DNA from: a virus
UHGV virus genome: UHGV-1440165
Length of the DNA stretch: 64,000 nucleotides
Strand: one strand, 5' to 3'
The notes below the pieces were generated by a model that did not search any database, had not been told where the DNA came from, and saw nothing but the letters and a program-made list of their open reading frames with translations. Shown here one piece after another: positions 1-64,000 of this stretch. Positions within the stretch are counted from its first letter, which is position 1. Every line of letters starts with the position of its first letter. Position numbers and translations under genes: made by a program.

Positions 1-310
1 TCTGTTCAATGGTTACATCCTTCGGCATGGCGTGGATGTAATAGATCGAGCCTTCGAAGTAGACGTCCACCAGTTCATCTGGTATCTCGACGCCACCACT
101 GGCATACTCTTCGATCATCCTGAACAGAGACTCTGGTTGCTCGCTGGCGATCTTATGCGTAACAGTCGCCGAAAGACCGTCGCCCGGTTTAACAGGCCTG
201 GTGTATTCAGTGAGGAATACATTATGGCCGCTGCCGATGATGTGCTCGGCGAATTTGGAGGACGCCTCAGCAGCGTTCTCCGCATGGTAAGAAACGACGA
301 CTGTAAACAT
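1..310 (-). CDS. partial CDS (N-terminal ~103 aa; remainder beyond window start), hypothetical protein
   Basis: Open minus-strand frame from ATG at 310-308 to position 1; start overlaps stop of upstream gene (TAATG); absent from ORF track because no stop inside window. Confidence 0.4.
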   Translation of the reverse strand, partial: MFTVVVSYHAENAAEASSKFAEHIIGSGHNVFLTEYTRPVKPGDGLSATVTHKIASEQPESLFRMIEEYASGGVEIPDELVDVYFEGSIYYIHAMPKDVTIEQ

Positions 311-852
311 TAGAACTCCAGGGTCAGAGGGGTTTCTGCGGACTTGTCGTAATCCGCGCCGCCAGCAGCGCGCAGACGATTGCGATCGTTCTTGCGTTTG
401 TGTGCCAGCATGTACGTCTCAATGTCGATCTCCATATAAGAACACGCAGCGTTCAGGAAGAACATGAGAGTCTCAACGCAAGGATCGTTCATGAACTGCC
501 CAAGGCGGTATGTAACATCGCGATGCCCGGCAACGTATGGTTTGAATCCTTCAATTAGGATTTCAAATTCTTCTTCGATCTCGCCTTTGGTCCGATCCAA
601 TAGCACGAAGCACAGCATGAAGTGAACCACGTCCACCAGTTCATAAACTGCGTTCGCATGATGAAACCCGATGTCATTGCCATAGACCTTCCAGTCACGG
701 GTAGTTTCGTCAAGGAACTCTGCCCACTCACGATAGATGGAGTTGATGACTGCGTTCTGACTCCATACGTTCTTCCACTCTTCCCCAAAGTAGGCCACGT
801 TGGTGGCCTTTTGGAGTTCGAGCAGGCTTTTGATATGCCCTGCTGTGATCAT
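310..852 (-). CDS. dNTP pyrophosphatase, T4 gp56 (dCTPase/dUTPase) family
   Basis: Segment YELVDVVHFMLCFVL resembles T4 gp56 FELVDIFHFVLNMFV; acidic all-alpha NTP-PPase-like composition; sits next to dNMP kinase as gene 56 does in T4. Confidence 0.55.
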   Translation of the reverse strand: MITAGHIKSLLELQKATNVAYFGEEWKNVWSQNAVINSIYREWAEFLDETTRDWKVYGNDIGFHHANAVYELVDVVHFMLCFVLLDRTKGEIEEEFEILIEGFKPYVAGHRDVTYRLGQFMNDPCVETLMFFLNAACSYMEIDIETYMLAHKRKNDRNRLRAAGGADYDKSAETPLTLEF

Positions 853-1418
853 TTACGTTCTCCGTAGAATTTAACGAACGGTGCCCAACCATCAAATGGA
901 TTGAGGAATTCGTAGTCCACTTTCATCTGGTCAATGAAAGCCTCTATATCGTCCTCTATGATACCAGCGCGGTCGGCCTTTGAAATGCGGGTGATAGGGC
1001 ATTTCGTACTCAGCGCCCATTCATATTCCTGAGGGGTGCGCAGATCGCTCACGATATAATGGACGTCAGGGTTCTGCTCTACCAGAGGAAGCTGGAAGCG
1101 CTTGAAGAATGCCAGGAACAGATCAGGCTGTACGTAACGCAAGCCCGTATCGCTGCCTAGATGAAGCCAGATCTGCCGTGGGGTTAAGCCCTTGGGGTTA
1201 TCAGGGTGGACGTAAGGAACGTCCTTCACGGCATCCTCCACCTCCGCTGGAAGCCATGGATAGATGAAGTTGGCAACCCGGCGCAGTTCGTCTGAGAACG
1301 AAAGGCGCTGGATATCCATATCGCCCTGTAGATGGTGATAGCTGATGAGGGACTCCAAACAGAAGTCCTTACCGGAGCGCTTGCGCCCCGTAAAGAATTC
1401 AAGGTTAGGATACATCAT
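849..1418 (-). CDS. deoxynucleoside monophosphate kinase (T4 gp1-like)
   Basis: N-terminal P-loop FFTGRKRSGKDF comparable to T4 gp1 FLSGVKRSGKDT; size 189 aa. Confidence 0.7.
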   Translation of the reverse strand: MMYPNLEFFTGRKRSGKDFCLESLISYHHLQGDMDIQRLSFSDELRRVANFIYPWLPAEVEDAVKDVPYVHPDNPKGLTPRQIWLHLGSDTGLRYVQPDLFLAFFKRFQLPLVEQNPDVHYIVSDLRTPQEYEWALSTKCPITRISKADRAGIIEDDIEAFIDQMKVDYEFLNPFDGWAPFVKFYGERK

Positions 1419-2464
1419 TCTTTATCACCCAGGAACTTAGGATCAACAATCTTGCGGTCAACCGGGGAATGGGTGAGCGCGACGTTCAGGGACTGGTCAC
1501 TGACGTTATCCAGATTGATGAGCTTACCACTCAGCTTGCACCACAGGCAGTATGCCATATCCAGAATTAACCCGGCATCGGCTCCGTGTTCGTGTAGAGT
1601 TTTCATAACGTCTAACCATGATGAACCTTTGGAAATCACTTCAACGATATCGGCGAACATGACTCGGATACGTGTTTGATTCCCAGGGACACCAAACAAA
1701 ATAGGGGAGAAGTAAGAACCCGTGTGGAATACACTGGTGGCAGGAGTAATTTTACCCAGCTGCTTCTGGCTGACTTCATTGTTGTAATAATGAAGGTTGT
1801 TAGAGAAGAGGCGGTACAGCCCAACTTCCACATTCAGCACCCTAGCGACGATCTCTTGGAGGATGGAGAATTCAATGAAATTGATTGAACTCATGCCCCA
1901 CAGAACATCCTGAGATCGGTTGATGACTGTTAGGTTCAGGCGACCATCCACGATAGAGAACAAAAGGGCTAGGTTACACACCATATCCTTGGTCTTTGGT
2001 TCCCCGCTTTCGTTGGACCAGATCAGACCAGAGTCCGAGTCAAGAGCAGGGTCATAGATGGTGAGGTATGCTTGGCGACTGTTTGGATTTTCTTTCAAGC
2101 GGCGAATCACACTGTCAATCTGACCATAGGCGTACAGGCGCGGTCCATAAGCAGCTCGCCATGTAGTGCCGTTATCAGAGAAGTTGACAGCGCGAGGTAA
2201 TACACGGGAAAGGAACTCAACGTCATTGCGCCCAGCAAGCACCCAGAAAGTCTCACCAATGGCAGCAACAGCAGAAGAGTTGCGCCCTTCCACGGATAAC
2301 CAACGGTCGCGTGGGTTCTGCACGGTGATCGTCACACCGTCAAGGAAGCGGGTGCCGTCAGTGTTGATCTCCGCGTTACCAGGATCAGATTCAATCCCGT
2401 GCTCACGGATAGCCAAGACAGCCTGTTTCAGCATGTCATTGTTGTTTATTGCTTTGATTTCCAT
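1415..2464 (-). CDS. thymidylate synthase-family enzyme, possibly a pyrimidine (dUMP) hydroxymethylase
   Basis: ThyA-like motifs (NPNSRQAYLTIYDP; nucleophile Cys in DMVCNLAL; RSQDVLWG); 349 aa is longer than canonical ThyA; RBS GGGAG upstream; TAATG coupling to neighbouring kinase. Confidence 0.6.
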   Translation of the reverse strand: MEIKAINNNDMLKQAVLAIREHGIESDPGNAEINTDGTRFLDGVTITVQNPRDRWLSVEGRNSSAVAAIGETFWVLAGRNDVEFLSRVLPRAVNFSDNGTTWRAAYGPRLYAYGQIDSVIRRLKENPNSRQAYLTIYDPALDSDSGLIWSNESGEPKTKDMVCNLALLFSIVDGRLNLTVINRSQDVLWGMSSINFIEFSILQEIVARVLNVEVGLYRLFSNNLHYYNNEVSQKQLGKITPATSVFHTGSYFSPILFGVPGNQTRIRVMFADIVEVISKGSSWLDVMKTLHEHGADAGLILDMAYCLWCKLSGKLINLDNVSDQSLNVALTHSPVDRKIVDPKFLGDKE

Positions 2465-3126
2465 TAATCGATACTCCCAAAATCACGACAGAGGAATGCC
2501 ATCACAGCCTGGTCTACTGTTAGACCGTGAGACTTCATCATACCTGCAGCCACCGTAGGGAACAAGCCCTTATGGCGCTGGCGGTGGTCTTGAACGCGCT
2601 CCCACTTCTCGACCACCAGGCTTTCATTGAAGTCCGCGCCGCCGTTGCGTGATTTAACACGGGCGATGCAGGTTTCAAGAGGCGTGTCCATGAAGAGCAC
2701 AACCAGTTCGCGCGGTGGGCGCGTCAGGCGAGGGATCCAGGAACTCAGCAGAGTTGAAGGAATGATGCCTTCGAAGATCACATCGTATCCCAGATACTCT
2801 GGCTGATCAGCGATGCTCAGGGCGAAGAGCATTTGTTCAGTATCCTTCAGGGAATCAACTCCCTTGGACTTCGACTTGTCATATTTGCCGATGCAGACCA
2901 CATTGAAAGAAGGGCAGACGGTCAGCATAATCTTTCCGTTGTGGGTCACGACATATGCCTGAGGATCCCTCTCCGCCAGCTGGGAAGGCACGGTAGATTT
3001 ACCGCTACCATTCGAGCCTTTGACGTAATAGAGTTGCCCTCGTGCTGGGTATATGCCCTTGACGACAGGCGGCTTAAAGAATGTGTGGACGGGGCGCTTC
3101 AACAGCCCCTTCAGGGAATAGGACAT
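2464..3126 (-). CDS. P-loop kinase (Walker A GSNGSGKST), candidate nucleotide/DNA 5-hydroxymethyl kinase
   Basis: Walker A motif; ORF-track start is TTG, ATG with GGAG RBS at 3126 preferred; translationally coupled to TS-family gene. Confidence 0.5.
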   Translation of the reverse strand: MSYSLKGLLKRPVHTFFKPPVVKGIYPARGQLYYVKGSNGSGKSTVPSQLAERDPQAYVVTHNGKIMLTVCPSFNVVCIGKYDKSKSKGVDSLKDTEQMLFALSIADQPEYLGYDVIFEGIIPSTLLSSWIPRLTRPPRELVVLFMDTPLETCIARVKSRNGGADFNESLVVEKWERVQDHRQRHKGLFPTVAAGMMKSHGLTVDQAVMAFLCRDFGSID

Positions 3127-3201
3127 AGACTGCTCCAATAAACAAAAGGAGCTGCTATTATAGCAGCCCCTTCATCTATTGAACAGCTTCTGAACTTAAA
3201 T

Positions 3202-4116
3202 TTAAGCAGCAGCTTTCGCTTCGGCCAGCGCCTGTGGCAGCCATTCATTGATCGCCTTAACCAGAGACTCAGCATCGGTCTCTTTGATTTTCTGGCGCTT
3301 GGTGAAGGACTTGCCGTTCACGTACAGGCTGAAGCCCCAGCCGCCGGAAACGATAGGCGCGACATCAACGTATGTGTTGGTGCGGGCATGCAGGTTATCC
3401 GGGTTGGCCAGTTCGGTGACCGGGAACTGGAACCAGCGCATGTCTGGGTTCACGTAGCTCAGGAAGACGCCTGGGACAACGCCTGCTTCAATAGCAGCCA
3501 GAATCGGACCGTGGGTAGATGCGCGAGCCGCTTCAACCATTTCTTCACGTTTGGTGTGGCGACGTTTACGCTCTTCAAGAGCGGCCTGCGGAGTGAGGGT
3601 CTTACCCTTCGCCGCTTCTTTCAGCATTGAGGAAGCCAGGGAACCCACTTTGGCGTCGGACGGTTGATCACCTTCAGCCAGAGCAGCATTCACCGCATCT
3701 TTGACGGCATCGGTTGGTTCCGCCGGATCAGCTGGCTCCTGTGCCGCGCCGTCAACGGTTTCAGCCGCTTCTTCACCACCTTCACTACCTGCCACGCCGC
3801 CAGCGTCGGCATTGGTGTTGTCGGCAGATACCGGGACGTCTTTGGTCACGTCTTCGGCGTCTTTCAGGGCTTGCTCGGAATCAGCCTGCTCTTTAGCACG
3901 AGCCAGCGCTTCGGCTTGCTCTTCCTGCTCTTCTTCGCTCAGGCTGGCGATAACTTCGAAGCCGTTGGCGGACTGAAGAACACCTTCCACCATACGGCGC
4001 AGGGTGACGTTGCCGATGATCAGGCCAGCTTCTTTGATTTCAGCCTGGATGGCAGAGACGTCTTTACCTTCAAGATCAAATTTAGAACCAGATTCTACAT
4101 GAAGAATATATGACAT
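3202..4116 (-). CDS. hypothetical protein with acidic low-complexity central region
   Basis: Internal ATG (MSYILHV) at 4116 preferred over ORF-track start; D/E/A-rich centre. Confidence 0.5.
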   Translation of the reverse strand: MSYILHVESGSKFDLEGKDVSAIQAEIKEAGLIIGNVTLRRMVEGVLQSANGFEVIASLSEEEQEEQAEALARAKEQADSEQALKDAEDVTKDVPVSADNTNADAGGVAGSEGGEEAAETVDGAAQEPADPAEPTDAVKDAVNAALAEGDQPSDAKVGSLASSMLKEAAKGKTLTPQAALEERKRRHTKREEMVEAARASTHGPILAAIEAGVVPGVFLSYVNPDMRWFQFPVTELANPDNLHARTNTYVDVAPIVSGGWGFSLYVNGKSFTKRQKIKETDAESLVKAINEWLPQALAEAKAAA

Positions 4117-4254
4117 AATAAAAACCCTTTCGTTATTAAGACCGTCTTCGCGGCATATTGCTGTTCTGACTGTGTAGTGAGAACATAATATACTGCATTT
4201 TTCATAGATGTAAACCACTTTTTATTGAAAAGAAGTTAACACCATCGTGTTAAA

Positions 4255-4280
4255 CAGCGCCCAGCCAAGCGGGGCGCGAA
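4255..4280 (-). terminator. GC-rich hairpin (GCGCCC...GGGCGC) downstream of 4323..5075
   Basis: Inverted repeat in intergenic region. Confidence 0.3.
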
Positions 4281-4322
4281 CTTGCGTGAATAATAACTTT
4301 CAACGTCGATATTGAAAACAAA

Positions 4323-5075
4323 TTATTCTTTGGTCAGATAGAAGTTCGGAACTTCAGGACATGCCTCTGGGAGATAGTACCCCACGACACCCTGCTTCAC
4401 TTTCTTCTCAATGTCATCACGGATTTTGCGAACAACTTCTTCCTTCTGCTCGTTGGCCATAACTTCCTCCATGGCACTGTACAGAGAATCAACGATGACG
4501 CTGACATAGTTGTGGATGGCGCGACAAGTGTTCTGGTCATAAACCATATCCGGATCGATCTTGAGATCAACCTGATCGCGTCCGACCAGCAAATGCCCGC
4601 CAGACACGTTAACAGTGTGTTTGAACACATCACTAGATTTCATGACCACGCCATCGGCCTGTGCCAGGTAGAACTCAGTTTTAGAGAAATTCTCCAGAAC
4701 TTCGGCCGGGAAATCGATTTGGATGTCACTACGGTGGCGGCCAAGGTAGTACAGGCAATGTGATAACTTGGAACACGCTTCTTGCGCCATCTTCATGTGC
4801 GCTTTGGCATGTTCATAACCAGCCAGGACGTCGCGGACAAAGTCTGCAACTTCTTGGTTTCCGTATTTGACTTCGTCTTCGAAGTCCATAGCAGTAGGAC
4901 TGTCCGGCTCAATACCCAGCATGTCGAACAGGTTGCGTTCGCGAACAGATTTACCCTGGCGGTCGAAGCCGAGTTTACAACCGACTTCAAACCCGGTTGG
5001 TTCGAAGGTGGTCAGTTTCACATCAAGGCGAGCTGGTGTAAAGTCCAGCCCGAACAGACGATATAGTTGTGACAT
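4323..5075 (-). CDS. hypothetical protein (250 aa)
   Basis: Long ORF in operon context. Confidence 0.55.
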   Translation of the reverse strand: MSQLYRLFGLDFTPARLDVKLTTFEPTGFEVGCKLGFDRQGKSVRERNLFDMLGIEPDSPTAMDFEDEVKYGNQEVADFVRDVLAGYEHAKAHMKMAQEACSKLSHCLYYLGRHRSDIQIDFPAEVLENFSKTEFYLAQADGVVMKSSDVFKHTVNVSGGHLLVGRDQVDLKIDPDMVYDQNTCRAIHNYVSVIVDSLYSAMEEVMANEQKEEVVRKIRDDIEKKVKQGVVGYYLPEACPEVPNFYLTKE

Positions 5076-5139
5076 GTTATAGCCTCATGGTTGAAGGAAT
5101 TACCCGTTCGCGAATTATCACTCGGAACGGGTTATAGAA

Positions 5140-5841
5140 CTATTTCTTGTGTACTCGGCGGGCATCTTTCCAGACAGACATCTGGCTCTGTTTCTGGAAG
5201 CGAGCGGTGCGCATGAAGAGCACGATTTCCCAGTATTGTGGCTCAATCTCATAAAGCTGAGAGCGGAACTGATCGGCGCGGTACAGCTTCACACAGTGAT
5301 TGTACAGCGGGTGGTTGGCGAAGCGCTTCAGGGCATCCCAGGTGAGTTTCAGACGCGTCTTTGAGCGGTATGCCCGTTCGTTGCGCAACTTGATCAGATC
5401 CTCGAACACCAACAGCCTGAGCTTCGGTGGCAGGTAGTGCATGTTGAGTCCCCAGAGATAGGTCACACCCCTCTCCCCGAAGTTAATGCCGTCGCCCTTC
5501 GCAAAGTTGAAGAAGAACACCAGTGGATACATGTCCCAGTACGGCAGTTCATTCTTCGTCAGCGCATCGTATTTGAAATAGAACATACGCCCGATCATGT
5601 ACCGCACACCCTGTACCGGGCGCTTGTGATCAGCGAACGCCTGCTTCATGTGGTTTGGCGACAGGTTTGCATCCTTGGACACACGTTCCATGAACCACAC
5701 GTGCGAACGGCGGATGTTGCGCTTCGCCTCTGGACCGAAGTGTTGACGGTACTTGCGGATGTAACGCTTCACCAACTCGGGGGCGTCCATCTCGGCCGGG
5801 AACAGCAACGGATCTTCTTCGCCAGCTGTGTTCTTTGCCAT
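5140..5841 (-). CDS. hypothetical protein (233 aa), aromatic-rich
   Basis: ORF with GGAG RBS directly upstream of ATG. Confidence 0.55.
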   Translation of the reverse strand: MAKNTAGEEDPLLFPAEMDAPELVKRYIRKYRQHFGPEAKRNIRRSHVWFMERVSKDANLSPNHMKQAFADHKRPVQGVRYMIGRMFYFKYDALTKNELPYWDMYPLVFFFNFAKGDGINFGERGVTYLWGLNMHYLPPKLRLLVFEDLIKLRNERAYRSKTRLKLTWDALKRFANHPLYNHCVKLYRADQFRSQLYEIEPQYWEIVLFMRTARFQKQSQMSVWKDARRVHKK

Positions 5842-5852
5842 TTGTCAACTCC

Positions 5853-5860
5853 TATAAATA
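5853..5860 (+). promoter_or_regulatory. T4-type late promoter box TATAAATA
   Basis: Exact TATAAATA ~35 nt upstream of the GTG start at 5895; gp55 late sigma homologue encoded in window. Confidence 0.5.
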
Positions 5861-5894
5861 ACAACAGTTATCATATTTAAGTGGAGTCCTCATC

Positions 5895-6842
5895 GTGGAA
5901 GACTATCGCAATTTCATCACCCAATTGTTGCAGCGCGGGATATCGCGGAAGAACCGTTTCCGCGTCACCATCCCCCTGCCACCGGGCGTGTTCGATTCAA
6001 ACGCCACCCTGAGCAATGACGGGGATGCTTACAAATCAAGTTCATCATCGTTTGGCGACTTGTTTAAGGAGTCAGCCCGTATTGTAAACGCTTTCTTTGG
6101 AGGGACAAACCAGACGGCGCGTTCCCTTCAGATGATGTGTATGGTCGCAGGTCTGCCGGGGGTCGGCGTCGACACCACCCCAATGAACAACAACGGCAAC
6201 CACATCAAGATGCCAAACAACAAGTCCAACGTCGATCTGGATCTAACATTCCTCATTGCCAACGACTACTATGAGAAGTCGGTCATGGACAAATGGAAGA
6301 ATCTGATCTTTGATCCGTACACAACTAAGATGGGTTATTACGAAGACTTCGTGACTGACATCTGTATCGAGCAGATGGATACAGAAGACCAGGTTGTGCA
6401 CCGGGTGTACATCGTGGAGGCGCATCCGATCAACTTCAGCACGATTGACCTTGACAAGGGTGCAACAGATCAGTTCAACCAATACAACATCACATTCTCT
6501 TACAACAAAGTGTTATCGGAGACTGAGTATGAAACACGCAGCCTTGCCAGCGATTTTCTTCCTCTTGGGATTACTGACGCTCTTGCCAGTGGAGATTGGG
6601 AAACTGCGGCCTCAAAAGCCGGGCAACTTTATCGCAAGGTGAAGGAAGGCAACTTCACAGGGGAAGCGCTCCTGGCGTACAAGCAGCTGGATCAACTGGT
6701 AAACAATCTGGCTGGCATCAGCCTGCAGGACTTCGAGCGCATCTCTATCGGCATCTCTCGTGACATCATGGGGAATGATAACCTGACTGCAGCTGAAAAG
6801 ACCAGCCTGCTGGGTATCCTCCAGGACGTCATGGGCAAATAA
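5895..6842 (+). CDS. baseplate tail-tube family protein (gp48/gp54-like)
   Basis: N-terminal NRFRVTIP resembles gp19/gp54 family NLFQVEIS; GTG start with AAGTGGAG RBS; late promoter upstream; terminator downstream. Confidence 0.45.
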   Translation: MEDYRNFITQLLQRGISRKNRFRVTIPLPPGVFDSNATLSNDGDAYKSSSSSFGDLFKESARIVNAFFGGTNQTARSLQMMCMVAGLPGVGVDTTPMNNNGNHIKMPNNKSNVDLDLTFLIANDYYEKSVMDKWKNLIFDPYTTKMGYYEDFVTDICIEQMDTEDQVVHRVYIVEAHPINFSTIDLDKGATDQFNQYNITFSYNKVLSETEYETRSLASDFLPLGITDALASGDWETAASKAGQLYRKVKEGNFTGEALLAYKQLDQLVNNLAGISLQDFERISIGISRDIMGNDNLTAAEKTSLLGILQDVMGK

Positions 6843-6864
6843 AAAGCCCCTCACGGGGCTTTGT
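6841..6864. terminator. bidirectional rho-independent terminator (AGCCCCTCACGGGGCT)
   Basis: Perfect stem flanked by A-run and T-run; stop codon of the minus-strand membrane gene lies inside the loop. Confidence 0.65.
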
Positions 6865-7255
6865 CTTCTGAATACTTCTTGTATTCTTGTCTAGTTCCGT
6901 ACTCCACTATGCGATACAACAGAATCACAACAGCATGGGACACCGCCAAGAAGGTGTAACCTGCCCAAGCAAGCAGAATGAAAATGATGATCGCCTTCAC
7001 AGTTCTTGCAACCCATTTGTACGGCTTCCCCAACTCTGTCATCTTCAACAACGCGCTCGGGTCGGTCTTGGCATGGGAAGAAACGCAGAGATAGAGAAAA
7101 GACAGAACTATCAGCAGAATAATATTCAGACAAGTAACTGCTACTGCGACTGTCGGGAAAGGCGTTATTCCCAATGGTGCGATAGCGGATAGAAGAGATG
7201 AGACCAACAATAAGAAGATCAGTTGTCGAAGAACAGACAAGAACAAAGTTTTCAT
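6851..7255 (-). CDS. integral membrane protein (about 4 TM segments)
   Basis: Hydrophobic segments throughout 134 aa. Confidence 0.55.
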   Translation of the reverse strand: MKTLFLSVLRQLIFLLLVSSLLSAIAPLGITPFPTVAVAVTCLNIILLIVLSFLYLCVSSHAKTDPSALLKMTELGKPYKWVARTVKAIIIFILLAWAGYTFLAVSHAVVILLYRIVEYGTRQEYKKYSEDKAP

Positions 7256-7269
7256 GGTATAGATGCCTC

Positions 7270-7296
7270 AGAGAAAGCCCTCCGAAGAGGGCTTTG
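7270..7296 (-). terminator. rho-independent terminator (AAAGCCCTCTTCGGAGGGCTTT) after SSB gene
   Basis: Stem-loop immediately downstream of 7301. Confidence 0.6.
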
Positions 7297-7300
7297 TGGT

Positions 7301-8344
7301 TTAGTTGTTTTTCAGGAACTGCTCGAATTCTTCAATTGAACCAGTTTCTTTCGGGTTCGGTTGAGCACCCGGATTGTTCACAGCGGCCTGGGACGGCTGA
7401 GCCTGCTGTTGGTTCAGGCTGTCTTGAGCAGTTGGCTGCTGATTGACAGACTGTTGAGCCGGAGCCTGGTTGGTAGGGGCATGGGCCATAGTGGCCGCAC
7501 CACCTTCAACCAGAGGCTGGCCGTCAGGGATTGCCAGCACTTTGCGCAGACGTTTTTCCAGATCTTCGTAGCTCTTGAAGTTCGCCGGATTGAAGAACTC
7601 AAACAGGCTGTGTTCACGAGACCAAACGTCTTCCATGTAGGCTTCGTCTTCGCTCAGTGGAGCCGGAGCAGCCCAGCTGACGTTGGAGAAGTTGGCCACC
7701 AGACCTTCCCAGTTCCCGAACTTCTTCTGCTCGCCGAAGAGCTTGAGGTTCAGGTTCGCACCTTCCCACAGATCGAACGGGTCGAATTTAGGGTCGGTTG
7801 GGAACTTAGGATTCTGCGCCTGGTCCAGGATTTTCTTGATGGCGTTACCAAACTCCAGCAGGAAGACCTTGCCGTTGTTTTCCGGTACGTTGACATCTTC
7901 GATCACCAGGATGTTGGCGTAGTATTTGGTGTCCGGCAGACGTTTCTTCAGCACGTCCTTCAGCTTTTCGTCGTTCGTTTCTTTCTGTTGCGCCCACAGC
8001 GGACGGTCATGGTCACGCACCGGATCGTCGTTGCCGAACGTCTGAGGTGAGTTCTCAATGTACCAACCACCAGCGCCCTGGAACTGGTGCTTCATGATCA
8101 TGGCGCAAGGGGTCAGGATCTGATCTTTATCGATCGTACCTTCTTCCTGTGCCTTGAGGTCTACCAGCGGAACTGGCAGGAAGCGGATGGTGTTCTGAGA
8201 GATACCATCTTTGTTCCACGTCCATTTCCAGATGCGAGGATCCTTCTGGAAACCAGACTTCTGACCTTGCTGAGCCAGACGCGCTTGCATCGCGTCGGTC
8301 TGCTGGCCACGGGACTGTTTCAGACGATCGAATAAATTACCCAT
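7301..8344 (-). CDS. single-stranded DNA-binding protein (T4 gp32-like)
   Basis: NTIRFLPVP matches gp32 AVIRFLP region; size 347 aa; acidic/Q-rich C-terminal tail. Confidence 0.75.
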   Translation of the reverse strand: MGNLFDRLKQSRGQQTDAMQARLAQQGQKSGFQKDPRIWKWTWNKDGISQNTIRFLPVPLVDLKAQEEGTIDKDQILTPCAMIMKHQFQGAGGWYIENSPQTFGNDDPVRDHDRPLWAQQKETNDEKLKDVLKKRLPDTKYYANILVIEDVNVPENNGKVFLLEFGNAIKKILDQAQNPKFPTDPKFDPFDLWEGANLNLKLFGEQKKFGNWEGLVANFSNVSWAAPAPLSEDEAYMEDVWSREHSLFEFFNPANFKSYEDLEKRLRKVLAIPDGQPLVEGGAATMAHAPTNQAPAQQSVNQQPTAQDSLNQQQAQPSQAAVNNPGAQPNPKETGSIEEFEQFLKNN

Positions 8345-8441
8345 TTCTTAATTCCTCTGTTTCCGCCCCTCGGGGCTATTCTGTTGCATGTATTTTCAGT
8401 TTGTTTCAAGCGGGGTAATTATACCCCGATACTACATTGAA

Positions 8442-8681
8442 TTAACCCTTAAGCACTTGATTCGCTGGGTCAATTTCAATAATGTCATACACGTCTGAGA
8501 ACGTCTTTTTGCCCTCATCGTGCGTATGGTACTCAACCACATATGAGCGACCATCAGGGGTGACATAACGAATACGATCCGTGTTGTCGGCGTTTTCGTT
8601 CAGACTACCCACGCGCCAGCGCATTGAGCCTGGCAGGAACTCTTGGACTTTCATTGCACTGTAAATTGATTCTTTGCTCAT
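8442..8681 (-). CDS. hypothetical protein (79 aa)
   Basis: ORF. Confidence 0.45.
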   Translation of the reverse strand: MSKESIYSAMKVQEFLPGSMRWRVGSLNENADNTDRIRYVTPDGRSYVVEYHTHDEGKKTFSDVYDIIEIDPANQVLKG

Positions 8682-8688
8682 AATATGC

Positions 8689-8934
8689 CTACACTAATTT
8701 CTTCGATTTCAGCACATCTTTTATCAGACGTGCATCGGAGCACTCAGCTGTCAGTCGGGACAGAAGAGGTGCTGTGATCATTTTTCTGACCTTCGTTTCG
8801 TCTATGTCGTTTTCTTCACAGACGGCGACGAGGGTCTCAAGGATTGTTTCCCTGGTACGGGCGGCGCGGAGCAGAACGGCTTCTGAGAAGGAGTCTGCGG
8901 TCAGCACCTGGGCGGGTGATTTATCGTCAGACAT
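8689..8934 (-). CDS. hypothetical protein
   Basis: Internal start MSDDK preferred (track start overlaps neighbour). Confidence 0.4.
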   Translation of the reverse strand: MSDDKSPAQVLTADSFSEAVLLRAARTRETILETLVAVCEENDIDETKVRKMITAPLLSRLTAECSDARLIKDVLKSKKLV

Positions 8935-9172
8935 CGATCGTGTTCTCCTTGCCAGAACCCTTCTTGATCGTGCGCAGAACGTCCTTGAAACCGTCCGGCG
9001 CAGACTGTGGTCCCTTAACCCCAGACACGATCTTAGGAGCACCCACCACCATTTTAATCTCCCCTCCACACTCAGTGCAAGGGTTGGATTCAGGCTTGTG
9101 GCGATCAGCGATAGATTTACGCAATGTCATCTCGTTGCCACAGCCTTTGCATTGATAATCATACAGCGGCAT
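8927..9172 (-). CDS. zinc-ribbon protein (FmdB-like CxxC...CxxC)
   Basis: YDYQCKGCG...CTECGG. Confidence 0.5.
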   Translation of the reverse strand: MPLYDYQCKGCGNEMTLRKSIADRHKPESNPCTECGGEIKMVVGAPKIVSGVKGPQSAPDGFKDVLRTIKKGSGKENTIDV

Positions 9173-9473
9173 GGAACACCCCCACAGTTGTCAGCACAAA
9201 ACGAACCATAATGATAACCAGCAGCGCCACTGTAGAAAACACGATGCGTTTGATCATTTTGTCACGGATCTGAATGAACTGATAGGAGAGGATGGCCTCT
9301 GCCTGTTGATCAGCACGCACGTTCGTGTCACGATGAGGCGACAACGTGTAGAAGTTGATCTGGTACACATATGCGTGAACCAGAGTGAAGAATGTCTTCA
9401 CCCAGACCAACACAACCACCAACAACAAGGCGAACGTCAAAAAGTTCGCCAACAACCAGTAATCGACCATCAT
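9159..9473 (-). CDS. small membrane protein
   Basis: Two hydrophobic helices. Confidence 0.45.
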   Translation of the reverse strand: MMVDYWLLANFLTFALLLVVVLVWVKTFFTLVHAYVYQINFYTLSPHRDTNVRADQQAEAILSYQFIQIRDKMIKRIVFSTVALLVIIMVRFVLTTVGVFHAAV

Positions 9474-10060
9474 ACACCTCTGTTGAAGTCTGGATTATTC
9501 TCAATGAAGTAAGAGCCGCAAGACATGATTGCAAACGAATCCACGAGGTCATCGATTGGCTTGGGATCCTTAACTTCCAACATGTCCATTATACCGCGCA
9601 TATTAACATTGAACAGCGACTCGAAGTGGGAGATCATGGCGAGTTTATCCGCGTTGCCCTTGTCCGTGAACATCTTTTTCACATGTGTCGGCGTGACGAT
9701 CTGGAAGTCGAAATTGTTCCGGCGCAGGGCTTGCTTCAAAAGAGAAGTGTTCTCTGCGGTCTGACAGATATTGTTGGAGTTCTTTGAGTTCCCCATGGCA
9801 TACCCTTCGAGGGTAATGACATCAGGCTTCTCAGTCAGCAGTACAGCCTCAGCCCATTTGCAAATGTTGTAGAAGCGCTCTTCTGGCGTCTCCCACTTCG
9901 GTTGCTTGAGGATCAGGATGTTCTGGCGAATTTGGCTGCAGTACTTCTCCACGGTGTAATACGCGTAGAAGTTCAGGTGGTCAAAATCAAGAGGGTCTTT
10001 GTCGTCCCAGATACAGATGGACGGGCAACCGTATGAGTAGTCAATTCCGCAATATTTCAT
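9470..10060 (-). CDS. RuvC-like Holliday junction resolvase
   Basis: N-terminal CGIDYSYG and C-terminal DDLVDSFAI resemble RuvC catalytic motifs. Confidence 0.5.
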   Translation of the reverse strand: MKYCGIDYSYGCPSICIWDDKDPLDFDHLNFYAYYTVEKYCSQIRQNILILKQPKWETPEERFYNICKWAEAVLLTEKPDVITLEGYAMGNSKNSNNICQTAENTSLLKQALRRNNFDFQIVTPTHVKKMFTDKGNADKLAMISHFESLFNVNMRGIMDMLEVKDPKPIDDLVDSFAIMSCGSYFIENNPDFNRGV

Positions 10061-10111
10061 GTAAATAGCCCATAACGAAGTTTCATTGGTGTATGGGCTA
10101 TTTACGCCGGA

Positions 10112-10621
10112 TTAACGGGTGATGATTTTACCTTCAGGCAGGATCAGGCCTGGATGGTCCAGGTTCTTCTGCATCTGCTGGATGCTCTGGAGGATCACGG
10201 TGGTGTCAATATGGCGTTTCACTTTACGCGCTTCCTCGCCATAAGAAATCTGCCCCTGGGGGTCGATGTAATGAGCTGACACAACCCGCAGATCATAGCC
10301 ACATTTCAACATATACTTGGCAATGTTGCTAACTTCCAGCGACAGTGATTCACCATCCACGCCGATGTTAGCCGAATAGATGACCGCGCCGTTTTCTGCC
10401 GCCTCTGGATCGAACATCACCATACCAGCGATCGTCTGGATCAAAGGAACTCCCTCGGTATCGAAAGCTACCTGATCGAACGCGCCGATGAACTCATCCG
10501 GCACTTTACCTTCGGCGTCAGAAACTGTATGTTTCATCAGGTCCAGAACGTGTTGCTGTACTTCCTCAATCGGAGCACGTTCAACGGGTTTTTCGTTTTG
10601 CATTACTTTTCTCCAGTTCAT
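10112..10621 (-). CDS. hypothetical protein
   Basis: Start at MNWRK with GGAG RBS preferred. Confidence 0.45.
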   Translation of the reverse strand: MNWRKVMQNEKPVERAPIEEVQQHVLDLMKHTVSDAEGKVPDEFIGAFDQVAFDTEGVPLIQTIAGMVMFDPEAAENGAVIYSANIGVDGESLSLEVSNIAKYMLKCGYDLRVVSAHYIDPQGQISYGEEARKVKRHIDTTVILQSIQQMQKNLDHPGLILPEGKIITR

Positions 10622-11111
10622 AATCGCGCTCCACAACATATTGGTAGACACGCATCTTAATATAGTCGGCACCGCCTGCTGAAGACAGCACCCTCCATCC
10701 ACTACTGAGGGCATTCATCTTATATTGACCAACACCCTCTTGAAAATAACTTTTAATCTGTTCCAGCTTTCGCCCACGATGATAATAAGAGATGAGTTCG
10801 CCGATGACAATACATTCTGGATAATGTTTGTCCAATGTATTGATGTTGCGGTGGACATACACGGGCAAAACTTCCTCATCATCGATAGGGCTGTACAATG
10901 GGTCGACGATGATTACATTCAGACCATAACGCAGCAGATCTTTGACGCCCAGTCGACAGAACTTATAATCTTCGTGCTTCATCGCCACATATTCGATATT
11001 CTCTTTCTGAGCATAATCCGTCAAGAAAATAAAGAAGTCTGTGTTGGGATCTGGATATTGTATCGACAATTCCTTGCCGATTTCACTAAAACAAAATCCG
11101 CGCATTTTCAT
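10581..11111 (-). CDS. hypothetical protein (176 aa)
   Basis: ORF. Confidence 0.5.
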   Translation of the reverse strand: MKMRGFCFSEIGKELSIQYPDPNTDFFIFLTDYAQKENIEYVAMKHEDYKFCRLGVKDLLRYGLNVIIVDPLYSPIDDEEVLPVYVHRNINTLDKHYPECIVIGELISYYHRGRKLEQIKSYFQEGVGQYKMNALSSGWRVLSSAGGADYIKMRVYQYVVERDYELEKSNAKRKTR

Positions 11112-11118
11112 TCCTCGT

Positions 11119-11126
11119 TATAAATA
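11119..11126 (+). promoter_or_regulatory. T4-type late promoter box TATAAATA
   Basis: Exact TATAAATA ~30 nt upstream of ATG at 11156. Confidence 0.5.
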
Positions 11127-11155
11127 TCTGTACAACTATACTGTGGAGACATATT

Positions 11156-11962
11156 ATGAAATTGCCTTCATTGCCCAGAACGGAAAAGACGTTCAAAAGT
11201 GATTTTTGGCCGAGTGTTATCAAATACCGCGCTTTCACTGCCGGGCAACAAACCCTCATGCTGCAGGTGGCAGATCCAAACACTCCGGTAGCCGAACGCG
11301 CCGAGATCATGGAGAGCCTGTTTGCAGATTGTGTTGAAGCTGGAGCACCGTTCAACAAATTACCCATCGGTGTGGTTGAAGAAGTGTTCATCCGCATGCG
11401 CAGTATCGCTATTGGCGAGCTGATGAAGATTCGTTACAAGTGCAATAACCCTATCGAAGAAACAACCGACCTCGGTGATGGCGAATCCAGAAAAGAAATG
11501 GTTCCGTGTGGGCAAGAACTGACTCTGCCGATCCCCCTCTTGAACGTGAAATGCGTGGCAAAGGAAGGGTTCAAAGAGGTCTTCGACCTGCCTGGTGGTT
11601 ATCACCTGAAGATGCGCCAGCCGTCCTTCGCTGATGCCACCGCGCTGTCCGAATCGGCAAGTGTTGAGCAAATGCTGGCCACCTTTATCGACTGCTTGTA
11701 CGATGACGACGGCCAGGTGTGGAGTGTTGAGAACCCTGATGAACCGGGTATCAAGCCGGAAGATGCTATCGAGCGCCGTCGTGTCAAAGAAGCGTTTATC
11801 GAATGGGTGAAAGATAACCTCGAATCAGATGTCATCGAGGATATCACCAAGAACTTCTTCCATAAGATTCCTCGCATCCACTACAAGAACAAGATCAAGT
11901 GTCCAAAATGTGGTAAAGAACACCCGATCGAGTTCAACAGCATTAATGAAATTTTCATCTAA
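11156..11962 (+). CDS. putative baseplate protein with C-terminal CxxC (late gene)
   Basis: Late promoter; located upstream of gp5-like and gp25-like genes; C-terminal KCPKCGKEH. Confidence 0.35.
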   Translation: MKLPSLPRTEKTFKSDFWPSVIKYRAFTAGQQTLMLQVADPNTPVAERAEIMESLFADCVEAGAPFNKLPIGVVEEVFIRMRSIAIGELMKIRYKCNNPIEETTDLGDGESRKEMVPCGQELTLPIPLLNVKCVAKEGFKEVFDLPGGYHLKMRQPSFADATALSESASVEQMLATFIDCLYDDDGQVWSVENPDEPGIKPEDAIERRRVKEAFIEWVKDNLESDVIEDITKNFFHKIPRIHYKNKIKCPKCGKEHPIEFNSINEIFI

Positions 11963-12105
11963 TGTTTGAAACTGATTTGCTATCCTACTTCGTGATGTGT
12001 GATGAATTGAAGTTACACGGCTATAACATATTCGAAATCAACGAGTCGATGCCATGGCACCTTGACTTGTTAACCGAAGCCCTCCGGGTCAGGTTATCTA
12101 AGAAG

Positions 12106-12128
12106 AACCCCGCATAAGCGGGGTTTTT
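12106..12128 (+). terminator. rho-independent terminator (AACCCCGCATAAGCGGGGTT + TTTT)
   Basis: Stem-loop plus T-run after 11156..11962. Confidence 0.7.
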
Positions 12129-12468
12129 ATTGGCTTAACTGTAAAACAGGTTAATGCCGCTCCTCTTTACCCGAAATTGTTATAATAGGCGTGTTCCTGA
12201 GTTAACAATTGGCGGTCTCTGGTTTTGAATCAGATTGTCAATTAAAAACCATTTTTCAAGGGATGTTCTGAGGTGTACAGTTATTGCCTCGCTCTTATGC
12301 CTCCATGGCATTGGAATGGTGCTGCCTGCATAAGGCGGTCTGATGAGCGAAGCGAATAGGATCGAATAAGACAATAACGGAACGGAAGCAGAGCTTCCTA
12401 TAGTATATAAGGCAAAATCCGTTGCGCATAAATACCTTCAAATCCTTGTTTGACAACTGGAACACAAC

Positions 12469-14079
12469 ATGTTAGACAAAATGAAATGGTTTTATGGCAC
12501 GGTTGAAGACGTCAACGATCCGGACCAAAACGGGCGCGTGGCCGTCCGCATCTATGGCGTACACACAGACGATCCAGTCCTCCTGCCTACCGATAAACTC
12601 CCATGGGCGAAGGTGTTAATGCCTGCATCGAATGCCTCCTCGGCTGGTTTAGGCTGGTCACCGACTGGTATTATCGTTGGCACTGAGGTCATGGGGTTCG
12701 CCCTGGACGATGCGTATCAGAATCTGCGTATCACTTGGACATGGCCGGGGGCTTCTCCTACCGATGGGGCAGACACAAACCCGCTGGCTCTGGGGCAGGT
12801 TGTGCAATCTGTCGAACGTCAGGCGTACAATGCTGTGACGGACGTGCCTGTGAAGGAAGAAGACACACCGCCACCGGACCCCCAGCCTCCTGTTGGTGGA
12901 TATGATCCTGAAAAATGGATGACTATCGCTCGTGGTGAATTGGGTGTCAAAGAGTACGCTGGCAAGTTCAATAACAACCCACGAATCGTTGAGTACCACA
13001 AGACCACCTCCCTCGGCGCATCTGAAGATGAGGTGTCATGGTGTGCGGCGTTCGTCGGTTGGGTTATGCTCAAGGCCGGATTTACGTCTACGCGCTCTGC
13101 TCTTGCCCGATCATACCTGACATGGGGTAGTCCACTGTCAGGACCACAATATGGCGCTATCGTAGTGTTCCGGCGCGGGAACAACCCTACGTTCGGTCAC
13201 GTGGCGTTTGTACAGAAGTTCGATGCCAACTATGTGTGGTGTCTTGGTGGCAACCAGTCTGACTCCGTGAAGGTGAGCCGTTTCAGCCGATCTTCAGTTC
13301 TGGGCTACCGCTGGCCGGGTCCGACTAACACTACCGCAGCAGCCCCAGCACAACAGAACGGGAAGTGGTCTGAACCTATCCCAGACCGTACTCCAAAAGA
13401 GCAGACGACTCCGCCTCCTTCCGGGCGTGTGCAGGATATTGACAACACTGGCGAGACTATGGTTCCGGCAGCGGGTGGTTCCAAATATCCGTACAACAAT
13501 GTCATGGCTTCACGTGCGGGGCACATCATGGAAGTGGACGACACTCCTGGTGGTGAACGTCTCCACTGGATGCACATGTCAGGCTCGTACAAGCAGATGC
13601 TGCCGGACGGGGATGTTGTCAACAAGTCGGTCAAAGACCACTATGACCTGACTATGTTCAACAAACGCTATTATGTTGGCGGCGATCACAACCTGACTAT
13701 CAAAGGGACTGAGGTGCAGCGCAAGAACGGTGAAGTCTATCACCTGCACTCCAGCAATTACTCAAATGTGGTTGCAGGCACGGCGCTATTAAAGTTCAGC
13801 GATCTGGTCGAAATGCAGGCACAGAAGATCTTGCGTATCATCTGTGAGACTCTTGAAGTTGGCGGTGTTCTGAAAGTTCCTAAGCTGCTGGTCACAGAGA
13901 TCATCGCCGATAAACTGACGGTGGCACAGACAATCAACGGCAACATCATATATGCTGAAGGTGCTGGTCGTGCTTCTTCTCTGTCGGGTGCAACCCCGGC
14001 CAGCCCTACGGGTCCGGGTGAGATAGATATCAAGGCAGAGCTAAAAGACAATGGTGGTAATTTCTCCTCAGGGGAATAA
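12469..14079 (+). CDS. baseplate central spike / tail-associated peptidoglycan hydrolase (T4 gp5-like)
   Basis: N-terminus WFYGTVEDVNDP...RVAVRIYGVHT matches gp5 OB domain (WFVGVVEDVMDP...RVKVRVYGLHT); central CHAP/TIGR02594-like peptidase segment (EVSWCAAFVGWV...GHVAFV); C-terminal repeat region. Confidence 0.8.
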   Translation: MLDKMKWFYGTVEDVNDPDQNGRVAVRIYGVHTDDPVLLPTDKLPWAKVLMPASNASSAGLGWSPTGIIVGTEVMGFALDDAYQNLRITWTWPGASPTDGADTNPLALGQVVQSVERQAYNAVTDVPVKEEDTPPPDPQPPVGGYDPEKWMTIARGELGVKEYAGKFNNNPRIVEYHKTTSLGASEDEVSWCAAFVGWVMLKAGFTSTRSALARSYLTWGSPLSGPQYGAIVVFRRGNNPTFGHVAFVQKFDANYVWCLGGNQSDSVKVSRFSRSSVLGYRWPGPTNTTAAAPAQQNGKWSEPIPDRTPKEQTTPPPSGRVQDIDNTGETMVPAAGGSKYPYNNVMASRAGHIMEVDDTPGGERLHWMHMSGSYKQMLPDGDVVNKSVKDHYDLTMFNKRYYVGGDHNLTIKGTEVQRKNGEVYHLHSSNYSNVVAGTALLKFSDLVEMQAQKILRIICETLEVGGVLKVPKLLVTEIIADKLTVAQTINGNIIYAEGAGRASSLSGATPASPTGPGEIDIKAELKDNGGNFSSGE

Positions 14080-14151
14080 CCTGGTATAGTTTAGCGGCAG
14101 AGAGGCAGCACGTCTCTCTGCTCCTTCTAGGCATCCTCAGGGGGTGTGTAA

Positions 14152-14532
14152 ATGAAAGAGTACAAAGATGTCGATCTGAAGTTTGGGATGCACCCGGTCA
14201 CCAAGGACGTCACCATGAAGTCTGGGGTGTATGCTGTGCTTCAATCCGTGAGGAATATCACGATGTCCGCTGTTGGTGACTGGCCGACATATCCTGGTAT
14301 CGGTGCAGGGCTTTACGGTCTTCTGGGTGAGAACACGAACCCGACGATTCAGGTGGACGTGGCGAAGAAAGTAGAGGACGCCATTGCCCTGTATGAGCCT
14401 CGAGCAGAGGTGGATGATGTGAGCGTGTCCCTGTCAGATGATTATCATTCTCTGGGCGTGACCATCAGATTCTATGTGGTCAACAACCCAGAGCCGATAA
14501 CAGACACAGTCTGGTTGAAGCGGACGAACTGA
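14152..14532 (+). CDS. baseplate wedge protein (T4 gp25-like)
   Basis: VEDAIALYEPRAEVDD...IRFYVVNNPEP matches gp25 VRNYEPRIDK...IRFSVIDNPDD. Confidence 0.75.
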   Translation: MKEYKDVDLKFGMHPVTKDVTMKSGVYAVLQSVRNITMSAVGDWPTYPGIGAGLYGLLGENTNPTIQVDVAKKVEDAIALYEPRAEVDDVSVSLSDDYHSLGVTIRFYVVNNPEPITDTVWLKRTN

Positions 14533-14922
14533 TTAACTGGCGTTGGGTGGTGTGAACATAGGCTTCAGGACGATAGTCATTTTGAAACCCACCAACAACG
14601 CAAATCTGTACTTCACGCCATCCTCCCGGAATTCGTGTGCGACTGGTTCTAAGAACAGGTCATATTTCTGAAGATCGACTGGCTTGTCAATCATGAACCT
14701 CATCATCATTGACGATTCTCTTGGCTTGAAATTCTCCGTGCGATTGAAATCAAATGCCCAGTATTCACTGTCATCAATCGCACATGAGACTCCCTTCCCA
14801 ACTTTCTTCCCACCCTCGTACACTGGGATTGTTTCCCCGGCGGCCAAGAGTTGGTGCAGAACACGGAAAGTGTTCAATTCTGATCTTGGAAGAATAAACT
14901 TCGCGTCAAGAGGATAGTTCAT
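14533..14922 (-). CDS. hypothetical protein
   Basis: Internal start MNYPLD preferred. Confidence 0.4.
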   Translation of the reverse strand: MNYPLDAKFILPRSELNTFRVLHQLLAAGETIPVYEGGKKVGKGVSCAIDDSEYWAFDFNRTENFKPRESSMMMRFMIDKPVDLQKYDLFLEPVAHEFREDGVKYRFALLVGFKMTIVLKPMFTPPNAS

Positions 14923-14927
14923 GATGG

Positions 14928-15389
14928 TTACTCCGCGAGGGTGATCACAACCATATTTAAGACAGTGTCGACAGCGCGGCCTGTTTCCTCTTCGTGGAGG
15001 GTTTCGGCGCGGAGGTGAACGTCGGTGATGAAATTGTCTATGTGCATTGACGTCAGGTACGGGCGGTGCTGACATACAGGTCGATTAATCAGAACGTATT
15101 CGCGCAGAATGCCAAAATCTTTCTGCGAGCACCCGGTGGTATCGATGCGCAGGAAGCGCTCATTGTGACTCGTCTTTAGTTCAGTCACTTTGCCGAGGTA
15201 GACCAGAGGTCCATTGAGACCGATACGGAACATGACATCAACCACAGACTTGAAGATTTCGCGTTCAATCAGTGCGGTGGGTGACCAGCAGATCTCTTCT
15301 TTGTCGTCGGCGTACAGGGTGTCGATCACCAGAGGGAGCTGAATGTAACCGAAGTTGTGCAGTGGGTTGGTGAGTACTTTGTTTGTCAT
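14928..15389 (-). CDS. hypothetical protein (153 aa)
   Basis: ORF. Confidence 0.5.
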   Translation of the reverse strand: MTNKVLTNPLHNFGYIQLPLVIDTLYADDKEEICWSPTALIEREIFKSVVDVMFRIGLNGPLVYLGKVTELKTSHNERFLRIDTTGCSQKDFGILREYVLINRPVCQHRPYLTSMHIDNFITDVHLRAETLHEEETGRAVDTVLNMVVITLAE

Positions 15390-15400
15390 GATATAGTTCC

Positions 15401-15634
15401 TTATTTCACATATTCAAGGGCTTTGGACAGGCCAAAGCGAAGACGTTCACGAGCAACCTTCAATTCCTCTCGGTCTTCCCCTTTGTTGTCGTGGTTCATG
15501 ATAATTTGGTAGTTAACCGCCGCACGAAGGGCACGGAGTTCCCCCACCCAGTAGGCTTTGTCGGCAGCACAGCCTTTCTTGGCAACTTTGGCGTGATAAG
15601 TCATTGAGGCATTGTAGACTTCGGAGTCTGTCAT
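15401..15634 (-). CDS. hypothetical protein
   Basis: Start MTDSEV with AGGAA RBS; promoter upstream. Confidence 0.45.
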   Translation of the reverse strand: MTDSEVYNASMTYHAKVAKKGCAADKAYWVGELRALRAAVNYQIIMNHDNKGEDREELKVARERLRFGLSKALEYVK

Positions 15635-15685
15635 GGTGTAGTTCCTGCTGTTCAATTTGTGGCGAATGCCAATGAATTACTGGGA

Positions 15686-15714
15686 AGTATAGGGGAGGGT
15701 GTTTCAAAAGTAAA
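15686..15714 (-). promoter_or_regulatory. sigma70-like early promoter TTTACT-N17-TATACT
   Basis: Hexamers with 17-nt spacer immediately after terminator hairpin. Confidence 0.5.
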
Positions 15715-15737
15715 GCCCCTCATTGAGGGGCTTTGGC
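15714..15737 (-). terminator. rho-independent terminator (AAAGCCCCTCATTGAGGGGCTTT)
   Basis: Stem-loop after glutaredoxin gene. Confidence 0.6.
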
Positions 15738-15740
15738 AGA

Positions 15741-15965
15741 TCAGCGTTTGAGGCTGGCGGCGAGTCCACTAACGTCGGTCACGGTCTGGTCAGCGAGGAC
15801 GATAACAGGCATCGACATGCGCTGCTTACCCGTCAACTTCTGAAGTTCTTCCAGCTGATAATCCTTGTCCAGCTTCAGAATCTTGTGGTCCAGCCCTTTC
15901 ATCTTGCACAGATTTTCAGCTGTAACACACTGCGCGCAACCTTGTTTAGAGTAGATCGTAATCAT
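15741..15965 (-). CDS. glutaredoxin/NrdH-like redoxin
   Basis: CAQC active-site motif, 74 aa, directly upstream of nrdB/nrdA. Confidence 0.65.
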   Translation of the reverse strand: MITIYSKQGCAQCVTAENLCKMKGLDHKILKLDKDYQLEELQKLTGKQRMSMPVIVLADQTVTDVSGLAASLKR

Positions 15966-15974
15966 TTCTCACCT

Positions 15975-17078
15975 TTAAGCGAATTTGAGACCGTCGGATA
16001 CTGAACCAGTCAGTACACCCATCAGATAATCAGGAGCTTCCGCTTCCTGCAACGCGTACTGCATTGTCTTATTATTTAGCCACTCGTTGATCCATGGCAC
16101 TGGGCATTCCTTACGTGGTTCCCCAGGATATGGGTGTCCGATAGCGCCCATGCGGTGGGTGAGCAACCAGTCTACCATATGGTGTAGGATCTTCGCGTTC
16201 AGGCCAAGCATGGAGCCGTCCTGGAACAGATAGTCAGCCCATTGCTTCTCCTGATTACCCACGTCCAAGAACATCTGGGTCATCTCACCACGCAGTTCCT
16301 CACGGATGATTTCGAAGTCAGGGTCCATACCAGGCAGGCGGTTCAGCAGAGTCTGGGTAAGGATCAAGTGGTCTTGCTCATCACGGGCGATCTGGCGGAT
16401 GATTTTAGCGTTGCCTTCCATCTTCTTCTGGAACTGCGTGAACGCCCAAGAGCATGCAAAGGACACGTAGAAGCGGATGCCTTCCAGTGTGTTGGCAGCA
16501 AACAGAGCACGCCAGAATGCGCGTTTGGCATTCATAATGTCTTCACGAGTAAAGGCGCGACCAGCCATACGCATACCACTGTAACGAACCATATCGTCAT
16601 AGTGAGTACTAATCTGATGAGCGCAGTCCACGATCTCTGCAACGTCTAACACGTGGTCAAACACGATACCAGGATCGTTCACAGTGTTTCGCAGGATGTG
16701 GGTGTACGACAGGGAGTGAATGGCTTCTTGACGTGTCCACTCAAGGACGGCGAACTGCATTTCAGGGGTAGACGCCCATGGACCAAACGCCTCGAACGGA
16801 GCCGCGCCCTGGATAGAATCCAGCATGGTCTGGCGCTTCAGGTTGCTTTCATAGATGCGCTTTTCAGCAGGTGTGAGTGTTGCATAGTCGGCCTTGTCCT
16901 TAGTGATGTCTACTTCTTCCGGACGCCAGAACTGGCTGAGGCCTTTCTCATACCACTTCTGTACGAATGGCCAAGCTACGATGTCATAGCGCTGAATGCT
17001 CACCGGATCGCCGAAGAACGGCAGGCCAGTGTTGTCAGAGCTTGGGTCGAATACGGAGAATTGTTTCTGTTCGCTCAT
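15975..17078 (-). CDS. nrdB: ribonucleotide reductase class Ia beta subunit
   Basis: Ferritin-like di-iron R2 motifs, 367 aa, adjacent to nrdA. Confidence 0.9.
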   Translation of the reverse strand: MSEQKQFSVFDPSSDNTGLPFFGDPVSIQRYDIVAWPFVQKWYEKGLSQFWRPEEVDITKDKADYATLTPAEKRIYESNLKRQTMLDSIQGAAPFEAFGPWASTPEMQFAVLEWTRQEAIHSLSYTHILRNTVNDPGIVFDHVLDVAEIVDCAHQISTHYDDMVRYSGMRMAGRAFTREDIMNAKRAFWRALFAANTLEGIRFYVSFACSWAFTQFQKKMEGNAKIIRQIARDEQDHLILTQTLLNRLPGMDPDFEIIREELRGEMTQMFLDVGNQEKQWADYLFQDGSMLGLNAKILHHMVDWLLTHRMGAIGHPYPGEPRKECPVPWINEWLNNKTMQYALQEAEAPDYLMGVLTGSVSDGLKFA

Positions 17079-17148
17079 GTTTCTTTCCTGATGAATAAGG
17101 GGTGATCTCTCACCCCTGATGATATAACGGTAGCAGGTTTAGACCAAC

Positions 17149-19428
17149 TCAGACAACACAGGTGTCACAAACTTCTTCAGCCTGTTTCAGCTCTTCGTCT
17201 TCCTTGGCGTCCTTGTTCGTGTTGTAATACAGAGTCTTGCCGCCCCACATATAGAAGGACAGGATATCCTGCATCATCTTGGCACGAGGAATTTTGCCAC
17301 CCGGGAACTTCTCTGGGTCATACCAGGTGTTGGTGCTGATGGCCTGGTCAACCCAGCGCTGAATAACAGCAGCGGTCTTCAGGTACTCGATGCATTCCAG
17401 GTCCCACTTCAGGTCATACAGCGGTCCAAGGGTCTCTACATCCGGAACAACCTGCTTGTAAGTGCCGTCCTTGCTACCCTTAATGCTTACCAAGCCCTTC
17501 GGCGGCTCAATGCCGTTCGTTGCGTTGAGGACTTGTGAGGAGCTTTCGGTAGGGGCTACTGCCAGCAGGGTGGCGTTGCGGATACCATAGGTCTTCAGAT
17601 CATCCTTCAGTTCTTCCCAATCCAGACCGTATGCCATGCCTTCCGGCTTCTTACCATTCGGCAGGATATCAAGTGGAAGCGGCTGAAGATCGGCAGTCAC
17701 CTGACCCATACCATGAATGGTCGCACGTTTGCATGCACCGAACTTCATCGCCAGACGGTTGGATGCCTTGACCAGATAGTAGTGTAGGTGCGCCATCCAC
17801 GCATCCAACATCTCGAGACCAGCTGGTGAGCCGTACCCCGTGAAGTTCTTGGCCAGGAAGTGAGCCACGTTCACGATACCAACACCCAGAGGGCGATAGT
17901 CTTCAACAGCTTTACGAGCCTGGATTGCCGGATAGTCTTGATATTCCAACAGCATGTCCAGCGCAGACACCAACACGAACGCCACGTCTTCCATCTCAGT
18001 CGGGTCTTCGAACGCCGTCAGGTTAAAGGAAGCCAGGGTACACAGAGCCACGCGCCCGTTTTCATCGTTGTACTGCTCAAACTCACGGGTCGGCAGGGCG
18101 ATTTCAAGACACAGGTTGGAGCTGTAGATGGTGTCGAGGTTGAATGGGCTGTATTCATTCATGTGATCGACAAATGCGATATAGATGCGGCCTGTGTCTG
18201 AACGCTGGTCTAACAGCATCTGGAACACTTCTTCAGCCTGCAGCTTCTTAGAACGCACCAGACCAGCATCGGCGGCCTTGATCATGTTCTCATACAGAGT
18301 ACGGAACTTGTCAACGTCGGCGAAGTATGCTTCGTACATTTCGCGGTTGTCTTTCGGGTCGAACAGATACAGAGGCTGCTTGGCAACCAGGCGCTCAAAC
18401 ATTACACGATTGATCTGAATACCGTAGTCGATACGACGTTCGCGGTTCTCTTCAGTACCACGGTTGTTCTTCAGAACAACGACGTCATCGAACTGGTAAT
18501 GCCACAGAGGGATATAAGCTGTTGCTGCACCACCACGAATGCCGCCCTGAGAGCACGACTTCAGCGCCCCAGTGAGGTACTTGATGAACGGGATCAGGCC
18601 TGTGTGAACCATCTCTCCGCCGCGAATAGGACTGCCAATCCCACGGATAGCCCCGATGTCGAAGCCGATACCCGCACGTTTGGACACATAGTCAACGATG
18701 GTCTTGGCTGTTGCGTTGATAGAATCCAGGGTGTCACCAGTTTTGATCAACACACAGGAACTGAACTGACGGGTTGGCGTACGAACGCCTGCCATGATCG
18801 GGGTTGGAAGACTGAACTTGCCTGTGCTGGCATATTCATAGAACTTCTTCACCATATCCAGGCGGCTGTCTTTGTCCCAGTTGGAGAACAACGCCATGGC
18901 GATGCCCATGTACATGACCTGTGGGGTTTCATAGAAGATCTTGCTGTCCTTCTTGGAACGGTCACGCAGCAGATACTTCTCTGTCAGCTGGCCCATGGCC
19001 GCCCAGGTGAAGTTCTTGTCACGTTTGTGGTTGATAACATCGTTCAGCTCGTTGAACTCTTCGGTAGTGTAGAGATCAAGGAACTCACGATCATACACGC
19101 GCTGTTTGATGTTCTTGGCGAAGATATCCAGCAGGTGAGGCGGCTTGTACTGGCCATAGGCGCTCTTACGCAGATCATATGACTTCAGACGAGCAGCCAC
19201 ATACTGGTAATTGGGTTTGTCTACGGAGATCAGTGAAGCCGCAGCCTGGATGAGGATATCCTGAATGCGATCTGTTCTCATGTTATCGGTGAACTGGATC
19301 TTCGATGCAGCAATCACCTCTGACATTGATACCCCAGGCAGACCATCACACGCACGGTCTACGACAGTGTGGAGTCTTTCAATATCAAAGGGGACAGAAG
19401 ATCCGTCCCGCTTAATGACGTTAATCAT
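17149..19428 (-). CDS. nrdA: ribonucleotide reductase class Ia alpha subunit
   Basis: N-terminal ATP-cone (VIKRDGSSVPFDIERL), 759 aa, C-terminal CxxC tail. Confidence 0.9.
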   Translation of the reverse strand: MINVIKRDGSSVPFDIERLHTVVDRACDGLPGVSMSEVIAASKIQFTDNMRTDRIQDILIQAAASLISVDKPNYQYVAARLKSYDLRKSAYGQYKPPHLLDIFAKNIKQRVYDREFLDLYTTEEFNELNDVINHKRDKNFTWAAMGQLTEKYLLRDRSKKDSKIFYETPQVMYMGIAMALFSNWDKDSRLDMVKKFYEYASTGKFSLPTPIMAGVRTPTRQFSSCVLIKTGDTLDSINATAKTIVDYVSKRAGIGFDIGAIRGIGSPIRGGEMVHTGLIPFIKYLTGALKSCSQGGIRGGAATAYIPLWHYQFDDVVVLKNNRGTEENRERRIDYGIQINRVMFERLVAKQPLYLFDPKDNREMYEAYFADVDKFRTLYENMIKAADAGLVRSKKLQAEEVFQMLLDQRSDTGRIYIAFVDHMNEYSPFNLDTIYSSNLCLEIALPTREFEQYNDENGRVALCTLASFNLTAFEDPTEMEDVAFVLVSALDMLLEYQDYPAIQARKAVEDYRPLGVGIVNVAHFLAKNFTGYGSPAGLEMLDAWMAHLHYYLVKASNRLAMKFGACKRATIHGMGQVTADLQPLPLDILPNGKKPEGMAYGLDWEELKDDLKTYGIRNATLLAVAPTESSSQVLNATNGIEPPKGLVSIKGSKDGTYKQVVPDVETLGPLYDLKWDLECIEYLKTAAVIQRWVDQAISTNTWYDPEKFPGGKIPRAKMMQDILSFYMWGGKTLYYNTNKDAKEDEELKQAEEVCDTCVV

Positions 19429-19513
19429 AGCGATCCTCGGTTTGTGTTATAAGCAGGTTTTATTATACGCCGCCCTCGTAGATTGAAGGCGGCGGGGAGT
19501 GTTGATGAGTTAC

Positions 19514-20356
19514 TTAAATGTCGTACAGATCGTTGACTTCCAGCATCAGGCGGGTGAAGTCGCCGCGCCCGTTGCGATCAGACTTGTCGAACTCGATGAT
19601 GCTGAACGGCTGAACCCATTCAGGATATTCATCACCGACGCCAACACCATCGATCTTCAGGGTTCCGGCCTCCAGCTTGGTGTTGAAGTCACGGAAGGAC
19701 TGAACGTACTTCTCAAGAGCACTGTCACGCAGGCGCTTGTTGGGCTGTTTGATGTCACCGTTGACAAAGATGTAAGTCGAATCGGAAGCACGGGTCAGCA
19801 GGTTCTTCAGCTGCTCCATATCGCATTCCTGGGCTTCTTCAATGATCAGGAAGGTGTCATCAAAGGTCATACCCTTGATGGTCTCCAGATCCTGGATCTC
19901 AATGATCCGCTTCTCCCACAGATAGTTGAAGAACCCGTCGCTGCCCGTATCTGTCTTCAGCACCTTCTTCAGAGTCTGAATCAGGGGCATCAGATATGGC
20001 ATCAGCTTTTCGTATGTATCACCGGGGCGGAAGCCTGCAGTCTGGCCTGTTGGCAGCGGAGAGCGCGTGATGACGATCTTGCTGACGACTTTATCGATCA
20101 GGAGCTTGGCGGCGGCTGAGGCACCACAGTATGATTTACCTGTACCAGCAGGACCGATTGCGATGGTGAGGTTTTCTTCAAGAGCAGATTGATAAGCGAG
20201 GTTCTGATTCTCTGAGAGGCCATTGAACGGAGCGATTCTGAAGTCACCTTTGGAGAACTTCATCCAGTCATCTTCTTTCTGGACAGTTTCTTTCCGACGT
20301 GCTGACTTGGTTTTGCCCGCTGGCTTCATACTTACAACTTTGGTGGCAGATTGCAT
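19514..20356 (-). CDS. phoH: PhoH-like ATPase
   Basis: Walker A GPAGTGKS and PhoH-like downstream motifs; start at MQSATK with AGGAAGG RBS. Confidence 0.75.
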   Translation of the reverse strand: MQSATKVVSMKPAGKTKSARRKETVQKEDDWMKFSKGDFRIAPFNGLSENQNLAYQSALEENLTIAIGPAGTGKSYCGASAAAKLLIDKVVSKIVITRSPLPTGQTAGFRPGDTYEKLMPYLMPLIQTLKKVLKTDTGSDGFFNYLWEKRIIEIQDLETIKGMTFDDTFLIIEEAQECDMEQLKNLLTRASDSTYIFVNGDIKQPNKRLRDSALEKYVQSFRDFNTKLEAGTLKIDGVGVGDEYPEWVQPFSIIEFDKSDRNGRGDFTRLMLEVNDLYDI

Positions 20357-20434
20357 GGGAACCTTCCTATATCTAAGGGGTGTCATCACCTTTAATTAAG
20401 GCGACACACCCAGCATACCCGAGGCTTGGATAAA

Positions 20435-20457
20435 GAAAAAGGCCGTTTCCGGCCTTT
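20435..20457 (-). terminator. rho-independent terminator (AAGGCCGTTTCCGGCCTT)
   Basis: Stem-loop after endolysin gene. Confidence 0.6.
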
Positions 20458-20460
20458 GAG

Positions 20461-21255
20461 TTAACTGAAGCTTTTGTATGCCGCTGCGAGCTTCGTGTCG
20501 TACTGGTTCTTGGCGTATGCTGGGCCATTGTAGCGCCGCGCAAACTCCGCCCAGTTCTTGTCTTTCAGAGCCTGCCAGAGCTTGGCATCGGCCTTGATGA
20601 ACTTCACGAATGCCAACAGATGAGCGCGTTCGCCTGTCAGGAAGTCATTGAACATCTCCTTGGCGTTGGCATACCCACAGACCTGGCAGTTGAAGCCCAT
20701 GATCTGGAAGAGGCCGTAAGAGGCGCTCTCGTACGCACAATCCTCATCGATGTTGATGGCCGCATGGAGTCGATCCAGTTCTGCGTCGCCGCCCGTGTAC
20801 CCGCCCGCAGCCGGACTGACCAATGTTGGATACATCTGACCCATGGCATTCGCCCGAGCCTGACCGAACTTCGCCATCAGTTTTTTGTACATGATGTGAC
20901 GTTCGAACAACGTTTTTATCTTGCCTGACTTGGTGAAGCCCGTGCCACGGGATTCGACCTGGTTGACCGCCTTCACAGAAGCGAGGTCGACACCCAGCTG
21001 ATTGGCCGCCTCGATAAGGTCGGCCTCAGTCAGGTGATCCTGATGCGCTTCCCCGGCGTTGCGAATGGCATAGGAGGTCTTTGGACCCACGATACCATCA
21101 ATGACAAGCCCCGCACCCGCCTGAACAGTCTTCACAGCGTTCTCTGTTGCCTTACCAAAGATGCCGTCAGCGACGAGAGTGAAGCCGATTTTGTTGAGGC
21201 TATCCTGAAGTGCCTTCACTTCAGTGCCACGGTTGCCAAGTTTTAGAATGGCCAT
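20461..21255 (-). CDS. modular endolysin: N-terminal peptidoglycan-binding domain plus C-terminal muramidase/transglycosylase-like domain
   Basis: PG_binding_1-like repeats (GxxVxxLQ...DGxFGxxT); catalytic-domain-like SYGLFQIMG; GGAGG RBS before ATG at 21255. Confidence 0.65.
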   Translation of the reverse strand: MAILKLGNRGTEVKALQDSLNKIGFTLVADGIFGKATENAVKTVQAGAGLVIDGIVGPKTSYAIRNAGEAHQDHLTEADLIEAANQLGVDLASVKAVNQVESRGTGFTKSGKIKTLFERHIMYKKLMAKFGQARANAMGQMYPTLVSPAAGGYTGGDAELDRLHAAINIDEDCAYESASYGLFQIMGFNCQVCGYANAKEMFNDFLTGERAHLLAFVKFIKADAKLWQALKDKNWAEFARRYNGPAYAKNQYDTKLAAAYKSFS

Positions 21256-21314
21256 AAGAAAATACCTCCGCAATGAATGCGAAGGTATTTAAAGTGAAAG
21301 TGAACTACTTGAGA

Positions 21315-21593
21315 TTACATTCCAGATAAGAAGTGCGATATTTTCTCGACCATATGGCGAAGTCGGATATATGCTTCTGCTGCCGAAGGTTCGGATCTCA
21401 ACTCTAGAGGGATCCCGACGATATGAGCCGACCAGCGTTTGGTGGTTTGATGGTATGTTAACAGAACCCCAGAACGCCCCATCTTGATGTCTCGCCCTTC
21501 GACATTCATCAATACAAGCCAGTCATCGTGTCCTAACGATACTTTCAAATCCCATTTAGCCTGCCTGATCAATTCAATGTTAGCCATTTTCAT
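21315..21593 (-). CDS. hypothetical protein
   Basis: ORF. Confidence 0.4.
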   Translation of the reverse strand: MKMANIELIRQAKWDLKVSLGHDDWLVLMNVEGRDIKMGRSGVLLTYHQTTKRWSAHIVGIPLELRSEPSAAEAYIRLRHMVEKISHFLSGM

Positions 21594-21778
21594 CTTGCTA
21601 CCACCACAGGCATGACTTCGTTGAAGGACGTACGAACTTCAGTGTCGTACCCGTATTTTTCCAGGACTGCTAACATCGCCTGCTCGAGTTCCTCTTGGAA
21701 CTGAGGGAAGACTTTGTTCGGAATGCGGTCGGCAACCCAGAGAGCGCCTGAAGAGGCTTGAATGACCACACGGCTCAT
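21590..21778 (-). CDS. hypothetical protein
   Basis: ORF, ATGA overlap with neighbours. Confidence 0.4.
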   Translation of the reverse strand: MSRVVIQASSGALWVADRIPNKVFPQFQEELEQAMLAVLEKYGYDTEVRTSFNEVMPVVVAR

Positions 21779-21975
21779 GCTACTTCCTCCCTCTGGAGTT
21801 TAGCGACAGCAGAGGCGATGTCCATCACTACTTCCTGGGCGTCCTTACAGAAGCCTACTGCCAGCCCGAGGGAGAAATCGAACGCGCTCGGGGAGCTTGA
21901 GTTCACCATGTTCGGGTTCCGGTTGAACAAAGTGAACGCGATATTGTTGATGCACATTTCGTATGCGGTCATCAT
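21775..21975 (-). CDS. hypothetical protein
   Basis: ORF. Confidence 0.4.
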   Translation of the reverse strand: MMTAYEMCINNIAFTLFNRNPNMVNSSSPSAFDFSLGLAVGFCKDAQEVVMDIASAVAKLQREEVA

Positions 21976-22000
21976 GACCTCCTACCAAAAATCTGAATAA

Positions 22001-22020
22001 GGAGGGGAGTTTCCTCCCCT
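22001..22020 (-). terminator. rho-independent terminator (GGAGGGGAGTTTCCTCCCCT)
   Basis: Perfect stem, U-run on minus strand; same core recurs at 47551. Confidence 0.65.
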
Positions 22021-22025
22021 TTCGA

Positions 22026-22514
22026 TTAAGCCAGTTTGCTTACCAGGGTCTGAACGTCTTTGGCGGTCAGTTTACCCATTTTGACGTACTGAGCTTTTGC
22101 TTCGCCACCAGCAGCTTTCACGATGTCGGTGTTGTCGTAGCCCTTCTTAGGGAAGACCATCACAGAGAAGGAACCGTTGTTCAGCGGGTTCAGCTGGATG
22201 CGACCTTTGCCGACTACGATGGTGCCGTAAGTTTCGGTGTTCGCTTCGACAACGTGGATGTCGTGGCCCAGGTCTTTCAGCATGCCAACTTTGTCGGCAG
22301 TCTTAGAAACCACAGCTTTGTCAACCACAACCTGCTCTACCAGGGTGAAGCCGTTAGTCGCTTTCACTTTACCGTTCAGCAGGTTCATGAAGGAAGTCTT
22401 GCCACCAGTGAAGCCAGCTGCCTGAGCGATGCGGAACATTTCAACTTTAGCAACTTCGGTGTTCAGTTCGAAAGAGATGGTGCCGTTGGTGATCAGAGTT
22501 TTGGTAGTAGCCAT
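22026..22514 (-). CDS. hypothetical protein (162 aa), probably abundantly expressed early protein
   Basis: Start MATTK with GAGGAA RBS; own strong promoter and terminator. Confidence 0.55.
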   Translation of the reverse strand: MATTKTLITNGTISFELNTEVAKVEMFRIAQAAGFTGGKTSFMNLLNGKVKATNGFTLVEQVVVDKAVVSKTADKVGMLKDLGHDIHVVEANTETYGTIVVGKGRIQLNPLNNGSFSVMVFPKKGYDNTDIVKAAGGEAKAQYVKMGKLTAKDVQTLVSKLA

Positions 22515-22587
22515 GATGTAATTCCTCATAATGTAGTTGGTTCGTTTCACTTTTCATTCGGCGGTGTGTTGCCGCCCTATGTGAACT

Positions 22588-22616
22588 ATAATAGGGCACC
22601 ATTATTGAAGAGTAAA
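22588..22616 (-). promoter_or_regulatory. sigma70-like early promoter TTTACT-N17-TATTAT with AT-rich upstream region
   Basis: Hexamers and spacing read directly; GC hairpin (GGCGGCAACACACCGCC) lies just downstream at predicted transcript 5' end. Confidence 0.55.
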
Positions 22617-22660
22617 GTCTTTTTCAATAATTTTTTAAAATATTTTTGAAGTATTTTAAA

Positions 22661-22681
22661 AGGCCTCATTCGACGAGGCCT
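22661..22681 (-). terminator. rho-independent terminator (AGGCCTCGTCGAATGAGGCCT)
   Basis: Stem-loop plus T-run on minus strand. Confidence 0.6.
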
Positions 22682-22710
22682 GGAGGGAAGGTGATGTGAA
22701 GTAAAAAGTT

Positions 22711-22917
22711 TTAGCTCGGACGAAATCTTACAAACTCGCGAGCCAATTCGGCCTGCTCAGCACTGATGGGAACCCCATGAAAGTCTACCTGACCATTCTT
22801 CCAGCCGTGGATGAAACTCGGGGATTCATCGCCAGACAGGGCATACCCCTTGCGGGACATCTCATACCCGCGCTGGATCTCACTGTCGTCCAGCTTGTTC
22901 AGTTCTTCTAGAGTCAT
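22711..22917 (-). CDS. hypothetical protein (68 aa)
   Basis: ORF. Confidence 0.4.
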   Translation of the reverse strand: MTLEELNKLDDSEIQRGYEMSRKGYALSGDESPSFIHGWKNGQVDFHGVPISAEQAELAREFVRFRPS

Positions 22918-23975
22918 CGTACTTTCCTCAGTTCGGCAAATTGTAATGATGCGGCCATACCCTGGTAGACGTTCTGAGCAATCAGCTTCAGGAGGTCTCG
23001 TATGGCCATGTTACCCTTCGAAGGCATAACCATATCGTTGATGTCCTTCCACGGAATGTTCGGTGGGAAGAGGACGACCTTGACACCTTTATCTATCATC
23101 TTCTGAATACCGTCGCACACTTGAGGGTTTCGGTACTGGTTGTCAGGGATATAGATGTCTCCCTTCACGCTCAGCAAATCCGCATCAGCTGATGCAAGAC
23201 AGTTGGGTAGGAACAGACTGTCAATCGGACCTTCCACGACCAGCTTGGTCTTGTGAATGTTCACCCGGTCTTCACCATACACCTTCGTGTCTTCATCGCG
23301 GGGCTTGACAGTAGAATACCGGAGCACACCATCACGCACTTCAAATGCACGCCCCTGAACGACCTTCATGCGACCATCCTGAGTCCAGAATGGGATTACC
23401 AGGCGCTCGTCATCGGGGATTTTCAGCTGCTTCTCAGGGTTCGTTTCGAACTGGAGTAGATCCTGGCGGAAGTGCTGGGTGTAATACAGGAGGGGCAACG
23501 TGCTCTCCGGCATTCCCCTGCCCTGTACGTACTGTCGAGCCTTATGGTCAGGCGGTAGCAGATCAAGTCTGAGCATATTGCCGAGGAGGCTCTCGTCGCG
23601 TTTAGCCTCCATTGAACCGATACGGGCTGTCTGTGTCAGCTTTGGCAAAGGCTTCAGCGCCGGGAGCGGCTTGGAAGATGAATCACCCAGCAGACGGAAC
23701 TTCTCCATGTTGTACTCGGTGGACAAGCGTTCATCAAACTTCTTCAGCCAGAACTCAAACGCCCAGCCGTTCATCTGGTTGCAGTTGTGGCACTTGAACC
23801 GGAAGCAGTCATGGTCCCGGTCGAAAAAGAAGTACCCACGACGCTTGTTGGCAGACTTCGTGGAGTCACCACACAGGGGGCAGCGGAAGTTCGCAACCGA
23901 TCCCACGCGCTCCCACTTGAACTTGTCAAGGCGCGGTGACACGTTGTTGATAAATTGCTCGTCAAGAAATTTCAT
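22914..23975 (-). CDS. DNA primase (T4 gp61-like, zinc finger + TOPRIM)
   Basis: CPLCGDS...CHNC zinc finger near N-terminus, TOPRIM-like VVEGPIDSLF; start at MKFLDE overlapping upstream stop (TAATG). Confidence 0.65.
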   Translation of the reverse strand: MKFLDEQFINNVSPRLDKFKWERVGSVANFRCPLCGDSTKSANKRRGYFFFDRDHDCFRFKCHNCNQMNGWAFEFWLKKFDERLSTEYNMEKFRLLGDSSSKPLPALKPLPKLTQTARIGSMEAKRDESLLGNMLRLDLLPPDHKARQYVQGRGMPESTLPLLYYTQHFRQDLLQFETNPEKQLKIPDDERLVIPFWTQDGRMKVVQGRAFEVRDGVLRYSTVKPRDEDTKVYGEDRVNIHKTKLVVEGPIDSLFLPNCLASADADLLSVKGDIYIPDNQYRNPQVCDGIQKMIDKGVKVVLFPPNIPWKDINDMVMPSKGNMAIRDLLKLIAQNVYQGMAASLQFAELRKVR

Positions 23976-24586
23976 TAGATCTTCGGCCTCTGGAACACTT
24001 CGGTCACAGTATAGTCTACACCACGACTTTGAGCTATACACAGTTGTCGCCAAGCCCCATACAGGATATTCTGCTCCCCGGCAGTGTTGCGCTCAAAGTG
24101 GGCGAAGCCGTCAAGGAGTTCCATGTAGCTGCGCATATGCCGGGTAACGGTTCTTCCTCTCTTGATCTGTTCATCAAGATACTTCTGATAATGCTCTGGT
24201 GATGACAATGAAGAGTACTGCATGTCTGGCACATGAACTGGCATCAGGGACTTGCGGGGTGTGAAGTAGAACAACCCCCACTTTGGTGGCAGGTCTTCAA
24301 CCCTGATCACGTCCTGAGGGCAGACATAAAAGCGGTATGCGCCCATTCCTGTTGTGGGGTCCATCCGATGGGGCTTCTTCTTGTCAGTGAGGAAGTCGGC
24401 GCGGGACACCTTCACTTCCATCAGGACAGAGCACCCACCTGAACGAAACCCGATGGCATCAGGTGATTCTTTGTTGTCAAACGAATTTGGCTCGATGAAG
24501 ACAGCGCCGCAGTTCATGCGACCGCGCAGGTAGTTGGCCGCGATCTCACATCCTTCACGATGTGTCGGGGTAAAGATTTTGCTCAT
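23975..24586 (-). CDS. PD-(D/E)xK nuclease-fold protein
   Basis: SPDAIGF...VLMEVKV motif; GAAAGGAAAGG RBS. Confidence 0.4.
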   Translation of the reverse strand: MSKIFTPTHREGCEIAANYLRGRMNCGAVFIEPNSFDNKESPDAIGFRSGGCSVLMEVKVSRADFLTDKKKPHRMDPTTGMGAYRFYVCPQDVIRVEDLPPKWGLFYFTPRKSLMPVHVPDMQYSSLSSPEHYQKYLDEQIKRGRTVTRHMRSYMELLDGFAHFERNTAGEQNILYGAWRQLCIAQSRGVDYTVTEVFQRPKI

Positions 24587-24643
24587 TGTCCTTTCCTTTC
24601 GGTGAATAATGAGCAAAATTATATGCCTTTATTTTGTATTGAC

Positions 24644-24997
24644 TTACGACAGCTGCTTCAGTTTGTAGATCGTCTGATAACACAGCGTCTTGATTTCATC
24701 AAGCGTGTTCTGAAGGTGGGAGTCACACTGCCTGTAGATGCCATCGACGTCTATCACCACGCTGTTGACATAGGAGATAGGGTCTGGGTTATAGAGCTTG
24801 ATGTTCTCAAACGACGGAACGTACTGGCCACCCGCACCGATGTATGCTTCGGTAAACGTGTCCAGCAAGTCCTCCAGTTCCCCGTAGAACTCCCCGAGAG
24901 CTTTGTGCTTGGCGTAGGACGTTGTAACGAAGTGCAGGGCATGAGAGTGGGCTATAGCAAGCAGTCCACGGTTGATGAAAATACTCGCGTTAACCAT
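24644..24997 (-). CDS. hypothetical protein (117 aa)
   Basis: ORF. Confidence 0.45.
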   Translation of the reverse strand: MVNASIFINRGLLAIAHSHALHFVTTSYAKHKALGEFYGELEDLLDTFTEAYIGAGGQYVPSFENIKLYNPDPISYVNSVVIDVDGIYRQCDSHLQNTLDEIKTLCYQTIYKLKQLS

Positions 24998-25086
24998 GAT
25001 TTGTTTCCTGTATTGTGAACCATCTAGTATTTAGTGTTAATGGGTCCATGAGGTACTATATAGAATAATATAACTGGAGAACGAAA

Positions 25087-25692
25087 ATGAAAACTTTTCA
25101 AGACTTTCTGACCGAAGCCGCGCCGCCGATGTTTGTTCATATCAAGGCAGACAAGATCGGCAAATCCACCGAAGACAATATCGGTACTTTCTTGCGAGTT
25201 AGTGTTAGTGGCGACAAAGCCACCTTTGAAACCCCTGACGGTCGCAAGATAATCCTGACGGGTGCTAAAGACATCATCTCGGCATCTGGCCTGAAAGATG
25301 GGCAGTTTGCCAGTGCCCAGATGATTGACAAGGTTGATACTGACACCGCTGTCAAGTACAACAAATCAGGCAAATATATTGACTTGTTGGATGTCAAATC
25401 AGGTATGGGTAATTCCTTTATCTCCATTGACGGTAACAAGCAATGGAAAGAAATGACCGAAGGTGGTTGGTATGCGTATAAAGGCGGTCGCCCCGGCTTG
25501 GCTCGTTATAAGATCGCTATGGTTATGGGACCTCATGCGGGTATGCCATCTCCTGGGGAAGATATTGAATACGAGTTACCGAATGGCGGCAAAGAACGCG
25601 GAACCGTCATGAAACTGAATGGTGCATCCAAGCTGATGGATGTCAAAAACGAAAAAGGTAAGAAAGTACAAGTCAGTATGTATGTGAAATAA
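25087..25692 (+). CDS. putative internal head protein with T4 IP-like capsid-targeting N-terminus
   Basis: N-terminus MKTFQDFLTEA resembles T4 internal-protein CTS (MKTYQEFIAEA) with LxE protease-site-like motif; K/G-rich; terminator downstream. Confidence 0.45.
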   Translation: MKTFQDFLTEAAPPMFVHIKADKIGKSTEDNIGTFLRVSVSGDKATFETPDGRKIILTGAKDIISASGLKDGQFASAQMIDKVDTDTAVKYNKSGKYIDLLDVKSGMGNSFISIDGNKQWKEMTEGGWYAYKGGRPGLARYKIAMVMGPHAGMPSPGEDIEYELPNGGKERGTVMKLNGASKLMDVKNEKGKKVQVSMYVK

Positions 25693-25694
25693 CA

Positions 25695-25722
25695 AAACCC
25701 CGCGAAAAGCGGGGTTTATTTT
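25695..25722 (+). terminator. rho-independent terminator (AAACCCCGCGAAAAGCGGGGTTT + ATTTT)
   Basis: Stem-loop plus T-run. Confidence 0.7.
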
Positions 25723-25752
25723 ACGACTCACCCGGTTGCAAAGTTCACCCTT

Positions 25753-26322
25753 CTACACAGGCTTGACGCCGAGGAACTTGGCGATATCAGCAGCCAGGTT
25801 TTTACCCTTGCTGATGTCGTGTTCTTTACCGCCGACAGTAACGATTACATATGGATCGTCTTCACCGCCGAAGTTCACAGACACAGCCTTACCATGGCCA
25901 GGGATGCCAGAGTATTCGAACTCAGTACGACCACTCTTGCGAGACTTGCCAACACCCAGTGCTTTACCGATCATCTTGTCCATGTTCGCCAGTTCCTGAG
26001 CATAGGCTTCAGTCACCTGGCCTTTGTCAGCAGACTTGCCAAAGAAGAATTCGAAACCGTCATGGACAGCAACGACTTCCTGACCTTGGGAGATACCGTG
26101 AGTCTGGTCTGGGGTCAGTTTCACCTTGATGGTGTTGCCGTTGGTTAACTCCAGGTTGTAGACATCCGCCTGATTGTCAGGAGTGATCTGGGTCACGGTA
26201 GCACCGGAGCACCACTGAGTGCCATCGGCCTGTTTGGTGATGGATACGCTTTTGCCTTGGACACCAGCATGGGTCTGAGGCTGTGCAGCTTGCTCTTTAA
26301 AATATTCGATAAAAGGTTTCAT
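25753..26322 (-). CDS. putative internal head protein (CTS-like N-terminus MKPFIEYFKEQ)
   Basis: Start with GGAGAGA RBS; N-terminal motif shared with neighbours. Confidence 0.4.
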   Translation of the reverse strand: MKPFIEYFKEQAAQPQTHAGVQGKSVSITKQADGTQWCSGATVTQITPDNQADVYNLELTNGNTIKVKLTPDQTHGISQGQEVVAVHDGFEFFFGKSADKGQVTEAYAQELANMDKMIGKALGVGKSRKSGRTEFEYSGIPGHGKAVSVNFGGEDDPYVIVTVGGKEHDISKGKNLAADIAKFLGVKPV

Positions 26323-26353
26323 TGGATCTCTCCTCGGGGATTTAGATGTAATT

Positions 26354-26369
26354 AGCCCCCGGAGGGGCT
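26354..26369. terminator. hairpin AGCCCCCGGAGGGGCT between convergent genes
   Basis: Inverted repeat. Confidence 0.4.
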
Positions 26370-26394
26370 TTATTCTGTTCAAGACCAGCTAGTT

Positions 26395-28398
26395 TCACCA
26401 AACATTCAGAAATAGTGCATGACCCATACCGCCGTTTGACTGAAGAGACCATTTTCCTGTTTCTCTTCCCAGGCGTTCTATGTTGTTGAGTTGGTTTATC
26501 GACAATTCAGAAGAGTCGAATAATACCACATCACGTTTTTTGGGTTCTCTCAAATAAGGTCCGAGATCAATATCAATCATCCGGTTTATAAATTCTACTA
26601 CTTCGGCTTGTTTCTTTGGTAATGTGATATCCGGCCTGTTTGTCACTTTCTCCAAGCGTCTATTTTCTGCGCTTATCATGGACAGCATAATTTGTGTAAC
26701 TTTGCCGTCAGACAAGTTGTAATCGTTCCAAATCACTTCACCTTTATCCGTGATGGTTATATCATTCAAGAAAACCTGGTTTGGGTTGTATGTCTGACTT
26801 TTCAACTGTTGGAGGTTTCTGGAAAGATATTCCATTTTTGATGAGATTTCATCGATCATGGATTGAACAATATCTTTCTTCAAAGTAAGTTCATAGGTCT
26901 TCGGATTGTTCAGGGTACGCCCTTTCTGGGAGACAATTGGGGTGAATGCAACTTTGCCTTTGTCATGATAATAGGTTACGTTGGTTATCATAGAAGTACC
27001 GGCATATTTTCCGGTTTCAGGGAAATTGATTCCAGACCAAGTGATGGACATGCCGTTCTCTGTTTCCCCGAACACTGATGCGTTTTTCGGGATTCGCAGA
27101 TCTTTAGAACTGATTGCATTTGGATTCGGTTCTGCTGCTTTCGCCTGAGGAGCCAACTGATCGATAGCACCCTGTACCACTCCAGTCAATTTGGATGGTT
27201 TGGTGATGTCGATGTCACGGATTACGATAGGCTGGCCGATGGTTTGCCCACCAGGTCCCAATTCTGTAACTGCCTTGACTGTCAAGACAATCGGATCACT
27301 CCCTTTGATGATGCCACGGTTGATTGTGGCCACCACTGCAGATTTACCGCCGAATGTCAAGCTACCAGAGGCCATTGTCATAGAGGATACGCCGCGAAGA
27401 TCATTCACTTTGTAGAATGCGTTCACCAGAGCACGCCAGCGGTCTGTTGTGAGTTCGGCTGCCGTGGTTTGAGCAGGAGCCACAGCCCCAACGCCAAATT
27501 CAACATAAGCCACAATCTTACCACCAGACTTCAGTTCCCAACCCATGCCCTGGCGGTCAGAAGCCGCCATGATTTTGCGATCCACTTCCCCACGACCAAC
27601 ATACTCTTTGTCGAACACAGTTACCTGGGCGATGGTTTGGGTGCGGGCAATCTTCGCCATTGCGCCATCTTTGACCATGATGGCCAGGTCGTTGGAACTC
27701 AGAGTCACATCGTTGGCACCGACCACCTTCACAACAGAACTGAAGATGCCGTTGGATTTTGCCATGACGGAAATGTTCCAGTCTGGATTGTTGGGCGAAG
27801 CCCCCACATCCGGAGTATTGTTCTGAACCGGAACGTCGCCGACCTTGTCTGGATCATCCCAGGTGATGCCCTGCATCTTCGGACCGTCGAATACCTGAGC
27901 CGGATCTTTGCCCTTGCGGACCAGCCACACATAACCACGGTCAGGGACAGGCGCGTAAGTCAGGTCCATGACGTTCAGTTTCTGTTTCAAACCAGACTGA
28001 CGGATGATCTTTGGAATCAGGGTCATACCGCGATCCAGGGCTTTCTTGGAGAAGTTCACAGCATAGCCATCGATAGTCTTGCCAAGAGGAGTCGCCATGA
28101 ATTGTTTGGTCGCTTCGATCATGGAGGCGATGACGCGCATTGGGTTCTTGAAGCGAGCAATAGCGTCAGGGTAGACGGAGCCGCGCTTCTGGCCTATGAA
28201 GACCTGGCGGACATTCTTGCCCAACCCCTGTGGGGTATAGAACTGGATGCGGTATTCTTTTTCATCTTCGTCGATGAAGGTGAAGAACACATCGCCTGCG
28301 TTCTTCTTGCCCATGGTCAGCTCATACGGAGCGGAGTTGAACGCTTCGTCCAACTGATCTCTTTCCTGCATGAACTGGAGGAAACTTGGCTTTGACAT
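26395..28398 (-). CDS. large hypothetical protein (667 aa) with CTS-like N-terminus; candidate capsid-packaged, injected protein
   Basis: N-terminus MSKPSFLQFMQE...LDEAF; size similar to T4 Alt (no catalytic motifs confirmed). Confidence 0.4.
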   Translation of the reverse strand: MSKPSFLQFMQERDQLDEAFNSAPYELTMGKKNAGDVFFTFIDEDEKEYRIQFYTPQGLGKNVRQVFIGQKRGSVYPDAIARFKNPMRVIASMIEATKQFMATPLGKTIDGYAVNFSKKALDRGMTLIPKIIRQSGLKQKLNVMDLTYAPVPDRGYVWLVRKGKDPAQVFDGPKMQGITWDDPDKVGDVPVQNNTPDVGASPNNPDWNISVMAKSNGIFSSVVKVVGANDVTLSSNDLAIMVKDGAMAKIARTQTIAQVTVFDKEYVGRGEVDRKIMAASDRQGMGWELKSGGKIVAYVEFGVGAVAPAQTTAAELTTDRWRALVNAFYKVNDLRGVSSMTMASGSLTFGGKSAVVATINRGIIKGSDPIVLTVKAVTELGPGGQTIGQPIVIRDIDITKPSKLTGVVQGAIDQLAPQAKAAEPNPNAISSKDLRIPKNASVFGETENGMSITWSGINFPETGKYAGTSMITNVTYYHDKGKVAFTPIVSQKGRTLNNPKTYELTLKKDIVQSMIDEISSKMEYLSRNLQQLKSQTYNPNQVFLNDITITDKGEVIWNDYNLSDGKVTQIMLSMISAENRRLEKVTNRPDITLPKKQAEVVEFINRMIDIDLGPYLREPKKRDVVLFDSSELSINQLNNIERLGRETGKWSLQSNGGMGHALFLNVW

Positions 28399-28443
28399 TT
28401 TATATCTCCTGATGGGAATATGGCGGTTTCCCTTAATTAGCGA

Positions 28444-28671
28444 TCAGCCGCGCAATTGATACTGCATGATTCGTGAAAAGCTATCGCTTGTCAGGACGCA
28501 TCCTTCAACGATTTCCACAGAAAGATCCTGATCCACCCGATAACGCTTGCCATTCAAATCAAAGTAAACATAGAAATAACCGCGACGTTCCACCATATCC
28601 AGATTACTGATGCTTGAAACTTCTGGCAATTTGGTGATGATCGACTGAACGATATAAGACAACACATTCAT
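28444..28671 (-). CDS. hypothetical protein
   Basis: Start MNVLSY with AAGGAA RBS. Confidence 0.4.
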   Translation of the reverse strand: MNVLSYIVQSIITKLPEVSSISNLDMVERRGYFYVYFDLNGKRYRVDQDLSVEIVEGCVLTSDSFSRIMQYQLRG

Positions 28672-28693
28672 GATATAGTTCCTTCGGTTCAAA

Positions 28694-28927
28694 TTAAAGA
28701 GAGGCTTCAGATTTCACAACAGCTACCAGGGCGGCAATTTTCTTGCTGCTGGTAATCTTTTTACGGCTACCCTGGTTGCCCGCTTTCGGGGTGTTCAGCT
28801 GTACTACTGGGGTGTCAGTCTCGGCACCGTAAACGTGGTAAAAACCTTCACCTTCAACAGTAAATGTAGCGTGGGAAGCAAAGCGGCTAACTGCTGGTAC
28901 AAAGTAAAAACCGGTTACTGTAGTCAT
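28694..28927 (-). CDS. hypothetical protein (78 aa)
   Basis: Start MTTVTG with AAGGAA RBS; own promoter. Confidence 0.45.
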   Translation of the reverse strand: MTTVTGFYFVPAVSRFASHATFTVEGEGFYHVYGAETDTPVVQLNTPKAGNQGSRKKITSSKKIAALVAVVKSEASL

Positions 28928-28975
28928 GGTGTAGTTCCTTCGTTTCAAGTTGGTGTCGTACTGCTTATGTATTGA

Positions 28976-29004
28976 AGTATAGGGAAGGTTATTGAAGAAG
29001 TAAA
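28976..29004 (-). promoter_or_regulatory. sigma70-like early promoter TTTACT-N17-TATACT
   Basis: Directly follows terminator hairpin GGGGCTTTTGCCCC. Confidence 0.55.
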
Positions 29005-29022
29005 GGGGCAAAAGCCCCTTTT
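29005..29022 (-). terminator. rho-independent terminator (GGGGCTTTTGCCCC)
   Basis: Stem-loop after 29035..29673. Confidence 0.55.
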
Positions 29023-29034
29023 ATTGAATTATTT

Positions 29035-29673
29035 TTACGGTGTTGGGTTCACAACAGGAATATGGAATCTGATTCCAGCGATGATGTCCTTCAGCTGAGG
29101 TTTCCAGCCAGCCACCAAGCGAGGGAGAGCGACAGAACCGGGCTGAACTAAAATGATGTCGCTGCCTGTGATGTTGTGCTGAGGGAATTGGGCAAGATAT
29201 TGCTCCATTGTGACGCCCGGATCAATCAGAACAGGACCAACATCAGATGATGCATAAGTCGCACCCAGACCGTCAACACCCCATGCCAAGATACCCCAGT
29301 CAGGGATGTTGGCTTCAGATGTGATGGTGAACCCAAACACGGTGTTCAGCGAGGTGAAGGAGTAGACGTCGTGAGTGATGTCATACACCAGATACCCCTT
29401 GGCCAGCATATCGGCAAAGATCGCGTCTGTGTCTCCCGCCGCTGGAGTCGGTACGGTAAACAACAGCTCACCAGCCGGAGGAACAGGATACGTGCCGAGG
29501 GCATAGAGGCACCATGCGTCAATGCACTTCTTAATGAATGTCTCTGACGCCACATAATCGGCAAGGCGAACCGTGCCTGAGTACTCGGATACGATGATGC
29601 CTTCCTTCGCGCCCTGTAGAGCAATGAAGACCAAGATATGTTCATATCCGGTCTGGGATGGAGTGATGTTCAT
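29035..29673 (-). CDS. hypothetical protein (212 aa)
   Basis: ORF. Confidence 0.5.
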   Translation of the reverse strand: MNITPSQTGYEHILVFIALQGAKEGIIVSEYSGTVRLADYVASETFIKKCIDAWCLYALGTYPVPPAGELLFTVPTPAAGDTDAIFADMLAKGYLVYDITHDVYSFTSLNTVFGFTITSEANIPDWGILAWGVDGLGATYASSDVGPVLIDPGVTMEQYLAQFPQHNITGSDIILVQPGSVALPRLVAGWKPQLKDIIAGIRFHIPVVNPTP

Positions 29674-30287
29674 TATCTTGTCCTCTTCAGTTTCTCTATT
29701 GTGCGCTTGTTCATGGCGATCACCTGAGGGTCCACCTCAGAGATTGAGCGCCCTTTGAAGGACACACATTTCTGAAGATATTTAGCTTTCTTCACGACGT
29801 CAGCAGCATATGCATTGGACGCAGAATTACGGGCGAAGCCAGCATTGTACGAGGAGAGGGATTTGCGGACATTCTGTTTGTGATAGGTCAACCAGAACTG
29901 CATCTCATCGAGGGCGGCCTGAGCAGCATATTCCTGATCAGTCAGCAGCTTGACAGCAACATTGGCATAACACTTGCGATTCTTACAACCTTCGCGATCA
30001 CCAACAGTCTTCACCTTATTCTGAAAGGCTCCCATGTTGGCCGCCTTGAGGCCGTATCGCATTGACACTACATCTTCACCAGCGCGGCTCTCTCGCCAGG
30101 ATATGGCAGCCAGGGTGTAACCAAGATCTTGTGTCTTGCCTATGTGATAGGCAGTTGCCAGCGTATTAAGTTGTTGCTCAGAGAAATCATAAACACATTG
30201 ACTTGTATTTTGGGAAGCGTGCACATTCCCGCTGGCAATGGTAAAGGTCACGGATAAGGCCATGGCCTTCAACGTTGTCATCGTCAT
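29673..30287 (-). CDS. secreted protein with signal peptide; possible transglycosylase-like fold
   Basis: N-terminal signal peptide (cleavage near VHA-S); WRES motif; function uncertain. Confidence 0.4.
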   Translation of the reverse strand: MTMTTLKAMALSVTFTIASGNVHASQNTSQCVYDFSEQQLNTLATAYHIGKTQDLGYTLAAISWRESRAGEDVVSMRYGLKAANMGAFQNKVKTVGDREGCKNRKCYANVAVKLLTDQEYAAQAALDEMQFWLTYHKQNVRKSLSSYNAGFARNSASNAYAADVVKKAKYLQKCVSFKGRSISEVDPQVIAMNKRTIEKLKRTR

Positions 30288-30386
30288 GATGGCGTTCCTT
30301 ATGTGGTTTGTCGACTTGCAGCTCGATTGAGCCTCCTGACAGGGGTTAAAAGATAAAGGGCACGTGATATTTAGTGCCCTTCAGCC

Positions 30387-30671
30387 TCATTCGTAGATGA
30401 GGTGGTAGGATTCCTCGATACACTCCAGCCAGCCATAGACGAACTCCATCGGGTCATCCCAGGCCGTATTGGTCGCGACGGTGAAGTTGCCGTCCAGGAT
30501 CTGCATATCGTGGTACTTGTTGAAAGCGAGCACAGCGTCAACCACAATCAGGCCGCCTTGCTCAAGATAACGATTCGGATTGACCGTCACCTGATAATGC
30601 GGGTTCCGGCGGTTCCATATCTCCACAGCAATGTCACAGGATTCCTGAATTTCATCTTTGTTTTCTGACAT
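30387..30671 (-). CDS. hypothetical protein (94 aa)
   Basis: ORF. Confidence 0.45.
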   Translation of the reverse strand: MSENKDEIQESCDIAVEIWNRRNPHYQVTVNPNRYLEQGGLIVVDAVLAFNKYHDMQILDGNFTVATNTAWDDPMEFVYGWLECIEESYHLIYE

Positions 30672-30981
30672 ATGTTTGTCTCAGGTGTTCAGTAAAGGAT
30701 TTACCCAGCTTGCGGAATAGTTTAATACGCCCGATGACTTTGACGTAAACATCTCCGTGACAGGGGTGCGGCTTACACCAGCACCCCAGGATCTTCCCAT
30801 CAAGCTCAAGGAGTTCATCCTCGGTGATATCCCCTTCAATCAGGCGCACATACAGATCGTCCTCAAACAACTCTATGCAGTTGCCCCGCCCGTGGTCTTT
30901 GACCTCGAATGGGTTCCCCCATTTACCGGGACGACCGATGTAGATGTCGTATGGCTCCTTCTTGAAGTGGACGACTTTCAT
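30652..30981 (-). CDS. DUF4326-family protein
   Basis: Characteristic pattern VHFKKEPYDIYIGRPGKWGNPF ... GCWCKPHPCHGDV. Confidence 0.6.
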   Translation of the reverse strand: MKVVHFKKEPYDIYIGRPGKWGNPFEVKDHGRGNCIELFEDDLYVRLIEGDITEDELLELDGKILGCWCKPHPCHGDVYVKVIGRIKLFRKLGKSFTEHLRQTYVRKQR

Positions 30982-31146
30982 TTCAGGATTTGACCTGCAA
31001 GTAGATAACAGAACCAGACAGAGAACCCGAGATACCCCAGTGCTTTCAGGTAGTTTTTCCTTTCGGTTTCACGAGAAAATGCAATGATGTCAATGATGCA
31101 TGCAAAGATCAGAATAGCCAGTTTAATTTGTTCGTAGTTCATGATC
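30982..31146 (-). CDS. small membrane protein (~54 aa), not in ORF track; coordinates approximate
   Basis: Hand translation MNYEQIKLAILIFACIIDIIAF...; ATG overlaps stop of gp46-like gene (ATGA). Confidence 0.3.
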
Positions 31147-33481
31147 AATCCTTCTTGATAACTTCGGTCAGGCCGTTGCGCAGGCCATAGCGAATATTGT
31201 GTTGGAAGTATTCCTGGAACTCCTGCTCACGCTGGCTGATGACAAACAGGTTGTTTCCGCCGAACTTATGCTTCAGCATCTCAACCGATTCCTGCACCCC
31301 GCGCTCACTCATGTTCTCAAGGATTTCGTCCAGGACAAACAGATTACATTGCACCGATGCCTTGAGGTTAGCCACGTCACGCAGAGCTAGTGTCACCGCC
31401 AGGTTCAGGCGGCTCCGCTGGCCAGTAGACAGGGAGAAGATGCTCTGCCCCTTGCGGCCTGCTGCACTCATGGTGATCTCAAAGGTATCGTCAACAACGA
31501 TGTCCAGGAACATATTGAGGGCTTCAAGATACTCGTTGATCTTGCTATTGAGGAATGGCAAGTACAGGGCGATGATGCGCGCCTTGGTCTGATCATCCTT
31601 CAGGAAGAACAACAGGTGCTGTAAGTCCTGGAGTTCCTGGTCAGCATCCTCGCCGCGCTGGTATAGATCTTCCAGTTCACCCTCAATCGAGGAGATGGCA
31701 TTCTCCAGGTCGGCGGTAGGCGTCGGCTGTACGGCCAGTTTACGCTCCAGGTCGGCAATGGACGCCACGAGAGGAGCACGACGGGCTTTCATCTCGGCGA
31801 TCTTATCATCGACGGCTTTAATCCCGCTGACGGCATTCTCTCGCGTTTGTTGTAGTGACGCAGTGATATCATCGAAGCGCACATTCAGTGCCTTGCGGAT
31901 ATCAAGGATCTTCTGCTGGCATTCACGATTCAGAGAGTTGCACTCAATCGTGGCTGCATCATGGAATCCCTGAATGTCACGGCGCAGTTGCTTGATGTTA
32001 TCAACGATCTCATCAGCCTGTTTGCGCATGGCGTCCAGTTCAGCATCCAACACAGCAATGTCCGCAACCAGCTTGTCGTCCTGAGCCTTATGGTCATCAA
32101 TCAGGGCAGTGACTTCGGCGGTGACTTTATCCAACTGGTTTAACTTCGATTGCAGTTCCTGGATCTGAGGATTGTACTCGCTCTCAATGCGCGCTTTGGT
32201 ATCGTCGGACACCAGCTGGGTACACGTCGGGCAAGTCCCCATGTCGTGGAAGCGCTTGATGGCTGACTGATGGCCGTCCATTTCTGTTTGGAAACGGATG
32301 CGGAAGTTCTCACCCTGTTGGCGGCGCTGGATAGCAGCGTTCAGGGCGTCCAGGTTTGTGTTGCGCTCGGTGAGCAGAGTGTTTTTGCTTTCGGCTACTG
32401 TAAAGGCGCGGTCACGCAGGACCTGAAGATCATGCTCAGCAGCAGAAACCTCGATGCGTTCATAATCGTCGGCCTTTTCCTGGGCGACATCCTTCACCGC
32501 CTGGATCTTGGCATCAAAGTCTTTCTTGACAGCCTCGATCTCCACCATGGATTCATCATGCAGGCGGCTTTCTACCGTCTTCATTTCCTGGGTGGCTTCA
32601 AACTCAACCGCAGTGAGGCGGGTGCGCTCCTCATTCTGTGCGGCGATGTCAGCGTCCAAGGACTTCAGGGCTTCCTGTTGCTGTAAAAGGATATCAGCCG
32701 ACTGCTGCTGGATCAGGGCGTTGGATTGCTCAATCTGCTGCAGCTGCGTTTTCTTGTTCGTGTGGTCAACAACCTTCAGGGCGCACTCATTGGCGATCGT
32801 GTCCAGCTTTTCGTTCGCTTTCTTGATGGACGCCTTGACATCTTCATTCATCAGGCTGAAGAAGCCCAAGTCCCAGATAGTCTCCACCATGGCGCGGCGG
32901 TCGGCGGTGTACATCTCGGTGAACGGAATGAACTTCTCTTTACCCAGCACCAGAGAGTTCTCAAACATCTTCTGGTCCACTCCGATGAGGTTCACGATGT
33001 ACTTGTTCATGTCGGCTTTGGCTGCTTCGTTATCGATCTGCATCCATTTGCCGTCCACCATCTGATGGACTTCAACAAAGTCAGGCTTGATGCCACGACG
33101 AACCTTCCATTCGCTGCCACGGCAGGCAAACTCCACCTCACCCACACATTCCTTGCGGCTCTGTGAGTTCACCAGGCCTGCCTTCTTCTCCTTCTTGCTG
33201 TACGTGTCGTTGTACAGTACGAAGAACAACAGCCATACCAGCATCGTGGATTTACCCGCGCCGTTATCGTCAGACGTGACGAGGGTGGCCGGGTTGCGCT
33301 GGTAATCGATCTCCATGAACTGATTGCCGATGGAGCGGAAGTTCTTGGCGCGGCCTTTGCGGAAGGTCAGTTTGTGCGTAATGTTGTCACACACTTCAAA
33401 TGGGACTTCGACCTCAACCGGAGTGTCGGCTACCTTCAAAAGATTGCCAAATTTGGCCAGGATATCTGTGCTCTGAGTCAT
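31145..33481 (-). CDS. Rad50/SbcC-like recombination ATPase (T4 gp46-like)
   Basis: Walker A DDNGAGKST, long coiled coil with zinc-hook CPTC, signature LSTGQRSR, Walker B LFVLDE. Confidence 0.85.
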   Translation of the reverse strand: MTQSTDILAKFGNLLKVADTPVEVEVPFEVCDNITHKLTFRKGRAKNFRSIGNQFMEIDYQRNPATLVTSDDNGAGKSTMLVWLLFFVLYNDTYSKKEKKAGLVNSQSRKECVGEVEFACRGSEWKVRRGIKPDFVEVHQMVDGKWMQIDNEAAKADMNKYIVNLIGVDQKMFENSLVLGKEKFIPFTEMYTADRRAMVETIWDLGFFSLMNEDVKASIKKANEKLDTIANECALKVVDHTNKKTQLQQIEQSNALIQQQSADILLQQQEALKSLDADIAAQNEERTRLTAVEFEATQEMKTVESRLHDESMVEIEAVKKDFDAKIQAVKDVAQEKADDYERIEVSAAEHDLQVLRDRAFTVAESKNTLLTERNTNLDALNAAIQRRQQGENFRIRFQTEMDGHQSAIKRFHDMGTCPTCTQLVSDDTKARIESEYNPQIQELQSKLNQLDKVTAEVTALIDDHKAQDDKLVADIAVLDAELDAMRKQADEIVDNIKQLRRDIQGFHDAATIECNSLNRECQQKILDIRKALNVRFDDITASLQQTRENAVSGIKAVDDKIAEMKARRAPLVASIADLERKLAVQPTPTADLENAISSIEGELEDLYQRGEDADQELQDLQHLLFFLKDDQTKARIIALYLPFLNSKINEYLEALNMFLDIVVDDTFEITMSAAGRKGQSIFSLSTGQRSRLNLAVTLALRDVANLKASVQCNLFVLDEILENMSERGVQESVEMLKHKFGGNNLFVISQREQEFQEYFQHNIRYGLRNGLTEVIKKD

Positions 33482-33482
33482 G

Positions 33483-34598
33483 TTATGCGTCCAATTTGTT
33501 CAGGCGTTGTTGGGCAGCATTGTAGAAATGCTCTGCCAGTTTACAGACGTTGTCAGGGCGCTGGATGTTGTTCCCGGCGCGGATATCCTTCTTCAGGACT
33601 TCCACCGCATCGGTCGCCACCATCTCTTCGGTGACCTCAACCTTCTCAGCCGCCACTGTAATCGTCCGGTCTATGAAGTTGTAGTCAATGCACTTGCAGC
33701 GCTTCATTGCATCACAGAACTTTTCATAATGCTTGGCGTTGTCACGGTTCTGTACGATAACCTTAACGATTTGCCCTTCAATACCCAAGCCTGTGTTCAG
33801 CCATTCCGGGTCGATCCAGTTGCCTTCTTCATCGGAGGACAACTTGGTGTAGTCATACTCCACGAACCGGAAGAGCGTCTGGTGCTCGGCGTTCGGGATA
33901 AAGATCTCGCCACCGCGCATGTCGTCTACATAGAAGCCCCGGTTGGTGCCGTCTTTGTAGTCTTCCCAGTTCAGGTGATACGGAGTCCCAATATACTGAA
34001 TGTTACCTTCCATCGAACGGGTATGGAAATGCCCTGTGTCGACCCGGTCAAACTTGGAAAGCAATGCAACGTCGATCTGACCGTGATCACAAGTAGAGGA
34101 CTGGTACATTTTGAACCCTGCCAGCTCCAGATGCGCAAAACAGTACTTGGCGTCTGTATCTTGTATCGCCTTAATAGACGCATCATAGTTCTCCTTGTTG
34201 ATCCACGGTAGGAGCAGGGTCTTAACGCCCTCGATCATTACTTCAGTCGGTTCACTGTAATAGTGATAGACATCTGGGTCGAGTTCGTTCAGGTAGGACG
34301 GCCAGTTGATGCGGTTGGACTCTTCCAGGGTGATGTCATGGTTGCCCACGATGCCATTCCACTTGATACCAGCAGCTTTCAGCGCAGGAGTGAGTTCGTC
34401 CTTCAGCCAGTCTTTGTCGCGCCCGTACATGAATTTGCGGACATCAAAGGTGTCACCAAACTGCCAGATCTCTTTGATGTCAGAGTCAACAAGCTCAGGG
34501 ATGAAGTAATTGATGAGATAGTTCTTTATGAAGTCGCGAACGTAACGGGAACCATTACGGCTCCCGATATGCAGATCGCCGATTTTAGCAATCGCCAT
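33483..34598 (-). CDS. Mre11/SbcD-like nuclease (T4 gp47-like)
   Basis: Calcineurin-like phosphoesterase motifs GDLHIG, GDTFD, GNHD. Confidence 0.85.
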   Translation of the reverse strand: MAIAKIGDLHIGSRNGSRYVRDFIKNYLINYFIPELVDSDIKEIWQFGDTFDVRKFMYGRDKDWLKDELTPALKAAGIKWNGIVGNHDITLEESNRINWPSYLNELDPDVYHYYSEPTEVMIEGVKTLLLPWINKENYDASIKAIQDTDAKYCFAHLELAGFKMYQSSTCDHGQIDVALLSKFDRVDTGHFHTRSMEGNIQYIGTPYHLNWEDYKDGTNRGFYVDDMRGGEIFIPNAEHQTLFRFVEYDYTKLSSDEEGNWIDPEWLNTGLGIEGQIVKVIVQNRDNAKHYEKFCDAMKRCKCIDYNFIDRTITVAAEKVEVTEEMVATDAVEVLKKDIRAGNNIQRPDNVCKLAEHFYNAAQQRLNKLDA

Positions 34599-35326
34599 TA
34601 TTCTGTTTCTCCTTCGTTTTCGTCCAGATCGAATTGGGTGTTGCCGAAGTCTTGATCTGAATTGTCTTCGGCCTGCGCTGTTACCGTATTCTTACCTTGT
34701 GACATGTATTGAAGTATGCCTTTCGCGATCTTTTTGTTCGATTCGGCGGCTCGGGCGTTCTCTACCTTCTCCCGCTCCTTCTGTCTTTGGGCATCCTTCT
34801 TGTTTTCGAAGTTTCCGATGCGCTCGCGGAAGTCCATGCCAATCCCAGTGGCATCAACAAAGATCTCTTGTTGGAAGTCAGGATCATCGGCCAGGCCTGC
34901 AAATCCACCTGCCTCTTCAAAGGAACGCAGCTTGATGTATGTGTGCTCTTCTTCTATGTTCAGCTTGCGGGCAAATGAGCGGTCAGCGCACATGGTCACC
35001 CAGGAGAAGAAGTTGATCTTGCCTTTGCGCCCGACGTGACCAACATCGAAGGTGTGGAGATAGCGAAGGATGTTGACTACAGCTTCAGACACCATGTCAT
35101 CGCGGTACGGATAATCGCGGTAATTGTAGCGGGTGCTCATCTTGCTGATGATGCGCTGGACCTGGACTGCAACGTAGTTGGGGATCTTGGGGAGCGGTGT
35201 GCCTTCAGTTAATGCCTTCTTGCGAGCGGGGATCCAATCACGAAGGATACTGATGACACGCTCGTTATCTTCGTCCGTAAAATATTTGACGACATTCTCG
35301 CCACGATCAACATAATTCATACCCAT
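34598..35326 (-). CDS. late-transcription sigma factor (T4 gp55-like)
   Basis: Region similar to gp55 core; gene order 55-47-46 as in T4; TATAAATA boxes present in window. Confidence 0.55.
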   Translation of the reverse strand: MGMNYVDRGENVVKYFTDEDNERVISILRDWIPARKKALTEGTPLPKIPNYVAVQVQRIISKMSTRYNYRDYPYRDDMVSEAVVNILRYLHTFDVGHVGRKGKINFFSWVTMCADRSFARKLNIEEEHTYIKLRSFEEAGGFAGLADDPDFQQEIFVDATGIGMDFRERIGNFENKKDAQRQKEREKVENARAAESNKKIAKGILQYMSQGKNTVTAQAEDNSDQDFGNTQFDLDENEGETE

Positions 35327-35337
35327 TGTGGGAACCC

Positions 35338-35865
35338 TCAGATACCGATAAATTCATCAAAAGATCCAACAACCTTCTTCACAGAGATCTTGTCGTTCTC
35401 AATCAGGAAGTTGCTGTCGTTCTTGGCTGCGGTAGCCCATGTGTCCGCGAGTTCATTGCCTTCAACACCCGCATGACCTTTGACCCATTTTAGTTCAACT
35501 TCACAAATTGAACTAACGAGATCATATATTCTGAACAGATCTTTTATGAGTTCAACATTCTTTTCCGGGAACCCCTGATACTCCCACTTGGCTCGCCATT
35601 CGGTGACGCTCTTGATGGTGTATTGACTGTCAGACCAAATTGTTGCCTTTGGTATCCTGCGCTCACCCTTTCCCGAGAATGCCCACAGTAGCTTCAATGC
35701 GTTGGTCACACCCAACAACTCGGCGATGTTGTTGGTGGACGGAGGAGGTAGGTGGCCGAAGAACACCTTCCATTGCATACCCGATATCGGCCTGATGGCA
35801 AAAGCCCACCCTGCAGCCTGATTTGTCCGAGGGTTAGAACCCCCGTCAGAAAAGATTTCAATCAT
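35338..35865 (-). CDS. rnhA: ribonuclease H (RNase HI type)
   Basis: SDGGS, TNNIAELLG, SDSQY, KGHAGVEGNELAD catalytic motifs; start at MIEIF. Confidence 0.75.
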   Translation of the reverse strand: MIEIFSDGGSNPRTNQAAGWAFAIRPISGMQWKVFFGHLPPPSTNNIAELLGVTNALKLLWAFSGKGERRIPKATIWSDSQYTIKSVTEWRAKWEYQGFPEKNVELIKDLFRIYDLVSSICEVELKWVKGHAGVEGNELADTWATAAKNDSNFLIENDKISVKKVVGSFDEFIGI

Positions 35866-35867
35866 GA

Positions 35868-35875
35868 TATAAATA
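35868..35875 (+). promoter_or_regulatory. T4-type late promoter box TATAAATA
   Basis: Exact box ~36 nt upstream of ATG at 35911. Confidence 0.5.
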
Positions 35876-35910
35876 TCCCAAACTGGTTTTATAGAAAGAG
35901 GAATGAAACT

Positions 35911-36678
35911 ATGGCACCCCGCGCATATCGTTTCAGTCTCACCGCCCCGCAGATTGAGCAATTGCTCCTTTCTATCAATGATGCTATCAAGTCAGAAGAT
36001 ATCATCTATGATTATGCTACAGGTGGGACTGTTGGGCAAGTCGCAGCAGCGTCTGCCGTCAAGAACATGTGGCTCAAGCTCAATGAGATGGTGACAGGCC
36101 AAGGCCTCAAAGACGCCATCAACAGTGCTGGCGACAGCAACGTGTTCACCGACTATTATAAGTCTCTTCTGGATCGCGAAGGCTGGAAATTTATTGGCTC
36201 CCCAGCAGATATCCTGGCTCGAGACGATATCGACACCACGAACTTCACGGGCGGCGAAGTCATTCTACTTCAGAAGAACGCCTCAGGCAACCCTGAGTTC
36301 CAATACTGGAAGCGAACTCCCGTCGCGGGTGGTGACCCTACCTTCGCCTGGGCTTCGGTCTATGAAGGGAACTCCAACGACTCAACAATCGAAATCCCGG
36401 TGATCGGCACGAGCGTCCTCAAAGACATTCCCAAGGCTCTCTTCCATATGGTGGAGTTCCGAGTTCATGTCTATGACGAAACGCTGGGGCACTGGCAGGA
36501 TACAGACGGCAAGGTCGGTTATCGTGGTGAGGATCTGTTCTACAGCACGTACAATCATGTGCAGACCAAACCGCTCGCCACCATTGACTTCAGCCAAGAC
36601 ACAGACAGCATGAAGATCTCCGTGACTTCCCTGGAGCCGAATGTCAAATGCCATCTGTCGTTTATCGCTGGTTACTAA
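35911..36678 (+). CDS. hypothetical late protein (probable virion component)
   Basis: AAGAGGAA RBS; late promoter; plus-strand like other structural genes. Confidence 0.45.
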   Translation: MAPRAYRFSLTAPQIEQLLLSINDAIKSEDIIYDYATGGTVGQVAAASAVKNMWLKLNEMVTGQGLKDAINSAGDSNVFTDYYKSLLDREGWKFIGSPADILARDDIDTTNFTGGEVILLQKNASGNPEFQYWKRTPVAGGDPTFAWASVYEGNSNDSTIEIPVIGTSVLKDIPKALFHMVEFRVHVYDETLGHWQDTDGKVGYRGEDLFYSTYNHVQTKPLATIDFSQDTDSMKISVTSLEPNVKCHLSFIAGY

Positions 36679-38393
36679 ACCTCAAACACGGCATCGGTAA
36701 ACCAGGCGGGGAAGAACTCTGGGTTGCGCATCATCAATGATTCAAAAGACGAATCAAGGATGTATGTCGCAGCCCAGTCATTCACACCCCTGACCGAACG
36801 CCCGCACATCTGAACGATACGCAGCACCGCCATCCTGAAGTACGCCGAAGGGTCTACACTGTTGACATGAGCTACAAGCGGGTCACCCAGGTAGTCATAA
36901 GGCACTTTGATCAGGATTTGGAAGCGGCTGTAATCGCCTTTGAAGTCATACCCCTCTTCCATAGCCGGACTGGCAATCACACAAGGCTGCTTGGTCCGGA
37001 ACGCATGTTCCATGATATCCATCAGGGCTTTGCGAGTACGAGGCACATGAATGATGTTCCGGTACTTGCTGAACTTCTGTAGAGCCAGGGCACGGTCATA
37101 GCTAACGGTGTGGATGATACCGGACTGGCCGGGATGAAATGCGATGATCTCGTCCACGTACTCAGCCAGCTTCTTCATCTCGTAGTCGCCCATGTTCGCC
37201 GTCATCTTCATGACGGGCATGTAGTTGACCTTGCGATTCTCAATCGGGATAGGGTTGCCGATCTGAATCTTGTGGTACTCGCCATCACGGATGCCCAGTG
37301 ACCGGGCGTACGAGTCGATCCCGCAGATGGTCGCCGACATATGAACATGGTAATCGCCCTTGCGAAACAGGCCGAACTGGGACACATCAGACGCGATGAC
37401 AGGCTTGAACTGAATCATGCCCTTGTCCTTCTCCTGAACGATGAAGGTGCTGGCGTTGGTCTGTCCCATGATGCCGCAGTAGTCGCTGAGGTTGTGAAGG
37501 GTGTCTATGATGTCCGACAGCTTCATCACCTGGGCTTCCGTCAGGCGCTCGTCCTCGACCAGTTCCTCAAGAGTTTCCAGCAGGGCTTCAACCTTATCAT
37601 GCAGGTCGTCAAAGATTGCATGCATCTCACCTGTCAGCGAGTACAGCTTGCCCAACTCATAGTTCTCTGTGCGGATTACGATATCTTTGATGATCTCCAC
37701 GATAGGCACTCCCTCGGGGATCGTAAGCAACCCTTCCACAGCCTTTATGCTGTATTCCATGATCGTGTGCTCTAGGAGCGTAGAGGGCATCTTATGGCAC
37801 TCGTCAAGGATCAACATATCGGCACGGTTTTCTGGCTTCATACAGATCGTCGTACACATCTCCACCATCATGGCGGCGTTGGTGCAGCGCAGGGAGGAGA
37901 CGTCTGTCCACTGACGTCGCGCCTGAACATATGGGCAACGATTCTTGCTGCAGTGGCCATCCCGGCATGCCATACGGCACTGGATGGCGTTGTAGTACAG
38001 GTCAGGGCTGATATGGCAACGATAGTTCTTCTTGCCTTTCAGGATGTCTATCACCACTGCCCTTTCAGCCGCATACTGATCTTGCAGCCCTTTGGTCGGT
38101 GTCGTAATAGACGTGCGGAACTGACCATATGGGTTGCGCTCAAGAACCAGGTGGCGAAGCACATTATGAATAGTAGTACCGATCAGGGATTTACCCACAC
38201 CAGTTGGAGCCTCAATGATCACGTGTTTGACCTTCTTGTTCACGAGGGCATCAACGGCTTCAACGATGCATTCCATCTGGCCGGGGTTGGCGGTGTCGTA
38301 TGGGAAGAACTCAGTAGCAAGAGACTTGATGCGGTCTATGCTGACTGGTCCGACGCCATCGAGCGCCTTGGTGTATTGGTTGAATGCTGTCAC
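36675..38393 (-). CDS. DinG/Rad3(XPD)-family ATP-dependent helicase with Fe-S cluster domain
   Basis: Walker A EAPTGVGKS, DEAH-like LILDECH, four-Cys cluster CRMACRDGHCSKNRCPY. Confidence 0.65.
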   Translation of the reverse strand: MTAFNQYTKALDGVGPVSIDRIKSLATEFFPYDTANPGQMECIVEAVDALVNKKVKHVIIEAPTGVGKSLIGTTIHNVLRHLVLERNPYGQFRTSITTPTKGLQDQYAAERAVVIDILKGKKNYRCHISPDLYYNAIQCRMACRDGHCSKNRCPYVQARRQWTDVSSLRCTNAAMMVEMCTTICMKPENRADMLILDECHKMPSTLLEHTIMEYSIKAVEGLLTIPEGVPIVEIIKDIVIRTENYELGKLYSLTGEMHAIFDDLHDKVEALLETLEELVEDERLTEAQVMKLSDIIDTLHNLSDYCGIMGQTNASTFIVQEKDKGMIQFKPVIASDVSQFGLFRKGDYHVHMSATICGIDSYARSLGIRDGEYHKIQIGNPIPIENRKVNYMPVMKMTANMGDYEMKKLAEYVDEIIAFHPGQSGIIHTVSYDRALALQKFSKYRNIIHVPRTRKALMDIMEHAFRTKQPCVIASPAMEEGYDFKGDYSRFQILIKVPYDYLGDPLVAHVNSVDPSAYFRMAVLRIVQMCGRSVRGVNDWAATYILDSSFESLMMRNPEFFPAWFTDAVFEV

Positions 38394-38439
38394 TTGCTTC
38401 CTCCTATGGGATTCGCCTTTAGTTTAACCGATTCCCAAG

Positions 38440-38470
38440 AACGAAAAAGCCGGAGCGTTTGCCCCGGCTT
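38440..38470 (-). terminator. rho-independent terminator (AGCCGGGGCAAACGCTCCGGCT + TTTT)
   Basis: Stem-loop plus T-run after HU gene. Confidence 0.6.
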
Positions 38471-38521
38471 TCTCTTTTGCCATGCCCTGCGTTGCAGAGC
38501 CAGGCCGCGCGTCAGATAGAA

Positions 38522-38800
38522 TTACTTGCCGTTGGCAGCGTTCTTCAGACCTTCGCCCACTTTGAATTTCACAACGTTTTTCGCCGCGATCTGAATGGTC
38601 TGGCCGTTCAGAGGATTGCGACCTTCACGAGCTTCTTGTGCTTTAACTTCGAACGCGCCGAAGCCGACCAGCTGTACAGACGCGCCTGCAGCAACTGCAG
38701 TTTTAACGCCGTCGATAAAGGATGCCACTACTTTCTCCGCTTCGCCTTTGGTGATGTTCTGGGTCGAAGCAATGTGGGCAACAAATTCAGTACGATTCAT
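38522..38800 (-). CDS. HU/IHF-like DNA-binding protein
   Basis: MNRTEFV...GFGAFEVKAQEAREGRNP...; GGAGAAA RBS. Confidence 0.75.
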   Translation of the reverse strand: MNRTEFVAHIASTQNITKGEAEKVVASFIDGVKTAVAAGASVQLVGFGAFEVKAQEAREGRNPLNGQTIQIAAKNVVKFKVGEGLKNAANGK

Positions 38801-38894
38801 CTGGATTTCTCCGTTTGGGTTAATGTTTACTTTCATGTTCACTACAAGAGGACTACAGCTTACCTAACAAAACATATTGAATAAAGCGAAATTA

Positions 38895-39143
38895 TTAGTT
38901 TTCCGCCATGACTTCATTCGTCATCGTTCCCCTGCACCTACAGTGTTCACAGACCACGGCAACGCAAGGCTTAAACTTCTGAACACTGGCGACGGGGACA
39001 TTCACCGCATTTGGAAAAACTGGAATCTCTCTGGCTTCAATCCGTTGCTCAGAGAGACGGTCTTCATCCAAGAAGGTGACTGTCTTGTGCGGACAACGCA
39101 TTGACGCTTCACCTTCCCAGGTGATTACTGTGTTTGAGGTCAT
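38895..39143 (-). CDS. small Cys-rich protein (putative zinc-binding)
   Basis: CPH...CVAVVCEHCRC. Confidence 0.4.
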   Translation of the reverse strand: MTSNTVITWEGEASMRCPHKTVTFLDEDRLSEQRIEAREIPVFPNAVNVPVASVQKFKPCVAVVCEHCRCRGTMTNEVMAEN

Positions 39144-39427
39144 GATTCTACCTCCGATTTGGAGATGAATGATTCCATGTCTGACCGGGAAATAATCGTT
39201 TCTACACGATCTTCATCGATCAACATTTCGTTCAGAAGGTCATAGCCCAGCACTTGCACACCACGAACACCCCAAGACCTTTTCTTCAGCTCTGCCTCAA
39301 TACTCAGAACTCTCTGAACCGTTAGACCGCCGGAAGAGAATGGAACCGGATAGAAGGTGGAGCACATTTGCGCGCTGCCATTTAATCTATAGCGAACCAG
39401 CAGAACATCACACCATACACCAGCCAT
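39140..39427 (-). CDS. hypothetical protein (95 aa)
   Basis: ORF. Confidence 0.4.
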   Translation of the reverse strand: MAGVWCDVLLVRYRLNGSAQMCSTFYPVPFSSGGLTVQRVLSIEAELKKRSWGVRGVQVLGYDLLNEMLIDEDRVETIISRSDMESFISKSEVES

Positions 39428-39428
39428 G

Positions 39429-40091
39429 TTACACCTCCACCGCGTGGGACTTCAGGAGTTCGTCAATCGCTTTCTGTCCCATGTAGGAGAACGGGGTGCG
39501 CTGGTAGAACGCCCACAGTACCAGCTGAACAACGGCACGGGAACGGGTTTCAGCCGTCATCACCAGGTCACTGAAATGAGGAGACTCGGCTGTCCATTGG
39601 ATCACTTCGCCGAAGTCCTGATTGCAAGTCACAGAGATGCGGAACTTGTTGCACAGATCGTCGACTTCTTTGTAGGCATCGGTGGACACTCGGAGTTGTT
39701 CCGCATGCATCCAAGGGGTTGTGACGATCCTTTCACCCAATGTCTTGTCCGAAATGAACCATTCGACCGTTTTGTCAGATTTGGAGAATCCGTTGATGCG
39801 GTAGATACCGCCTTGTGACTCCATACTGCGCATGGCGTGATAGCGAGCATCGATTTCGTTGTTATGCATGGCATTGAAGTCAATGAACACGCGCCGCGCC
39901 AACACATCGTCCTCCGGCTGAAGAGCCAGGAAATCGTTCAGGCGGCTATAATGGAGGACATTGGAACCGTCGTGGCCATGTGTGCAATATGCGTAATAGC
40001 TGCCGATACGGGCGTGGGCAACATAAGACAACGGGGCGAAGAATAATCCGTCAGGATCAGGTCCGACGATGATAGAATAAAGTTTTTCCAT
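39429..40091 (-). CDS. hypothetical protein (220 aa)
   Basis: Start MEKLYS. Confidence 0.5.
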   Translation of the reverse strand: MEKLYSIIVGPDPDGLFFAPLSYVAHARIGSYYAYCTHGHDGSNVLHYSRLNDFLALQPEDDVLARRVFIDFNAMHNNEIDARYHAMRSMESQGGIYRINGFSKSDKTVEWFISDKTLGERIVTTPWMHAEQLRVSTDAYKEVDDLCNKFRISVTCNQDFGEVIQWTAESPHFSDLVMTAETRSRAVVQLVLWAFYQRTPFSYMGQKAIDELLKSHAVEV

Positions 40092-40146
40092 GATATAGTC
40101 TCTCAAATGAAAGGCGGCCTTATGATAAGCCGCCCGAGATTATTGA

Positions 40147-41064
40147 TTATTGGAAATCGCCAACATACATGTTCAGCTTGTCATCCCACTCCACGACGAC
40201 GCGGATCGTTCCGGAATCTTCAGGGAAGGTCAGCTTAGAGCACATGGCGCGGTTGACATAAGTCCCGCTCTGGTTGACGTTGTAGTCCTTCCCAGCACAG
40301 ACACCGAAACGTTTGAAGTCACGGGTCACCATCATGTTCAGAGTTGTCCAAGGGAGTGCATCGCGCAGGGCTTTACACAGGATGATCTTTCCATCCGGTC
40401 TGAAGGAGACAAACATCTCATTGGCAACCCGGCGGCGAGCAGGCGGTTCAAGTTCGCGCAGGGAGATGAATTCAGAGGGATCATCCAAGGCACCCAAGGC
40501 ACCCAGGGCGACCATGTCTTCGCGAACTTTACTGACAACTTCAGTTACTGCGGACACGACTTCAACAGCCGGATTCGCCTTAAATGGTTCAACAGTCTTG
40601 GACATCTTGGATACAGACATCCCATCACCCTTGCGCTTCTCCGCATATTGCTCGACGGACTTGTCGCTCACCGGAGGCAGTTTGGTGGCAGGGGTTATAA
40701 CCGGGCTTGCATCTGGTTTCGACTTCGGGGTGCTACGAGCCAGGCGAAGATTTTCTTGGGCTTGCAGAATACGCTCTTGTCGTGTCTGTGGAGCCTTTGG
40801 TGAGATCTTCGTACTGAAGTCAGAAACACCGACCCAGTCACCCTGGTCATTGCGCTTGGCAACCAATGTCAGTTTGTGGATGATGCCCTGCAGCTTGCTT
40901 TCACGCAAATTGTCGGCATACCAGAACCTGGCGCCCATCTCGAACTTCTCGGCGAAGATGACACGAGCGTCTTCATGTACGAGCATCACTCGAGCCGCGT
41001 TGGGAGCGAACGTTTTGTTCTTTTCAATGATCGCCGCAGCGATAGTTTTCGTCAGGAGCATCAC
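40147..41064 (-). CDS. hypothetical protein (305 aa)
   Basis: ORF. Confidence 0.5.
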   Translation of the reverse strand: MMLLTKTIAAAIIEKNKTFAPNAARVMLVHEDARVIFAEKFEMGARFWYADNLRESKLQGIIHKLTLVAKRNDQGDWVGVSDFSTKISPKAPQTRQERILQAQENLRLARSTPKSKPDASPVITPATKLPPVSDKSVEQYAEKRKGDGMSVSKMSKTVEPFKANPAVEVVSAVTEVVSKVREDMVALGALGALDDPSEFISLRELEPPARRRVANEMFVSFRPDGKIILCKALRDALPWTTLNMMVTRDFKRFGVCAGKDYNVNQSGTYVNRAMCSKLTFPEDSGTIRVVVEWDDKLNMYVGDFQ

Positions 41065-41111
41065 GATGTATTCCTATCGGTTCAATTGGAGGTTAAATTT
41101 TACCCTGAAAT

Positions 41112-41444
41112 CTATTTTGAAACGCCGACAAAGTCCTGGGCAATTCCCCGACAATACATCAGGTCGGTCTTCGTTTGTGGGCTGTTTTCTGCCGCCGACA
41201 TCATCATTGGCAGGTCCAGCGCATTCTCTATCTGGTCAACGCTGAACAGGTCAAGGCGCTTCAGCTCTCCCTCGAAGTCGGACAGGAGAATAGACGTGTC
41301 TTTGTCGTCCGGATGGAATTGCTGATACGTCTCCATCCAGGCAGCGCATGTATTCAGTTTGGACGGCGGGGCGGCATGTACCCCGCCGATATAGGCAACC
41401 ACGACAGCCAGGATTAACAAGAGGATGATTTTACGAGTCATCAT
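41112..41444 (-). CDS. small secreted/membrane-anchored protein
   Basis: N-terminal hydrophobic signal IILLLILAVVVAYIGGVHA. Confidence 0.5.
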   Translation of the reverse strand: MMTRKIILLLILAVVVAYIGGVHAAPPSKLNTCAAWMETYQQFHPDDKDTSILLSDFEGELKRLDLFSVDQIENALDLPMMMSAAENSPQTKTDLMYCRGIAQDFVGVSK

Positions 41445-42127
41445 TCGTTCTCCTTCATCATGTTATCACAGTCGACACGAGTCTGTTGCAGCTCACGCGA
41501 CATACGAGGATCGTCGAGGTTCACACTCAGATTCGTGGCCAGATCTTTCAGGCCGTTCTGAACACGATCCTCATAATAGTGGTCGTTCTCAACCAGCCAG
41601 GCTCTGAGGCCAAGAGCGCGGGTACGCCATTGTTTCTTCAGAACACGGTCGGTTGTTTGTTCGGCACTGTACTCAAAGACCTTGATGCACTGGTTGCCAT
41701 CGTCGATAAGGTTCAGGTGACGGCGGCCAATCTGCACACCCTTCTGTAATGCCGGAGAAGGGAGCGAACGGCACTGTCTGACGGTCATGCGTCCTTGGGT
41801 GCCCATACGCCCAGTCATGATCAGATCGCTGGCCTCCATGCCTCCACGGTTAAATTCGTCGTCATTGAGGTAGCCCTTGAGGTTATAGGCTCCCTGTTTG
41901 TATCGGTTGAACTCAATCCCGGCATTGACAACAGCGGTGGAGACGTTGCCTGTGTTCCAGAGTTCAGCAAAGTTCTCTATGGATCCAGACTTATCGATTG
42001 CGACTGCCTGGGAGAACCCAGCGCAGTAGGAAAGATCAGACCACAGTTTGTCACCTGTGGTGTTCAGCTTGGCAGCGGCAGGGAGTGCCAGACCTGCAAG
42101 CACAACCCCAAGGATTAAACGTTTCAT
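41441..42127 (-). CDS. secreted (periplasmic) protein
   Basis: Signal peptide MKRLILGVVLAGLALPAAA; AAGGAGAA RBS. Confidence 0.55.
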   Translation of the reverse strand: MKRLILGVVLAGLALPAAAKLNTTGDKLWSDLSYCAGFSQAVAIDKSGSIENFAELWNTGNVSTAVVNAGIEFNRYKQGAYNLKGYLNDDEFNRGGMEASDLIMTGRMGTQGRMTVRQCRSLPSPALQKGVQIGRRHLNLIDDGNQCIKVFEYSAEQTTDRVLKKQWRTRALGLRAWLVENDHYYEDRVQNGLKDLATNLSVNLDDPRMSRELQQTRVDCDNMMKENE

Positions 42128-42211
42128 GGTGATTCTCCTTATTTCATTGGATGAAATGATAGGCGGCTCACCATGCTGAGTAAAGGGTTTCAATAAACTA
42201 TCGTATTCAGA

Positions 42212-42670
42212 TTAGTACCGACTATCACTGACCGTCCGGTACTTCACACCCTTGAACTGCTTGGCAACCTTGACGAACTCCATCGCAGGCATGTCCACTT
42301 TGTAGACCTTGATGCGCTGACGGTCATCCATGTTCAGAGCAGCCACATAGCGGTGGGAGCCGTCGACCACATAGTTATCAGAAGACACCCAAACCCGACC
42401 CATGGGCTTCTTGTTTCTGATGTTCTTCATGATCTTCCAGACCTTCATCTTGTTGATTTCGTTCTGGGTGAGACGGAGCGATTTGATAGGAACCTGGCCA
42501 GCATCGATAGTGATGCCGAGTTCCTCCAGGTAGTCATGGAAGGCATCCTGTTTGTCATCGTCGATTTGTGGCATAGAAGAACGCGAAAGCCCGAGGTTTC
42601 CAACAGGAATCCTCAGGCCGTTGATAATGTTCAACCAGTCTATGAAGGAAGACATGAACATGAGATTCAC
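42212..42670 (-). CDS. ParB/Srx-like nuclease domain protein
   Basis: VVDGSHRYVAA resembles ParB/sulfiredoxin-fold DGxHR motif. Confidence 0.4.
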   Translation of the reverse strand: MNLMFMSSFIDWLNIINGLRIPVGNLGLSRSSMPQIDDDKQDAFHDYLEELGITIDAGQVPIKSLRLTQNEINKMKVWKIMKNIRNKKPMGRVWVSSDNYVVDGSHRYVAALNMDDRQRIKVYKVDMPAMEFVKVAKQFKGVKYRTVSDSRY

Positions 42671-42685
42671 CTCGGGATATGAATT

Positions 42686-42802
42686 ATCCCTTAGTTAGTC
42701 GTGAAATGTCTTGGCGAGAAACCTCCCGACATATTCACAAAAGGCAATGATCACTAAACCCAATCCGCAACCAATAAGCCAACCCCAAAATTCAATGTCC
42801 AC
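42686..42802 (-). CDS. small hydrophobic protein (~38 aa), not in ORF track; coordinates approximate
   Basis: Hand translation MVDIEFWGWLIGCGLGLVIIAFCEYVGRFLAKTFHD; ATG overlaps upstream stop (TGATG). Confidence 0.3.
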
Positions 42803-42804
42803 CA

Positions 42805-43092
42805 TCACACCTCGTCTTCTTCAGGTCCACCGTCAATCAGGATACGAGCGGTGTCGAAAGTTTCCCCGCCCGTGTTCAGCAGCTTGGTCAGATCGTCAAG
42901 ATATCGGACCGTGCCAAGATCAGATGACCGCGTTATAAATTCCAGCATACCATACAGGGCTGATTTGAATCGGCTGTTGTCGATATCGTTCTTGATTTCC
43001 ATCAGGCGCAAGATGTTCTCTGACTGAGTATGGCCAACACACGCCTTGTCTCTGATCATCTCCTTGATAGAACTTCTCTCTGTTGGTGTCAT
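42805..43092 (-). CDS. hypothetical protein (95 aa)
   Basis: ORF. Confidence 0.4.
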   Translation of the reverse strand: MTPTERSSIKEMIRDKACVGHTQSENILRLMEIKNDIDNSRFKSALYGMLEFITRSSDLGTVRYLDDLTKLLNTGGETFDTARILIDGGPEEDEV

Positions 43093-43466
43093 AACGAACC
43101 ACCCCCGACAGAGATCAAGAACTCTTCTTCAATGGTCGTGACCGGGCGGCGGTTGCGGGTTTCGATCATGAAGCCCCAGCCGCCGTCGGCGACGTTGCCA
43201 AAGGTCTTGACGCCAAAGGTCTTCTTCCCGTTGGAGCAGGCATAGAAGTCCAGGATGAACGGGCTACCCTGATTGTCGATCCCACGGTTTACGCCGTCCG
43301 CTACACAGCGCTCAATCATCTTCCCGTTCTTATACAGAACGAGGTCTTGGCCATACGCCTTGAAAGCATAAACGCCGTTGGTAGACACTCCGGTGATGAC
43401 AGGAGGAGCGGAAACAGCAGAGAAGGAAGCGCCCAGCAGGGCAACGGCGAGGATTAACTTTTTCAT
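43089..43466 (-). CDS. secreted protein
   Basis: Signal peptide MKKLILAVALLGASFSAVSA. Confidence 0.55.
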   Translation of the reverse strand: MKKLILAVALLGASFSAVSAPPVITGVSTNGVYAFKAYGQDLVLYKNGKMIERCVADGVNRGIDNQGSPFILDFYACSNGKKTFGVKTFGNVADGGWGFMIETRNRRPVTTIEEEFLISVGGGSL

Positions 43467-43518
43467 GATATAGTCTCTTGGTTTCAAATGGGCGGGGTAT
43501 GATTACCCCGCCGTGGGT

Positions 43519-44025
43519 TTATAGGGTAACAAGTGATACGGTAAAAACCATCGTCCCGTCAGTTGCCATTTTTCTTGAAACTGGTATGACGCGAGGCTGG
43601 CAGAATATCCATTCTTTCTCCATGGACGCCAAGTCCAGCATATCCATTTCTGATTCATCGCCTTTGTTCACAAATTTTTCTAGAGAACCATAGACATTAA
43701 GCCCCTCCGGGAGTCCGTTTCGATGTTTGTAACATATGCGGGCGACAGCTCTGGTTCCATACGATTTAGAAAATTGTTTGGCCACATGCTTCAGTTCACT
43801 GAAGCTAAGACAAGAATCCCATGTCTGAAACATGTCTCCTCGTTCAAACATCATCTCCAAACGCGCAACGTCCTCTTTAGGCAACCCGCGATAAAGTGTG
43901 GTCATCTGCGGTTCGCGTAATTCTCGCACCAGACCACGGATGGCAGGGGAAACAGTGCCAGGGCGCATGATGTGGGACTTATCATGGACGAGGTAAAATA
44001 AATCTTGAATTTGTTGATCGGTCAT
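43519..44025 (-). CDS. mono-ADP-ribosyltransferase, T4 ModA/ModB-like
   Basis: R motif TLYRGLPKE (T4 ModA PLWRGVPAE), S-x-S region DSCLSFSE, ExE-like SMEKEWIF, in ModA order and spacing. Confidence 0.55.
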   Translation of the reverse strand: MTDQQIQDLFYLVHDKSHIMRPGTVSPAIRGLVRELREPQMTTLYRGLPKEDVARLEMMFERGDMFQTWDSCLSFSELKHVAKQFSKSYGTRAVARICYKHRNGLPEGLNVYGSLEKFVNKGDESEMDMLDLASMEKEWIFCQPRVIPVSRKMATDGTMVFTVSLVTL

Positions 44026-44084
44026 GATGTATTTCCTTCATTTCAAATAGGCGGGGTAATCATACCCCACCCTAAGTTATAGAA

Positions 44085-44324
44085 TTAACTGATGTGCTTC
44101 AGAAGAGCGAAGAGGATCGCGGCCTTGGCTTTCACCTTTCCGACGACGCCTGTTTCGACATCGACTTCTTCGGCAACCCAATCTTTTCCCTTCTTGCTGA
44201 TGATAACATCGCGGCGCTGGGCATATACTTCTTTGGTCGCATACACACGGCGGAACCCTTTAGCGCGGAGCAAGCCCCAATTGCGATCAATCTCTACTGA
44301 AGTTTCGACCATTTTGTTCTTCAT
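44085..44324 (-). CDS. hypothetical protein (79 aa), basic
   Basis: ORF with own promoter. Confidence 0.45.
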   Translation of the reverse strand: MKNKMVETSVEIDRNWGLLRAKGFRRVYATKEVYAQRRDVIISKKGKDWVAEEVDVETGVVGKVKAKAAILFALLKHIS

Positions 44325-44375
44325 GATATAATCTTACCTTTCAACCTGGTGAACCCATCGTTCGCCAGTTATTGA

Positions 44376-44404
44376 ATAATAGGACATTCTTTAGAGGAAG
44401 TAAA
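44376..44404 (-). promoter_or_regulatory. sigma70-like early promoter TTTACT-N17-TATTAT
   Basis: Hexamers read directly; follows terminator hairpin. Confidence 0.6.
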
Positions 44405-44421
44405 CCCCTAAAAGTAAAAAT

Positions 44422-44439
44422 CCCCAACAAACGTTGGGG
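44422..44439 (-). terminator. rho-independent terminator (CCCCAACAAACGTTGGGG) followed by U-run on minus strand
   Basis: Perfect 7-bp stem. Confidence 0.6.
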
Positions 44440-44457
44440 ATTTAATAAAAGTTATGC

Positions 44458-44682
44458 CTATTTAATTTCTCGGCTTGAATTTTCCAGTTCTAATTTTCTT
44501 ATAGCGGAAATTCTACCTTCATCAGTTGCGGGAAACTCCCAAACAGCACGACGTCCGTTGTGAGTATCACAACTTGCCAGCCAGAAGAAATTAGAGGGAT
44601 CTTTAAACAAGACCAATTTAGGGTTAGCAATATTGTTCAGGCAAAATGGGGCGAGGTCAACAACGCGTGATACAGCAGACAT
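44458..44682 (-). CDS. hypothetical protein (74 aa)
   Basis: ORF flanked by duplicated terminator-promoter cassettes. Confidence 0.45.
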   Translation of the reverse strand: MSAVSRVVDLAPFCLNNIANPKLVLFKDPSNFFWLASCDTHNGRRAVWEFPATDEGRISAIRKLELENSSREIK

Positions 44683-44731
44683 AATATATACCTTCTTTCA
44701 ACGGACGGGAACGCCCCGCCCTATGAATTCA

Positions 44732-44760
44732 ATAATACGTATTTGCCTTATAGAAGTAAA
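44732..44760 (-). promoter_or_regulatory. sigma70-like early promoter TTTACT-N17-TATTAT
   Basis: Same architecture as 44376..44404. Confidence 0.6.
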
Positions 44761-44777
44761 CCCCTAAAAGTAAAAAT

Positions 44778-44795
44778 CCCCAACGTTTGTTGGGG
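44778..44795 (-). terminator. rho-independent terminator (CCCCAACGTTTGTTGGGG)
   Basis: Same stem as 44422 with reverse-complemented loop. Confidence 0.6.
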
Positions 44796-44802
44796 ACTTC
44801 TG

Positions 44803-45126
44803 TTATTTGCGCAGGGCAACCACGAATTCAGCGAGTTCACCCATGGTCGGGTCATCGCCTTTACTGCCCAGCCAGCCGTCGTCTATTTCGACCTGAAACT
44901 CTTCTTCTAGTTCCATTACGATTTCGATAGCATCCAGTTCATCGCCGCCGAGGTCTTTCTTGGTGCGGAGGCCAGCCAGTTTGTCCAGGGCGTCTTCGTT
45001 TTGAGATGCCACGTCGTCCAGCAGTTTGCGCTTGTCATCGTCGCGCCACAGATCCATATTCAGATTCTCTGTAGCGTACTGAGCCAGGTGTCGCATCACC
45101 TCAACATATGTCGGTTTACTGCTCAT
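44803..45126 (-). CDS. acyl carrier protein homologue lacking the phosphopantetheine-attachment serine
   Basis: DLGGDELDAIEIVMELEEEFQVEIDD versus E. coli ACP [26 protein letters not shown]; the DSL serine is Glu here. Confidence 0.65.
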   Translation of the reverse strand: MSSKPTYVEVMRHLAQYATENLNMDLWRDDDKRKLLDDVASQNEDALDKLAGLRTKKDLGGDELDAIEIVMELEEEFQVEIDDGWLGSKGDDPTMGELAEFVVALRK

Positions 45127-45168
45127 GTCACTTCTCCCAAAGAAGGGCGGGTTGCCCCGCCCGTTGGA

Positions 45169-47397
45169 TTAGATTTTGATCTCTTTCTCTGCCAGTTCGG
45201 CAGTGACCTTGTACTTCACGCCATCCACTTCAACTTCCATGGTTGACTCTTCCAGGTCGAGGTCGGTGAACCAGCCATGGCCAGCAACGATACCATACAC
45301 CACTTTAGACAGCGTCTTGTTCAGGGCGCGGACTTCAGTGATGGCCGCCTTGGCAGCAGCGTCGATCCAGTTTTCGATCAGCTGTTTCTGTACGGCTTCA
45401 GGCACAGCAGTAATAGCCGGGGACTTCACGAATGCGTCGTATTCTTTCAGTGCATTGGCGATGAACATATCACCCGCATTGAGAGCCTTTTTATCAGCAA
45501 TCTTCTTCTGTACCGCAGCGATGGACGGCAGAGAAGACGCCCCGGCGATCTTAACGTTCAGCTCACGGCTCATGTAGACGTCCGTGGAGTCCTTCAGCTC
45601 GGTCTTCGGTGAGAAGCCATAATCGCGGATACCAACACTAGACAGGTATTCTGCGGCCGCAGCGCCGTACTGAATAGCCAGACCTTTGGCATTACCCTTA
45701 CCAACCAGGGCGTCGCGATAGAACTTCAGTACCTTCTGCTTGCCTTTCAGGGCTTCCAGGCGAACGTTGTCGGCAAAGAACTGTGCAGCACTGATGTTCT
45801 TGACCATCGCACGGTTGACCAGCGGTACGCTTTCCAGGTTCAGAATGAACACTTCCGGACCAACGAACACGTGGACGCCCATTTCGATCAACTTCTGCAC
45901 AACTTCGATATCAGCCTTGAACGGCAGGGTCTTCACATTGATGATGCCGTCTTTGACGATGGTGTAGTTGCGCCACTGGAATGTGTCCAATTCTTCGGGT
46001 AGACCGAACTTCTTCTGAGCGAATTCGGGCACCGCCACAGTTCCATGCTGGATTGTACGCACACTGATGTTCGGGCGCTCAGAGTTATAGACCAGGTCGC
46101 TGATTGAGATCACGCCCAGATCGTTAGCAGGTTCAAACGACGGTGTCCACTCTTCGTGCTCAGCCAGCTTGAGAGCGAGGGCTTTACGCTCTTCTTTGGA
46201 CTTGGCGTTCGCGATTTCTTCCGCCAGCTTGTCTTCGGTATCATCGGCTTTCTGCACAGTACCGCGACCAATGCTCTTGTAGGAGAACATCGGGTGCTTG
46301 GTGGCAACAGACACGCCAGCTTCGGCCAGGTACGTCAGCACATCAACGACAGTGGTCGCATCTTCAGCCGGAACCATATTGTAGTCGATACCGTCCACGC
46401 CGCGCAGCTGATCATCAACGATGGCCTGGGTCAGATCAACTTTGATGTTGGAGTAGTCCTGCTTGGTGAAGCAGTTGCTGTACTGTTTGATGAAGCGGAC
46501 GTCGCCCGTTTTCTTCAGCGCAGCCCACACCAGGTCGGCGTCCATGATGTGTACGCCGTAGAACGCCAGCACGTATGCTGCCTGGATGTCCGTCAGCGCA
46601 TCAAGCTGGTCGATCATGTTAGGGTTGACGACCCACAGCTTCGTGACGCTCTCAGGGATGCTCACGTGGCCGATAGGATGGTCTTCATCCGGCTGTACCG
46701 CCAGCACGGTTGCTACGCCGTTTTCAACGTAGATGGCGTGAGTGTACACCACAGGAACGTCAACACGAACCTTCGGCACCGAGGACTTCAACACGTTTTC
46801 CAGCTCAGTCTGATATTCAGTCTGTCCTTCGGCGAACACGTGAGTCGCGCCGGAACGCTCGGACATCTGGGCCAGGAGTTCGCGGTTACAGTACCAGCCG
46901 TATTCGATAAAGGTGATGTTATCGAAAACAAATGGCAAGGTTTCGGCGACGGCCAGGATTTCATTGGAGCGCCAGCAGTTGTCATAACCATCGGTCATGA
47001 ACGCCAGGTTGTTGACGTAGCCGGGTTTCTTCAGGCTACGCGCAGTATCTACCGCGAGACCCAGGGGTTCGACGAAGCCAGTGCAACCGGATGGTTGCAG
47101 GAAGCGGTCGATCAGTTTGTTCAGCTCGCTCAGGTCAGACGCAGCACTGACCTGGCGGCCAGCGAACACAGTACCAAAGTCGCCACGGGATGAGAAGTAC
47201 AGGAGGCTCACTGTGTCTTCCGGTTTCACCAGGGAAGGCAGGTTCTCCTTCAGGTGCTTACGGACTTCAGGGAGCGCCCGGTACATGGAACCGGAAATGT
47301 CCACAACGATTACATGGTTGGACGGGGCAGCAGTCGCAACCGCATTCTTAAACTCCAGGGATTCAATCATCGTTATTGCCTTCTTCAGGGTTGTCAT
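45169..47397 (-). CDS. large von Willebrand factor A (vWA) domain protein
   Basis: N-terminal MIDAS motif VVDISGSM; ~740 aa; start at MTTLKK with GGAAGGTGAGG RBS. Confidence 0.55.
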   Translation of the reverse strand: MTTLKKAITMIESLEFKNAVATAAPSNHVIVVDISGSMYRALPEVRKHLKENLPSLVKPEDTVSLLYFSSRGDFGTVFAGRQVSAASDLSELNKLIDRFLQPSGCTGFVEPLGLAVDTARSLKKPGYVNNLAFMTDGYDNCWRSNEILAVAETLPFVFDNITFIEYGWYCNRELLAQMSERSGATHVFAEGQTEYQTELENVLKSSVPKVRVDVPVVYTHAIYVENGVATVLAVQPDEDHPIGHVSIPESVTKLWVVNPNMIDQLDALTDIQAAYVLAFYGVHIMDADLVWAALKKTGDVRFIKQYSNCFTKQDYSNIKVDLTQAIVDDQLRGVDGIDYNMVPAEDATTVVDVLTYLAEAGVSVATKHPMFSYKSIGRGTVQKADDTEDKLAEEIANAKSKEERKALALKLAEHEEWTPSFEPANDLGVISISDLVYNSERPNISVRTIQHGTVAVPEFAQKKFGLPEELDTFQWRNYTIVKDGIINVKTLPFKADIEVVQKLIEMGVHVFVGPEVFILNLESVPLVNRAMVKNISAAQFFADNVRLEALKGKQKVLKFYRDALVGKGNAKGLAIQYGAAAAEYLSSVGIRDYGFSPKTELKDSTDVYMSRELNVKIAGASSLPSIAAVQKKIADKKALNAGDMFIANALKEYDAFVKSPAITAVPEAVQKQLIENWIDAAAKAAITEVRALNKTLSKVVYGIVAGHGWFTDLDLEESTMEVEVDGVKYKVTAELAEKEIKI

Positions 47398-47550
47398 CGG
47401 CCTCACCTTCCGGATTGACCAGCATGTGTTCAACGAATTCGCGATTCAGCTCAATCTGGCTCATCAGCGCATCCGTCGGAGTAAAGCGGCGGTCGAGGTT
47501 ATCGACACCCGCACGTTTAAATGGTTTGGACATTCCTCGACCTCAAAACA

Positions 47551-47568
47551 GGGGAGTTTCCTCCCCTT
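47551..47568 (-). terminator. rho-independent terminator (AGGGGAGTTTCCTCCCCT)
   Basis: Same hairpin core as 22001..22020. Confidence 0.6.
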
Positions 47569-47574
47569 CAGTTA

Positions 47575-49239
47575 TTAGATTTGTGAGGCCAGTTCTGCCA
47601 CCAGAGGAGCAGCACGAACACGCGCATCTTCCAGAGTCTGAGTGTTGAAGAACTTGCCATCACGGTACACCAGTTGGTGTTGGTTGTCGGCGTCTTGCAC
47701 CTGATCAAAGGTGATGCCGTCAACCAACACTAGTTTACCCTGAGAGTCTTTAATGACTTTAAGGAAACCACGCGCAGACTTTTTAGTCCCGCCTTTGTCG
47801 GTCTTCGGCTCTTTGAAGATCTCGCGGAATTCACCGTTCACCTTACCAGCCGTCGCTTTCACTGCCGTTCCAGTACTGTCACGGGTGTTCATCTGGTAGG
47901 TGTAGGAACCAATACCGAAGACCACGTTAATGGAAGCGAAGTTCCGGCCAGCCAGACGACCAAAGATCTGGTCTTCACGTGCCAATGTGATAGAGTCACC
48001 GTAGATCAGACCGATGTGATCGTCCAACAGGAAGTGGCCAGTCTCAGTTTGAGTACCGCCAAAGATCTCCCACAGGCGCTGAATAGAGCCGACTGCTTCA
48101 GAACGGCTGATGATATTACTGTCGTCTGCCATCAGAGAGTTGATCGTACCTTCGCCTGTGATCAGGTGATAGGTGTTCGTCTCTTCGATGTGGATGACTT
48201 CGGTGCTGCTGGACACGCCGCTGATGTTCAGCATAGCGCGGTCTTTGAACCCCTCGATGCGGTAGCCGCCGACGATGTGAACTGGGTCGCCAGAGTCAGG
48301 GCGGATCACGACTTTGCCGTTGCGTGCCATGATAATGTCTTTCAGGCGAGGGAGATAGTCGTCGATGACCTGCCAATAGTCCCACGCATCCGACACAATG
48401 CTGACGATGCCATCAGGATACACGTCCTGCACCAGGCGACGGAAGGTTTCGAATTCTCCATTCTTCGTACCCATGCACATCACGGCGTGTTCGGTGGCTG
48501 CAACGGAGCCAGCAACGACATAGTCTTCATCGATATCCGCGCCGTAATACTCTTCAACGAAGTCCAGGGCAGGGTTGGTGTCAGTGCCTTTGAAGAACAC
48601 CAGATGGCCAGAACCGGAAGACGCCGCGTCATGCCATCCGCTCATACCACGGAAGGAGAAGTCGTGGCCTTGGTAATCGATGAACCAATGGTCCGGTGAC
48701 ACGCCTGTGGCGATAGCGGCTTTCACCATCAGTGCCTTGTAATGCAGGGCGATGGTGGCGTTCGTCATGGGCTTCCAGATCTCAGAGCTGAACACAGTCT
48801 CCAGATAGTTGGTCAGCCAGTAGAACTCCGGCAAGGTGTTGAACATCACATACACCGGAACGCCATACGGGCACATGGTGCCTTCGGGTAGAGCACGGAC
48901 TTCGATAGGCAGATAACCGAGGTCATGCAGGGCTTCGATATGCTCTGTGCCAACACGACCTGGACCCAGTACTTTGTTCATGCGACGGGCATACTTCTTC
49001 AACACCTTGGCCTTCGGGCGCTGGAAGAACGCTTCGTCAAACAGTTCGTGGAACCAGGTCATGAAACCCTGGATGCCCCAGACCACCACGCCGTTCTTCG
49101 GCAGGTGAGAGTTGAATAATTTGTTGGAACGCGGAGTCCCGTTGGAGAACACCAGCTCACTACCTTCAGGGAACTGATAGATGTGCCCTGATTTGTAGAA
49201 GTCGATTGCATGAATTGGGTCTAAGTGGCGCATGCTCAT
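47575..49239 (-). CDS. nicotinamide phosphoribosyltransferase-family enzyme (NadV/NAMPT-like; candidate NARP1 Namat)
   Basis: Full-length NAMPT-like sequence (554 aa) read from the translation; no single motif checked. Confidence 0.75.
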   Translation of the reverse strand: MSMRHLDPIHAIDFYKSGHIYQFPEGSELVFSNGTPRSNKLFNSHLPKNGVVVWGIQGFMTWFHELFDEAFFQRPKAKVLKKYARRMNKVLGPGRVGTEHIEALHDLGYLPIEVRALPEGTMCPYGVPVYVMFNTLPEFYWLTNYLETVFSSEIWKPMTNATIALHYKALMVKAAIATGVSPDHWFIDYQGHDFSFRGMSGWHDAASSGSGHLVFFKGTDTNPALDFVEEYYGADIDEDYVVAGSVAATEHAVMCMGTKNGEFETFRRLVQDVYPDGIVSIVSDAWDYWQVIDDYLPRLKDIIMARNGKVVIRPDSGDPVHIVGGYRIEGFKDRAMLNISGVSSSTEVIHIEETNTYHLITGEGTINSLMADDSNIISRSEAVGSIQRLWEIFGGTQTETGHFLLDDHIGLIYGDSITLAREDQIFGRLAGRNFASINVVFGIGSYTYQMNTRDSTGTAVKATAGKVNGEFREIFKEPKTDKGGTKKSARGFLKVIKDSQGKLVLVDGITFDQVQDADNQHQLVYRDGKFFNTQTLEDARVRAAPLVAELASQI

Positions 49240-50090
49240 TTTACACGTCCTGTATTTTCAGTTTTGAAAGGAAGACCGTCGGCGGTGATGTTCTCCCACC
49301 AGACAGTGTCGGCATACACAGCATCGTAGATCCCGTCGAAAACAGAGAGACCTTTGCTGAAGATGCCATGGGTAACGAAGAGCGTCATGTGCTTAGGCTT
49401 GTGCTTCTGAAGCTCTTTACCCAGCTCAACAAACGTGCGCCCACCGTCGCAGATATCATCAACCACAACCAGATAGCGGTCTTTGATCAGTTCAGGGTTT
49501 GTAATACTCACCCCAATGATTTCACCAGTCTTGGTGTCACGGTTCTTGTGTCCGTAGACAACAGGAACGCCATCCAATGACAGGCTGAGGGTTTCGGTCT
49601 TCTTCGCCGCGCCGCCGTCAGGGGCTACCAGCACAGCATTGTTCCCACGGATGAACCAGCCCAGATACTGGCGCACGATGTGATCTTGTGGGACCACATG
49701 GACGTTGTTGATCAGGGAAGACACAACATGGCTGTGAGGGTCTTTGATCGCCACGCGGTCAAAGTTCATGTTGTTGATGAACTCAGCCGCCCACTTCACG
49801 GACAGAGGCTCGCCGAAGTCGCAATGGCGGTCCTGGCGAGCATACGGGAAGTAAGGGATATACGCATGGAAGGTAGTCAGACGGTCCACGTTACCCAGGC
49901 CGCGCACGGCGTTTACCAGAAGCGCCAGCTCAATGAAGTCGGCTGATGATTTGATGTGAGCATCAATCACCACGTTCTGGACGTGACCGACAGGGATGCC
50001 AGCCTTTTGGATCTTGATATGTTCCTCACCACCTGGGAAGGTGAAGTGCTTGTAGAACACATCTTGGTCGTTCAATTTCAAACGAAACAT
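49236..50090 (-). CDS. ribose-phosphate pyrophosphokinase-family enzyme (Prs-like; candidate NARP1 Adps)
   Basis: PRPP-binding motif VVVDDICDGGRT; 284 aa; ATGA-coupled to NAMPT-like gene. Confidence 0.75.
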   Translation of the reverse strand: MFRLKLNDQDVFYKHFTFPGGEEHIKIQKAGIPVGHVQNVVIDAHIKSSADFIELALLVNAVRGLGNVDRLTTFHAYIPYFPYARQDRHCDFGEPLSVKWAAEFINNMNFDRVAIKDPHSHVVSSLINNVHVVPQDHIVRQYLGWFIRGNNAVLVAPDGGAAKKTETLSLSLDGVPVVYGHKNRDTKTGEIIGVSITNPELIKDRYLVVVDDICDGGRTFVELGKELQKHKPKHMTLFVTHGIFSKGLSVFDGIYDAVYADTVWWENITADGLPFKTENTGRVK

Positions 50091-50200
50091 AATGTAGCCT
50101 CATGGTGTATTGTACAGCCGTATTATACTGTGATGCACAAATTGAAACGCCCAGCAAATATACCGGGCGTTATTGTTATTGAAGGAGTTTGCTGATTCAG

Positions 50201-50995
50201 TTATTTGTAGGAATCGACGATGGCCTTGAACAGCGCGTCCTTCTGATCAGTTGGGATATAATTCGCCGGAGCCAGCAAGAGTCGCCTTATGTGTTCACAG
50301 CAGTCTTTCTGTTCTTCAGCGCTCATCTTATCCCAGGTGACAGCATTGAAGTAGATCCCGCCCTTGTAAGCCGCCATGCACGTCTTGGCCAGGCGAACAA
50401 CGAGTTCGGAATACAGCTCATCGGGATGCATGTATGAACGCAAATATGCTTCCACTCCAGCTTGGGCTGTGCTGTTGTGTAGATCGTTGTATCGTTCATT
50501 GTCGGTGCGAACCAAGCCAGCAACGAACCCTCGACTCGGATCTCGTGGATGTCGGAACACGAAAGACTGGCCGTGGCCTTGTAGGAATTCCGCCCCAGCC
50601 ATCTGATTTATCGTCCCTCTTTCGGAGACATACTGGAAGATGTCTATCTTCGCATCGGCGGTAGCCACCTCCAGCATCTGCTTCTCTACGACGGCGCGGT
50701 AGGCTTCCAGTTCCCACAGCTGGGAAAAGGTCTTGTCATAGGCCAGCTTCTTACCCAACTCTTCATCAAAGTTGGCGGGGTCGATAGAGGTGGAGCTATT
50801 CTTACCCCAAACGACAAAGCCGTTGTCCATCTTGAAGTGGCAGGTTATAACGCGATGGCCGCCGACTTCACGGTCTTCATAGATGACTTCGGCAATGTGG
50901 GACTTCAGAAGATCTGGGGACAGCCTCAGACCTTCTCGAACAGATTTACCCTTCAGTTCCACACCTTTGGGTTCATTACGATTGATGGTTGCCAT
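50201..50995 (-). CDS. hypothetical protein (264 aa)
   Basis: ORF. Confidence 0.5.
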   Translation of the reverse strand: MATINRNEPKGVELKGKSVREGLRLSPDLLKSHIAEVIYEDREVGGHRVITCHFKMDNGFVVWGKNSSTSIDPANFDEELGKKLAYDKTFSQLWELEAYRAVVEKQMLEVATADAKIDIFQYVSERGTINQMAGAEFLQGHGQSFVFRHPRDPSRGFVAGLVRTDNERYNDLHNSTAQAGVEAYLRSYMHPDELYSELVVRLAKTCMAAYKGGIYFNAVTWDKMSAEEQKDCCEHIRRLLLAPANYIPTDQKDALFKAIVDSYK

Positions 50996-51017
50996 AATAG
51001 TTTCCTCAGATAAAAGA

Positions 51018-51039
51018 AACCCCGCACAAGGCGGGGTTA
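51018..51039 (-). terminator. rho-independent terminator (AACCCCGCCTTGTGCGGGGTT)
   Basis: Stem-loop plus U-run on minus strand. Confidence 0.6.
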
Positions 51040-51059
51040 CTCAGGCCGGAGCCGACAGA

Positions 51060-51431
51060 TTATTTCAGCAGCGCTTCCAGTTCTTCAACAGATTTGCCTT
51101 CCAACTCCTGCTGTTTCTTACGCTGGATCAGCTCCAGGATAACCTGGTTGTTCGCCTTACGCTCTGCCGCGTCTTTGCTGTCATCACGCTCTTTCAGCTT
51201 GACGCCGATGATGTGCTTGACAACGTCGAAGCGCAGCTGCAGTTCGGAGTCAACGTTGCTTTTGGTGCCGATGAAATCTTCTTCATCGGTTTCCGCTGCC
51301 TTCACCTGACGGCTCAGGCTTTTCGCCATTTCGTTCAGGGCAGTCAGGCTCAGGTCCCAAACCTGCTCAACAGACAGCAGACCTTTGTTAGACTCGAAGC
51401 GCAGTTTCAGACGGGTTACTTTATCAAACAT
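51060..51431 (-). CDS. hypothetical coiled-coil protein (123 aa)
   Basis: ORF. Confidence 0.45.
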   Translation of the reverse strand: MFDKVTRLKLRFESNKGLLSVEQVWDLSLTALNEMAKSLSRQVKAAETDEEDFIGTKSNVDSELQLRFDVVKHIIGVKLKERDDSKDAAERKANNQVILELIQRKKQQELEGKSVEELEALLK

Positions 51432-51477
51432 TTTACTATCCTCAATGATGAATGGGTTACAGTTTCAAATCAGGGTT

Positions 51478-53496
51478 TTAGAACACAACTTTCACAGTAC
51501 GGTTGAACGAGCCGCTCACCTTCACGAACACGTGGTTGCGTTGGGTGGTAGAGAAGCCCAGTCCGGACAGCTGCTCAGTGCTTGGCTGTACCTTAATCTT
51601 ACTACCTAACATTTCAAAAACCTTACGGTGTTTATCCAGTTCCGGCTTCAGATATTCGTTGTAGAAGCCACGGGTGCCGACCGGGTTGGCACAACCTTCC
51701 AGGATGAAGAACACGTGCTTGTTGCCCGTCTGCTCGCCGTCCCAATGGTTTGGTGAGTTCAGAACCAGTTGCACCTTCTGGAAGACTGAGGTCTTGATAC
51801 CCCAGATTTCCTGGGAGCGAGCGTCGTCTTTCAGGGTCGAACTGATGCCTGTCAATTGTCCAGCGCGGACGTGGAGCACAACAGCCAGGGTGCGGTCTTT
51901 ATGCTTCAGACCGGGATGTGAGAAGCGCTTGGTCTGCCCTTTGTATTCGACTTCAATTTCAAAGCCCATATCGCAGGTTTCACGCTGGCTGAAGTTGGTG
52001 ACATAGAACTCATAGTCGCCATCGCGCAGCTTGCGCTCATCGCTGAAGAAGATGTTCTCGACCGGGCGACGATTTGGATCAATACCGTCCATGCCGTTCA
52101 TGTCGATGTCCAGGGTTGCGCCAGTTGCTGAACGACGGTTGTGGTAATACACATGGTTGTGCAGCGGATCGTTCATGCTCAGGTCCAGGTCATCGTTGTT
52201 GTGCCAAGCCAGGGACACCCGGAGGAAGCTGTCAACGTTGCCACCAGCGGTCTTCACGCGCTCTTTGATGGAGTCAGCCACTTCACCGTTGTATGACCAG
52301 CTGAAGCCGTTGTTCCACTTGAACAGGTTAGGAGCGCCAGCGGTAGCCGGAGCAATCAGAGACATCAGGTTGCCAGTGTGGGAGTTCTCAACCAGCACTT
52401 CCAGGGAATGCGCCTTTGGCAGCACGTTCGTCAGGAAGTCATCGATAGTGATCTCTTCAACCTTATCCAGGGACTTGGTTGGAGTCTTCACTTCAGACGC
52501 CAGCTGAGCAAACGGGTCCATCTTCTTCTGAGCCGCCAGGTCGGCGAACAGAACGTTGTTGATGGTCAGATCGTCATACACGGCATAACGGCGACCCAGT
52601 GAATCGGTCAGACCCAGCGCTTCAACTTCTTTCTGCGCGTTTTCGATCATCGACTTGGTCACCAGCGCAGTTGGGCGCTTGTAGTTCGTCGGAGCTACTT
52701 TGGCTTCGAAAGACTTGACGGCGGTTTCCAGGTCGCGGCCTTCGTTGAGGTCTACCAACAGAGAGCCAATCACGGTATTACGAATGCCGTGAGGGGTATG
52801 ACCGTTCGCACGATAGCCAGTGCGCCAAGCCCACAGAGCGCGTTTCTCTTCTGCAGTCTGTTCGTACAGGGTCTTGTTCACCACGAACGCCTGCACTGCC
52901 GCCTTGTGCTCTTCACCGCGATACAGAGAATTCTGATCAATCAGTTCCAGGACGATTTCGGCCGATTCCAGAGACAGCTCACGCAGACCGCGCTCAAACA
53001 CTTCGATCGCCTGGCGGATTTCACCCTTCTTAGAAGCGATGCCATCAGCGCGCAGAACATAGCTGCCCAGCAGATCGGCATGGAAGTGGTTATAAGTGCG
53101 CACGTTGCCGTCTTTCATTTCGTGATTCGACTCAACGCCGACTTTCTTGGTGTCGTTGAAGTATACGTCGACGATTGCGTGCTGTTTAACATACGCCGAC
53201 AGCGCCGCCGCAACAACATCGTATTCGTTACCCAGCTGAATGCCGTCCCAGATAGTAATCATTTCGTAATCAGGGGTGATGGTGACCACGCCGCCGATGT
53301 TACGGATGAATTGTTTGCAGCAGGTGCAGTCGTGCTCGGTGCGCTCACGGTAAAGCGGGTTAGTGCCCGCAGGGAAAGAAGACAGATACAGATCCCACAG
53401 AGCATCTTTATCGGTGTTGGTCATGAACAGACCAGTTGCTGACATGGCCAGCACGTTGTTGTTTACGGCTACTGCGAAGGGCTTGAATTGTGACAT
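51478..53496 (-). CDS. large hypothetical protein (672 aa)
   Basis: AGGAAG RBS; N-terminal HDCTCC cysteine cluster; no family recognised. Confidence 0.55.
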   Translation of the reverse strand: MSQFKPFAVAVNNNVLAMSATGLFMTNTDKDALWDLYLSSFPAGTNPLYRERTEHDCTCCKQFIRNIGGVVTITPDYEMITIWDGIQLGNEYDVVAAALSAYVKQHAIVDVYFNDTKKVGVESNHEMKDGNVRTYNHFHADLLGSYVLRADGIASKKGEIRQAIEVFERGLRELSLESAEIVLELIDQNSLYRGEEHKAAVQAFVVNKTLYEQTAEEKRALWAWRTGYRANGHTPHGIRNTVIGSLLVDLNEGRDLETAVKSFEAKVAPTNYKRPTALVTKSMIENAQKEVEALGLTDSLGRRYAVYDDLTINNVLFADLAAQKKMDPFAQLASEVKTPTKSLDKVEEITIDDFLTNVLPKAHSLEVLVENSHTGNLMSLIAPATAGAPNLFKWNNGFSWSYNGEVADSIKERVKTAGGNVDSFLRVSLAWHNNDDLDLSMNDPLHNHVYYHNRRSATGATLDIDMNGMDGIDPNRRPVENIFFSDERKLRDGDYEFYVTNFSQRETCDMGFEIEVEYKGQTKRFSHPGLKHKDRTLAVVLHVRAGQLTGISSTLKDDARSQEIWGIKTSVFQKVQLVLNSPNHWDGEQTGNKHVFFILEGCANPVGTRGFYNEYLKPELDKHRKVFEMLGSKIKVQPSTEQLSGLGFSTTQRNHVFVKVSGSFNRTVKVVF

Positions 53497-53611
53497 GATG
53501 TAGTCTTCCTGTTTCAGTTCAAATGTGCGCCCCGTTTGCCAGGGCGCTTCGTTTAAGTGAGGTCAATAATACGTTGAAAAGAGTTATTGAAGAATGAAGT
53601 AAAGGGAATCT

Positions 53612-54832
53612 TTATTCAGGTTTCTTCAAACGATCAAGGAGATTGACAGAGCTGCGACCGAGCACAACTTCATCACAGCGCTTCTTGTAAGCACCACTTC
53701 CGTCATAACCGACCTTACCCCGAGGCTTATCTCCCCGTTGAACGGCTTCTACGCAGCGGGTGTACTTGCTCAGTTCACAGAACATGTTCTCCAGCTGCAT
53801 GACGTTCATACACTGATCTTCCGGGGCTTCAGCCGACCAGAACTGCTCCCGGACATAACCATAGTCCCCGTAAATCGAATCCTGGTGGTCACGCAGCCAG
53901 AAGATACATTCTTCATGCGTCATGCCGTCCTTGTTCAGGAACAACAGGTCGATCCCAGCGCGGCAACCCGGTCCAGCGATAGTGAAATGGTTCTCACTGA
54001 ACGGATACTCAGGAATGTACGTGAAGTCCACCCAGATCTGATAGGCCAGGAATGGACCCAAGCCTTCGATTTCGTCGTACATGGCCTGGTAGACTTCATC
54101 CGGAGATTCGCATTCCAGCAGCCGCTCGAAGTAATCAGGGTGCTTGTTGACGAATGCCCTCAGAGAACGGATGACGCGCATCGGCATGTACGGTTCCCAA
54201 CCCTCAATGGTGTAGAAGTCCGGCTCTGCTTCAGCAATTGCCTTCGCTTCTTTATAATCCATATTCTGGGTTGAACCGTCTTTGCAGATCAGATTCACCA
54301 TCATCCCACCGAAGCGCTGCTCCTTGTGGTTGACAACCAGCTCAGGGAAAGCCAGGCATTGCTTCAGGCCGCCCGTGTTGAAAGCATTGGTGAAGACTTT
54401 GCCGCCGTTGGCCTCGAACTTCTGTAAACGTTCGCGGGTCGCGTCAAGGTTGATCTTGGCGAAGTCGGAGATCGTCATCGCGCCGCCGATAGCCTGGATC
54501 GGATCCCAGAGGTTAAACATGCGGAACAACACGCAGTTGAACATCTTATCCGGCATAGACAGCGCATCGTTGTTAACGATGTTGTTGATTAGGTTGAGAG
54601 ACTGCCTGTCGTGCTCTCTCCGGACGTTGCAGAACTTGACCTGCCGTAGTATGGCATTATCCGTCCAAGGAGCAGGAAGACGCTGGACGTCCTTCTTAAC
54701 GTGGATCTTGTATCGCTCGCTCATCCATTCGTAAGAAAGACGACGATGAAACGGACTGAGCACGGGCTTGGCGGACTTGATTTTATCTTCGCGGACACCA
54801 CAATAAGGGATGTCACGGGCTTTATCTTTCAT
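53612..54832 (-). CDS. hypothetical protein (406 aa), candidate DNA-modification enzyme
   Basis: Start MKDKAR with GAGGA RBS; family not confirmed. Confidence 0.5.
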   Translation of the reverse strand: MKDKARDIPYCGVREDKIKSAKPVLSPFHRRLSYEWMSERYKIHVKKDVQRLPAPWTDNAILRQVKFCNVRREHDRQSLNLINNIVNNDALSMPDKMFNCVLFRMFNLWDPIQAIGGAMTISDFAKINLDATRERLQKFEANGGKVFTNAFNTGGLKQCLAFPELVVNHKEQRFGGMMVNLICKDGSTQNMDYKEAKAIAEAEPDFYTIEGWEPYMPMRVIRSLRAFVNKHPDYFERLLECESPDEVYQAMYDEIEGLGPFLAYQIWVDFTYIPEYPFSENHFTIAGPGCRAGIDLLFLNKDGMTHEECIFWLRDHQDSIYGDYGYVREQFWSAEAPEDQCMNVMQLENMFCELSKYTRCVEAVQRGDKPRGKVGYDGSGAYKKRCDEVVLGRSSVNLLDRLKKPE

Positions 54833-54901
54833 GGTATCCTCACAGAATACGAAAACAGAGGCCATTATAAGCCTCTGCTGTTTAGTGAATAACTGGTTGT
54901 C

Positions 54902-55774
54902 TTAATCGATACGGGTCAGCTGGGTGATCGATGGAGTGATCGGAGTAGCGACGAACACGCGGACGTTAGCTTTCCATTTACCCCAGATCAGTGGCACGTC
55001 TGGCATGTTCTCTTTGTCAAACACAAACACCGGAACATAGCTTTCCATCGCTGTATCAGCATGCGCCTGGAAGCCAGGTTCCATGTACTGCATGATAGAA
55101 CGGACGAAGTCGAATGGGGCGAACCCGACACCAGCTTGTTCGTTGAAGCCGATCTGACCAGAATCGGCAGTGGCGGTCAGGATGATCTCAGTGATCTGAT
55201 GCTTAGGGGTAGCCGTCAGCATATCGGAGAAGTCAGGCTCTTTGAAGGTGGCCATGTTCTTCAGGAACTTCCCAGCCGGGTACTCTTTACCGTCGACGGT
55301 GATGGTGTCAACCACCTTGATGCAAGCCTGAGGGAATTCGCCTTCGATGCGCAGACTTTCACGTGGGAAGCCTTTATCGTAATAGTAGTCCAGCGCTGGC
55401 ACAACTTCATCCATGCTGCGGACGAACTTGCTCATGTTAGAGGCATACACGCGCTGTAAGCATTCATCGCCGTCGAAACCAGCAATGTGCGCCACGCCGT
55501 CGTTGACAGTTGTGATGTCGCCCTGGGCATCCATGATCTGGCGCATGATGTCTTTGGTGTCTACGATGGCAGGGGCGTCGCTCGGCTTAGGATTGACCGT
55601 CAGAGTCAAAGTCACATCGTGGTCAAAGAACGCCGCTTCCAGCAGTTCACGAGTTTCTTCCAGCACCAGTTTGGCCTGGTTGCGGATCTTTGCGAAGTTG
55701 GGCGACGTCACATCGCCCTTTGCATTACCGAAAGCCAGATTCAGTTTCACGTTCTTGTCAAATGTAGTTGTCAT
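54902..55774 (-). CDS. hypothetical protein (290 aa)
   Basis: Start MTTTFDK. Confidence 0.45.
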   Translation of the reverse strand: MTTTFDKNVKLNLAFGNAKGDVTSPNFAKIRNQAKLVLEETRELLEAAFFDHDVTLTLTVNPKPSDAPAIVDTKDIMRQIMDAQGDITTVNDGVAHIAGFDGDECLQRVYASNMSKFVRSMDEVVPALDYYYDKGFPRESLRIEGEFPQACIKVVDTITVDGKEYPAGKFLKNMATFKEPDFSDMLTATPKHQITEIILTATADSGQIGFNEQAGVGFAPFDFVRSIMQYMEPGFQAHADTAMESYVPVFVFDKENMPDVPLIWGKWKANVRVFVATPITPSITQLTRID

Positions 55775-55790
55775 AATATAGCGACTCCAG

Positions 55791-56255
55791 TTATTCGCTT
55801 TTGGCCTTCGTAGGCCGGATGATGTATTTTGGAACCAGCTTCCATTCAGGAACCTGATCATGTTTGACCACTTTGATGCGAGACATATCGGCGGCCTCAG
55901 TGATCTGCTCAGGGTTCAGAACCTTCAACATGTTCCACTGCTCCAGCAGCTTGATGATGCGGTTCATTCGCAGGATGTCCTCACGGTTGAAGCCGTTGTA
56001 GTGGCCATCCAGCATGAACAGATGCTTGAAGTGAACGATATAATACTTGCCATACTTATGAAGAATATGACAAGTCTGGTACAGAGTATTCGGCTCTTGG
56101 CGCGTGTTTACCCCAATTCGGCTCAGTGTTTCCTTGATCCCCAGGAAGATCCCTGGCCGATCTTGGTTCAATTGAACTTCAACCATACAATCAACGATGC
56201 TGGCCTCATCGTTGACGGCTGAAATGTTCAATATGTCTAGCGTATTGCGCGCCAT
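55791..56255 (-). CDS. regA: translational repressor RegA
   Basis: TLYQTCHILHKYGKYYIVHFKHLFMLDG matches T4 RegA VLYQSCHILQKKGLYYIVHFKEMLRMDG; C-terminal EWKLVPKYIIR matches. Confidence 0.8.
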   Translation of the reverse strand: MARNTLDILNISAVNDEASIVDCMVEVQLNQDRPGIFLGIKETLSRIGVNTRQEPNTLYQTCHILHKYGKYYIVHFKHLFMLDGHYNGFNREDILRMNRIIKLLEQWNMLKVLNPEQITEAADMSRIKVVKHDQVPEWKLVPKYIIRPTKAKSE

Positions 56256-56284
56256 GACTTATTCCCCTTTTACAATAGTTTGAA

Positions 56285-56707
56285 CTACTTAGCCTTGCGC
56301 GGTTTCGCTTTGGCGTTCAACTCAGTACGTCCCATCTTCTCGCGTATCTCGGCCAGGACTTCCTGCGGCAAGAAACGGACGTACTCGGATGCCTTCTCCA
56401 TACTGATGTAGAAGTATTCGGACAGCATCTTCACATCAGGGTCTACAGCGCCCTTCTTAGACCATTTGTCATAACGTTTACGCGCCGGAATGGAATGAAA
56501 GGCGTATGACCATTGCATCCATGGAGTGATAGCATGCAGCTTATTCATCTGCTGTGCAAACACCAGAGTATCTTTGCTCTGGGCGAGACCACGCCGCGTC
56601 ATGAACGGGTCGAACCCCTTCTGCACTTCCGGATCATCGGTTTGCAGAAGGTTCTCTTTGCTGCTGTTCAGGGCAGACAGATAATCGAACAATCCAGGTG
56701 CGGCCAT
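56285..56707 (-). CDS. clamp loader small subunit (T4 gp62-like)
   Basis: Position between regA and gp44; ARKRYDKWSKK resembles gp62 RGKRYGKWAKL. Confidence 0.5.
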   Translation of the reverse strand: MAAPGLFDYLSALNSSKENLLQTDDPEVQKGFDPFMTRRGLAQSKDTLVFAQQMNKLHAITPWMQWSYAFHSIPARKRYDKWSKKGAVDPDVKMLSEYFYISMEKASEYVRFLPQEVLAEIREKMGRTELNAKAKPRKAK

Positions 56708-56711
56708 AGTA

Positions 56712-57701
56712 TCACTTCCACTTGATGTTGAGCATGATGTTGGTCAGGAAGTACACGGCATGCAGCCATACGTCCCCAACCTGACGGTGCTCAATTTGAG
56801 ACTGACCGCAGACACAGACAAGGTCAGGGATAGACTCAGTCTGTACAGACATCGGCTTCTCTTTGTCCTGTGGTACACAGAACTGGAAGAAGCGGGAATA
56901 GAAGTCTTCGGTGATGTAGTTCTGATTGTCAGTCACCCACTGCTTCATGCCAGCCCAGTCATTGGCTTTCAGCATGCCGACCAGAGTGCCGAGGTCAGCC
57001 GCTTTCAACACAGCCAGGGCGCGTTCGTCAATCTTACCGAACGTGGTGACGTTGTCCTGCAGCGTACCCATGATGCGGCGGTTGTCGGGGAAATGGCGCT
57101 TAACGATAGCAGCCAGAACCTGTGGAACGAATTCAACGTTTTCGGCTCTGAGGATTTCAACGCAGCGCAGACAGAATTTACCCTGAACTTCCAGCGCTTC
57201 CTGCTCGTTCCAGATGAAGTCGATCTCACGGCAACGCGAGCGCAGAGGTTCGTTGACACGCTGCTTGGCGTTCGTGGTCAGGATAAAGGAGCAGTTCTTT
57301 GAGACCTTCTCTACGATACCCTTCAGGGATTCCTGCGCCGACATAGACAGGCGCTCAACTTCGTCGAGGATAACGACTTTGCGGCCGCCGAAGACGCTCA
57401 CGCCCGTAGAATACTGAATGACGCGATCACGGATAACATCGATGCTGTTGTCCAGGGATGCGTTGATAAACAGAGGTTGCTTACAACCGATCTCATTACA
57501 CACGGCCAGAGCAGTAGTGGTCTTGCCCGTACCCGGCTGAGGGGAGTAGAACAGCATGGACGGGATGTTGCCGCTGCCGCTGGTAATGTACCCATGGATT
57601 TTAGCGCGGACGTCCTGAGGGATGATGATCTCATCGAGGTTGTCAGGTCTGTACTTGTTCTCCCACGCATATTGGTCGGACACGATAGTGATATTGGACA
57701 T
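56712..57701 (-). CDS. clamp loader large subunit, AAA+ ATPase (T4 gp44-like)
   Basis: Walker A PQPGTGKTT; Walker B VVILDEVE; RFC-like. Confidence 0.8.
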   Translation of the reverse strand: MSNITIVSDQYAWENKYRPDNLDEIIIPQDVRAKIHGYITSGSGNIPSMLFYSPQPGTGKTTTALAVCNEIGCKQPLFINASLDNSIDVIRDRVIQYSTGVSVFGGRKVVILDEVERLSMSAQESLKGIVEKVSKNCSFILTTNAKQRVNEPLRSRCREIDFIWNEQEALEVQGKFCLRCVEILRAENVEFVPQVLAAIVKRHFPDNRRIMGTLQDNVTTFGKIDERALAVLKAADLGTLVGMLKANDWAGMKQWVTDNQNYITEDFYSRFFQFCVPQDKEKPMSVQTESIPDLVCVCGQSQIEHRQVGDVWLHAVYFLTNIMLNIKWK

Positions 57702-58357
57702 TATGAATTCCCATGATATAGTTTACAGAATAGAACCCAAGCACTGTCATTATATGGGTTCCAACCTTCTTTGAATTTGTTTATCATACTCATTGCAGTG
57801 TTCTCTTTTATTGAGAACAAACGAGCAATTTTACGACAACCATCTCCGGTTTTCAACCAATGTAAGTAAACATCGCCCGATTTCAACCACATTGGTCTAG
57901 TGTTATGCAACAACGCAGCCCCTGTGTCCCAAGGGTTTATACCGAACACCGGATGAGAAGAACCTTTCCTACCGTTCATCGGATGTTCTTTCCCTTTCTT
58001 TCCTTTTAGCCAACCAGGCTTTCCCCTTCTGTGATGGTTTGGTCCTGCTGCTCTTCCGTTAGCCACAGAACACCCTTCCGGTTGAAACATCAAGTTTAAA
58101 CAGAGAGGATTTTGTGAATGTTCTGAAATGAGTTTCTGTTCTTTCCAATATGCATCTTCTGGAGAGTCGAACAATTCTACAAATATCACATCAAAGAAAT
58201 CAGAACCTTTCTTAGATATGATTTCCTTGACCGTTTGTGAAGAAGTGAAATACGAAGTGAACAATTGTAAAGGATGCGCACCCAATTTCGTTCTAGAACC
58301 AAAATAGAAAGAACCATCCTTTCCTAACAAATGATATACAAACGGTTGGTTCCTCAT
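57701..58357 (-). mobile_element. free-standing GIY-YIG homing endonuclease gene (Seg-like)
   Basis: N-terminal VYHLLGKDGSFYFGS (GIY-X10-YIG spacing); inserted between clamp-loader and clamp genes. Confidence 0.5.
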
Positions 58358-58436
58358 TTCAGCCTCTTGTAGAAGAATCATTTCAAATGGGCGGGAAAGC
58401 CCCGCCCACACATTATAGCATCAGGCTGGAGATTGA

Positions 58437-59105
58437 TTACTCAATCTGCGCGCCGACGAAGTAATTGATCGTCGCGTCGGAGGACTGGAAGTTAACCATC
58501 TGCAGTTCAGCACAGGCACGGAGCGTGTAGTTGCCTTCGATCATCTTCAGGTTGGCAACGTCCAGAGGCATAACAAAGTCGCTCATGGCGGTTTCGCCCA
58601 GCTCTACGGTGTAGTTGTTGGAGTTGTCCAGGCCAGTAGTAGTCGCCACCATGCGGGTTTTGCCACCCTGAGCAACCAGGCGAACTGTTTTGTGGCCGAG
58701 GGTAGAACACGCACGAGTCAGTTCTTTCATCTTCTCTGGAGTGATGATCGCTTCAAAGTCGACGGAAGGCAGTTCGATGGTGTCAGCCGGGACCACAGTC
58801 AGTTCTTTGGCGGAACGCCAGAACTGCAGTTGAGAGCTTTCGCCTTTCAGCAGGATGTAGTCCTGATGGAATTCGGCTTTCGCGCCTTTAAAGGAAGGCA
58901 GACGCTGAATGGCCAGCAGCTTGGTCAGGTCCAGAATAGGGAATTCAAACGGGAAGTCTTCTTCGATCTGCGCAACGGCGATCACAGTAGAAGAATCGTT
59001 GATGCTGCGCAGCATTTTACCCGGTGTCAGAACGATAGAAGGGTTGATGGTCTCAAAGTTGGCCAGCAACTGAAGTGTACGTTCGGAGAGAGTGATCTCT
59101 TGCAT
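58437..59105 (-). CDS. sliding clamp (T4 gp45-like)
   Basis: N-terminal LLANFETINPSIVL resembles gp45 LLKNFATINSGIML; 222 aa; gene order 45-44-62-regA. Confidence 0.65.
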   Translation of the reverse strand: MQEITLSERTLQLLANFETINPSIVLTPGKMLRSINDSSTVIAVAQIEEDFPFEFPILDLTKLLAIQRLPSFKGAKAEFHQDYILLKGESSQLQFWRSAKELTVVPADTIELPSVDFEAIITPEKMKELTRACSTLGHKTVRLVAQGGKTRMVATTTGLDNSNNYTVELGETAMSDFVMPLDVANLKMIEGNYTLRACAELQMVNFQSSDATINYFVGAQIE

Positions 59106-59211
59106 TTATGTATCCTCAAAATATAGTGGGGGTTCAAGTCATGTTCGACGCAATCTAGTATCGCTGTGTTGTGCTTATAGAACAAGTGGCAAATTGCGCT
59201 ACGCGTTATAA

Positions 59212-59230
59212 TAAATGCCTTCGGCATTTA
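59212..59230. terminator. hairpin AAATGCC-TTCG-GGCATTT (UUCG tetraloop) in AT-rich intergenic region
   Basis: Inverted repeat read directly. Confidence 0.4.
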
Positions 59231-59383
59231 TGGACTTTATTAAAGATAATAACCTTTATTATTCCTATTCGCTTCGCTCATAAAACAAATACTCGTTGCT
59301 CGTTAACACTCACAACTCGTATAATACCACGCCAGATGTTCAACAAGAAAGCAGTTTTTATTCAACAGCAAAATTAATTTAAT

Positions 59384-59412
59384 TTGGTCTAAACATGTAC
59401 GCGAAATAATAT
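59384..59412 (+). promoter_or_regulatory. sigma70-like promoter TTGGTC-N17-TAATAT for 59448 gene
   Basis: Hexamers and spacing. Confidence 0.4.
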
Positions 59413-59447
59413 GTATGTCAGGTTAACCCAACACACGAGAGTAATAT

Positions 59448-59825
59448 ATGAAACAGTTCGTAGGATTGTACGCAGTGGGATGCAGCAAGCCAGATGCTAT
59501 CCTCACCGCAGGGGAATTTGTTACAGGAACACCAGTGTATCTGTCACAGCTGGCGTCTGATAAGAACTTACCATCGGAACCGCGCTTTGTGCCACTTGGC
59601 CTGATGACAGGCATGAAAGTTGGCTTGTACATTGGTGTCGTTACCTTCAACGATGGTATCGAAGCGAAGGTGCTGCCATTCCAACTCAACAGTGAGCAAA
59701 CACTGAAAGAAACGATTGCTGAGCATCTGAATCCTCAGTGCCTGGCTTCCCTCGATAAATTGTTCGGCGCGGCGGGAGATGAAGGCGAGGCCACCCCCGC
59801 CTATGTGAATCAAGATCAATCGTGA
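59448..59825 (+). CDS. hypothetical protein (125 aa)
   Basis: Plus-strand ORF with own promoter; 3' end overlaps convergent UvsW gene. Confidence 0.45.
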   Translation: MKQFVGLYAVGCSKPDAILTAGEFVTGTPVYLSQLASDKNLPSEPRFVPLGLMTGMKVGLYIGVVTFNDGIEAKVLPFQLNSEQTLKETIAEHLNPQCLASLDKLFGAAGDEGEATPAYVNQDQS

Positions 59826-61324
59826 TTCCCGAGCGCCACCTTCATGAATTCCACGGGGTGACGCTCTGTTAGATAGAATTTGTATCGCTCTTGAGAATGC
59901 CTCACAGCGTGGTTCTGGGATCCTTTGTACGATGCATTGTCGACTAAGTCCCAGATCCATGCAACATCCTTAGAGGAGTGCTGGCGCATCAGACGGCCTA
60001 ATGTCTGTATGACACGGATGTATGACTTGCTCGGGTGAGCCAGTACCAGGTGATGTAGCTTTTTGATAGACACGCCCTGCTGCATTGTGCCATACGATGC
60101 CAACAGCGTGATATCCTCGCCATCTTCCATCGCTTTCTGAATACGCCGACGATCCTCGATCTTCACTTCACCGTTGATGACGAACACGTTGGGTTTCACC
60201 GCGCTCAACATCTCGTACACCACCATCATGTGGGCATCAATACGCTCAAACATGACAGCCACGTTCCCATTGAGGTTCAGTGCCATCTTCGCAATCACTT
60301 CGTTTCGTGACTGATGGGTGATGAGGTATTCAATTTCCTTGCTGTATTCCCCGTCCAGTGTCATTGCGTCGGCGATGGTATGCCTCAGCTCAATCATCTT
60401 GACTTTGATGTCAGTGGCGTAGCCCAGATTAATGAGGTCGCGAGCCGTGATGATCTTGTGATAGGTGCCGAAGTGAGCGACAACCTGCAGCCCAGCAACC
60501 TTCGTGTTCGCAAGCGTACCTGTCACGCCCAGACGCTGGTCGGCATAGATGCAGTTGTTGAGGATGTAGGACAGCTTCTCCGACTTGGAGGTGTGAACTT
60601 CGTCCACCACGATATCACCGAACTGATGGAACCATTCCTTCGGCTGATCTTGTATGCCCTGCCAGGTGCTGATTACAATCGGCTTGGTGATGTTTTTAGT
60701 CGCGCCCTCAAAGATCAGCTGAGTGTTGACAACAGGCTTCCAATCAGTCCCGTGGGAGTATTCTTCGAAGTTGTCATACAGCTGCGTAACCAGGTGGATT
60801 GACGGCACCACGATAAGCGTCCTCAGATTGCTTTCCAGAGCTTCTCTGCGTTGCCTGTAGTACCGCGCCATGACATACAGAACAAAGGACTTCCCGGCAC
60901 TCGTAGCCAGCTCACAGACGCATCTGGTCTGACGCATCGCCTTGGCTATCGTGTCAAACTGGTAATCACGGGTGATCGCATCGATGTACTCATGATTCTC
61001 TGTCCGGACTTTGGCATGCAGGCTGTTGATGAATTCGTGTATCTCTTCATCAGGAATGTTCTGAACGTATTTCAGCGCCGGGTCCAGCTCAATAGTGTAG
61101 CCGTTCTGTTTGCAGAACTTGAACACCTCGAACAACAGGCCGATGTCGATAAGGCCGGAAGATTTGGTGAACAGACGGACAATCCCATCCCATTTAGAGA
61201 ACGGGTTCGGAGTGTAGTTTGGGTCTTCGAATTTGAAGTAATCGTTCAGCTCTTCCCTGATAGAAAGATCTGCGATGCATCGCATGCGGACTTCGTTAAC
61301 CTTAACAATCTGAACGTCTGCCAT
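59816..61324 (-). CDS. uvsW: SF2 DNA helicase UvsW-like
   Basis: DExH box VVDEVH, helicase motifs, ~503 aa, adjacent to uvsY as in T4; start at MADVQ (coordinate +/-1). Confidence 0.65.
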   Translation of the reverse strand: MADVQIVKVNEVRMRCIADLSIREELNDYFKFEDPNYTPNPFSKWDGIVRLFTKSSGLIDIGLLFEVFKFCKQNGYTIELDPALKYVQNIPDEEIHEFINSLHAKVRTENHEYIDAITRDYQFDTIAKAMRQTRCVCELATSAGKSFVLYVMARYYRQRREALESNLRTLIVVPSIHLVTQLYDNFEEYSHGTDWKPVVNTQLIFEGATKNITKPIVISTWQGIQDQPKEWFHQFGDIVVDEVHTSKSEKLSYILNNCIYADQRLGVTGTLANTKVAGLQVVAHFGTYHKIITARDLINLGYATDIKVKMIELRHTIADAMTLDGEYSKEIEYLITHQSRNEVIAKMALNLNGNVAVMFERIDAHMMVVYEMLSAVKPNVFVINGEVKIEDRRRIQKAMEDGEDITLLASYGTMQQGVSIKKLHHLVLAHPSKSYIRVIQTLGRLMRQHSSKDVAWIWDLVDNASYKGSQNHAVRHSQERYKFYLTERHPVEFMKVALGNHD

Positions 61325-61352
61325 ACAAAATCTCCCAAGATATATGGGATAT

Positions 61353-62099
61353 TTAGTGGTTCGGCCATACTCCGTTCTGTTCTTTGTCCATACGATGGTA
61401 CAGGCGGACACGCTCAAACATCTTGCTCAGGATGTCATCACGGTGGAACTCGATGATGGTTGGGTTCAAAGAGGATTCGTTGGCGATGACGTTTATCAAC
61501 CGGGTGATCTTTACGCCAAACATCTGCTGGAACATGACCGAGTACAGGCAAAGCTGAATGCTGTAGTCCTCGATCATTCCGCGAGTCTTGATGGTATTGG
61601 AAGTCTTGAAGTCAATGATGGCTGGTTTACCCTCATACACCCCGATGAGGTCTACGCGCCCAGCGAGGCCAAGGACTTCGCTATATAATGGGATCTCCTG
61701 AGCATAGATCTTGCTCATCTTGTTCAGGTAAGGGAAGAGTTGCTTGAACATGAACATGTATTCGCCAGCCGCCTCAAGCACTTCTTTCATCGGGCGATTC
61801 TTCAAATACAGTTCACAGGCGAGGTGCAACTTCTCACCACGGTCGGCACACCGCATGGTCTCTAAATCGGCGGCCTCGTGTCCTAGCTTGTCCCTCCAGG
61901 CTTCTAGCCATTCATGGTCCCCAGTACGCCCAAGCATCGTCGTGACCGAAGTCAGTTTGACGCCAGTTGGTGAGACGTAGTGGCGACCATTCTCCGTCGT
62001 GACACATTCCAGTTCTTTGTATGGGAGTTCATACTGCTGGAATGTGTGGTGACGATTTTCGAAGTCGTTCAGCTTACGAAGAGCCTGGAGGGATGCCAT
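61353..62099 (-). CDS. RecB-family PD-(D/E)xK nuclease
   Basis: VDLIG...IIDFKTS...QLCLY motifs. Confidence 0.45.
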   Translation of the reverse strand: MASLQALRKLNDFENRHHTFQQYELPYKELECVTTENGRHYVSPTGVKLTSVTTMLGRTGDHEWLEAWRDKLGHEAADLETMRCADRGEKLHLACELYLKNRPMKEVLEAAGEYMFMFKQLFPYLNKMSKIYAQEIPLYSEVLGLAGRVDLIGVYEGKPAIIDFKTSNTIKTRGMIEDYSIQLCLYSVMFQQMFGVKITRLINVIANESSLNPTIIEFHRDDILSKMFERVRLYHRMDKEQNGVWPNH

Positions 62100-62114
62100 T
62101 ATATATGATCCTTG

Positions 62115-62567
62115 TTATGCACCATCAAGATATTTTCTCCATTCAATAGCGTTCTTCACTTCGTAGCCCAGCTTGTTCAGGCGGTCCAAACAGCTTTCGA
62201 TAAATTTCACTTTGGCTTTCTGTTCCTGAAGCAGGATAGACAGTTCGACGTAATCTTCGTCGGCCTTGATCCACACATCGATCTCTGACTTCAGAGGACG
62301 GACTTTCAATGGACGCTCGGCATAGATGTTGGGTGGTAACTCCCCGGCGTAATAGCGACGCAGGTAAAGATCAATCTGTCGGAAGCGCCCATTGAGGAAT
62401 TCCAGATAGCGCCCTTCACGCAGGTAATGGCGCTGCACGACCATCCATGAGCGCCCGACCTTCAGTGAGATCTGATCGAGGTTCATGTCTTCTGGGTTCA
62501 CCGCAACCAGCGGCTCCAGCTCATCCATGATGTCCTCGGTCTTCATTGTTTGTAGTTGCTCTGTCAT
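62115..62567 (-). CDS. uvsY: recombination mediator UvsY-like
   Basis: Size and pattern (LYLRRYYAGE...) comparable to T4 UvsY; next to uvsW. Confidence 0.5.
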   Translation of the reverse strand: MTEQLQTMKTEDIMDELEPLVAVNPEDMNLDQISLKVGRSWMVVQRHYLREGRYLEFLNGRFRQIDLYLRRYYAGELPPNIYAERPLKVRPLKSEIDVWIKADEDYVELSILLQEQKAKVKFIESCLDRLNKLGYEVKNAIEWRKYLDGA

Positions 62568-62609
62568 AACATATCCCAGCTTGTCAATGTCATAAAATTA
62601 TACCGCACA

Positions 62610-63110
62610 TCACGGATTAGAATCTATCTCACGGCCCACAATGGTGGGGACCATCTCCTGGAACTTGAACGTCACAGTTGAAACCAGCTGAGGAACAGCA
62701 GCGTCCACGTCGACCAACACGTTGTCAAGAGCCGTCGGGCGGGAGTCTTGTAACACCAGAGTCAGGCCAATCGGGCGGTTCAGGTTGTCCAGCAGGTCAA
62801 TGGTGATATCCTTGCTCACAGGCAGATCCTTCCCGACGTTGGAGCGAATCCAGTTGTGTAACATCAGCCACGTTTTCCAGTCCTCATCGATTACGAAAGT
62901 AAATACGACGGGGTCATATGTGATACGTTCCGACGGGATGGAAACGAGAACGTCACCAGGTGATGGACCGTCGATGCCCTCGGAATACAAGCCTGGAATG
63001 CTGAAGTCATGGATGTTACGGGATACAAGTACAAGGTCTCCGATAGATAAACGCCACTTATCGGACGCCGCAAAATTAGGGTTTTCGTTTTTGAATTGTA
63101 CATCAGACAT
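62610..63110 (-). CDS. tail-tube family protein (gp19/gp54-like fold)
   Basis: DPVVFTFVIDEDWKTWLMLHNWIRS and C-terminal pattern resemble T4 gp19 (DDWTVTVMNDEAHDARQKFVDWQS); 166 aa. Confidence 0.4.
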   Translation of the reverse strand: MSDVQFKNENPNFAASDKWRLSIGDLVLVSRNIHDFSIPGLYSEGIDGPSPGDVLVSIPSERITYDPVVFTFVIDEDWKTWLMLHNWIRSNVGKDLPVSKDITIDLLDNLNRPIGLTLVLQDSRPTALDNVLVDVDAAVPQLVSTVTFKFQEMVPTIVGREIDSNP

Positions 63111-63121
63111 AATAGCACCTT

Positions 63122-63790
63122 TTGCTGTGGAGATATTTTGTGACCCTGATGCGCGGGATCAGTAGATTGATGTTGGCATGTGCGATGCTCTTACTCACGA
63201 GCTGTCGCATCTTTGTCACGCCGATCATTTCTGTTTCCGAATTGTGGAACCCGGAAGTGCGCACCCTACCAGTCACCATATCGGCTAATGTCCAGACTTG
63301 CAACAAAGGAATCTTGGACGGCATCGTCCAAGAGTTCCAGAACTTCCAGAAGCTCGTGCCCCTGGGTTGCTTCGAGGAGAACACCAACACCCTCAAACCG
63401 TATTGGAAGACAACCATTCCACTTCTGCGCCGGGGCGATGAAGGGAAGATACCTTACCTGTCTGCCAGTATTTATTACTCCCAGAACAACAGCATCATCA
63501 TCACATTCAATCCATCATTCTATAAAAAACTGAAGCAGCACACTGTGGGGCGTGTTGATGTTGGATCAGAAGTGATTGTTACATTCAAGATCGTGAACGA
63601 CACAGGCAAGCCCGTCCGGATCGCAACTCAGGGCGTGTTCGTCAACAATGATGCCGTTGGGAATGAGATGAACATCTTTGAAGTGAAGCCAGAGGGAACG
63701 ATCTGGGTCAGACTGAGCAATGTGGGAGTGAACTCCCTACTGTTGGATGGCATCGAACCAGTGGGAGTTCTTCCGGCGCGGGAGCGCTGA
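63122..63790 (+). CDS. putative lipoprotein
   Basis: N-terminal signal with lipobox-like LLLTSC; start codon uncertain (63149-63170 candidates). Confidence 0.45.
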   Translation: MLWRYFVTLMRGISRLMLACAMLLLTSCRIFVTPIISVSELWNPEVRTLPVTISANVQTCNKGILDGIVQEFQNFQKLVPLGCFEENTNTLKPYWKTTIPLLRRGDEGKIPYLSASIYYSQNNSIIITFNPSFYKKLKQHTVGRVDVGSEVIVTFKIVNDTGKPVRIATQGVFVNNDAVGNEMNIFEVKPEGTIWVRLSNVGVNSLLLDGIEPVGVLPARER

Positions 63791-64000
63791 TTACTTCAGG
63801 GCGCTCTTCAGATTATCGGAACCGATGTTGTTGATGACGCCTCCGGCACACAGATCTTTAGCCCACTCGGACAGAACATTGGCAAACGAGAAGTTCAGAC
63901 ACTTGCTGACCATGTCTTGGATGTGGGCTAACTCTGCAGCAATACCATTGGCGATGTCTTGACCGATTTGTGCCACCTGAGCAATAGCAGTATTGATGTA
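63791..64000 (-). CDS. partial CDS (C-terminal part in window; start beyond window end), hypothetical
   Basis: Minus-strand open frame running to window edge. Confidence 0.35.
   Translation of the reverse strand, partial: YINTAIAQVAQIGQDIANGIAAELAHIQDMVSKCLNFSFANVLSEWAKDLCAGGVINNIGSDNLKSALK

What the first reader, a model, noticed from the sequence alone, without database searches (positions are those of the whole stretch)
47575..50090. Adjacent NAMPT-like and PRPP-synthetase-like genes: candidate NARP1 NAD+-reconstitution anti-defence pair
Two translationally coupled genes encode a full-length nicotinamide phosphoribosyltransferase homologue and a ribose-phosphate pyrophosphokinase homologue (PRPP-binding motif DDICDGGRT). 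Established knowledge: phage pairs of exactly this type were long annotated as NAD salvage, but were later shown to rebuild NAD+ from ADP-ribose and nicotinamide (Prs homologue Adps makes ADPR-pyrophosphate; NAMPT homologue Namat condenses it with nicotinamide), countering NAD+-depleting immunity such as Thoeris, DSR, SIR2-HerA and SEFIR. Whether this pair is NARP1 or true PRPP/NMN salvage cannot be decided by eye. The neighbours (vWA protein, serine-less ACP homologue, ModA-like ADP-ribosyltransferase) suggest a wider host-manipulation locus.
Basis: partly seen in the sequence, partly recalled or inferred. Interest (0 to 1): 0.8.

Follow-up and report, generated by a model that had tools for sequence, protein, structure and literature searches.

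The report
Phage NAD+-rebuilding gene pair (NARP1)
Two overlapping phage genes that look like ordinary NAD-salvage enzymes belong to the already described NARP1 pathway, which rebuilds NAD+ from the fragments left by bacterial NAD+-destroying immune systems, and near-identical copies in sister phages are already catalogued, so this is a correct but ordinary finding.

Summary
Two intact minus-strand ORFs, 49236-50090 (284 aa, Prs-like) and 47575-49239 (554 aa, Nampt-like), overlap by ATGA. The window is an Agtrevirus-like Ackermannviridae phage.

Both proteins place as NARP1 components, not housekeeping Prs/Nampt.
- The Prs-like protein scores 163 bits on a profile of four experimentally validated Adps and 71 bits on a cellular Prs profile. 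It fails every curated NCBIfam Prs cutoff, as validated Adps mostly do.
- It groups with Adps in 500/500 bootstraps, is Adps-type at 8/8 class-discriminating columns, and keeps the catalytic Lys (K182, equivalent to SpβL1 K162).
- The Nampt-like protein scores 378-418 bits to three validated Namats and 107-159 bits to PRPP-preferring phage Nampt.
- It keeps the catalytic core and carries the Namat clamp motif GSYTYQMNTRD.

Orthologues 98-99% identical (SKML-39) are already listed in Osterman et al.'s tables, and a 2024 review links these Ackermannviridae genes to NAD+ reconstitution. No Ackermannviridae pair has been assayed.

The "wider host-manipulation locus" idea is not supported. The vWA and ACP-like genes persist where the pair is deleted, and the ART-like gene varies independently.

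Verdict: already known, low interest.

The parts
49236..50090 (-). adps: ADP-ribose pyrophosphokinase (ADPR-PP synthetase), 284 aa, a Prs-family protein of the phage Adps class
   Evidence: The ORF is. It scores 162.7 bits on an HMM of four validated Adps and 71.1 bits on an HMM of four cellular Prs. The split {Prs}|{Adps + window} appears in 500/500 bootstraps, and 8/8 discriminating columns are Adps-type. It is below all NCBIfam Prs cutoffs, as SpβL1 Adps is. K182 aligns with SpβL1 K162 and E. coli K194. H119, R184, D211, D212 and T219 are conserved. dN/dS is 0.042 against SKML-39.
47575..49239 (-). namat: nicotinamide ADP-ribose transferase, 554 aa, a Nampt-family protein of the Adps-associated class
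   Evidence: The ORF is. Its best PDB hits are 9w5x/9w5w at 453 bits, whose aligned sequence matches SpβL1 Namat, against about 170 bits for human or rodent NAMPT. It scores 378-418 bits to Bas63, SpβL1 and DyoEdafos Namat and 107-159 bits to KVP40-type and Aeh1 Nampt. The catalytic core is conserved: D13, Y15, F194, R197, D220, H251, R313, D315. dN/dS is 0.019.
49236..49239 (-). ATGA overlap of the adps stop codon (TGA) and the namat start codon (ATG)
   Evidence: Read directly from the sequence. Translational coupling is inferred.
49248..49251 (-). Shine-Dalgarno-like AGGA, 8 nt upstream of the namat ATG and inside adps
   Evidence: This is a sequence pattern only.
50098..50101 (-). Shine-Dalgarno-like GAGG, 7 nt upstream of the adps ATG
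   Evidence: This is a sequence pattern only.
50122..50171 (-). Intergenic region upstream of adps. It holds the hairpin AACGCCC-N12-GGGCGTT (50171-50146), which may be the terminator of the upstream gene, followed by a perfect TATAAT (50127-50122). This may be where the pair's transcription unit starts.
   Evidence: The consensus scan did not flag either element, so this assignment is weak and inferred.
47878..47910 (-). Codons for the Namat selectivity-clamp helix motif G444-S-Y-T-Y-Q-M-N-T-R-D454 (SCH)
   Evidence: The motif is at residues 444-454. It fits the published Namat consensus GSXΦXΦXΦTRD (PMC12774641), except that position 7 is Met rather than an aromatic residue. PRPP-preferring Nampt has GGGLLQQLDRD at this site.
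49102..49128 (-). Codons for the Namat selectivity-clamp loop (SCL), residues S38-N-K-L-F-N-S-H-L46
   Evidence: The loop aligns with Bas63 SDKWFNSPL and SpβL1 TSRVED. The third residue is Lys, as in Bas63. The fourth is Leu, the commonest residue at that position among the closest homologues.
48091..48264 (-). Codons for the lineage-specific insertion in Namat (residues 326-383), after the RPDSGDPVHIVGG strand
   Evidence: The insertion is absent from SpβL1 Namat and from Nampt, and is longer in Bas63. The site is an insertion hotspot: 44% of the 119 closest homologues carry at least 20 extra residues there, with unrelated sequences.

Best explanation
The two genes form a minimal two-gene NARP1 operon (NAD+ reconstitution pathway 1) in an Agtrevirus-like Ackermannviridae phage.

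Proposed mechanism:
1. A host NAD+-depleting immune effector (SIR2, TIR or SEFIR type, as in type I Thoeris, DSR1/2 and SIR2-HerA) cleaves NAD+ into ADP-ribose and nicotinamide.
2. The first enzyme, Adps, transfers pyrophosphate from ATP to the free ribose of ADP-ribose and makes ADPR-pyrophosphate.
3. The second enzyme, Namat, replaces that pyrophosphate with nicotinamide and regenerates NAD+ directly. Phage replication can then continue.

What is shown here:
- gene anatomy and coupling signals;
- family and sub-family membership of both proteins;
- conservation of catalytic and clamp residues;
- strong purifying selection.

What is inferred by homology to the assayed Bas63, SpβL1, FADO and DyoEdafos systems:
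- the substrates (ADPR rather than ribose-5-phosphate, and ADPR-PP rather than PRPP);
- the anti-defence phenotype.

The operon has no Macro-domain phosphatase (Adpp). It is therefore predicted not to rescue the phage from aRES-type defence, which leaves ADPR-1''-phosphate.
For: 1. Architecture. The Prs-like gene lies immediately upstream of the Nampt-like gene on the same strand, with an ATGA overlap. This is the order seen in Bas63 genes 79-80, SpβL1 genes 190-191 and DyoEdafos genes 77 and 79.

2. Adps class.
- The window protein scores 162.7 bits on the validated-Adps HMM and 71.1 bits on the Prs HMM.
- Held-out validated Adps give 76-248 against 51-83 bits. Cellular Prs give 72-100 against 381-458 bits.
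- The {Prs}|{Adps + window} split has 500/500 bootstrap support, and 8/8 discriminating columns are Adps-type, for example DPHS against DLHA.
- On TIGR01251 the window protein scores 106.5 against a cutoff of 113. SpβL1 Adps scores 106 and E. coli Prs 422.7.
- K182 aligns with SpβL1 K162, whose K162A mutation abolishes activity.

3. Namat class.
- The window protein scores 453 bits to PDB 9w5x/9w5w and about 170 bits to NAMPT.
- It scores 378-418 bits to three validated Namats and 107-159 bits to KVP40-type and Aeh1 Nampt.
- Identity across 2,047 phage records is bimodal: 36-47% in the listed Adps-carrying phages and 24-28% in the NadV/Nampt group.
- The clamp motif is GSYTYQMNTRD, where Nampt has GGGLLQxxDRD.

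4. The motif tracks an Adps partner. Two chromosomal bacterial homologues that carry the motif each sit next to an Adps-type Prs-like gene.

5. Prior cataloguing. SKML-39 (JX181829_00048 and _00049), EspM4VN and Klebsiella phage 0507-KN2-1 are listed with 'Namat within 10 genes = Yes' and/or 'Adps-associated' in Osterman et al. Tables S1 and S2. The window proteins are 98.2% and 98.7% identical to those of SKML-39.

6. Function is maintained. dN/dS is 0.042 for adps and 0.019 for namat, lower than the flanking genes at 0.08-0.10.
Against: - No enzyme assay or phage-deletion experiment exists for any Ackermannviridae pair in the searchable literature. Substrate specificity is therefore inferred.
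- Clamp position 7 is Met, not the aromatic residue that stacks on adenine in SpβL1 (Y396). SCL position 4 is Leu, not the Trp of Bas63. Both are common natural variants: position 7 is Y 51, M 24, H 8, F 5, and the in vitro-active DyoEdafos Namat has His there. Their effect on specificity is nevertheless untested.
- Pairwise BLAST alone does not separate Adps from Prs. The window protein scores 63 bits to FADO Adps and 70.5 bits to E. coli Prs. The Adps assignment therefore rests on profiles and the tree, which use only four cellular Prs, three of them in or beside the actinobacterial part of Table S1.
- Curated family models (NF006629, PHROG 448) do not distinguish Namat from Nampt.
- Namat enzymes retain PRPP-dependent NMN synthesis in vitro, so some classical salvage activity is not excluded.
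- The pair has been lost repeatedly in sister phages, so it is dispensable.
Confidence: 0.9

Rival explanations
1. The pair is classical NAD salvage, as the public annotation says. The first enzyme is a true ribose-phosphate pyrophosphokinase that makes PRPP. The second is a true Nampt that makes NMN. A host enzyme (NadR or PncC/NadD) or a phage Nmnat elsewhere in the genome then completes NAD+, as in NARP2.
For: - All public records name the proteins RPPK and NAMPT.
- The Nampt-like protein passes the NCBIfam NF006629 cutoff.
- The PRPP-loop and the catalytic residues shared with Prs are conserved.
- Namat enzymes can make NMN from PRPP in vitro.
- Only 64 kb of a genome of about 158 kb was seen, so an Nmnat gene elsewhere cannot be excluded from the window alone.
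Against: - The Prs-like protein fails all curated Prs cutoffs and scores 92 bits better on the Adps profile than on the Prs profile.
- It lacks the Prs hallmarks DLHA and QIQGFF and the N-terminal helix.
- The Nampt-like protein is in the Adps-associated clade, not the Nmnat-associated one, and has the Namat clamp motif instead of GGGLLQ.
- Osterman et al. found no phage that carries both NARP1 and NARP2. In Bas63 the pair still worked in a ΔpncC ΔnadR host.
- No Nmnat is annotated in the syntenic 64 kb of SKML-39.
Confidence: 0.05
2. The genes are decaying or non-functional remnants, carried passively in a hypervariable region.
For: Sister phages carry deletions or a fusion of the same pair: Kamild, RPN242 and Ag3. 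The surrounding region is rich in small variable inserts flanked by repeats.
Against: - Both ORFs are full length and collinear with their orthologues.
- All catalytic residues are intact.
- dN/dS is 0.02-0.04 against SKML-39, with dS of 0.18-0.29.
- Clusters of 114 and 116 near-identical proteins span three genera.
Confidence: 0.01
3. The pair works as NARP1 chemistry, but its main role is to supply the phage's own NAD+ consumers rather than to counter host immunity. Such consumers could include the nearby ART-like enzyme.
For: An ART-like ORF (PHROG 832, with a YRG...SFS...EKE pattern) lies 3.5 kb downstream. Chromosomal bacterial Adps/Namat pairs sit behind NrtR-like regulators next to ADPR-handling enzymes, which suggests housekeeping ADPR recycling in some contexts.
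Against: - The ART-like gene is absent from SKML-39, which keeps the pair.
- ADP-ribosyl transfer to protein releases nicotinamide but not free ADPR, so it does not supply the NARP1 substrate. This rests on established ART chemistry.
- In Bas63, ADPR-PP appeared only when a defence system was present.
Confidence: 0.04

Closest known systems
NARP1 of Escherichia phage Bas63 / JohannRWettstein (genes 79-80; Osterman et al., 10.1101/2024.02.11.579819)
   Same: - The gene order and strand are the same, and both are two-gene operons.
- Adps is 36% identical and Namat 43-46% identical.
- The SCL loop is the same type (S-D/N-K-x-F-N-S).
- Both have an insertion at the same Namat site.
- Both have enterobacterial hosts.
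   Different: - Bas63 is a Felixounavirus, so the genome backbone is different.
- In Bas63 the genes are separated by 45 nt rather than overlapping.
- Bas63 has Trp at SCL position 4 and Tyr at SCH position 7, where the window has Leu and Met.
- The Bas63 insertion is about 30 residues longer by the motif-spacing measure.
- Bas63 was tested in vivo. The window pair has not been tested.
NARP1 of Bacillus phage SpβL1 (Adps WIT26982.1, Namat WIT26983.1; crystal structures described in PMC12774641, with best PDB matches 9w5x/9w5w)
   Same: - The catalytic residues are conserved one for one. In Adps, K162 corresponds to K182. In Namat, F189, R192, D215, R306 and D308 correspond to F194, R197, D220, R313 and D315.
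- The 11-residue SCH motif is present in both.
   Different: - Identity is 33% for Adps and 43-47% for Namat.
- SpβL1 Namat has no insertion and a shorter SCL in which Arg40 stacks on adenine. The window has K40-L41-F42.
- SpβL1 is a temperate phage of a Gram-positive host.
Catalogued Ackermannviridae orthologues (Salmonella phage SKML-39 gp048/gp049, EspM4VN, Klebsiella phage 0507-KN2-1)
   Same: - Identity to SKML-39 is 98.2% for Adps and 98.7% for Namat, with the same lengths and synteny.
- They are listed in Osterman Tables S1 and S2 as Namat-linked / Adps-associated.
- A review links these genes to NAD+ reconstitution (PMC11721090).
   Different: The differences are small indels in the flanks only. 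SKML-39 has two extra small genes (gp046, gp050) and lacks the ART-like ORF.
NARP2 of Vibrio phage KVP40 (Nampt + bifunctional Nmnat)
   Same: Both use a Nampt-fold enzyme and nicotinamide, and both end in NAD+.
   Different: - KVP40-type Nampt is only 28% identical (159 bits), has GGGLLQQLDRD in place of the clamp motif, and prefers PRPP.
- NARP2 has no Adps and needs an Nmnat. The window has an Adps, and no Nmnat is annotated in the syntenic region.
Extended NARP1 variants: NARP1-AP (with Macro-domain Adpp phosphatase; 10.64898/2026.01.28.702374) and NARP1 with RyDEP (RyR-domain cADPR glycosidase; PMC13232231)
   Same: They share the core Adps + Namat pair.
   Different: - The window operon has no third gene, because the two genes overlap.
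- No Macro or RyR domain was found in the nine neighbouring proteins scanned.
- No RyDEP homologue was found in any window ORF.
Cellular class I ribose-phosphate pyrophosphokinase (E. coli Prs)
   Same: Both have the type I phosphoribosyltransferase fold, the PRPP-loop DDxxDxGxT, and the catalytic Lys, Arg and His residues.
   Different: - Identity is 24-27%.
- The window protein scores 83 bits on PRK01259 against a cutoff of 297, where E. coli Prs scores 533.
- It lacks the N-terminal helix and the C-terminal extension.
- It has DPHS in place of DLHA and lacks QIQGFF.

Membership tests
NARP1 (Adps + Namat) | A Prs-family gene and a Nampt-family gene lie adjacent and co-oriented in one operon, within 10 genes of each other by Osterman's criterion. 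| tested here: met
   The ORFs at 49236-50090 and 47575-49239 are both on the minus strand and share a 4-nt ATGA overlap.
NARP1 (Adps + Namat) | The Prs-like protein falls in the Adps clade, separate from cellular Prs. | tested here: met
   It scores 162.7 bits on the HMM of four validated Adps and 71.1 bits on the HMM of four cellular Prs. Held-out controls behave as expected. An NJ tree gives the {Prs}|{Adps + window} split in 500/500 bootstraps, and 8/8 discriminating columns are Adps-type. Limitation: the cellular Prs outgroup is small.
NARP1 (Adps + Namat) | The Adps catalytic lysine (SpβL1 K162; K162A is inactive) and the ribose/phosphate-binding residues are conserved. | tested here: met
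   K182 aligns with SpβL1 K162, Bas63 K190 and E. coli K194. H119, R184, D211, D212 and T219 are conserved.
NARP1 (Adps + Namat) | The Nampt-like protein falls in the Adps-associated Namat clade, not the Nmnat-associated Nampt clade. | tested here: met
   It scores 378-418 bits to Bas63, SpβL1 and DyoEdafos Namat and 107-159 bits to KVP40-type and Aeh1 Nampt. It scores 453 against about 170 bits in the PDB. The SKML-39 orthologue is labelled 'Adps-associated' in Table S2.
NARP1 (Adps + Namat) | The Namat catalytic core is conserved: SpβL1 D13, Y15, F189, R192, D215, the catalytic His, R306 and D308. | tested here: met
   D13, Y15, F194, R197, D220, H251, R313 and D315 are invariant in alignment A1.
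NARP1 (Adps + Namat) | The selectivity-clamp helix motif GSXΦ1XΦ2XΦ3TRD is present, with aromatic X residues at positions 3 and 7 (PMC12774641). | tested here: met
   The motif is G444-S-Y-T-Y-Q-M-N-T-R-D454. Ten of the 11 positions fit, and position 7 is Met. Position 7 varies naturally: Y 51, M 24, H 8, F 5 among the closest homologues. It is His in DyoEdafos Namat, which is active in vitro, and Met in the Adps-associated Namats of mycobacteriophages Thibault and Constella.
NARP1 (Adps + Namat) | The selectivity-clamp loop (SCL) provides an adenine-stacking residue, either Arg at position 3 or the residue after a Lys or Tyr. | tested here: inconclusive
   The SCL is S38-N-K40-L41-F42. Position 3 is Lys, as in Bas63, but position 4 is Leu rather than Trp. 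Leu is the commonest residue there among homologues. Stacking geometry cannot be judged without a ligand-bound structure.
NARP1 (Adps + Namat) | Adps pyrophosphorylates ADP-ribose, not ribose-5-phosphate. | not testable with these tools
   This needs purified protein incubated with ADPR or R5P plus ATP, followed by LC-MS.
NARP1 (Adps + Namat) | Namat prefers ADPR-PP over PRPP and makes NAD+ directly. | not testable with these tools
   This needs a competition assay with both donors.
NARP1 (Adps + Namat) | The pair counters NAD+-depleting defence systems in vivo. | not testable with these tools
   This needs plaque assays with a deletion phage or with co-expression. No Ackermannviridae test was found in the literature.
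NARP2 (Nampt + Nmnat) | The Nampt is of the PRPP-preferring, Nmnat-associated clade. | tested here: not met
   The window protein is 28% identical (159 bits) to KVP40-type Nampt, and the clamp region is GSYTYQMNTRD rather than GGGLLQQLDRD.
NARP2 (Nampt + Nmnat) | An Nmnat gene is present in the same phage genome. | tested here: inconclusive
   None is annotated in the 64 kb of SKML-39 syntenic with the window. Many ORFs there are 'hypothetical', and the rest of the genome was not seen.
NARP1-AP (NARP1 + Adpp) | A Macro-domain ADPR-1''-phosphate phosphatase is encoded in the operon. | tested here: not met
   The two genes overlap, and no Macro domain was found in the nine flanking proteins scanned against Pfam.
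NARP1 + RyDEP | A RyR/R12-domain (PF02026) glycosidase gene lies within the operon. | tested here: not met
   There was no PF02026 hit. A phmmer search with DyoEdafos RyDEP against all 563 window ORF segments gave nothing better than E = 0.7.
Cellular ribose-phosphate diphosphokinase (Prs) | The protein reaches the curated NCBIfam score cutoffs for Prs models. | tested here: not met
   It scores 106.5 on TIGR01251 (cutoff 113), 83.2 on PRK01259 (cutoff 297) and 94.6 on PRK00934 (cutoff 296). E. coli Prs scores 422.7 and 532.6 on the first two.

The most novel reading that the evidence does not exclude
The Ackermannviridae Namat differs from the two best-characterised enzymes at both proposed adenine-stacking positions. 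It has Leu41 where Bas63 has Trp, and Met450 where SpβL1 and Bas63 have Tyr. It also carries its own 58-residue insertion. My evidence does not exclude that this lineage has a relaxed or shifted donor specificity. For example, it might use PRPP and ADPR-PP comparably, or accept another ADPR derivative. Such an enzyme would work as a dual salvage and reconstitution enzyme.
Probability: 0.06. Interest if true: 0.45.

Novelty: already known. Interest (0 to 1): 0.15.

Why it matters
The finding matters mainly as an annotation correction. Public records, including RefSeq, still name these two proteins 'ribose-phosphate pyrophosphokinase' and 'nicotinamide phosphoribosyltransferase'. They should be read as Adps and Namat, an anti-defence module.

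For people who use Ackermannviridae phages in biocontrol or therapy, presence of the pair predicts whether a phage can replicate in hosts that carry NAD+-depleting systems such as Thoeris, DSR or SIR2-HerA. Sister phages show at least three independent disruptions of it. The lack of an Adpp phosphatase predicts sensitivity to aRES-type defence.

The finding opens no new question about mechanism.

Tried and rejected
- **Pairwise BLAST for Adps.** It does not separate Adps from Prs: the window protein scores 63 bits to FADO Adps and 70.5 bits to E. coli Prs. I replaced it with profile competition and a tree.
- **PHROG and NCBIfam family hits as discriminators.** PHROG 619 also matches E. coli Prs at 193 bits. 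PHROG 448 and NF006629 match KVP40-type Nampt as well as Namat. They show family membership, not sub-family membership.
- **Reading Osterman Table S1 as an 'Adps clade' list.** It is the whole Prs/Adps tree and includes cellular Prs marked 'No'. Being listed there shows only that a Namat is within 10 genes.
- **Counting clamp motifs in the stored supplement.** The sequences are truncated in the stored file, so the counts were unusable for the C-terminal motif. I used a fresh homologue search instead.
- **A first Biopython bootstrap run.** It timed out, so I rewrote it.
- **The 264-aa gene upstream of adps as a third component.** I dropped this idea. The gene is widespread in the family, with 453 records including Vi01 and CBA120. 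Whether those phages carry the pair was not checked, and the gene's function remains unknown.
- **vWA and ACP-like genes as part of the module.** Rejected, because they persist where the pair is deleted.
- **The Namat insertion as a novelty.** Rejected, because the site is a family-wide insertion hotspot.
- **Structure prediction.** I did not run it. Namat is already 43% identical to a crystal structure, Namat and Nampt folds differ by about 1 Å, and the tool returns no coordinates for judging ligand contacts.
- **PDB sequence search for the ART-like ORF.** It found nothing significant.

Full report
**Observation.** The two reported ORFs are present on the minus strand with exactly the stated boundaries: 49236-50090 (284 aa) and 47575-49239 (554 aa).
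- The stop codon of the first gene and the start codon of the second share the tetranucleotide ATGA at 49236-49239.
- Each start has a Shine-Dalgarno-like element 7-8 nt upstream: GAGG at 50101-50098 and AGGA at 49251-49248.
- The upstream 110-nt intergenic region holds a hairpin (50171-50146) and a perfect TATAAT (50127-50122). The consensus scan flagged neither, so the promoter assignment is weak.
- The motif DDICDGGRT is at residues 211-219 of the first protein.
- Family hits are far beyond chance: Pribosyltran and Pribosyltran_N for the first protein, and NAPRTase (3e-31) and NF006629 (1e-140) for the second.

**What the window is.** The region is 93% identical in DNA to Agtrevirus-type Ackermannviridae phages such as ChubbyThor, SW16-7, SKML-39 and MK-13.
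- A 5-hmdU DNA kinase gene lies nearby at 53612-54865, as expected for this family.
- The pair sits among replication and nucleotide-metabolism genes.
- The exact protein sequences already exist in public metagenome assemblies, on a contig of 159,985 bp.
- They belong to 90%-identity clusters of 114 and 116 members that span Kuttervirus, Agtrevirus and Taipeivirus. Among the members read, nearly all that carry a name are called RPPK or NAMPT, and a few are 'hypothetical'.

**What defines NARP1.**
- Osterman et al. showed that the Bas63 pair (genes 79-80) protects against SIR2-HerA even in a ΔpncC ΔnadR host.
- They showed that the SpβL1 Prs homologue makes ADPR-pyrophosphate from ADPR + ATP and no measurable product in the PRPP-synthetase assay.
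- They also showed that the Nampt homologue joins ADPR-PP to nicotinamide to give NAD+, and prefers ADPR-PP over PRPP.
- KVP40-type Nampt prefers PRPP and works with an Nmnat (NARP2). No phage was found with both pathways.
- Lan et al. (PMC12774641) solved the SpβL1 Namat structure and defined an adenine 'selectivity clamp'. It consists of a variable loop (SCL) and a conserved helix motif, GSXΦXΦXΦTRD (SCH), that Nampt lacks.
- Two extended versions exist. One has a Macro-domain phosphatase, Adpp. The other has a RyR-domain glycosidase, RyDEP. The RyDEP study reconstituted the mycobacteriophage DyoEdafos Adps and Namat in vitro.

**Is the Prs-like protein an Adps?** Pairwise scores are not decisive, because the family is very divergent: 131 bits to Bas63, 63 to FADO and 70.5 to E. 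coli Prs. I therefore used three further tests.
1. *Curated Prs models.* The window protein scores 106.5 on TIGR01251 (cutoff 113) and 83 on PRK01259 (cutoff 297). SpβL1 Adps scores 106 and 74, and Bas63 Adps scores 138.5 and 101. E. coli Prs scores 423 and 533.
2. *Profile competition.* I built one HMM from four experimentally validated Adps, none from this phage family (Bas63, SpβL1, FADO, DyoEdafos). I built a second from four cellular Prs. The window protein scores 162.7 against 71.1 bits. Held-out validated Adps give 76-248 against 51-83 bits. Held-out cellular Prs give the reverse, 72-100 against 381-458 bits.
3. *Tree and columns.* A neighbour-joining tree separates the four Prs from the six Adps plus the window protein in 500/500 bootstraps. 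At all eight columns where the classes differ cleanly, the window protein has the Adps residue, for example DPHS against DLHA. It also lacks the N-terminal helix of Prs and the QIQGFF motif.

The catalytic lysine is conserved (K182, equivalent to SpβL1 K162, whose alanine mutant is inactive). So are H119, R184, D211, D212 and T219. The outgroup is small, so a larger tree would be desirable.

**Is the Nampt-like protein a Namat?**
- The best solved structures are 9w5x/9w5w at 453 bits. Their aligned sequence matches SpβL1 Namat. Mammalian NAMPT entries score about 170 bits.
- BLASTP gives 378-418 bits to the Bas63, SpβL1 and DyoEdafos Namats. It gives 159 and 107 bits to a KVP40-species Nampt and to Aeh1 NadV.
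- Across 2,047 phage records identity is bimodal: 36-47% in the listed phages that also carry Adps, and 24-28% in the NadV group.
- The catalytic core is invariant: D13, Y15, F194, R197, D220, H251, R313 and D315.
- The clamp helix reads GSYTYQMNTRD. The two Nampts have GGGLLQQLDRD and GGGLLQKCDRD.

There are two deviations from the two best-studied enzymes: Met450 where they have Tyr, and Leu41 where Bas63 has Trp. Both lie within family variation.
- Among the closest homologues, position 7 is Y 51, M 24, H 8, F 5, and Leu is the commonest residue at SCL position 4.
- DyoEdafos Namat, which is active in vitro, has His at position 7.
- Mycobacteriophages Thibault and Constella, labelled Adps-associated, have the identical GSYTYQMNTRD.

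The 58-residue insertion (326-383) lies at a site where Bas63 has a longer insertion. At that site 44% of the 119 closest homologues carry at least 20 unrelated extra residues.

I also checked that the motif tracks an Adps partner. Two chromosomal bacterial homologues (Chitinophaga and Fibrella, about 50% identical) each sit beside a Prs-like gene that scores as Adps-type: 161-166 against 84-100 bits.

**Is it functional and already known?**
- Against SKML-39, dN/dS is 0.042 for adps and 0.019 for namat, with dS of 0.18-0.29. The flanking genes are at 0.08-0.10.
- Osterman's Table S1 lists the SKML-39, EspM4VN and 0507-KN2-1 Prs-like proteins with 'Namat within 10 genes = Yes'. Table S2 labels the SKML-39 and EspM4VN Nampt-like proteins 'Adps-associated'.
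- Table S1 is the whole Prs/Adps tree and also holds cellular Prs, so a listing there is not clade membership by itself.
- A 2024 Ackermannviridae review already connects the variable NAMPT and RPPK genes of Agtrevirus with Osterman's NAD+ reconstitution.
- I found no paper that tests an Ackermannviridae pair experimentally.

**Surroundings.** The operon is the minimal two-gene form. The nine flanking proteins scanned contain no Macro or RyR domain, and no window ORF resembles RyDEP. No Nmnat is annotated in the syntenic 64 kb of SKML-39.

- In Dickeya phage Kamild the pair is removed by a clean deletion of window 47892-50069. In phage RPN242 only two short fragments of the pair remain. In both phages the vWA and ACP-like genes are retained.
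- Shigella phage Ag3 carries an in-frame Adps(1-222)::Namat(227-554) fusion at a shared 'FVE'. This fusion explains the chimeric PHROG 12872 hit.
- The ART-like ORF (43519-44025) is a separate insert between 57-nt direct repeats. It is absent from SKML-39, Kamild and RPN242.
- The 264-aa gene upstream of adps occurs in 453 records across the family, including Vi01 and CBA120. Whether those phages carry the pair was not checked.

**Mechanism and verdict.** The pair is most likely NARP1 (confidence about 0.9). Adps converts ADPR + ATP to ADPR-PP, and Namat converts ADPR-PP + nicotinamide to NAD+. This restores the pool that SIR2-, TIR- and SEFIR-type effectors deplete.
- Shown here: the anatomy, the sub-family membership of both proteins, residue conservation and purifying selection.
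- Inferred by homology: the substrates and the anti-defence phenotype.
- Predicted: without Adpp, the pair should not overcome aRES.
- Rivals: classical PRPP/NMN salvage (about 0.05), decay (about 0.01), and a mainly housekeeping role (about 0.04).

The finding is correct but already known, so interest is low.

Noticed in passing
window 47575-50183, compared with L008 (Dickeya phage Kamild), L009 (E. coli phage RPN242) and P0038 (Shigella phage Ag3): The NARP1 pair has been disrupted independently at least three times in sister phages. Kamild has a clean deletion of window 47892-50069, which leaves a 111-aa C-terminal Namat stub. RPN242 keeps only 47970-48114 and 49940-50183. Ag3 has an in-frame Adps(1-222)::Namat(227-554) fusion at a shared 'FVE' microhomology. 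PHROG 12872 (547 positions, named 'nicotinamide phosphoribosyl transferase') appears to be built on this chimera.
   Followed up: yes
window 43519-44025 (-), with repeats at 43463-43519 and 44022-44078: A 168-aa ORF matches PHROG 832, 'RNA polymerase ADP-ribosylase', at E = 1e-14. It shows an R-S-E-like pattern (YRG...SFS...EKE) but has no Pfam or PDB sequence hit. It lies between 57-nt direct repeats (74% identical) that each contain a GC-rich hairpin. It is absent from SKML-39, Kamild and RPN242 and present in 78 phage records, mostly Salmonella and Escherichia phages. The ART fold was not verified.
   Followed up: partly
window 44803-45126 (-): The acyl-carrier-protein homologue (Pfam PP-binding, 7.9e-06; PHROG 4154) has Glu at the phosphopantetheine-attachment serine: DLGGDELD against DLGADSLD in B. 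subtilis ACP. It therefore cannot be a conventional holo-ACP. It is retained in the three relatives examined (SKML-39, Kamild, RPN242). Its function is unknown.
   Followed up: partly
window 44397-44799: A 283-bp insert (44444-44726), not matched in SKML-39, Kamild or RPN242, carries a 74-aa ORF (44458-44682, minus strand). It is bracketed by a 47-nt direct repeat (44397-44443 and 44753-44799, 89% identical) that contains a hairpin (AAATCCCCAAC...GTTGGGGATTT). Promoter-like hexamers (TTTACT N17 TATTAT) lie next to each copy. It looks like a small accessory-gene ('moron') cassette inserted by duplication of an intergenic regulatory element.
   Followed up: partly
L011 (Chitinophaga caseinilytica chromosome) 3321-6923; L012 (Fibrella aestuarina chromosome) 2361-7174: The closest non-Ackermannviridae homologues of the window Namat (about 50% identical, with a Namat-type clamp motif) include chromosomal Bacteroidota genes. 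Each lies next to an Adps-type Prs-like gene and directly downstream of an NrtR-like Nudix-wHTH regulator. Neighbouring genes include a Tpt1/KptA 2'-phosphotransferase or an ADP-ribosylglycohydrolase. This suggests regulated, housekeeping ADPR-to-NAD+ recycling in bacteria. Both NARP1 papers mention bacterial homologues, but the two I read do not describe the NrtR linkage.
   Followed up: partly
window 48091-48264 (Namat residues 326-383): The Namat site after the RPDSGDPVHIVGG strand is an insertion hotspot across the family. Of the 119 closest homologues, 44% carry 20-80 extra residues of unrelated sequence there. The structural role is unknown.
   Followed up: partly
window 50201-50995 (-): A 264-aa protein with an N-terminal N4 Gp49 / Sf6 gp66 family domain (Pfam PF13876, 5.6e-12) lies directly upstream of adps. 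Homologues occur in 453 phage records, and a few are annotated 'anti-CRISPR protein'. The gene is replaced by other small genes in RPN242. No evidence links it to NARP1.
   Followed up: partly
window 45169-47433 (-): The mechanical ORF call for the vWA protein starts at a TTG at 47433 (754 aa). The SKML-39 annotation and the 8-nt overlap with the conserved 56-aa ORF (47363-47533) point to the ATG at 47370 instead, giving 733 aa. Only the N-terminal 200 or so residues match vWA. The remaining 530 or so have no known domain (PHROG 2426, function unknown).
   Followed up: no
window 47575-50090, and the public records found: Public records, including RefSeq, still name these proteins 'ribose-phosphate pyrophosphokinase' and 'nicotinamide phosphoribosyltransferase'. 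Curated models (NF006629, PHROG 448 and 619) cannot tell Adps from Prs or Namat from Nampt, so automatic annotation will keep mislabelling NARP1.
   Followed up: yes

Follow-up and report, generated by a model that had tools for sequence, protein, structure and literature searches.

Three genes beside regA in a ViI-like phage, probably separate units: a thymine-hypermodification gene, a MazG-type gene and a two-gene DUF8224 cassette

The three genes that lie next to regA in the window analyzed here, the whole stretch of 64,000 nucleotides from virus UHGV-1440165, probably do not constitute one system but three transcriptionally punctuated units: a hypermodification gene (B), a MazG-type gene (C) and a cassette composed of a DUF8224 gene (A) and its partner. 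The window derives from an Agtrevirus-like Ackermannviridae phage (ViI-like) and in megablast comparison is 94.5% identical to Salmonella phage pSal-SNUABM-02 and 88% identical to SKML-39 and Ag3. A preliminary description of this DNA had placed three ORFs of 672, 406 and 290 aa beside a regA-62-44-45 gene order like that of T4, had found in them no polymerase, ligase or NrdD motif, and had proposed them as candidates for downstream DNA hypermodification, a proposal that is partly supported by the analysis below. All three are present, on the minus strand, as A (51478–53496, 672 aa, DUF8224, PF26675), B (53612–54832, 406 aa, HMUDK_hel, PF18723) and C (54902–55774, 290 aa, MazG-like over residues ~1–186 and followed by a C-terminal domain at ~190–290). 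Read as open frames, B spans 53612–54865 (417 aa) and C 54902–55861 (319 aa); the 406-aa form of B begins at M12 (nt 54832), in agreement with the ViI start, and the 290-aa form of C begins at nt 55774, just beyond the regA stop at 55791. The gene order is borne out by profile matches for regA (55791–56255; PF01818, E 3e-33), gp62 (56285–56707; PF16790), gp44 (56712–57701; Gp44_lid) and gp45 (58437–59105; gp45-slide_C), the last being weak (E 7e-4) and concerning a protein called sliding clamp in relatives, with an additional 236-aa ORF separating 44 and 45. No T4 gp43-sized ORF is found in the 64-kb window, and in ViI the DNA polymerase lies ~55 kb off, adjoining gp243 and gp247. Searches of A, B and C against Pfam, NCBIfam, PHROGs and PDB returned no polymerase, ligase or NrdD match, as had been claimed. 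The same searches bear on the aGPT-Pplase, PLP-enzyme and glycosyltransferase profiles that the preliminary description had named as a check: B matches PF18723, and there is no PLP-enzyme or glycosyltransferase match in any of the three proteins.

Stable RNA hairpins on the minus strand part the units. Between C and B, at 54854–54879, lies a terminator-like hairpin followed by a U-rich tract (−16.2 kcal/mol, z −5.2), and between B and A a hairpin at 53527–53547 (−17.6 kcal/mol, z −4.6) that is matched in stability by 0 of 200 shuffled sequences. An intrinsic-terminator-like hairpin with a U tract at 51018–51038 (−18.3 kcal/mol, z −3.5) closes the unit of A and its partner, which is flanked by hairpins on both sides.

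Protein B, like C, had been called unassigned, which holds for an unaided reading of the sequence only. B matches PF18723 (HMUDK_hel, formerly "aGPT-Pplase clade 1") with E 1e-82 and a score of 278 bits (cut-off 25), the match covering residues 43–376 of the 417-aa translation and positions 6–280 of the 281 in the profile, and the same domain is carried by all 120 of the 120 B homologues among the matches listed. B is 82% identical over 407 aa to ViI gp160 (Vi01_130c, orf00160), and the synteny is identical, with the DUF8224 gene on one side and MazG-like/regA/62/44 on the other. By homology and position B is thus identified as the orthologue of ViI gp160, of the same family and with no material difference from it, and gp160 is already catalogued in the thymine-hypermodification gene set: Lee et al. 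(2018) list it in their Table 3 as "aG/PT-PPlase1", predict for it a DNA-glycosylase-like fold as for gp247, and include it among the five ViI proteins used as lysates to rebuild 5-NeOmdU. The match to PF18723, together with this orthology and synteny, means that the aGPT-Pplase-type transferase given earlier as an example named the right gene neighborhood and gene set; it does not extend to PF18724, the family of proven amino-acid:DNA transferases, which ViI gp247 matches at 3e-58 and B does not match. In some phages the 5-hmdU DNA kinase is fused to a "helical domain" of helix-hairpin-helix type, of which B is a free-standing version; in Stenotrophomonas phage Sonora, the B match runs across features whose annotations read aGPT pyrophosphorylase and nucleotide kinase. 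Invariant residues of the B family include R71-R72-E73-D75-R76, C290 and C352-E353. Among the records matching B, genes of this type are confined to Ackermannviridae-like and M6/YuA-like phages, Microbacterium phages and a small number of others.

The pathway of B leads from 5-hmdU in replicated DNA to 5-(2-aminoethoxy)methyl-dU and comprises phosphorylation of the hydroxymethyl group by a P-loop kinase, addition of serine by a clade-2 transferase of the gp247 type, and decarboxylation by a PLP enzyme. Further genes of this kind are present in the same window as B, all on the minus strand: the P-loop 5-hmdU DNA kinase of gp67 type (2464–3138; PF18748 HMUDK_HMUD1, E 1.8e-108), which is the true kinase of the pathway; a thymidylate-synthase-like protein corresponding to the ViI-like phage dUMP hydroxymethylase (1415–2464; PF00303, E 8e-16), the ViI-like enzyme having been placed among the hmdUra synthases by Kutter (2011); and a dimeric all-alpha dUTPase (dUTPase_2, 310–852; PF08761, E 7e-8). 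According to work from 2021, gp247, a kinase and a PLP enzyme account for 5-NeOmdU. In vitro, gp247 and an isolated kinase domain are sufficient, so that B could be dispensable or have another role. We infer that B acts on DNA together with the 5-hmdU DNA kinase, either as a DNA-binding or base-presenting accessory or as a second transferase.

Protein C belongs to a different class of enzyme. It matches phrog_2144, "MazG-like pyrophosphatase", with E 2e-125 and phrog_671 with E 5e-21, and its RefSeq relatives are named MazG-like; there is no direct match in Pfam, NCBIfam or PDB. The first 186 aa have tblastn homologues in N4-like phages and in gp125 of Pseudomonas phage SM1 (E 4e-18), and SM1 gp125 in turn matches Pfam PRA-PH (2e-7, 31.6 bits, cut-off 21.3) and MazG (2e-4, 22 bits, cut-off 22), which gives C a transitive homology to these enzymes. 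C shares with MazG/PRA-PH enzymes and with gp18 of SH-Ab 15599 the acidic EExxE and DxxxD motifs, of the metal-binding type and here E39-E40-x-x-E43 and D82-x-x-x-D86, and residues E40, E43, D82, D86, N113 and K116 are invariant with the distant homologues included. In hhalign, the comparison with E. coli MazG is not significant, yet the EETxE stretch does align. C differs from MazG/PRA-PH proteins in an extra conserved segment of ~70 aa and in the C-terminal ~100 aa (residues ~190–290), which are specific to Ackermannviridae. Structure prediction, also proposed in the preliminary description, was of little help here: the AF2 model has a mean pLDDT of 48 and is unreliable, with helices predicted at 27–48, 73–86, 108–115 and 121–133. 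On its motifs and homologues C is classed as a probable MazG-type all-alpha NTP pyrophosphohydrolase, that is, an enzyme of the nucleotide-pool type rather than one of DNA-level modification. C would trim the dNTP pool, most plausibly of dTTP and/or dUTP, and this trimming would in turn favor incorporation of 5-hmdUTP. Another 5-hmdU phage, Acinetobacter phage SH-Ab 15599, offers a precedent in gp18, a protein of dUTPase/dCTPase fold shown to be a dTTPase/dUTPase. The dUTPase_2 in the window, suggested as a dTTPase by Kutter (2011), is another candidate for clearing dTTP or dUTP and could do so instead of C.

Protein A is a full-length member of PHROG 1735 (phrog_1735, E 0 over residues 1–672) and was assigned to DUF8224 (PF26675) via homologues so annotated; relatives outside Ackermannviridae are about 40–50% identical to it. 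No mention and no described function of DUF8224 was found in the literature searched. The N-terminal HDCTCC cluster pointed out earlier is confirmed at residues 55–60 and contributes to the invariant positions of the N-terminal ~400 aa (C57-x2-C60 and H137), a module that is common to shorter homologues that have no partner. Structure prediction for A yields a TerD-like beta-sandwich at residues ~420–560 followed by a C-terminal alpha/beta domain. We regard ~420–560 as a predicted TerD-like domain on the basis of this model: Pfam TerD gives no match even at E 10, hhalign against TerD/E/Z is insignificant (E 0.04, probability 1.3%) with the expected motif nonetheless aligned, and a Foldseek search against the PDB is not significant. 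Compared to TerD proteins such as Klebsiella TerD (2kxt) and Streptomyces SCO6318 (2qz7), A carries the domain inside a 672-aa multidomain protein, shows no significant sequence-profile similarity, and has no ter-operon context.

Downstream of A on the minus strand lies its partner (51060–51431, phrog_2018), a charged helical protein of 123 aa with a conserved N-terminal motif made up of F2, R11, F12, G17, E22, L27, L29 and T30. Metagenomic phage contigs, N4-like phage Pokken, Caulobacter phage CcrSwift, Micromonospora and Salinispora have a partner homologue directly 3′ of DUF8224. It is directly downstream on the same strand in all eight of the eight full-length phage loci and in 78 of 80 bacterial loci; in the remaining two the contig ends with less than 140 bp left. 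No third conserved neighbor accompanies the pair, each neighbor family being limited to 3 of the 26 locus groups at most. Phages that carry DUF8224 itself include those of Caulobacter, Bacillus, Xanthomonas, Vibrio and Microcystis as well as N4-like ones, and the family is also present in 160 bacterial genome stretches. Phages and bacteria that carry DUF8224 with the partner (Caulobacter, Bacillus, Xanthomonas, N4-like and others) are absent among the records matching B. As judged from these sequence distributions, A and the 123-aa gene are an autonomous two-gene cassette of many unrelated phages and bacteria, and A, because of this spread, is not tied to thymine hypermodification.

These observations allow us to weigh the proposal that A, B and C are all downstream hypermodification enzymes with 5-hmdU or 5-PmdU DNA as their substrate. 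The adjacency of A, B and C, the hydroxymethylase and kinase in the same window and the place of B in the ViI hypermodification gene list speak for it, but we consider it very improbable as a whole: the spread of A and its partner largely refutes it for A, C is of a soluble-nucleotide enzyme type that is present in N4-like phages too, hairpins part the units, and PLP-enzyme, glycosyltransferase and PF18724 matches are lacking in all three. The proposal thus stands for B, is plausible for C, and falls for A. B might also be an active group transferase, transferring a second amino acid or another nucleophile to DNA for a minor or context-specific second modification, and not a passive kinase accessory. 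Phage SP10 makes glutamyl-thymine although a B-type domain (gp186C) is all that it has, a clade-2 enzyme not being listed for it, and the invariant C352-E353 and C290 recall the essential Cys and neighboring Glu of the clade-2 enzymes (ADDT, PF18724: ViI gp247, M6 gp51 and PaMx11 gp46), which like B are encoded in 5-hmdU-hypermodifying phages. Against this, hhalign of the B family with ViI gp247 detects no profile similarity (probability 0.1), the Cys-Glu pair and C290 of the family are not alignable to the clade-2 active site, and the literature consulted on ViI reports one hypermodified base only, so that we hold a transferase activity of B to be rather unlikely. For C, a general phage MazG-type role (house-cleaning, or removal of alarmones or signaling nucleotides) in place of dTTP/dUTP clearing for the hmU pathway is a serious contender to which we lean somewhat less than halfway. 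The catalytic domain is common to N4-like phages (50–55% identity) and Pseudomonas SM1 (31%), phages that are absent among the records matching B, which weakens the dTTPase idea and leaves it resting on inference, and the window already holds the dUTPase_2. Opposed to a general role are the position of C beside B in all Ackermannviridae examined, its family-specific C-terminal domain, and the proven activity of a related fold in phage 15599.

With regard to A, an alliance with the neighboring NAD+-salvage (NARP1-like) genes or the vWA protein, as a Ter-like or NAD-linked counter-defense module, appears very improbable. NAMPT-like and Prs-like genes lie 1.4–4 kb from A here and occur near it in one Flavobacteriaceae contig, Vibrio phage D69 has a short homologue near NMNAT and PnuC, and bacterial ter operons unite TerD, vWA and phosphoribosyl-type enzymes. 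ViI, however, carries A and the partner with no NAMPT or Prs genes at the locus, NAMPT-like genes occur in 1889 phage records, the distributions of the NAMPT-like protein, the vWA protein and B are each unlike that of A, no neighbor family recurs beyond the few locus groups noted above, and PADLOC gave no match. Shigella phages Gloob and ChubbyThor have a homologue of A deposited under the product name RNA polymerase; this name is the sole support for A being such an enzyme, and we give this reading hardly any credence.

On our main reading of A, the N-terminal ~400 aa would be the working module, with a putative CxxC/His metal site, and the TerD-like sandwich would serve for regulation, binding Ca2+ through its acidic motifs DDLDL and LDxDMN. 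For the DUF8224 cassette we further put forward a reading of our own, to which we attach somewhat less than even confidence: DUF8224 and its obligatory partner of ~125 aa may be an undescribed, self-contained two-component enzyme module, dependent on the metal site, that in the course of infection acts on a substrate common to all cells. The cassette is carried on bacterial chromosomes, those of nearly all sampled Micromonosporaceae among them, and in a dozen or more phage lineages that are not related to one another.

The three minus-strand ORFs reported at 51478–55774 in the preliminary description, which had taken their products as candidate DNA hypermodification enzymes, were confirmed and comprise A (51478–53496, minus strand, 672 aa), B (53612–54832, minus strand, 406 aa, with the ORF extending to an upstream ATG at 54865) and C (54902–55774, minus strand, 290 aa, with the ORF extending to 55861). 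Upstream of C lie regA (PF01818, E 3e-33), gp62 (PF16790), gp44 (Gp44_lid), an extra 236-aa ORF, gp45 and a UvsW-type helicase. Megablast places the window in the Ackermannviridae, at 94.5% identity to Salmonella phage pSal-SNUABM-02, the Agtrevirus phages SKML-39, Ag3 and MK-13 following at about 88%, and its gene order is also annotated in ViI, SKML-39, Gloob and CAU_YEP3. The ViI DNA polymerase is encoded some 55 kb from this locus, adjoining the second kinase gp243 and the transferase gp247, and the absence of gene 43 here thus reflects a family-wide rearrangement, not a replacement. The extra ORF between gp44 and gp45 (57701–58411, minus strand) is missing from ViI and SKML-39 and gave no match in a Pfam search; the gene at the equivalent spot in Yersinia phage CAU_YEP3 is named homing endonuclease. 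The same phage has a small gene with that annotation (6802–7020) between its DUF8224 gene and its B orthologue, in the gap (A/B) that in the window carries a stable hairpin, and further stable hairpins of the window lie between C and B and after the 123-aa ORF that follows A.

B matches PF18723 (HMUDK_hel, "5-hmdU DNA kinase, helical domain") in Pfam with an E value of 1e-82 and is 82% identical to ViI Vi01_130c (orf00160), the gp160 that is entered as "aG/PT-PPlase1" in the list of Lee et al. 2018. In that work five lysates (gp67, gp160, gp226, gp243 and gp247) together turned 5-hmdU DNA into 5-NeOmdU, the thymine hypermodification of ViI. The 2021 follow-up makes the kinases, gp247 (a clade 2 serine:DNA transferase) and gp226 (a PLP decarboxylase) responsible for the chemistry, gives gp160 no separate role, and finds the SP10 kinase active without its fused C-terminal domain. 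ViI gp247 matches PF18724 (ADDT), whereas B does not, and hhalign of a profile built from 23 B-family members against gp247 found no similarity. The invariant polar and cysteine residues of the B family, which include R71-R72-E73-D75-R76, C290 and C352-E353, form a pattern that fits either enzymatic activity or specific binding to DNA. Apart from a few other phages, B-type genes occur only in ViI-like, Vibrio, M6/YuA-like and Microbacterium phages, and the orthologue was already called aGPT-Pplase1 in an Agtrevirus genome paper; a homologue in Klebsiella virus vB_KpnM-20 is deposited as "phospholipid-lipopolysaccharide ABC transporter", a name that looks wrong. The hypermodification reading is supported in part: B does belong to the recognised thymidine-hypermodification genes, with a putative activity of its own and with the useful correction that it is of the PF18723 "kinase helical domain" type and not the proven amino-acid:DNA transferase. 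True pathway genes are found at the start of the window, encoding dUTPase_2 (310–852), a TS-like hydroxymethylase (1415–2464) and a P-loop 5-hmdU kinase (2464–3138, PF18748). Minus-strand ORFs at 3202–4218, 22914–24053 and 26395–28398 (338, 379 and 667 aa) were without match in Pfam.

C is probably a MazG-type pool enzyme. Direct searches of Pfam, NCBIfam and PDB returned nothing for C, nor did its family HMM against PDB; hhalign yielded no significant alignment to E. coli MazG, and the AF2 model (pLDDT 48) was too poor for fold search. The assignment comes from its matches to PHROGs 2144 and 671, named MazG-like or NTP pyrophosphohydrolase, and from tblastn, in which the first ~186 residues align at 50–55% identity to a 182-aa protein named "nucleotide pyrophosphohydrolase" in N4-like phages and at 31% to Pseudomonas SM1 gp125, itself a match to Pfam PRA-PH and MazG with scores at or above the cut-offs. 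Residues E40, E43, D82, D86, N113 and K116 are kept throughout C and its N4-like and SM1 gp125 homologues, and residues ~190–290 are confined to Ackermannviridae. We infer that C could plausibly clear dTTP/dUTP, since recent work on another 5-hmdU phage identified its dTTPase/dUTPase as a protein with the dUTPase/dCTPase fold, and phages of this kind have classically been known for dTTPase activity; the occurrence of relatives in N4-like phages and of the separate dUTPase_2 in the window calls for caution on this role.

For A the hypermodification reading largely fails. A belongs to DUF8224 (PF26675, PHROG 1735), a family that forms 4798 clusters when grouped at 50% identity, almost all of them ~670 aa long and full-length, in which enterobacterial phage and bacterial members of several phyla still share ~40–50% identity. 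Of its HDCTCC cluster, C57 and C60 are invariant, together with H137, in an alignment of 41 sequences (39–52% identity). Searches of Pfam (including segment-wise at E 10), NCBIfam, PDB (phmmer and family HMM) and PADLOC gave nothing informative, Foldseek of the whole-chain model against PDB gave no match below E 0.038, and BFVD returned uncharacterised phage proteins only. The name "putative DNA-directed RNA polymerase" borne by the homologue in Shigella phage Gloob (gp123, 3466–5484) is unsupported. By tblastn A is present in 549 phage records, among them Caulobacter phiCbK-like, Bacillus, Xanthomonas, Vibrio, N4-like Stenotrophomonas, Lu11 and Microcystis phages, and groups that carry it (Caulobacter phiCbK-like, Bacillus, Xanthomonas, N4-like and others) are absent from the list of B matches. 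DUF8224 was also found in 160 bacterial genome stretches, including many from Micromonosporaceae, myxobacteria, Bradyrhizobium, Clostridia and cyanobacterial relatives. In the ViI record the gene is broken into two ORFs (13301–15320, Vi01_128c/129c) and in Dickeya phage RC-2014 into three, through either sequencing frameshifts or real decay; such split genes account for the fragment PHROGs 23228, 25920 and 21434 that A also matches.

What accompanies A is the 123-aa partner encoded downstream of it (51060–51431, PHROG 2018), with which it forms an independent cassette. A partner homologue lies directly 3′ of DUF8224 in all contexts examined: of 80 bacterial loci covered by an HMM scan, 78 have it on the same strand and abutting the DUF8224 gene, and the remaining two end within 140 bp; each of the eight full-length phage loci has it too. 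Shorter A homologues of 530–550 aa, from jumbo and other phages, have only the N-terminal ~400 residues in common with A, gave no Pfam clue and come without the partner. A third component was sought in 26 locus groups, and no other neighbour recurred in more than three of them. In Micromonosporaceae the cassette occurs in 38 sampled loci (Actinoplanes, Micromonospora, Salinispora, Dactylosporangium and related genera) whose DUF8224 proteins form one group linked at ≥60% identity, and in the two loci checked, from Micromonospora and Salinispora, it is flanked by housekeeping genes for a SpoU methylase, an SDR and a sigma factor, which together suggest vertical inheritance in this family.

Links between A and other genes of the region were also considered. 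That with a 754-aa vWA-domain protein (45169–47433, minus strand, PHROG 2426) was rejected because the phage distributions differ; the vWA protein shares ~49% identity with those of KP15/Lw1-type T4-like Klebsiella and Escherichia phages, Rhizobium phages being more distant. Equally, a link with the NAMPT/Prs pair was discarded, as ViI has no such pair at this locus and its distribution is different and far wider. This pair, an NAPRTase-family protein (47575–49239, minus strand, 554 aa) and a Prs-like protein (49236–50090, minus strand, 284 aa) encoded with a 4-nt overlap, looks like NARP1 (Namat and Adps), a phage NAD+ reconstitution pair described in recent papers, and its absence from ViI at this locus marks it as an insertion in the Agtrevirus-like lineage. 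Adjoining it is a 264-aa protein (50201–50995, minus strand) with an N4 gp49/Sf6 gp66 domain (PF13876, E 6e-12); in a mycobacteriophage, a gene inserted in a NARP1 locus encodes an RyR-domain cADPR glycosidase.

Neither B nor C is unusual for this phage family; both have orthologues in ViI-like phages that earlier work had listed or annotated, and as such they have little significance. The more useful by-product is the DUF8224 cassette, a large family, always with one small partner, that is without a described function and is open to experiment through three leads: its nature as an autonomous two-gene unit, a TerD-like domain predicted by structural modelling, and an invariant CxxC/His site.

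Follow-up and report, generated by a model that had tools for sequence, protein, structure and literature searches.

A Seg-like GIY-YIG endonuclease gene, probably a homing invader, at the junction of the sliding-clamp and clamp-loader genes in an Ackermannviridae phage

The DNA analysed here (the window, 64,000 nucleotides of UHGV virus genome UHGV-1440165) belongs to a phage of the Ackermannviridae and is 98.8% identical to Yersinia phage CAU_YEP3 across the 2.5-kb locus under study. On the minus strand, the homologue of the gp45 sliding clamp is followed by an intact ORF of 218 amino acids plus stop, then by the homologue of the gp44 clamp-loader ATPase, and after that by gp62 and regA, with the ORF oriented as its neighbours gp45 and gp44 are (Table 1). 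For comparison, genes 45 and 44 of T4 are neighbours with a spacer of 50 bp. The ORF opens with an ATG at 58355-58357 and closes with a TAA at 57701-57703 that overlaps the gp44 start by one base in the sequence TAATG; the encoded protein begins MRNQPFVYHLLGKDGSFYFGS. With a GC content of 0.40 against 0.51 for the window, the ORF has a composition foreign to the phage. No paralogue and no other Seg-, I-TevI- or I-LimI-like gene was found elsewhere in the window, and the other low-GC islands that were checked there encode non-endonuclease proteins. Neither promoter-like matches in and around the ORF (4, against 3.5 in shuffles) nor terminator-like ones (3, against 1.7) were in excess. An RNA structure that might hide the ribosome-binding site upstream of the ORF was also considered and was set aside, given a z-score of -1.26 and a pairing partner that is not conserved in Kuttervirus.

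Table 1. Features of the gp45-gp44 junction, in coordinates of the window
Feature	Coordinates	Strand	Remarks
gp45 sliding-clamp homologue, upstream host gene	58437..59105	-	PHROG 223, E = 1e-64; Pfam gp45-slide_C weak
GC-rich hairpin after gp45	58387..58409	-	Native, outside the insert; empty sites have one too
Captured translation-initiation region	58355..58368	-	AAGAGG (58363-58368), 5-nt spacer, ATG
Free-standing homing-endonuclease ORF	57701..58357	-	PHROG 314 'homing endonuclease', E = 1e-16
Insert relative to naive genomes, 656 bp	57702..58357	-	Boundaries ambiguous by the 3-bp ATG at both ends
N-terminal GIY-YIG catalytic domain, residues ~5-92	58082..58345	-	Key residues Y8, Y18, G20, R22, Y36, S39/S40, E73, N88
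Basic Gly/Lys/His-rich linker, residues ~93-145	57923..58081	-	Model shows partial disorder
C-terminal helical, helix-turn-helix-type, presumed DNA-binding domain, residues ~146-218	57704..57922	-	
Mosaic central segment, ORF nt 214-522	57836..58144	-	~62-64% identical to the allele of the other 13 phages (15 records)
ORF 3' end, now upstream sequence of gp44	57702..57751	-	Partly kept as a scar in relatives
gp44 clamp-loader ATPase homologue, downstream host gene	56712..57701	-	Pfam AAA, Gp44_lid, DNA_pol3_delta2
Wider co-converted gp44 tract, nt 6-54	57648..57696	-	Window vs pSal-SNUABM-02
Endonuclease-linked substitution patch, gp44 nt 36-54, codons 12-18 A-W-E-N-K-Y-R (KYRP motif)	57648..57666	-	

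The junction was compared with those of JA15, SKML-39, CBA120, Maynard and 0507-KN2-1. From the gp45 stop to the gp44 ATG the distance is 741 nt in the window and 85 nt in JA15, and the insert begins exactly at the gp44 start codon. In naive genomes, the same AAGAGG and ATG serve gp44 as its ribosome-binding site and start codon. As shown by these aligned junctions, the cassette has taken over the Shine-Dalgarno sequence and the ATG of gp44, which now starts at the TAATG behind the 3' end of the cassette. A first reading of one alignment had treated the 3' ~50 bp of the ORF as native intergenic DNA; that reading was abandoned, naive genomes being entirely without this sequence.

A GIY-YIG motif had been quoted for this ORF in the sequence-only reading, whose coordinates for the ORF proved exact. 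The quoted stretch corresponds to residues 7-21 and its elements are indeed present, as F6-V7-Y8 and Y18-F19-G20, but the motif is not significant by itself: a six-frame translation of the window contains one match to the loose pattern GIY-(9-11)-YIG, and shuffled windows average 0.45. When the ORF itself was scanned with Pfam, NCBIfam and PADLOC, nothing came out above threshold, with PF01541 (GIY-YIG) at 16.1 bits against a cut-off of 22.6 and PF19835 (SegE_GIY-YIG) at 15.4 bits against a threshold of 25. Because the motif alone is weak and PF01541 falls below its threshold, the assignment to the GIY-YIG nucleases is based on profile and fold evidence. A word-indexed homologue search gave two clusters only; an exhaustive HMMER search gave 649 relatives. 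Among the 53 of these that were aligned, 40 match PF19835 (E<0.01) and 24 carry NUMOD3 repeats, for which the ORF itself has no match at E up to 10. T4 SegE reaches 47.6 bits with the family profile and T4 SegD 38.5 bits, and an hhalign comparison with I-TevI has an E-value of 6e-5 and brings the catalytic Tyr and Glu residues into alignment. Nothing relevant came from PDB sequence searches with either the ORF or the family profile, and a scan of IMG/VR for further loci gave no relatives. Profile and predicted fold together place the protein in the GIY-YIG/Seg group, as had been proposed, and support its membership of the Seg-like branch of GIY-YIG nucleases.

The fold model is alignment-based, a single-sequence AlphaFold model (pLDDT 39.6) being unusable, and its predicted catalytic domain has the beta-beta-alpha-alpha-beta-alpha order of the GIY-YIG fold. 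The best structural match of this domain is I-TevI (PDB 1MK0, 1LN0 and 1I3J), at a Foldseek E-value of only 0.02. According to the model, the layout is modular and of I-TevI type, consisting of a predicted N-terminal GIY-YIG nuclease, a basic linker (pLDDT <50 at residues 100-114) and a C-terminal helix-turn-helix. No zinc finger was found in the linker; the only cysteines of the protein are C86, C96, C174 and C210, without CxxC pairs. Residues Y36, S40, E73 and N88 are invariant in the family (E73 and N88 in 53/53 relatives), and Y8, Y18, G20, R22 and S39 are near-invariant, with Y8, Y18 and G20, which align to I-TevI Y6 and Y17/G19, each kept in 52 of the 53. E73 aligns with the catalytic E75 of I-TevI. 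Since hhalign pairs N88 with I-TevI N83, not N90, its equivalence to the conserved Asn is drawn from its invariance in the family. Opposite the essential Arg27 of I-TevI the alignment has Leu32 (L or F in 50/53 relatives); R22, which comes straight behind the YIG element and is R or K in 52/53, may take the role of Arg27.

The proposal that the ORF is a mobile insertion called for relatives that lack it, and such relatives are the majority: of 288 related records, 16 have the ORF, and in the others the spacer between gp45 and gp44 measures 83-91 bp. Three genera share a conserved naive junction. Carriers turn up here and there among Kuttervirus, Agtrevirus and unclassified lineages; when those of Kuttervirus are set against those of Agtrevirus, identity is 91-97% in the gene and 72-85% in its flanks. 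In all eight carriers examined the ORF is intact and of the same length; its dN/dS is 0.07-0.27 (0.05-0.09 for the catalytic domain), ratios by which it is judged to be under purifying selection. Paralogues of ~36% identity lie at other gene junctions, namely rnh-gp55 and uvsY-exonuclease. Free-standing, low in GC, patchily distributed and far better conserved than its flanks, the gene behaves as the mobile insertion between the gp44 and gp45 homologues that it had been taken for. We consider it probable that this ORF encodes a Seg-like GIY-YIG homing endonuclease of the free-standing type, and that its gene entered the gp45-gp44 junction of some Ackermannviridae as an invader. T4-like phages are familiar carriers of free-standing homing endonucleases, in which the Ackermannviridae too are known to be rich; the existence of such a gene here is unsurprising, and the element is of an ordinary kind.

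The presumed target gene of the endonuclease is gp44, and wherever the endonuclease gene is present, gp44 also has a short patch of substitutions. The patch reads GC(A/G)TGGGAAAACAAATATCG(T/C) in naive genomes, GCCTGGGAGAACCGTTTCCGC with the main allele of the ORF and GCGTGGGAGAACAAGTACAGA in the window; the main-allele version recodes KYRP to NRFRP, and that of the window is purely synonymous. A 51-nt patch query was at least 96% identical to all 15 of the 15 main-allele carrier records and at most 84% identical to naive records. Near-identical phages that differ at this locus delimit the exchanged DNA. Of the gp44 differences between the window and pSal-SNUABM-02, whose backbones are 99-100% identical, 16 fall in nt 6-54 and 4 in nt 55-990; four other backbone pairs have the same right-hand tract limit, at gp44 nt 50-66. 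Over these five independent near-identical pairs, which are natural recombinants and not crosses, the gp44 differences lie almost only in nt 6-66. In them, the gene and the opening ~54 nt of gp44 show joint co-conversion, and this is the sequence signature to be expected from localized marker exclusion, which the sequence-only reading had thought likely at this junction. The position of the tract ends at nt 50-66 suggests a cut site nearby, and we infer that the patch at nt 36-54 is both target and immunity site. Instead of an immunity determinant, the patch could be a polymorphism that hitch-hikes from the lineage of the first insertion. It is also present in three genomes without the gene (Efm 3-10, A221 and RPN242).

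Public genomes display the locus in five states: the naive site, two occupied alleles, the gene-free site with patch and a deletion scar. The window-type allele was found only in the window, in CAU_YEP3 and in contig AAHWVY010000012. In its central segment dS is saturated and dN is 0.29, against a dS of 0.09-0.66 at the two ends of the ORF; the window appears to hold a rare mosaic allele with a different central/linker region and its own purely synonymous patch. The scar, found in LIMEstone1, RC-2014 and Coodle, consists of the last 45 nt of the ORF (50 nt with the AATGA microhomology). Queried against the records, it matched in full in five scar records only, in part in the 16 carrier records and not at all in naive genomes; the LIMEstone1 record annotates this stretch as a putative middle promoter. 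A tentative reading, which we regard as possible but not probable, is that two deeply diverged alleles compete for the one site, each with its own central/linker region and its own 'immunity' recoding of KYRP, that one replaces the other on an otherwise identical genome (as between the window and pSal-SNUABM-02), and that the element, from its place on the gp44 start codon, has made gp44 expression dependent on itself. The allele-specific central/linker region may tune spacing or specificity. Were alleles indeed to compete in this way, the locus would be a natural record of nuclease-target co-evolution, with super-invasion inside an essential and highly conserved motif.

A mechanism consistent with these patterns can be proposed. 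During mixed infection, the enzyme would bind naive gp44 and cut it in the region of the codons for the conserved W-E-N-K-Y-R-P, some tens of base pairs from the insertion point (~36-54 bp). Repair of the break from the carrier genome would copy the cassette together with the adjacent 5' end of gp44, and this copying would amount to localized marker exclusion, while the patch would shield carriers from self-cleavage. The cassette might be lost along two routes, either by a microhomology deletion such as would have produced the scar of LIMEstone1, or through recombination after which only the resistant patch is left, as in the three gene-free genomes named above.

Other explanations of the gene must be weighed against homing. 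One is that it is kept mainly as an interference weapon, its nuclease damaging co-infecting relatives, or has become 'addictive' in that, having captured the gp44 ribosome-binding site, it has made translation of the essential clamp loader dependent on itself, with homing being secondary. That the element has captured a Shine-Dalgarno sequence and an ATG and overlaps gp44 at TAATG would suit this account, as would the purifying selection on the ORF and the fact that the sole deletion derivative seen retains the 3' 45-50 nt beside gp44; in T4, moreover, host-gene promoters within seg genes favour their retention (PMC2988022). Yet the account is compatible with homing, the co-conversion tracts and the spread across genera require a mobility mechanism, and 272 of the 288 matching records do without the gene. 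We hold it to be rather unlikely as the main reason for the gene's presence.

It is improbable, in our estimation, that the protein is a decayed or domesticated homing endonuclease that binds DNA without cutting it and persists as a passenger or regulator. Pfam scores below threshold, a Leu at the position aligned to I-TevI Arg27 and a linker without detectable NUMOD3 or zinc finger might be read in that direction. Against this, the family-invariant residues of catalytic type are all there (Y8, Y18, G20, R22, Y36, E73 and N88), the dN/dS of the catalytic domain is 0.05-0.09, and recent activity is implied both by an allele that was lately replaced on a backbone of 99-100% identity and by the spread between genera. 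Less credible still is an ancestral Ackermannviridae gene that was lost repeatedly and never inserted. The deletion remnant in LIMEstone1-type phages and the gene-free genomes with the patch would fit such loss, but the naive junction places the same ribosome-binding site directly on gp44 and, in Limestonevirus, Agtrevirus, Kuttervirus and Taipeivirus, has diverged to the degree that its flanks have. Naive genomes hold no trace of the 3' sequence of the gene, whose GC content (0.40 vs 0.51) and identity between subfamilies (91-97%, with flanks at 72-85%) also speak against this account. Homing into the junction stays the preferred reading.

The value of the locus lies in its being a clean natural example in which all stages of the life cycle of such an element, from untouched site to deletion scar, are seen at one place. 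Its sharply bounded conversion tracts yield a precise prediction of the target, namely gp44 nt ~36-54 in the KYRP motif of the clamp loader. Ackermannviridae are among the phages for biocontrol and therapy (Dickeya, Salmonella, E. coli O157), and cocktails that mix carriers with naive phages may swap replication-gene alleles with a bias. The enzyme, moreover, would need to act on thymidine-hypermodified DNA and could be of interest as a reagent.

Among the nearest known counterparts of the gene are F-LimVI with its Limestonevirus and Kuttervirus homologues (at rnh-gp55) and ChubbyThor gp176 (at uvsY-exonuclease), which belong to the same family at 36-37% full-length identity but are paralogues at other junctions. 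In LIMEstone1, where F-LimVI was catalogued as a GIY-YIG homing endonuclease of I-TevI-like type (PMC3296691), the gp45-gp44 copy is absent and only the scar is present. This copy is not discussed in the LIMEstone1 paper (PMC3296691) or the SW16-7 paper, and the SW16-7 record labels the ORF 'hypothetical protein'.

With T4 SegE and SegD the ORF shares a catalytic-domain subfamily (PF19835), including an aligned 'Y-x-[GT]-S-[GS]' motif after YIG, and a free-standing position between conserved replication or repair genes. Compared pairwise, the ORF and these two proteins are nevertheless only weakly similar (13.5 and 7.2 bits) and differ in their C-terminal domain; the host phages of SegE and SegD are Straboviridae and not Ackermannviridae, and the insertion site is another one. 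I-TevI, from the td intron, resembles the protein in its nuclease-linker-HTH layout and in a target (putative for the ORF) near the insertion site; the ORF differs in not being intron-encoded, in a linker without zinc finger and in the Leu at the Arg27 position, at an identity of 16-18%.

The gene for T4 SegG lies between genes 32 and 59 and causes marker exclusion of T2 gene 32. Its product's C-terminal ~43 residues resemble those of the ORF (14.8 bits; tblastn E = 3e-4), although its N-terminal domain barely matches the family profile (2.8 bits). The SegG gene, too, immediately precedes a replication gene that is essential and has its expression signals inside or behind the endonuclease gene, and SegG homing co-converts this neighbour (PMC2988022); the ORF described here differs in using the host gene's own start codon. 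The characterized Seg enzymes of T4 cut hundreds of base pairs from their own genes, and the range typical of Seg and Mob enzymes is hundreds to thousands (PMC2988022). Whereas the SegG cleavage site in particular is far from its gene, the site inferred here would fall within ~66 bp of the ORF, closer than the targets of those T4 enzymes.

The window comes from an Ackermannviridae phage; Yersinia phage CAU_YEP3 is 98.8% identical to it across the 2.5-kb locus, and a 157-kb contig filed under a Salmonella Newport assembly (the Newport contig) differs at 9 of 2394 positions. Along the coding strand, uvsW is followed by a small ORF in the opposite orientation and then by gp45, the endonuclease ORF, gp44, gp62, regA, a MazG-like gene and a gene for a 5-hmdU DNA kinase-domain protein; this order bears out the earlier placement of the ORF between homologues of T4 genes 45 and 44, themselves neighbours with 50 bp between them. 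The ORF product begins MRNQPFVYHLLGKDGSFYFGS; AAGAGG and a 5-nt spacer precede its ATG, and its TAA overlaps the gp44 ATG by one base (TAATG). The ORF is a compositional island, with a GC content of 0.40 where the adjoining genes have 0.52-0.56 and the window overall 0.51. Because an in-frame ATG and a GTG lie upstream, gene callers lengthen it to 226 or 236 aa (window gene call; PC3 annotation). The upstream ATG is without a Shine-Dalgarno sequence and sits just past a hairpin; in naive genomes, meaning those with an empty gp45-gp44 site, it is in frame with gp44. Further low-GC islands occur in the window; among the ORFs checked in the last three, no endonuclease-like product was found, and these islands encode a baseplate hub, unknown-function PHROGs, an ADP-ribosylase-like fragment, an acyl carrier protein and a large protein whose C-terminus resembles internal head proteins.

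Positions of features at and around the locus, in the window unless another record is named
Feature	Position	Strand	Remarks
5-hmdU DNA kinase helical-domain protein	53612-54865	-	Pfam E = 1e-82; annotated in CAU_YEP3 as alpha-glutamyl/putrescinyl thymine pyrophosphorylase
MazG-like pyrophosphatase	54902-55861	-	adjoins 5-hmdU DNA kinase-domain protein
gp44 clamp-loader ATPase	57701-56712	-	
Endonuclease ORF	58357-57701	-	ATG start, 218 codons + stop
Upstream in-frame ATG	58379-58381	-	8 codons upstream of ORF start
Upstream GTG	58409-58411	-	farther upstream
gp45 sliding clamp	59105-58437	-	
AT-rich divergent intergenic region, gp45 to small plus-strand ORF	59100-59450		GC 0.32-0.37; terminator-like hairpins on both strands
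Small ORF	59448-59825	+	PHROG 4255, unknown function; "clamp loader subunit" in some records is a mislabel
uvsW	59816-61417	-	single intact 533-aa ORF
uvsW split by 299-aa I-LimI ORF	L002 (LIMEstone1 record) 5487-7871		I-LimI annotated as putative intron
uvsW split likewise	L021 (Newport contig) 1-1599		
"Putative middle promoter" for gp44	L002 4019-4050		wholly inside endonuclease remnant
Low-GC islands	4001-4501; 10701-12501; 26301-27101; 44301-44801		GC 0.37-0.41

The GIY-YIG motif that the sequence-only reading quoted from the ORF is present, and by itself it is weak evidence, being at chance level in shuffles: translating the window in six frames yields one match to a loose form of the pattern, and shuffled windows yield 0.45 on average. 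Against the ORF alone, Pfam's PF01541 (GIY-YIG) reached 16.1 bits (cut-off 22.6) and PF19835 (SegE_GIY-YIG) 15.4 bits (cut-off 25), NCBIfam and PADLOC gave nothing above threshold, and PDB sequence searches matched no GIY-YIG protein. That the product is a GIY-YIG enzyme holds on its relatives, its invariant residues, profile comparisons and a structural model. An exhaustive HMMER search returned 649 relatives; across 53 that were aligned, Y36, S40, E73 and N88 are invariant and Y8, Y18, G20, R22 and S39 nearly so, and Pfam finds SegE_GIY-YIG in 40, NUMOD3 in 24 and PF01541 in 5. The family profile scores 47.6 bits against T4 SegE and 38.5 bits against SegD, and with the SegE_GIY-YIG matches this sustains the description of the ORF as Seg-like. 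An hhalign comparison with I-TevI (its sequence checked by match to PDB 1MK0, 1LN0 and 1I3J) gave E = 6e-5, pairing Y8 with Y6, Y18/G20 with Y17/G19, Y36 with H31 and E73 with E75. Arg27 is essential in I-TevI and aligns with Leu32 of the ORF product; its role may be taken by Arg22, a conserved residue immediately behind the YIG element. In the AlphaFold model built from the alignment (mean pLDDT 84.5), two domains are predicted with confidence, an N-terminal one with a beta-beta-alpha-alpha-beta-alpha fold and a helical C-terminal one, and the basic linker between them is poorly ordered (residues 100-114). The C-terminal domain matches helix-turn-helix DNA-binding proteins, CENP-B and Tc3/mariner among them, and its final ~43 residues bear a weak likeness to the T4 SegG C-terminus.

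Comparison with relatives lacking the ORF reveals a polymorphic insertion, carried by 16 of 288 matching phage records. After removal of GenBank/RefSeq duplicates these are 14 distinct phages: the Kuttervirus members rabagast, allotria, S115, KE31, Mansal, SilasIsHot and UTK0004, the Agtrevirus members pSal-SNUABM-02, SP-9-14 and SW16-7, the unclassified Aglimvirinae PC3, PH4 and YX22, and CAU_YEP3. The remaining records all have a short gp45-gp44 spacer, and the naive junctions compared (Limestonevirus JA15; Agtrevirus SKML-39; Kuttervirus CBA120 and Maynard; Taipeivirus 0507-KN2-1) share one layout, on the coding strand TAA(gp45), hairpin, TTTGAAA…AAGAGGCTG(A/C/T)A, ATG(gp44). In carriers the naive gp44 untranslated region and ATG now begin the endonuclease ORF, and the insert measures 656 bp at the gp44 start codon, its boundary 3-bp ambiguous (ATG at each end). 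Since the region upstream is lineage-specific up to the ATG (Kuttervirus-type in rabagast, Aglimvirinae-type in the window), the mobile unit begins at or just after it, and the element has therefore captured the gp44 translation-initiation region; the gp44 start now lies behind the element's own 3' end. The patchy presence, the low GC and the identities between Kuttervirus and Agtrevirus carriers (ORF 91-97%; gp45 and gp44 72-85%; spacer 66%) agree with the mobile insertion originally proposed. Paralogues (~36% identity) occupy other junctions, namely rnh-gp55 (labelled F-LimVI in phage XF4 and "GIY-YIG homing endonuclease" in Maynard) and uvsY-exonuclease in ChubbyThor. All eight carrier ORFs examined retain 218 intact codons, with pairwise dN/dS of 0.07-0.27. 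The interruption of uvsW, present in the Newport contig, which is otherwise near-identical to the window, adds another mobile-element polymorphism, 1.5 kb away from the endonuclease gene.

Co-conversion of the flanking gp44 sequence was read from five genome pairs nearly identical around the locus. The window and pSal-SNUABM-02 differ at 148 of 657 ORF positions and at 16 positions in gp44 nt 6-54, but at only 4 in nt 55-990; upstream, gp45 has 9 differences and the spacer none. Against naive CBA120, rabagast has 13 differences in gp44 nt 18-51 and allotria 7 in nt 36-51, the next lying at nt 201 in both; SP-9-14 has 12 against naive SKML-39 (nt 15-50; next nt 192), and LIMEstone1 has 17 against naive JA15 (nt 6-66; next nt 162). 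The smallest patch common to the pairs is gp44 codons 12-18, at 57648-57666 on the minus strand of the window. Naive genomes read GC(A/G) TGG GAA AAC AAA TAT CG(T/C), or A-W-E-N-K-Y-R, with K-Y codons AAG TAC in SKML-39; the main allele, in both subfamilies, reads GCC TGG GAG AAC CGT TTC CGC (N-R-F-R), and the window allele GCG TGG GAG AAC AAG TAC AGA, with synonymous changes only. The main allele is thus linked to K16R and Y17F within the clamp-loader KYRP motif; in the window allele the recoding of these codons is silent. T4 gp44 has the K-Y-R-P motif as well (EQKYRP), and the motif corresponds to clamp-loader RFC box II. A 51-nt patch query matched 15 of 15 main-allele carrier records at ≥96% identity, as it did the gene-less, Kuttervirus-like "Enterococcus phage Efm 3-10"; A221, RPN242 and the scar phages described below matched at 88-90% and naive genomes at ≤84%. 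Efm 3-10 (OR844942.1, UNVERIFIED_ORG), almost identical to CBA120 at the locus, and "Pseudomonas phage Pa-sanjiao" (MN871475.1) both match Kuttervirus here, and it looks as if the hosts were mislabelled or the samples contaminated.

LIMEstone1, RC-2014 and Coodle are without the ORF, yet their junction is not naive. The spacer of this scar, …TTTGAAATGA/CAGTGCTTGGGTTCTATTCTGTAAACTATATCATGGGAATTCATA-ATG, is the ORF's last 45-50 nt, fused to the upstream region through a 5-bp microhomology, AATGA, with the native AAGAGG gone. A scar-junction query matched in full in only five records (three phages) and by its 3' part in 16 carrier records, and in no naive genome; the segment is accordingly element-derived, and the scar phages stem from a carrier in which 631 bp were deleted. 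CAU_YEP3 and the Newport contig have the same ORF allele as the window. Relative to the common allele, this allele is 91-95% identical over ORF nt 1-215 and 85-98% over nt 521-657, but 62-64% in the centre (nt 216-520; dS saturated, dN 0.29), which runs from the last part of the nuclease domain through the linker into the first helices of the C-terminal domain. Its similar ends and divergent centre make the allele a mosaic of two old lineages, accompanied by its own version of the gp44 patch. Because the window and pSal-SNUABM-02 have nearly the same backbone and different alleles and patches, the comparison shows that one allele recently replaced another where the site was already occupied.

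The enzyme would recognise and cut gp44 of naive genomes in a conserved stretch of coding sequence around nt ~36-66, the kind of site that homing endonucleases habitually target. Double-strand-break repair from a co-infecting carrier would then copy the cassette together with the intervening gp44 5' end, and the gp44 patch would give carriers resistance to their own enzyme. Where the patch occurs without the gene (Efm 3-10, A221, RPN242), the genomes may be short-tract repair products or secondary losses, and the scar a microhomology deletion constrained to retain sequence now needed ahead of gp44. Together, these putative steps would match the localized marker exclusion that the sequence-only reading proposed. 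The 5-hmdU kinase-domain and MazG-like genes imply thymidine-hypermodified DNA and, because the phages carry this pathway, the enzyme would need to work on modified DNA.

LIMEstone1 is known to have 14 homing-endonuclease genes, GIY-YIG types among them (Adriaenssens et al., PMC3296691), and presence, absence and decay of such genes have been described in Dickeya phages (Carstens et al., PMC6267328). The ORF is already a "homing endonuclease" in several GenBank/RefSeq records and hypothetical in others, including that of SW16-7, whose paper omits it from the clamp-related proteins; our literature search found no paper describing the gp45-gp44 endonuclease locus, its scar or the linked gp44 patch. 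The original interpretation is supported, with the ORF an uncharacterised representative of a well-known element type, and the significance of the locus is modest. T4 seg genes contain promoters of essential downstream genes, favouring seg retention (PMC2988022), and the promoter annotated in the LIMEstone1 remnant recalls this arrangement. The characterized T4 Seg enzymes have their targets much farther from the gene than would be the case here (PMC2988022), and in this closeness of target to gene the locus is more like I-TevI.
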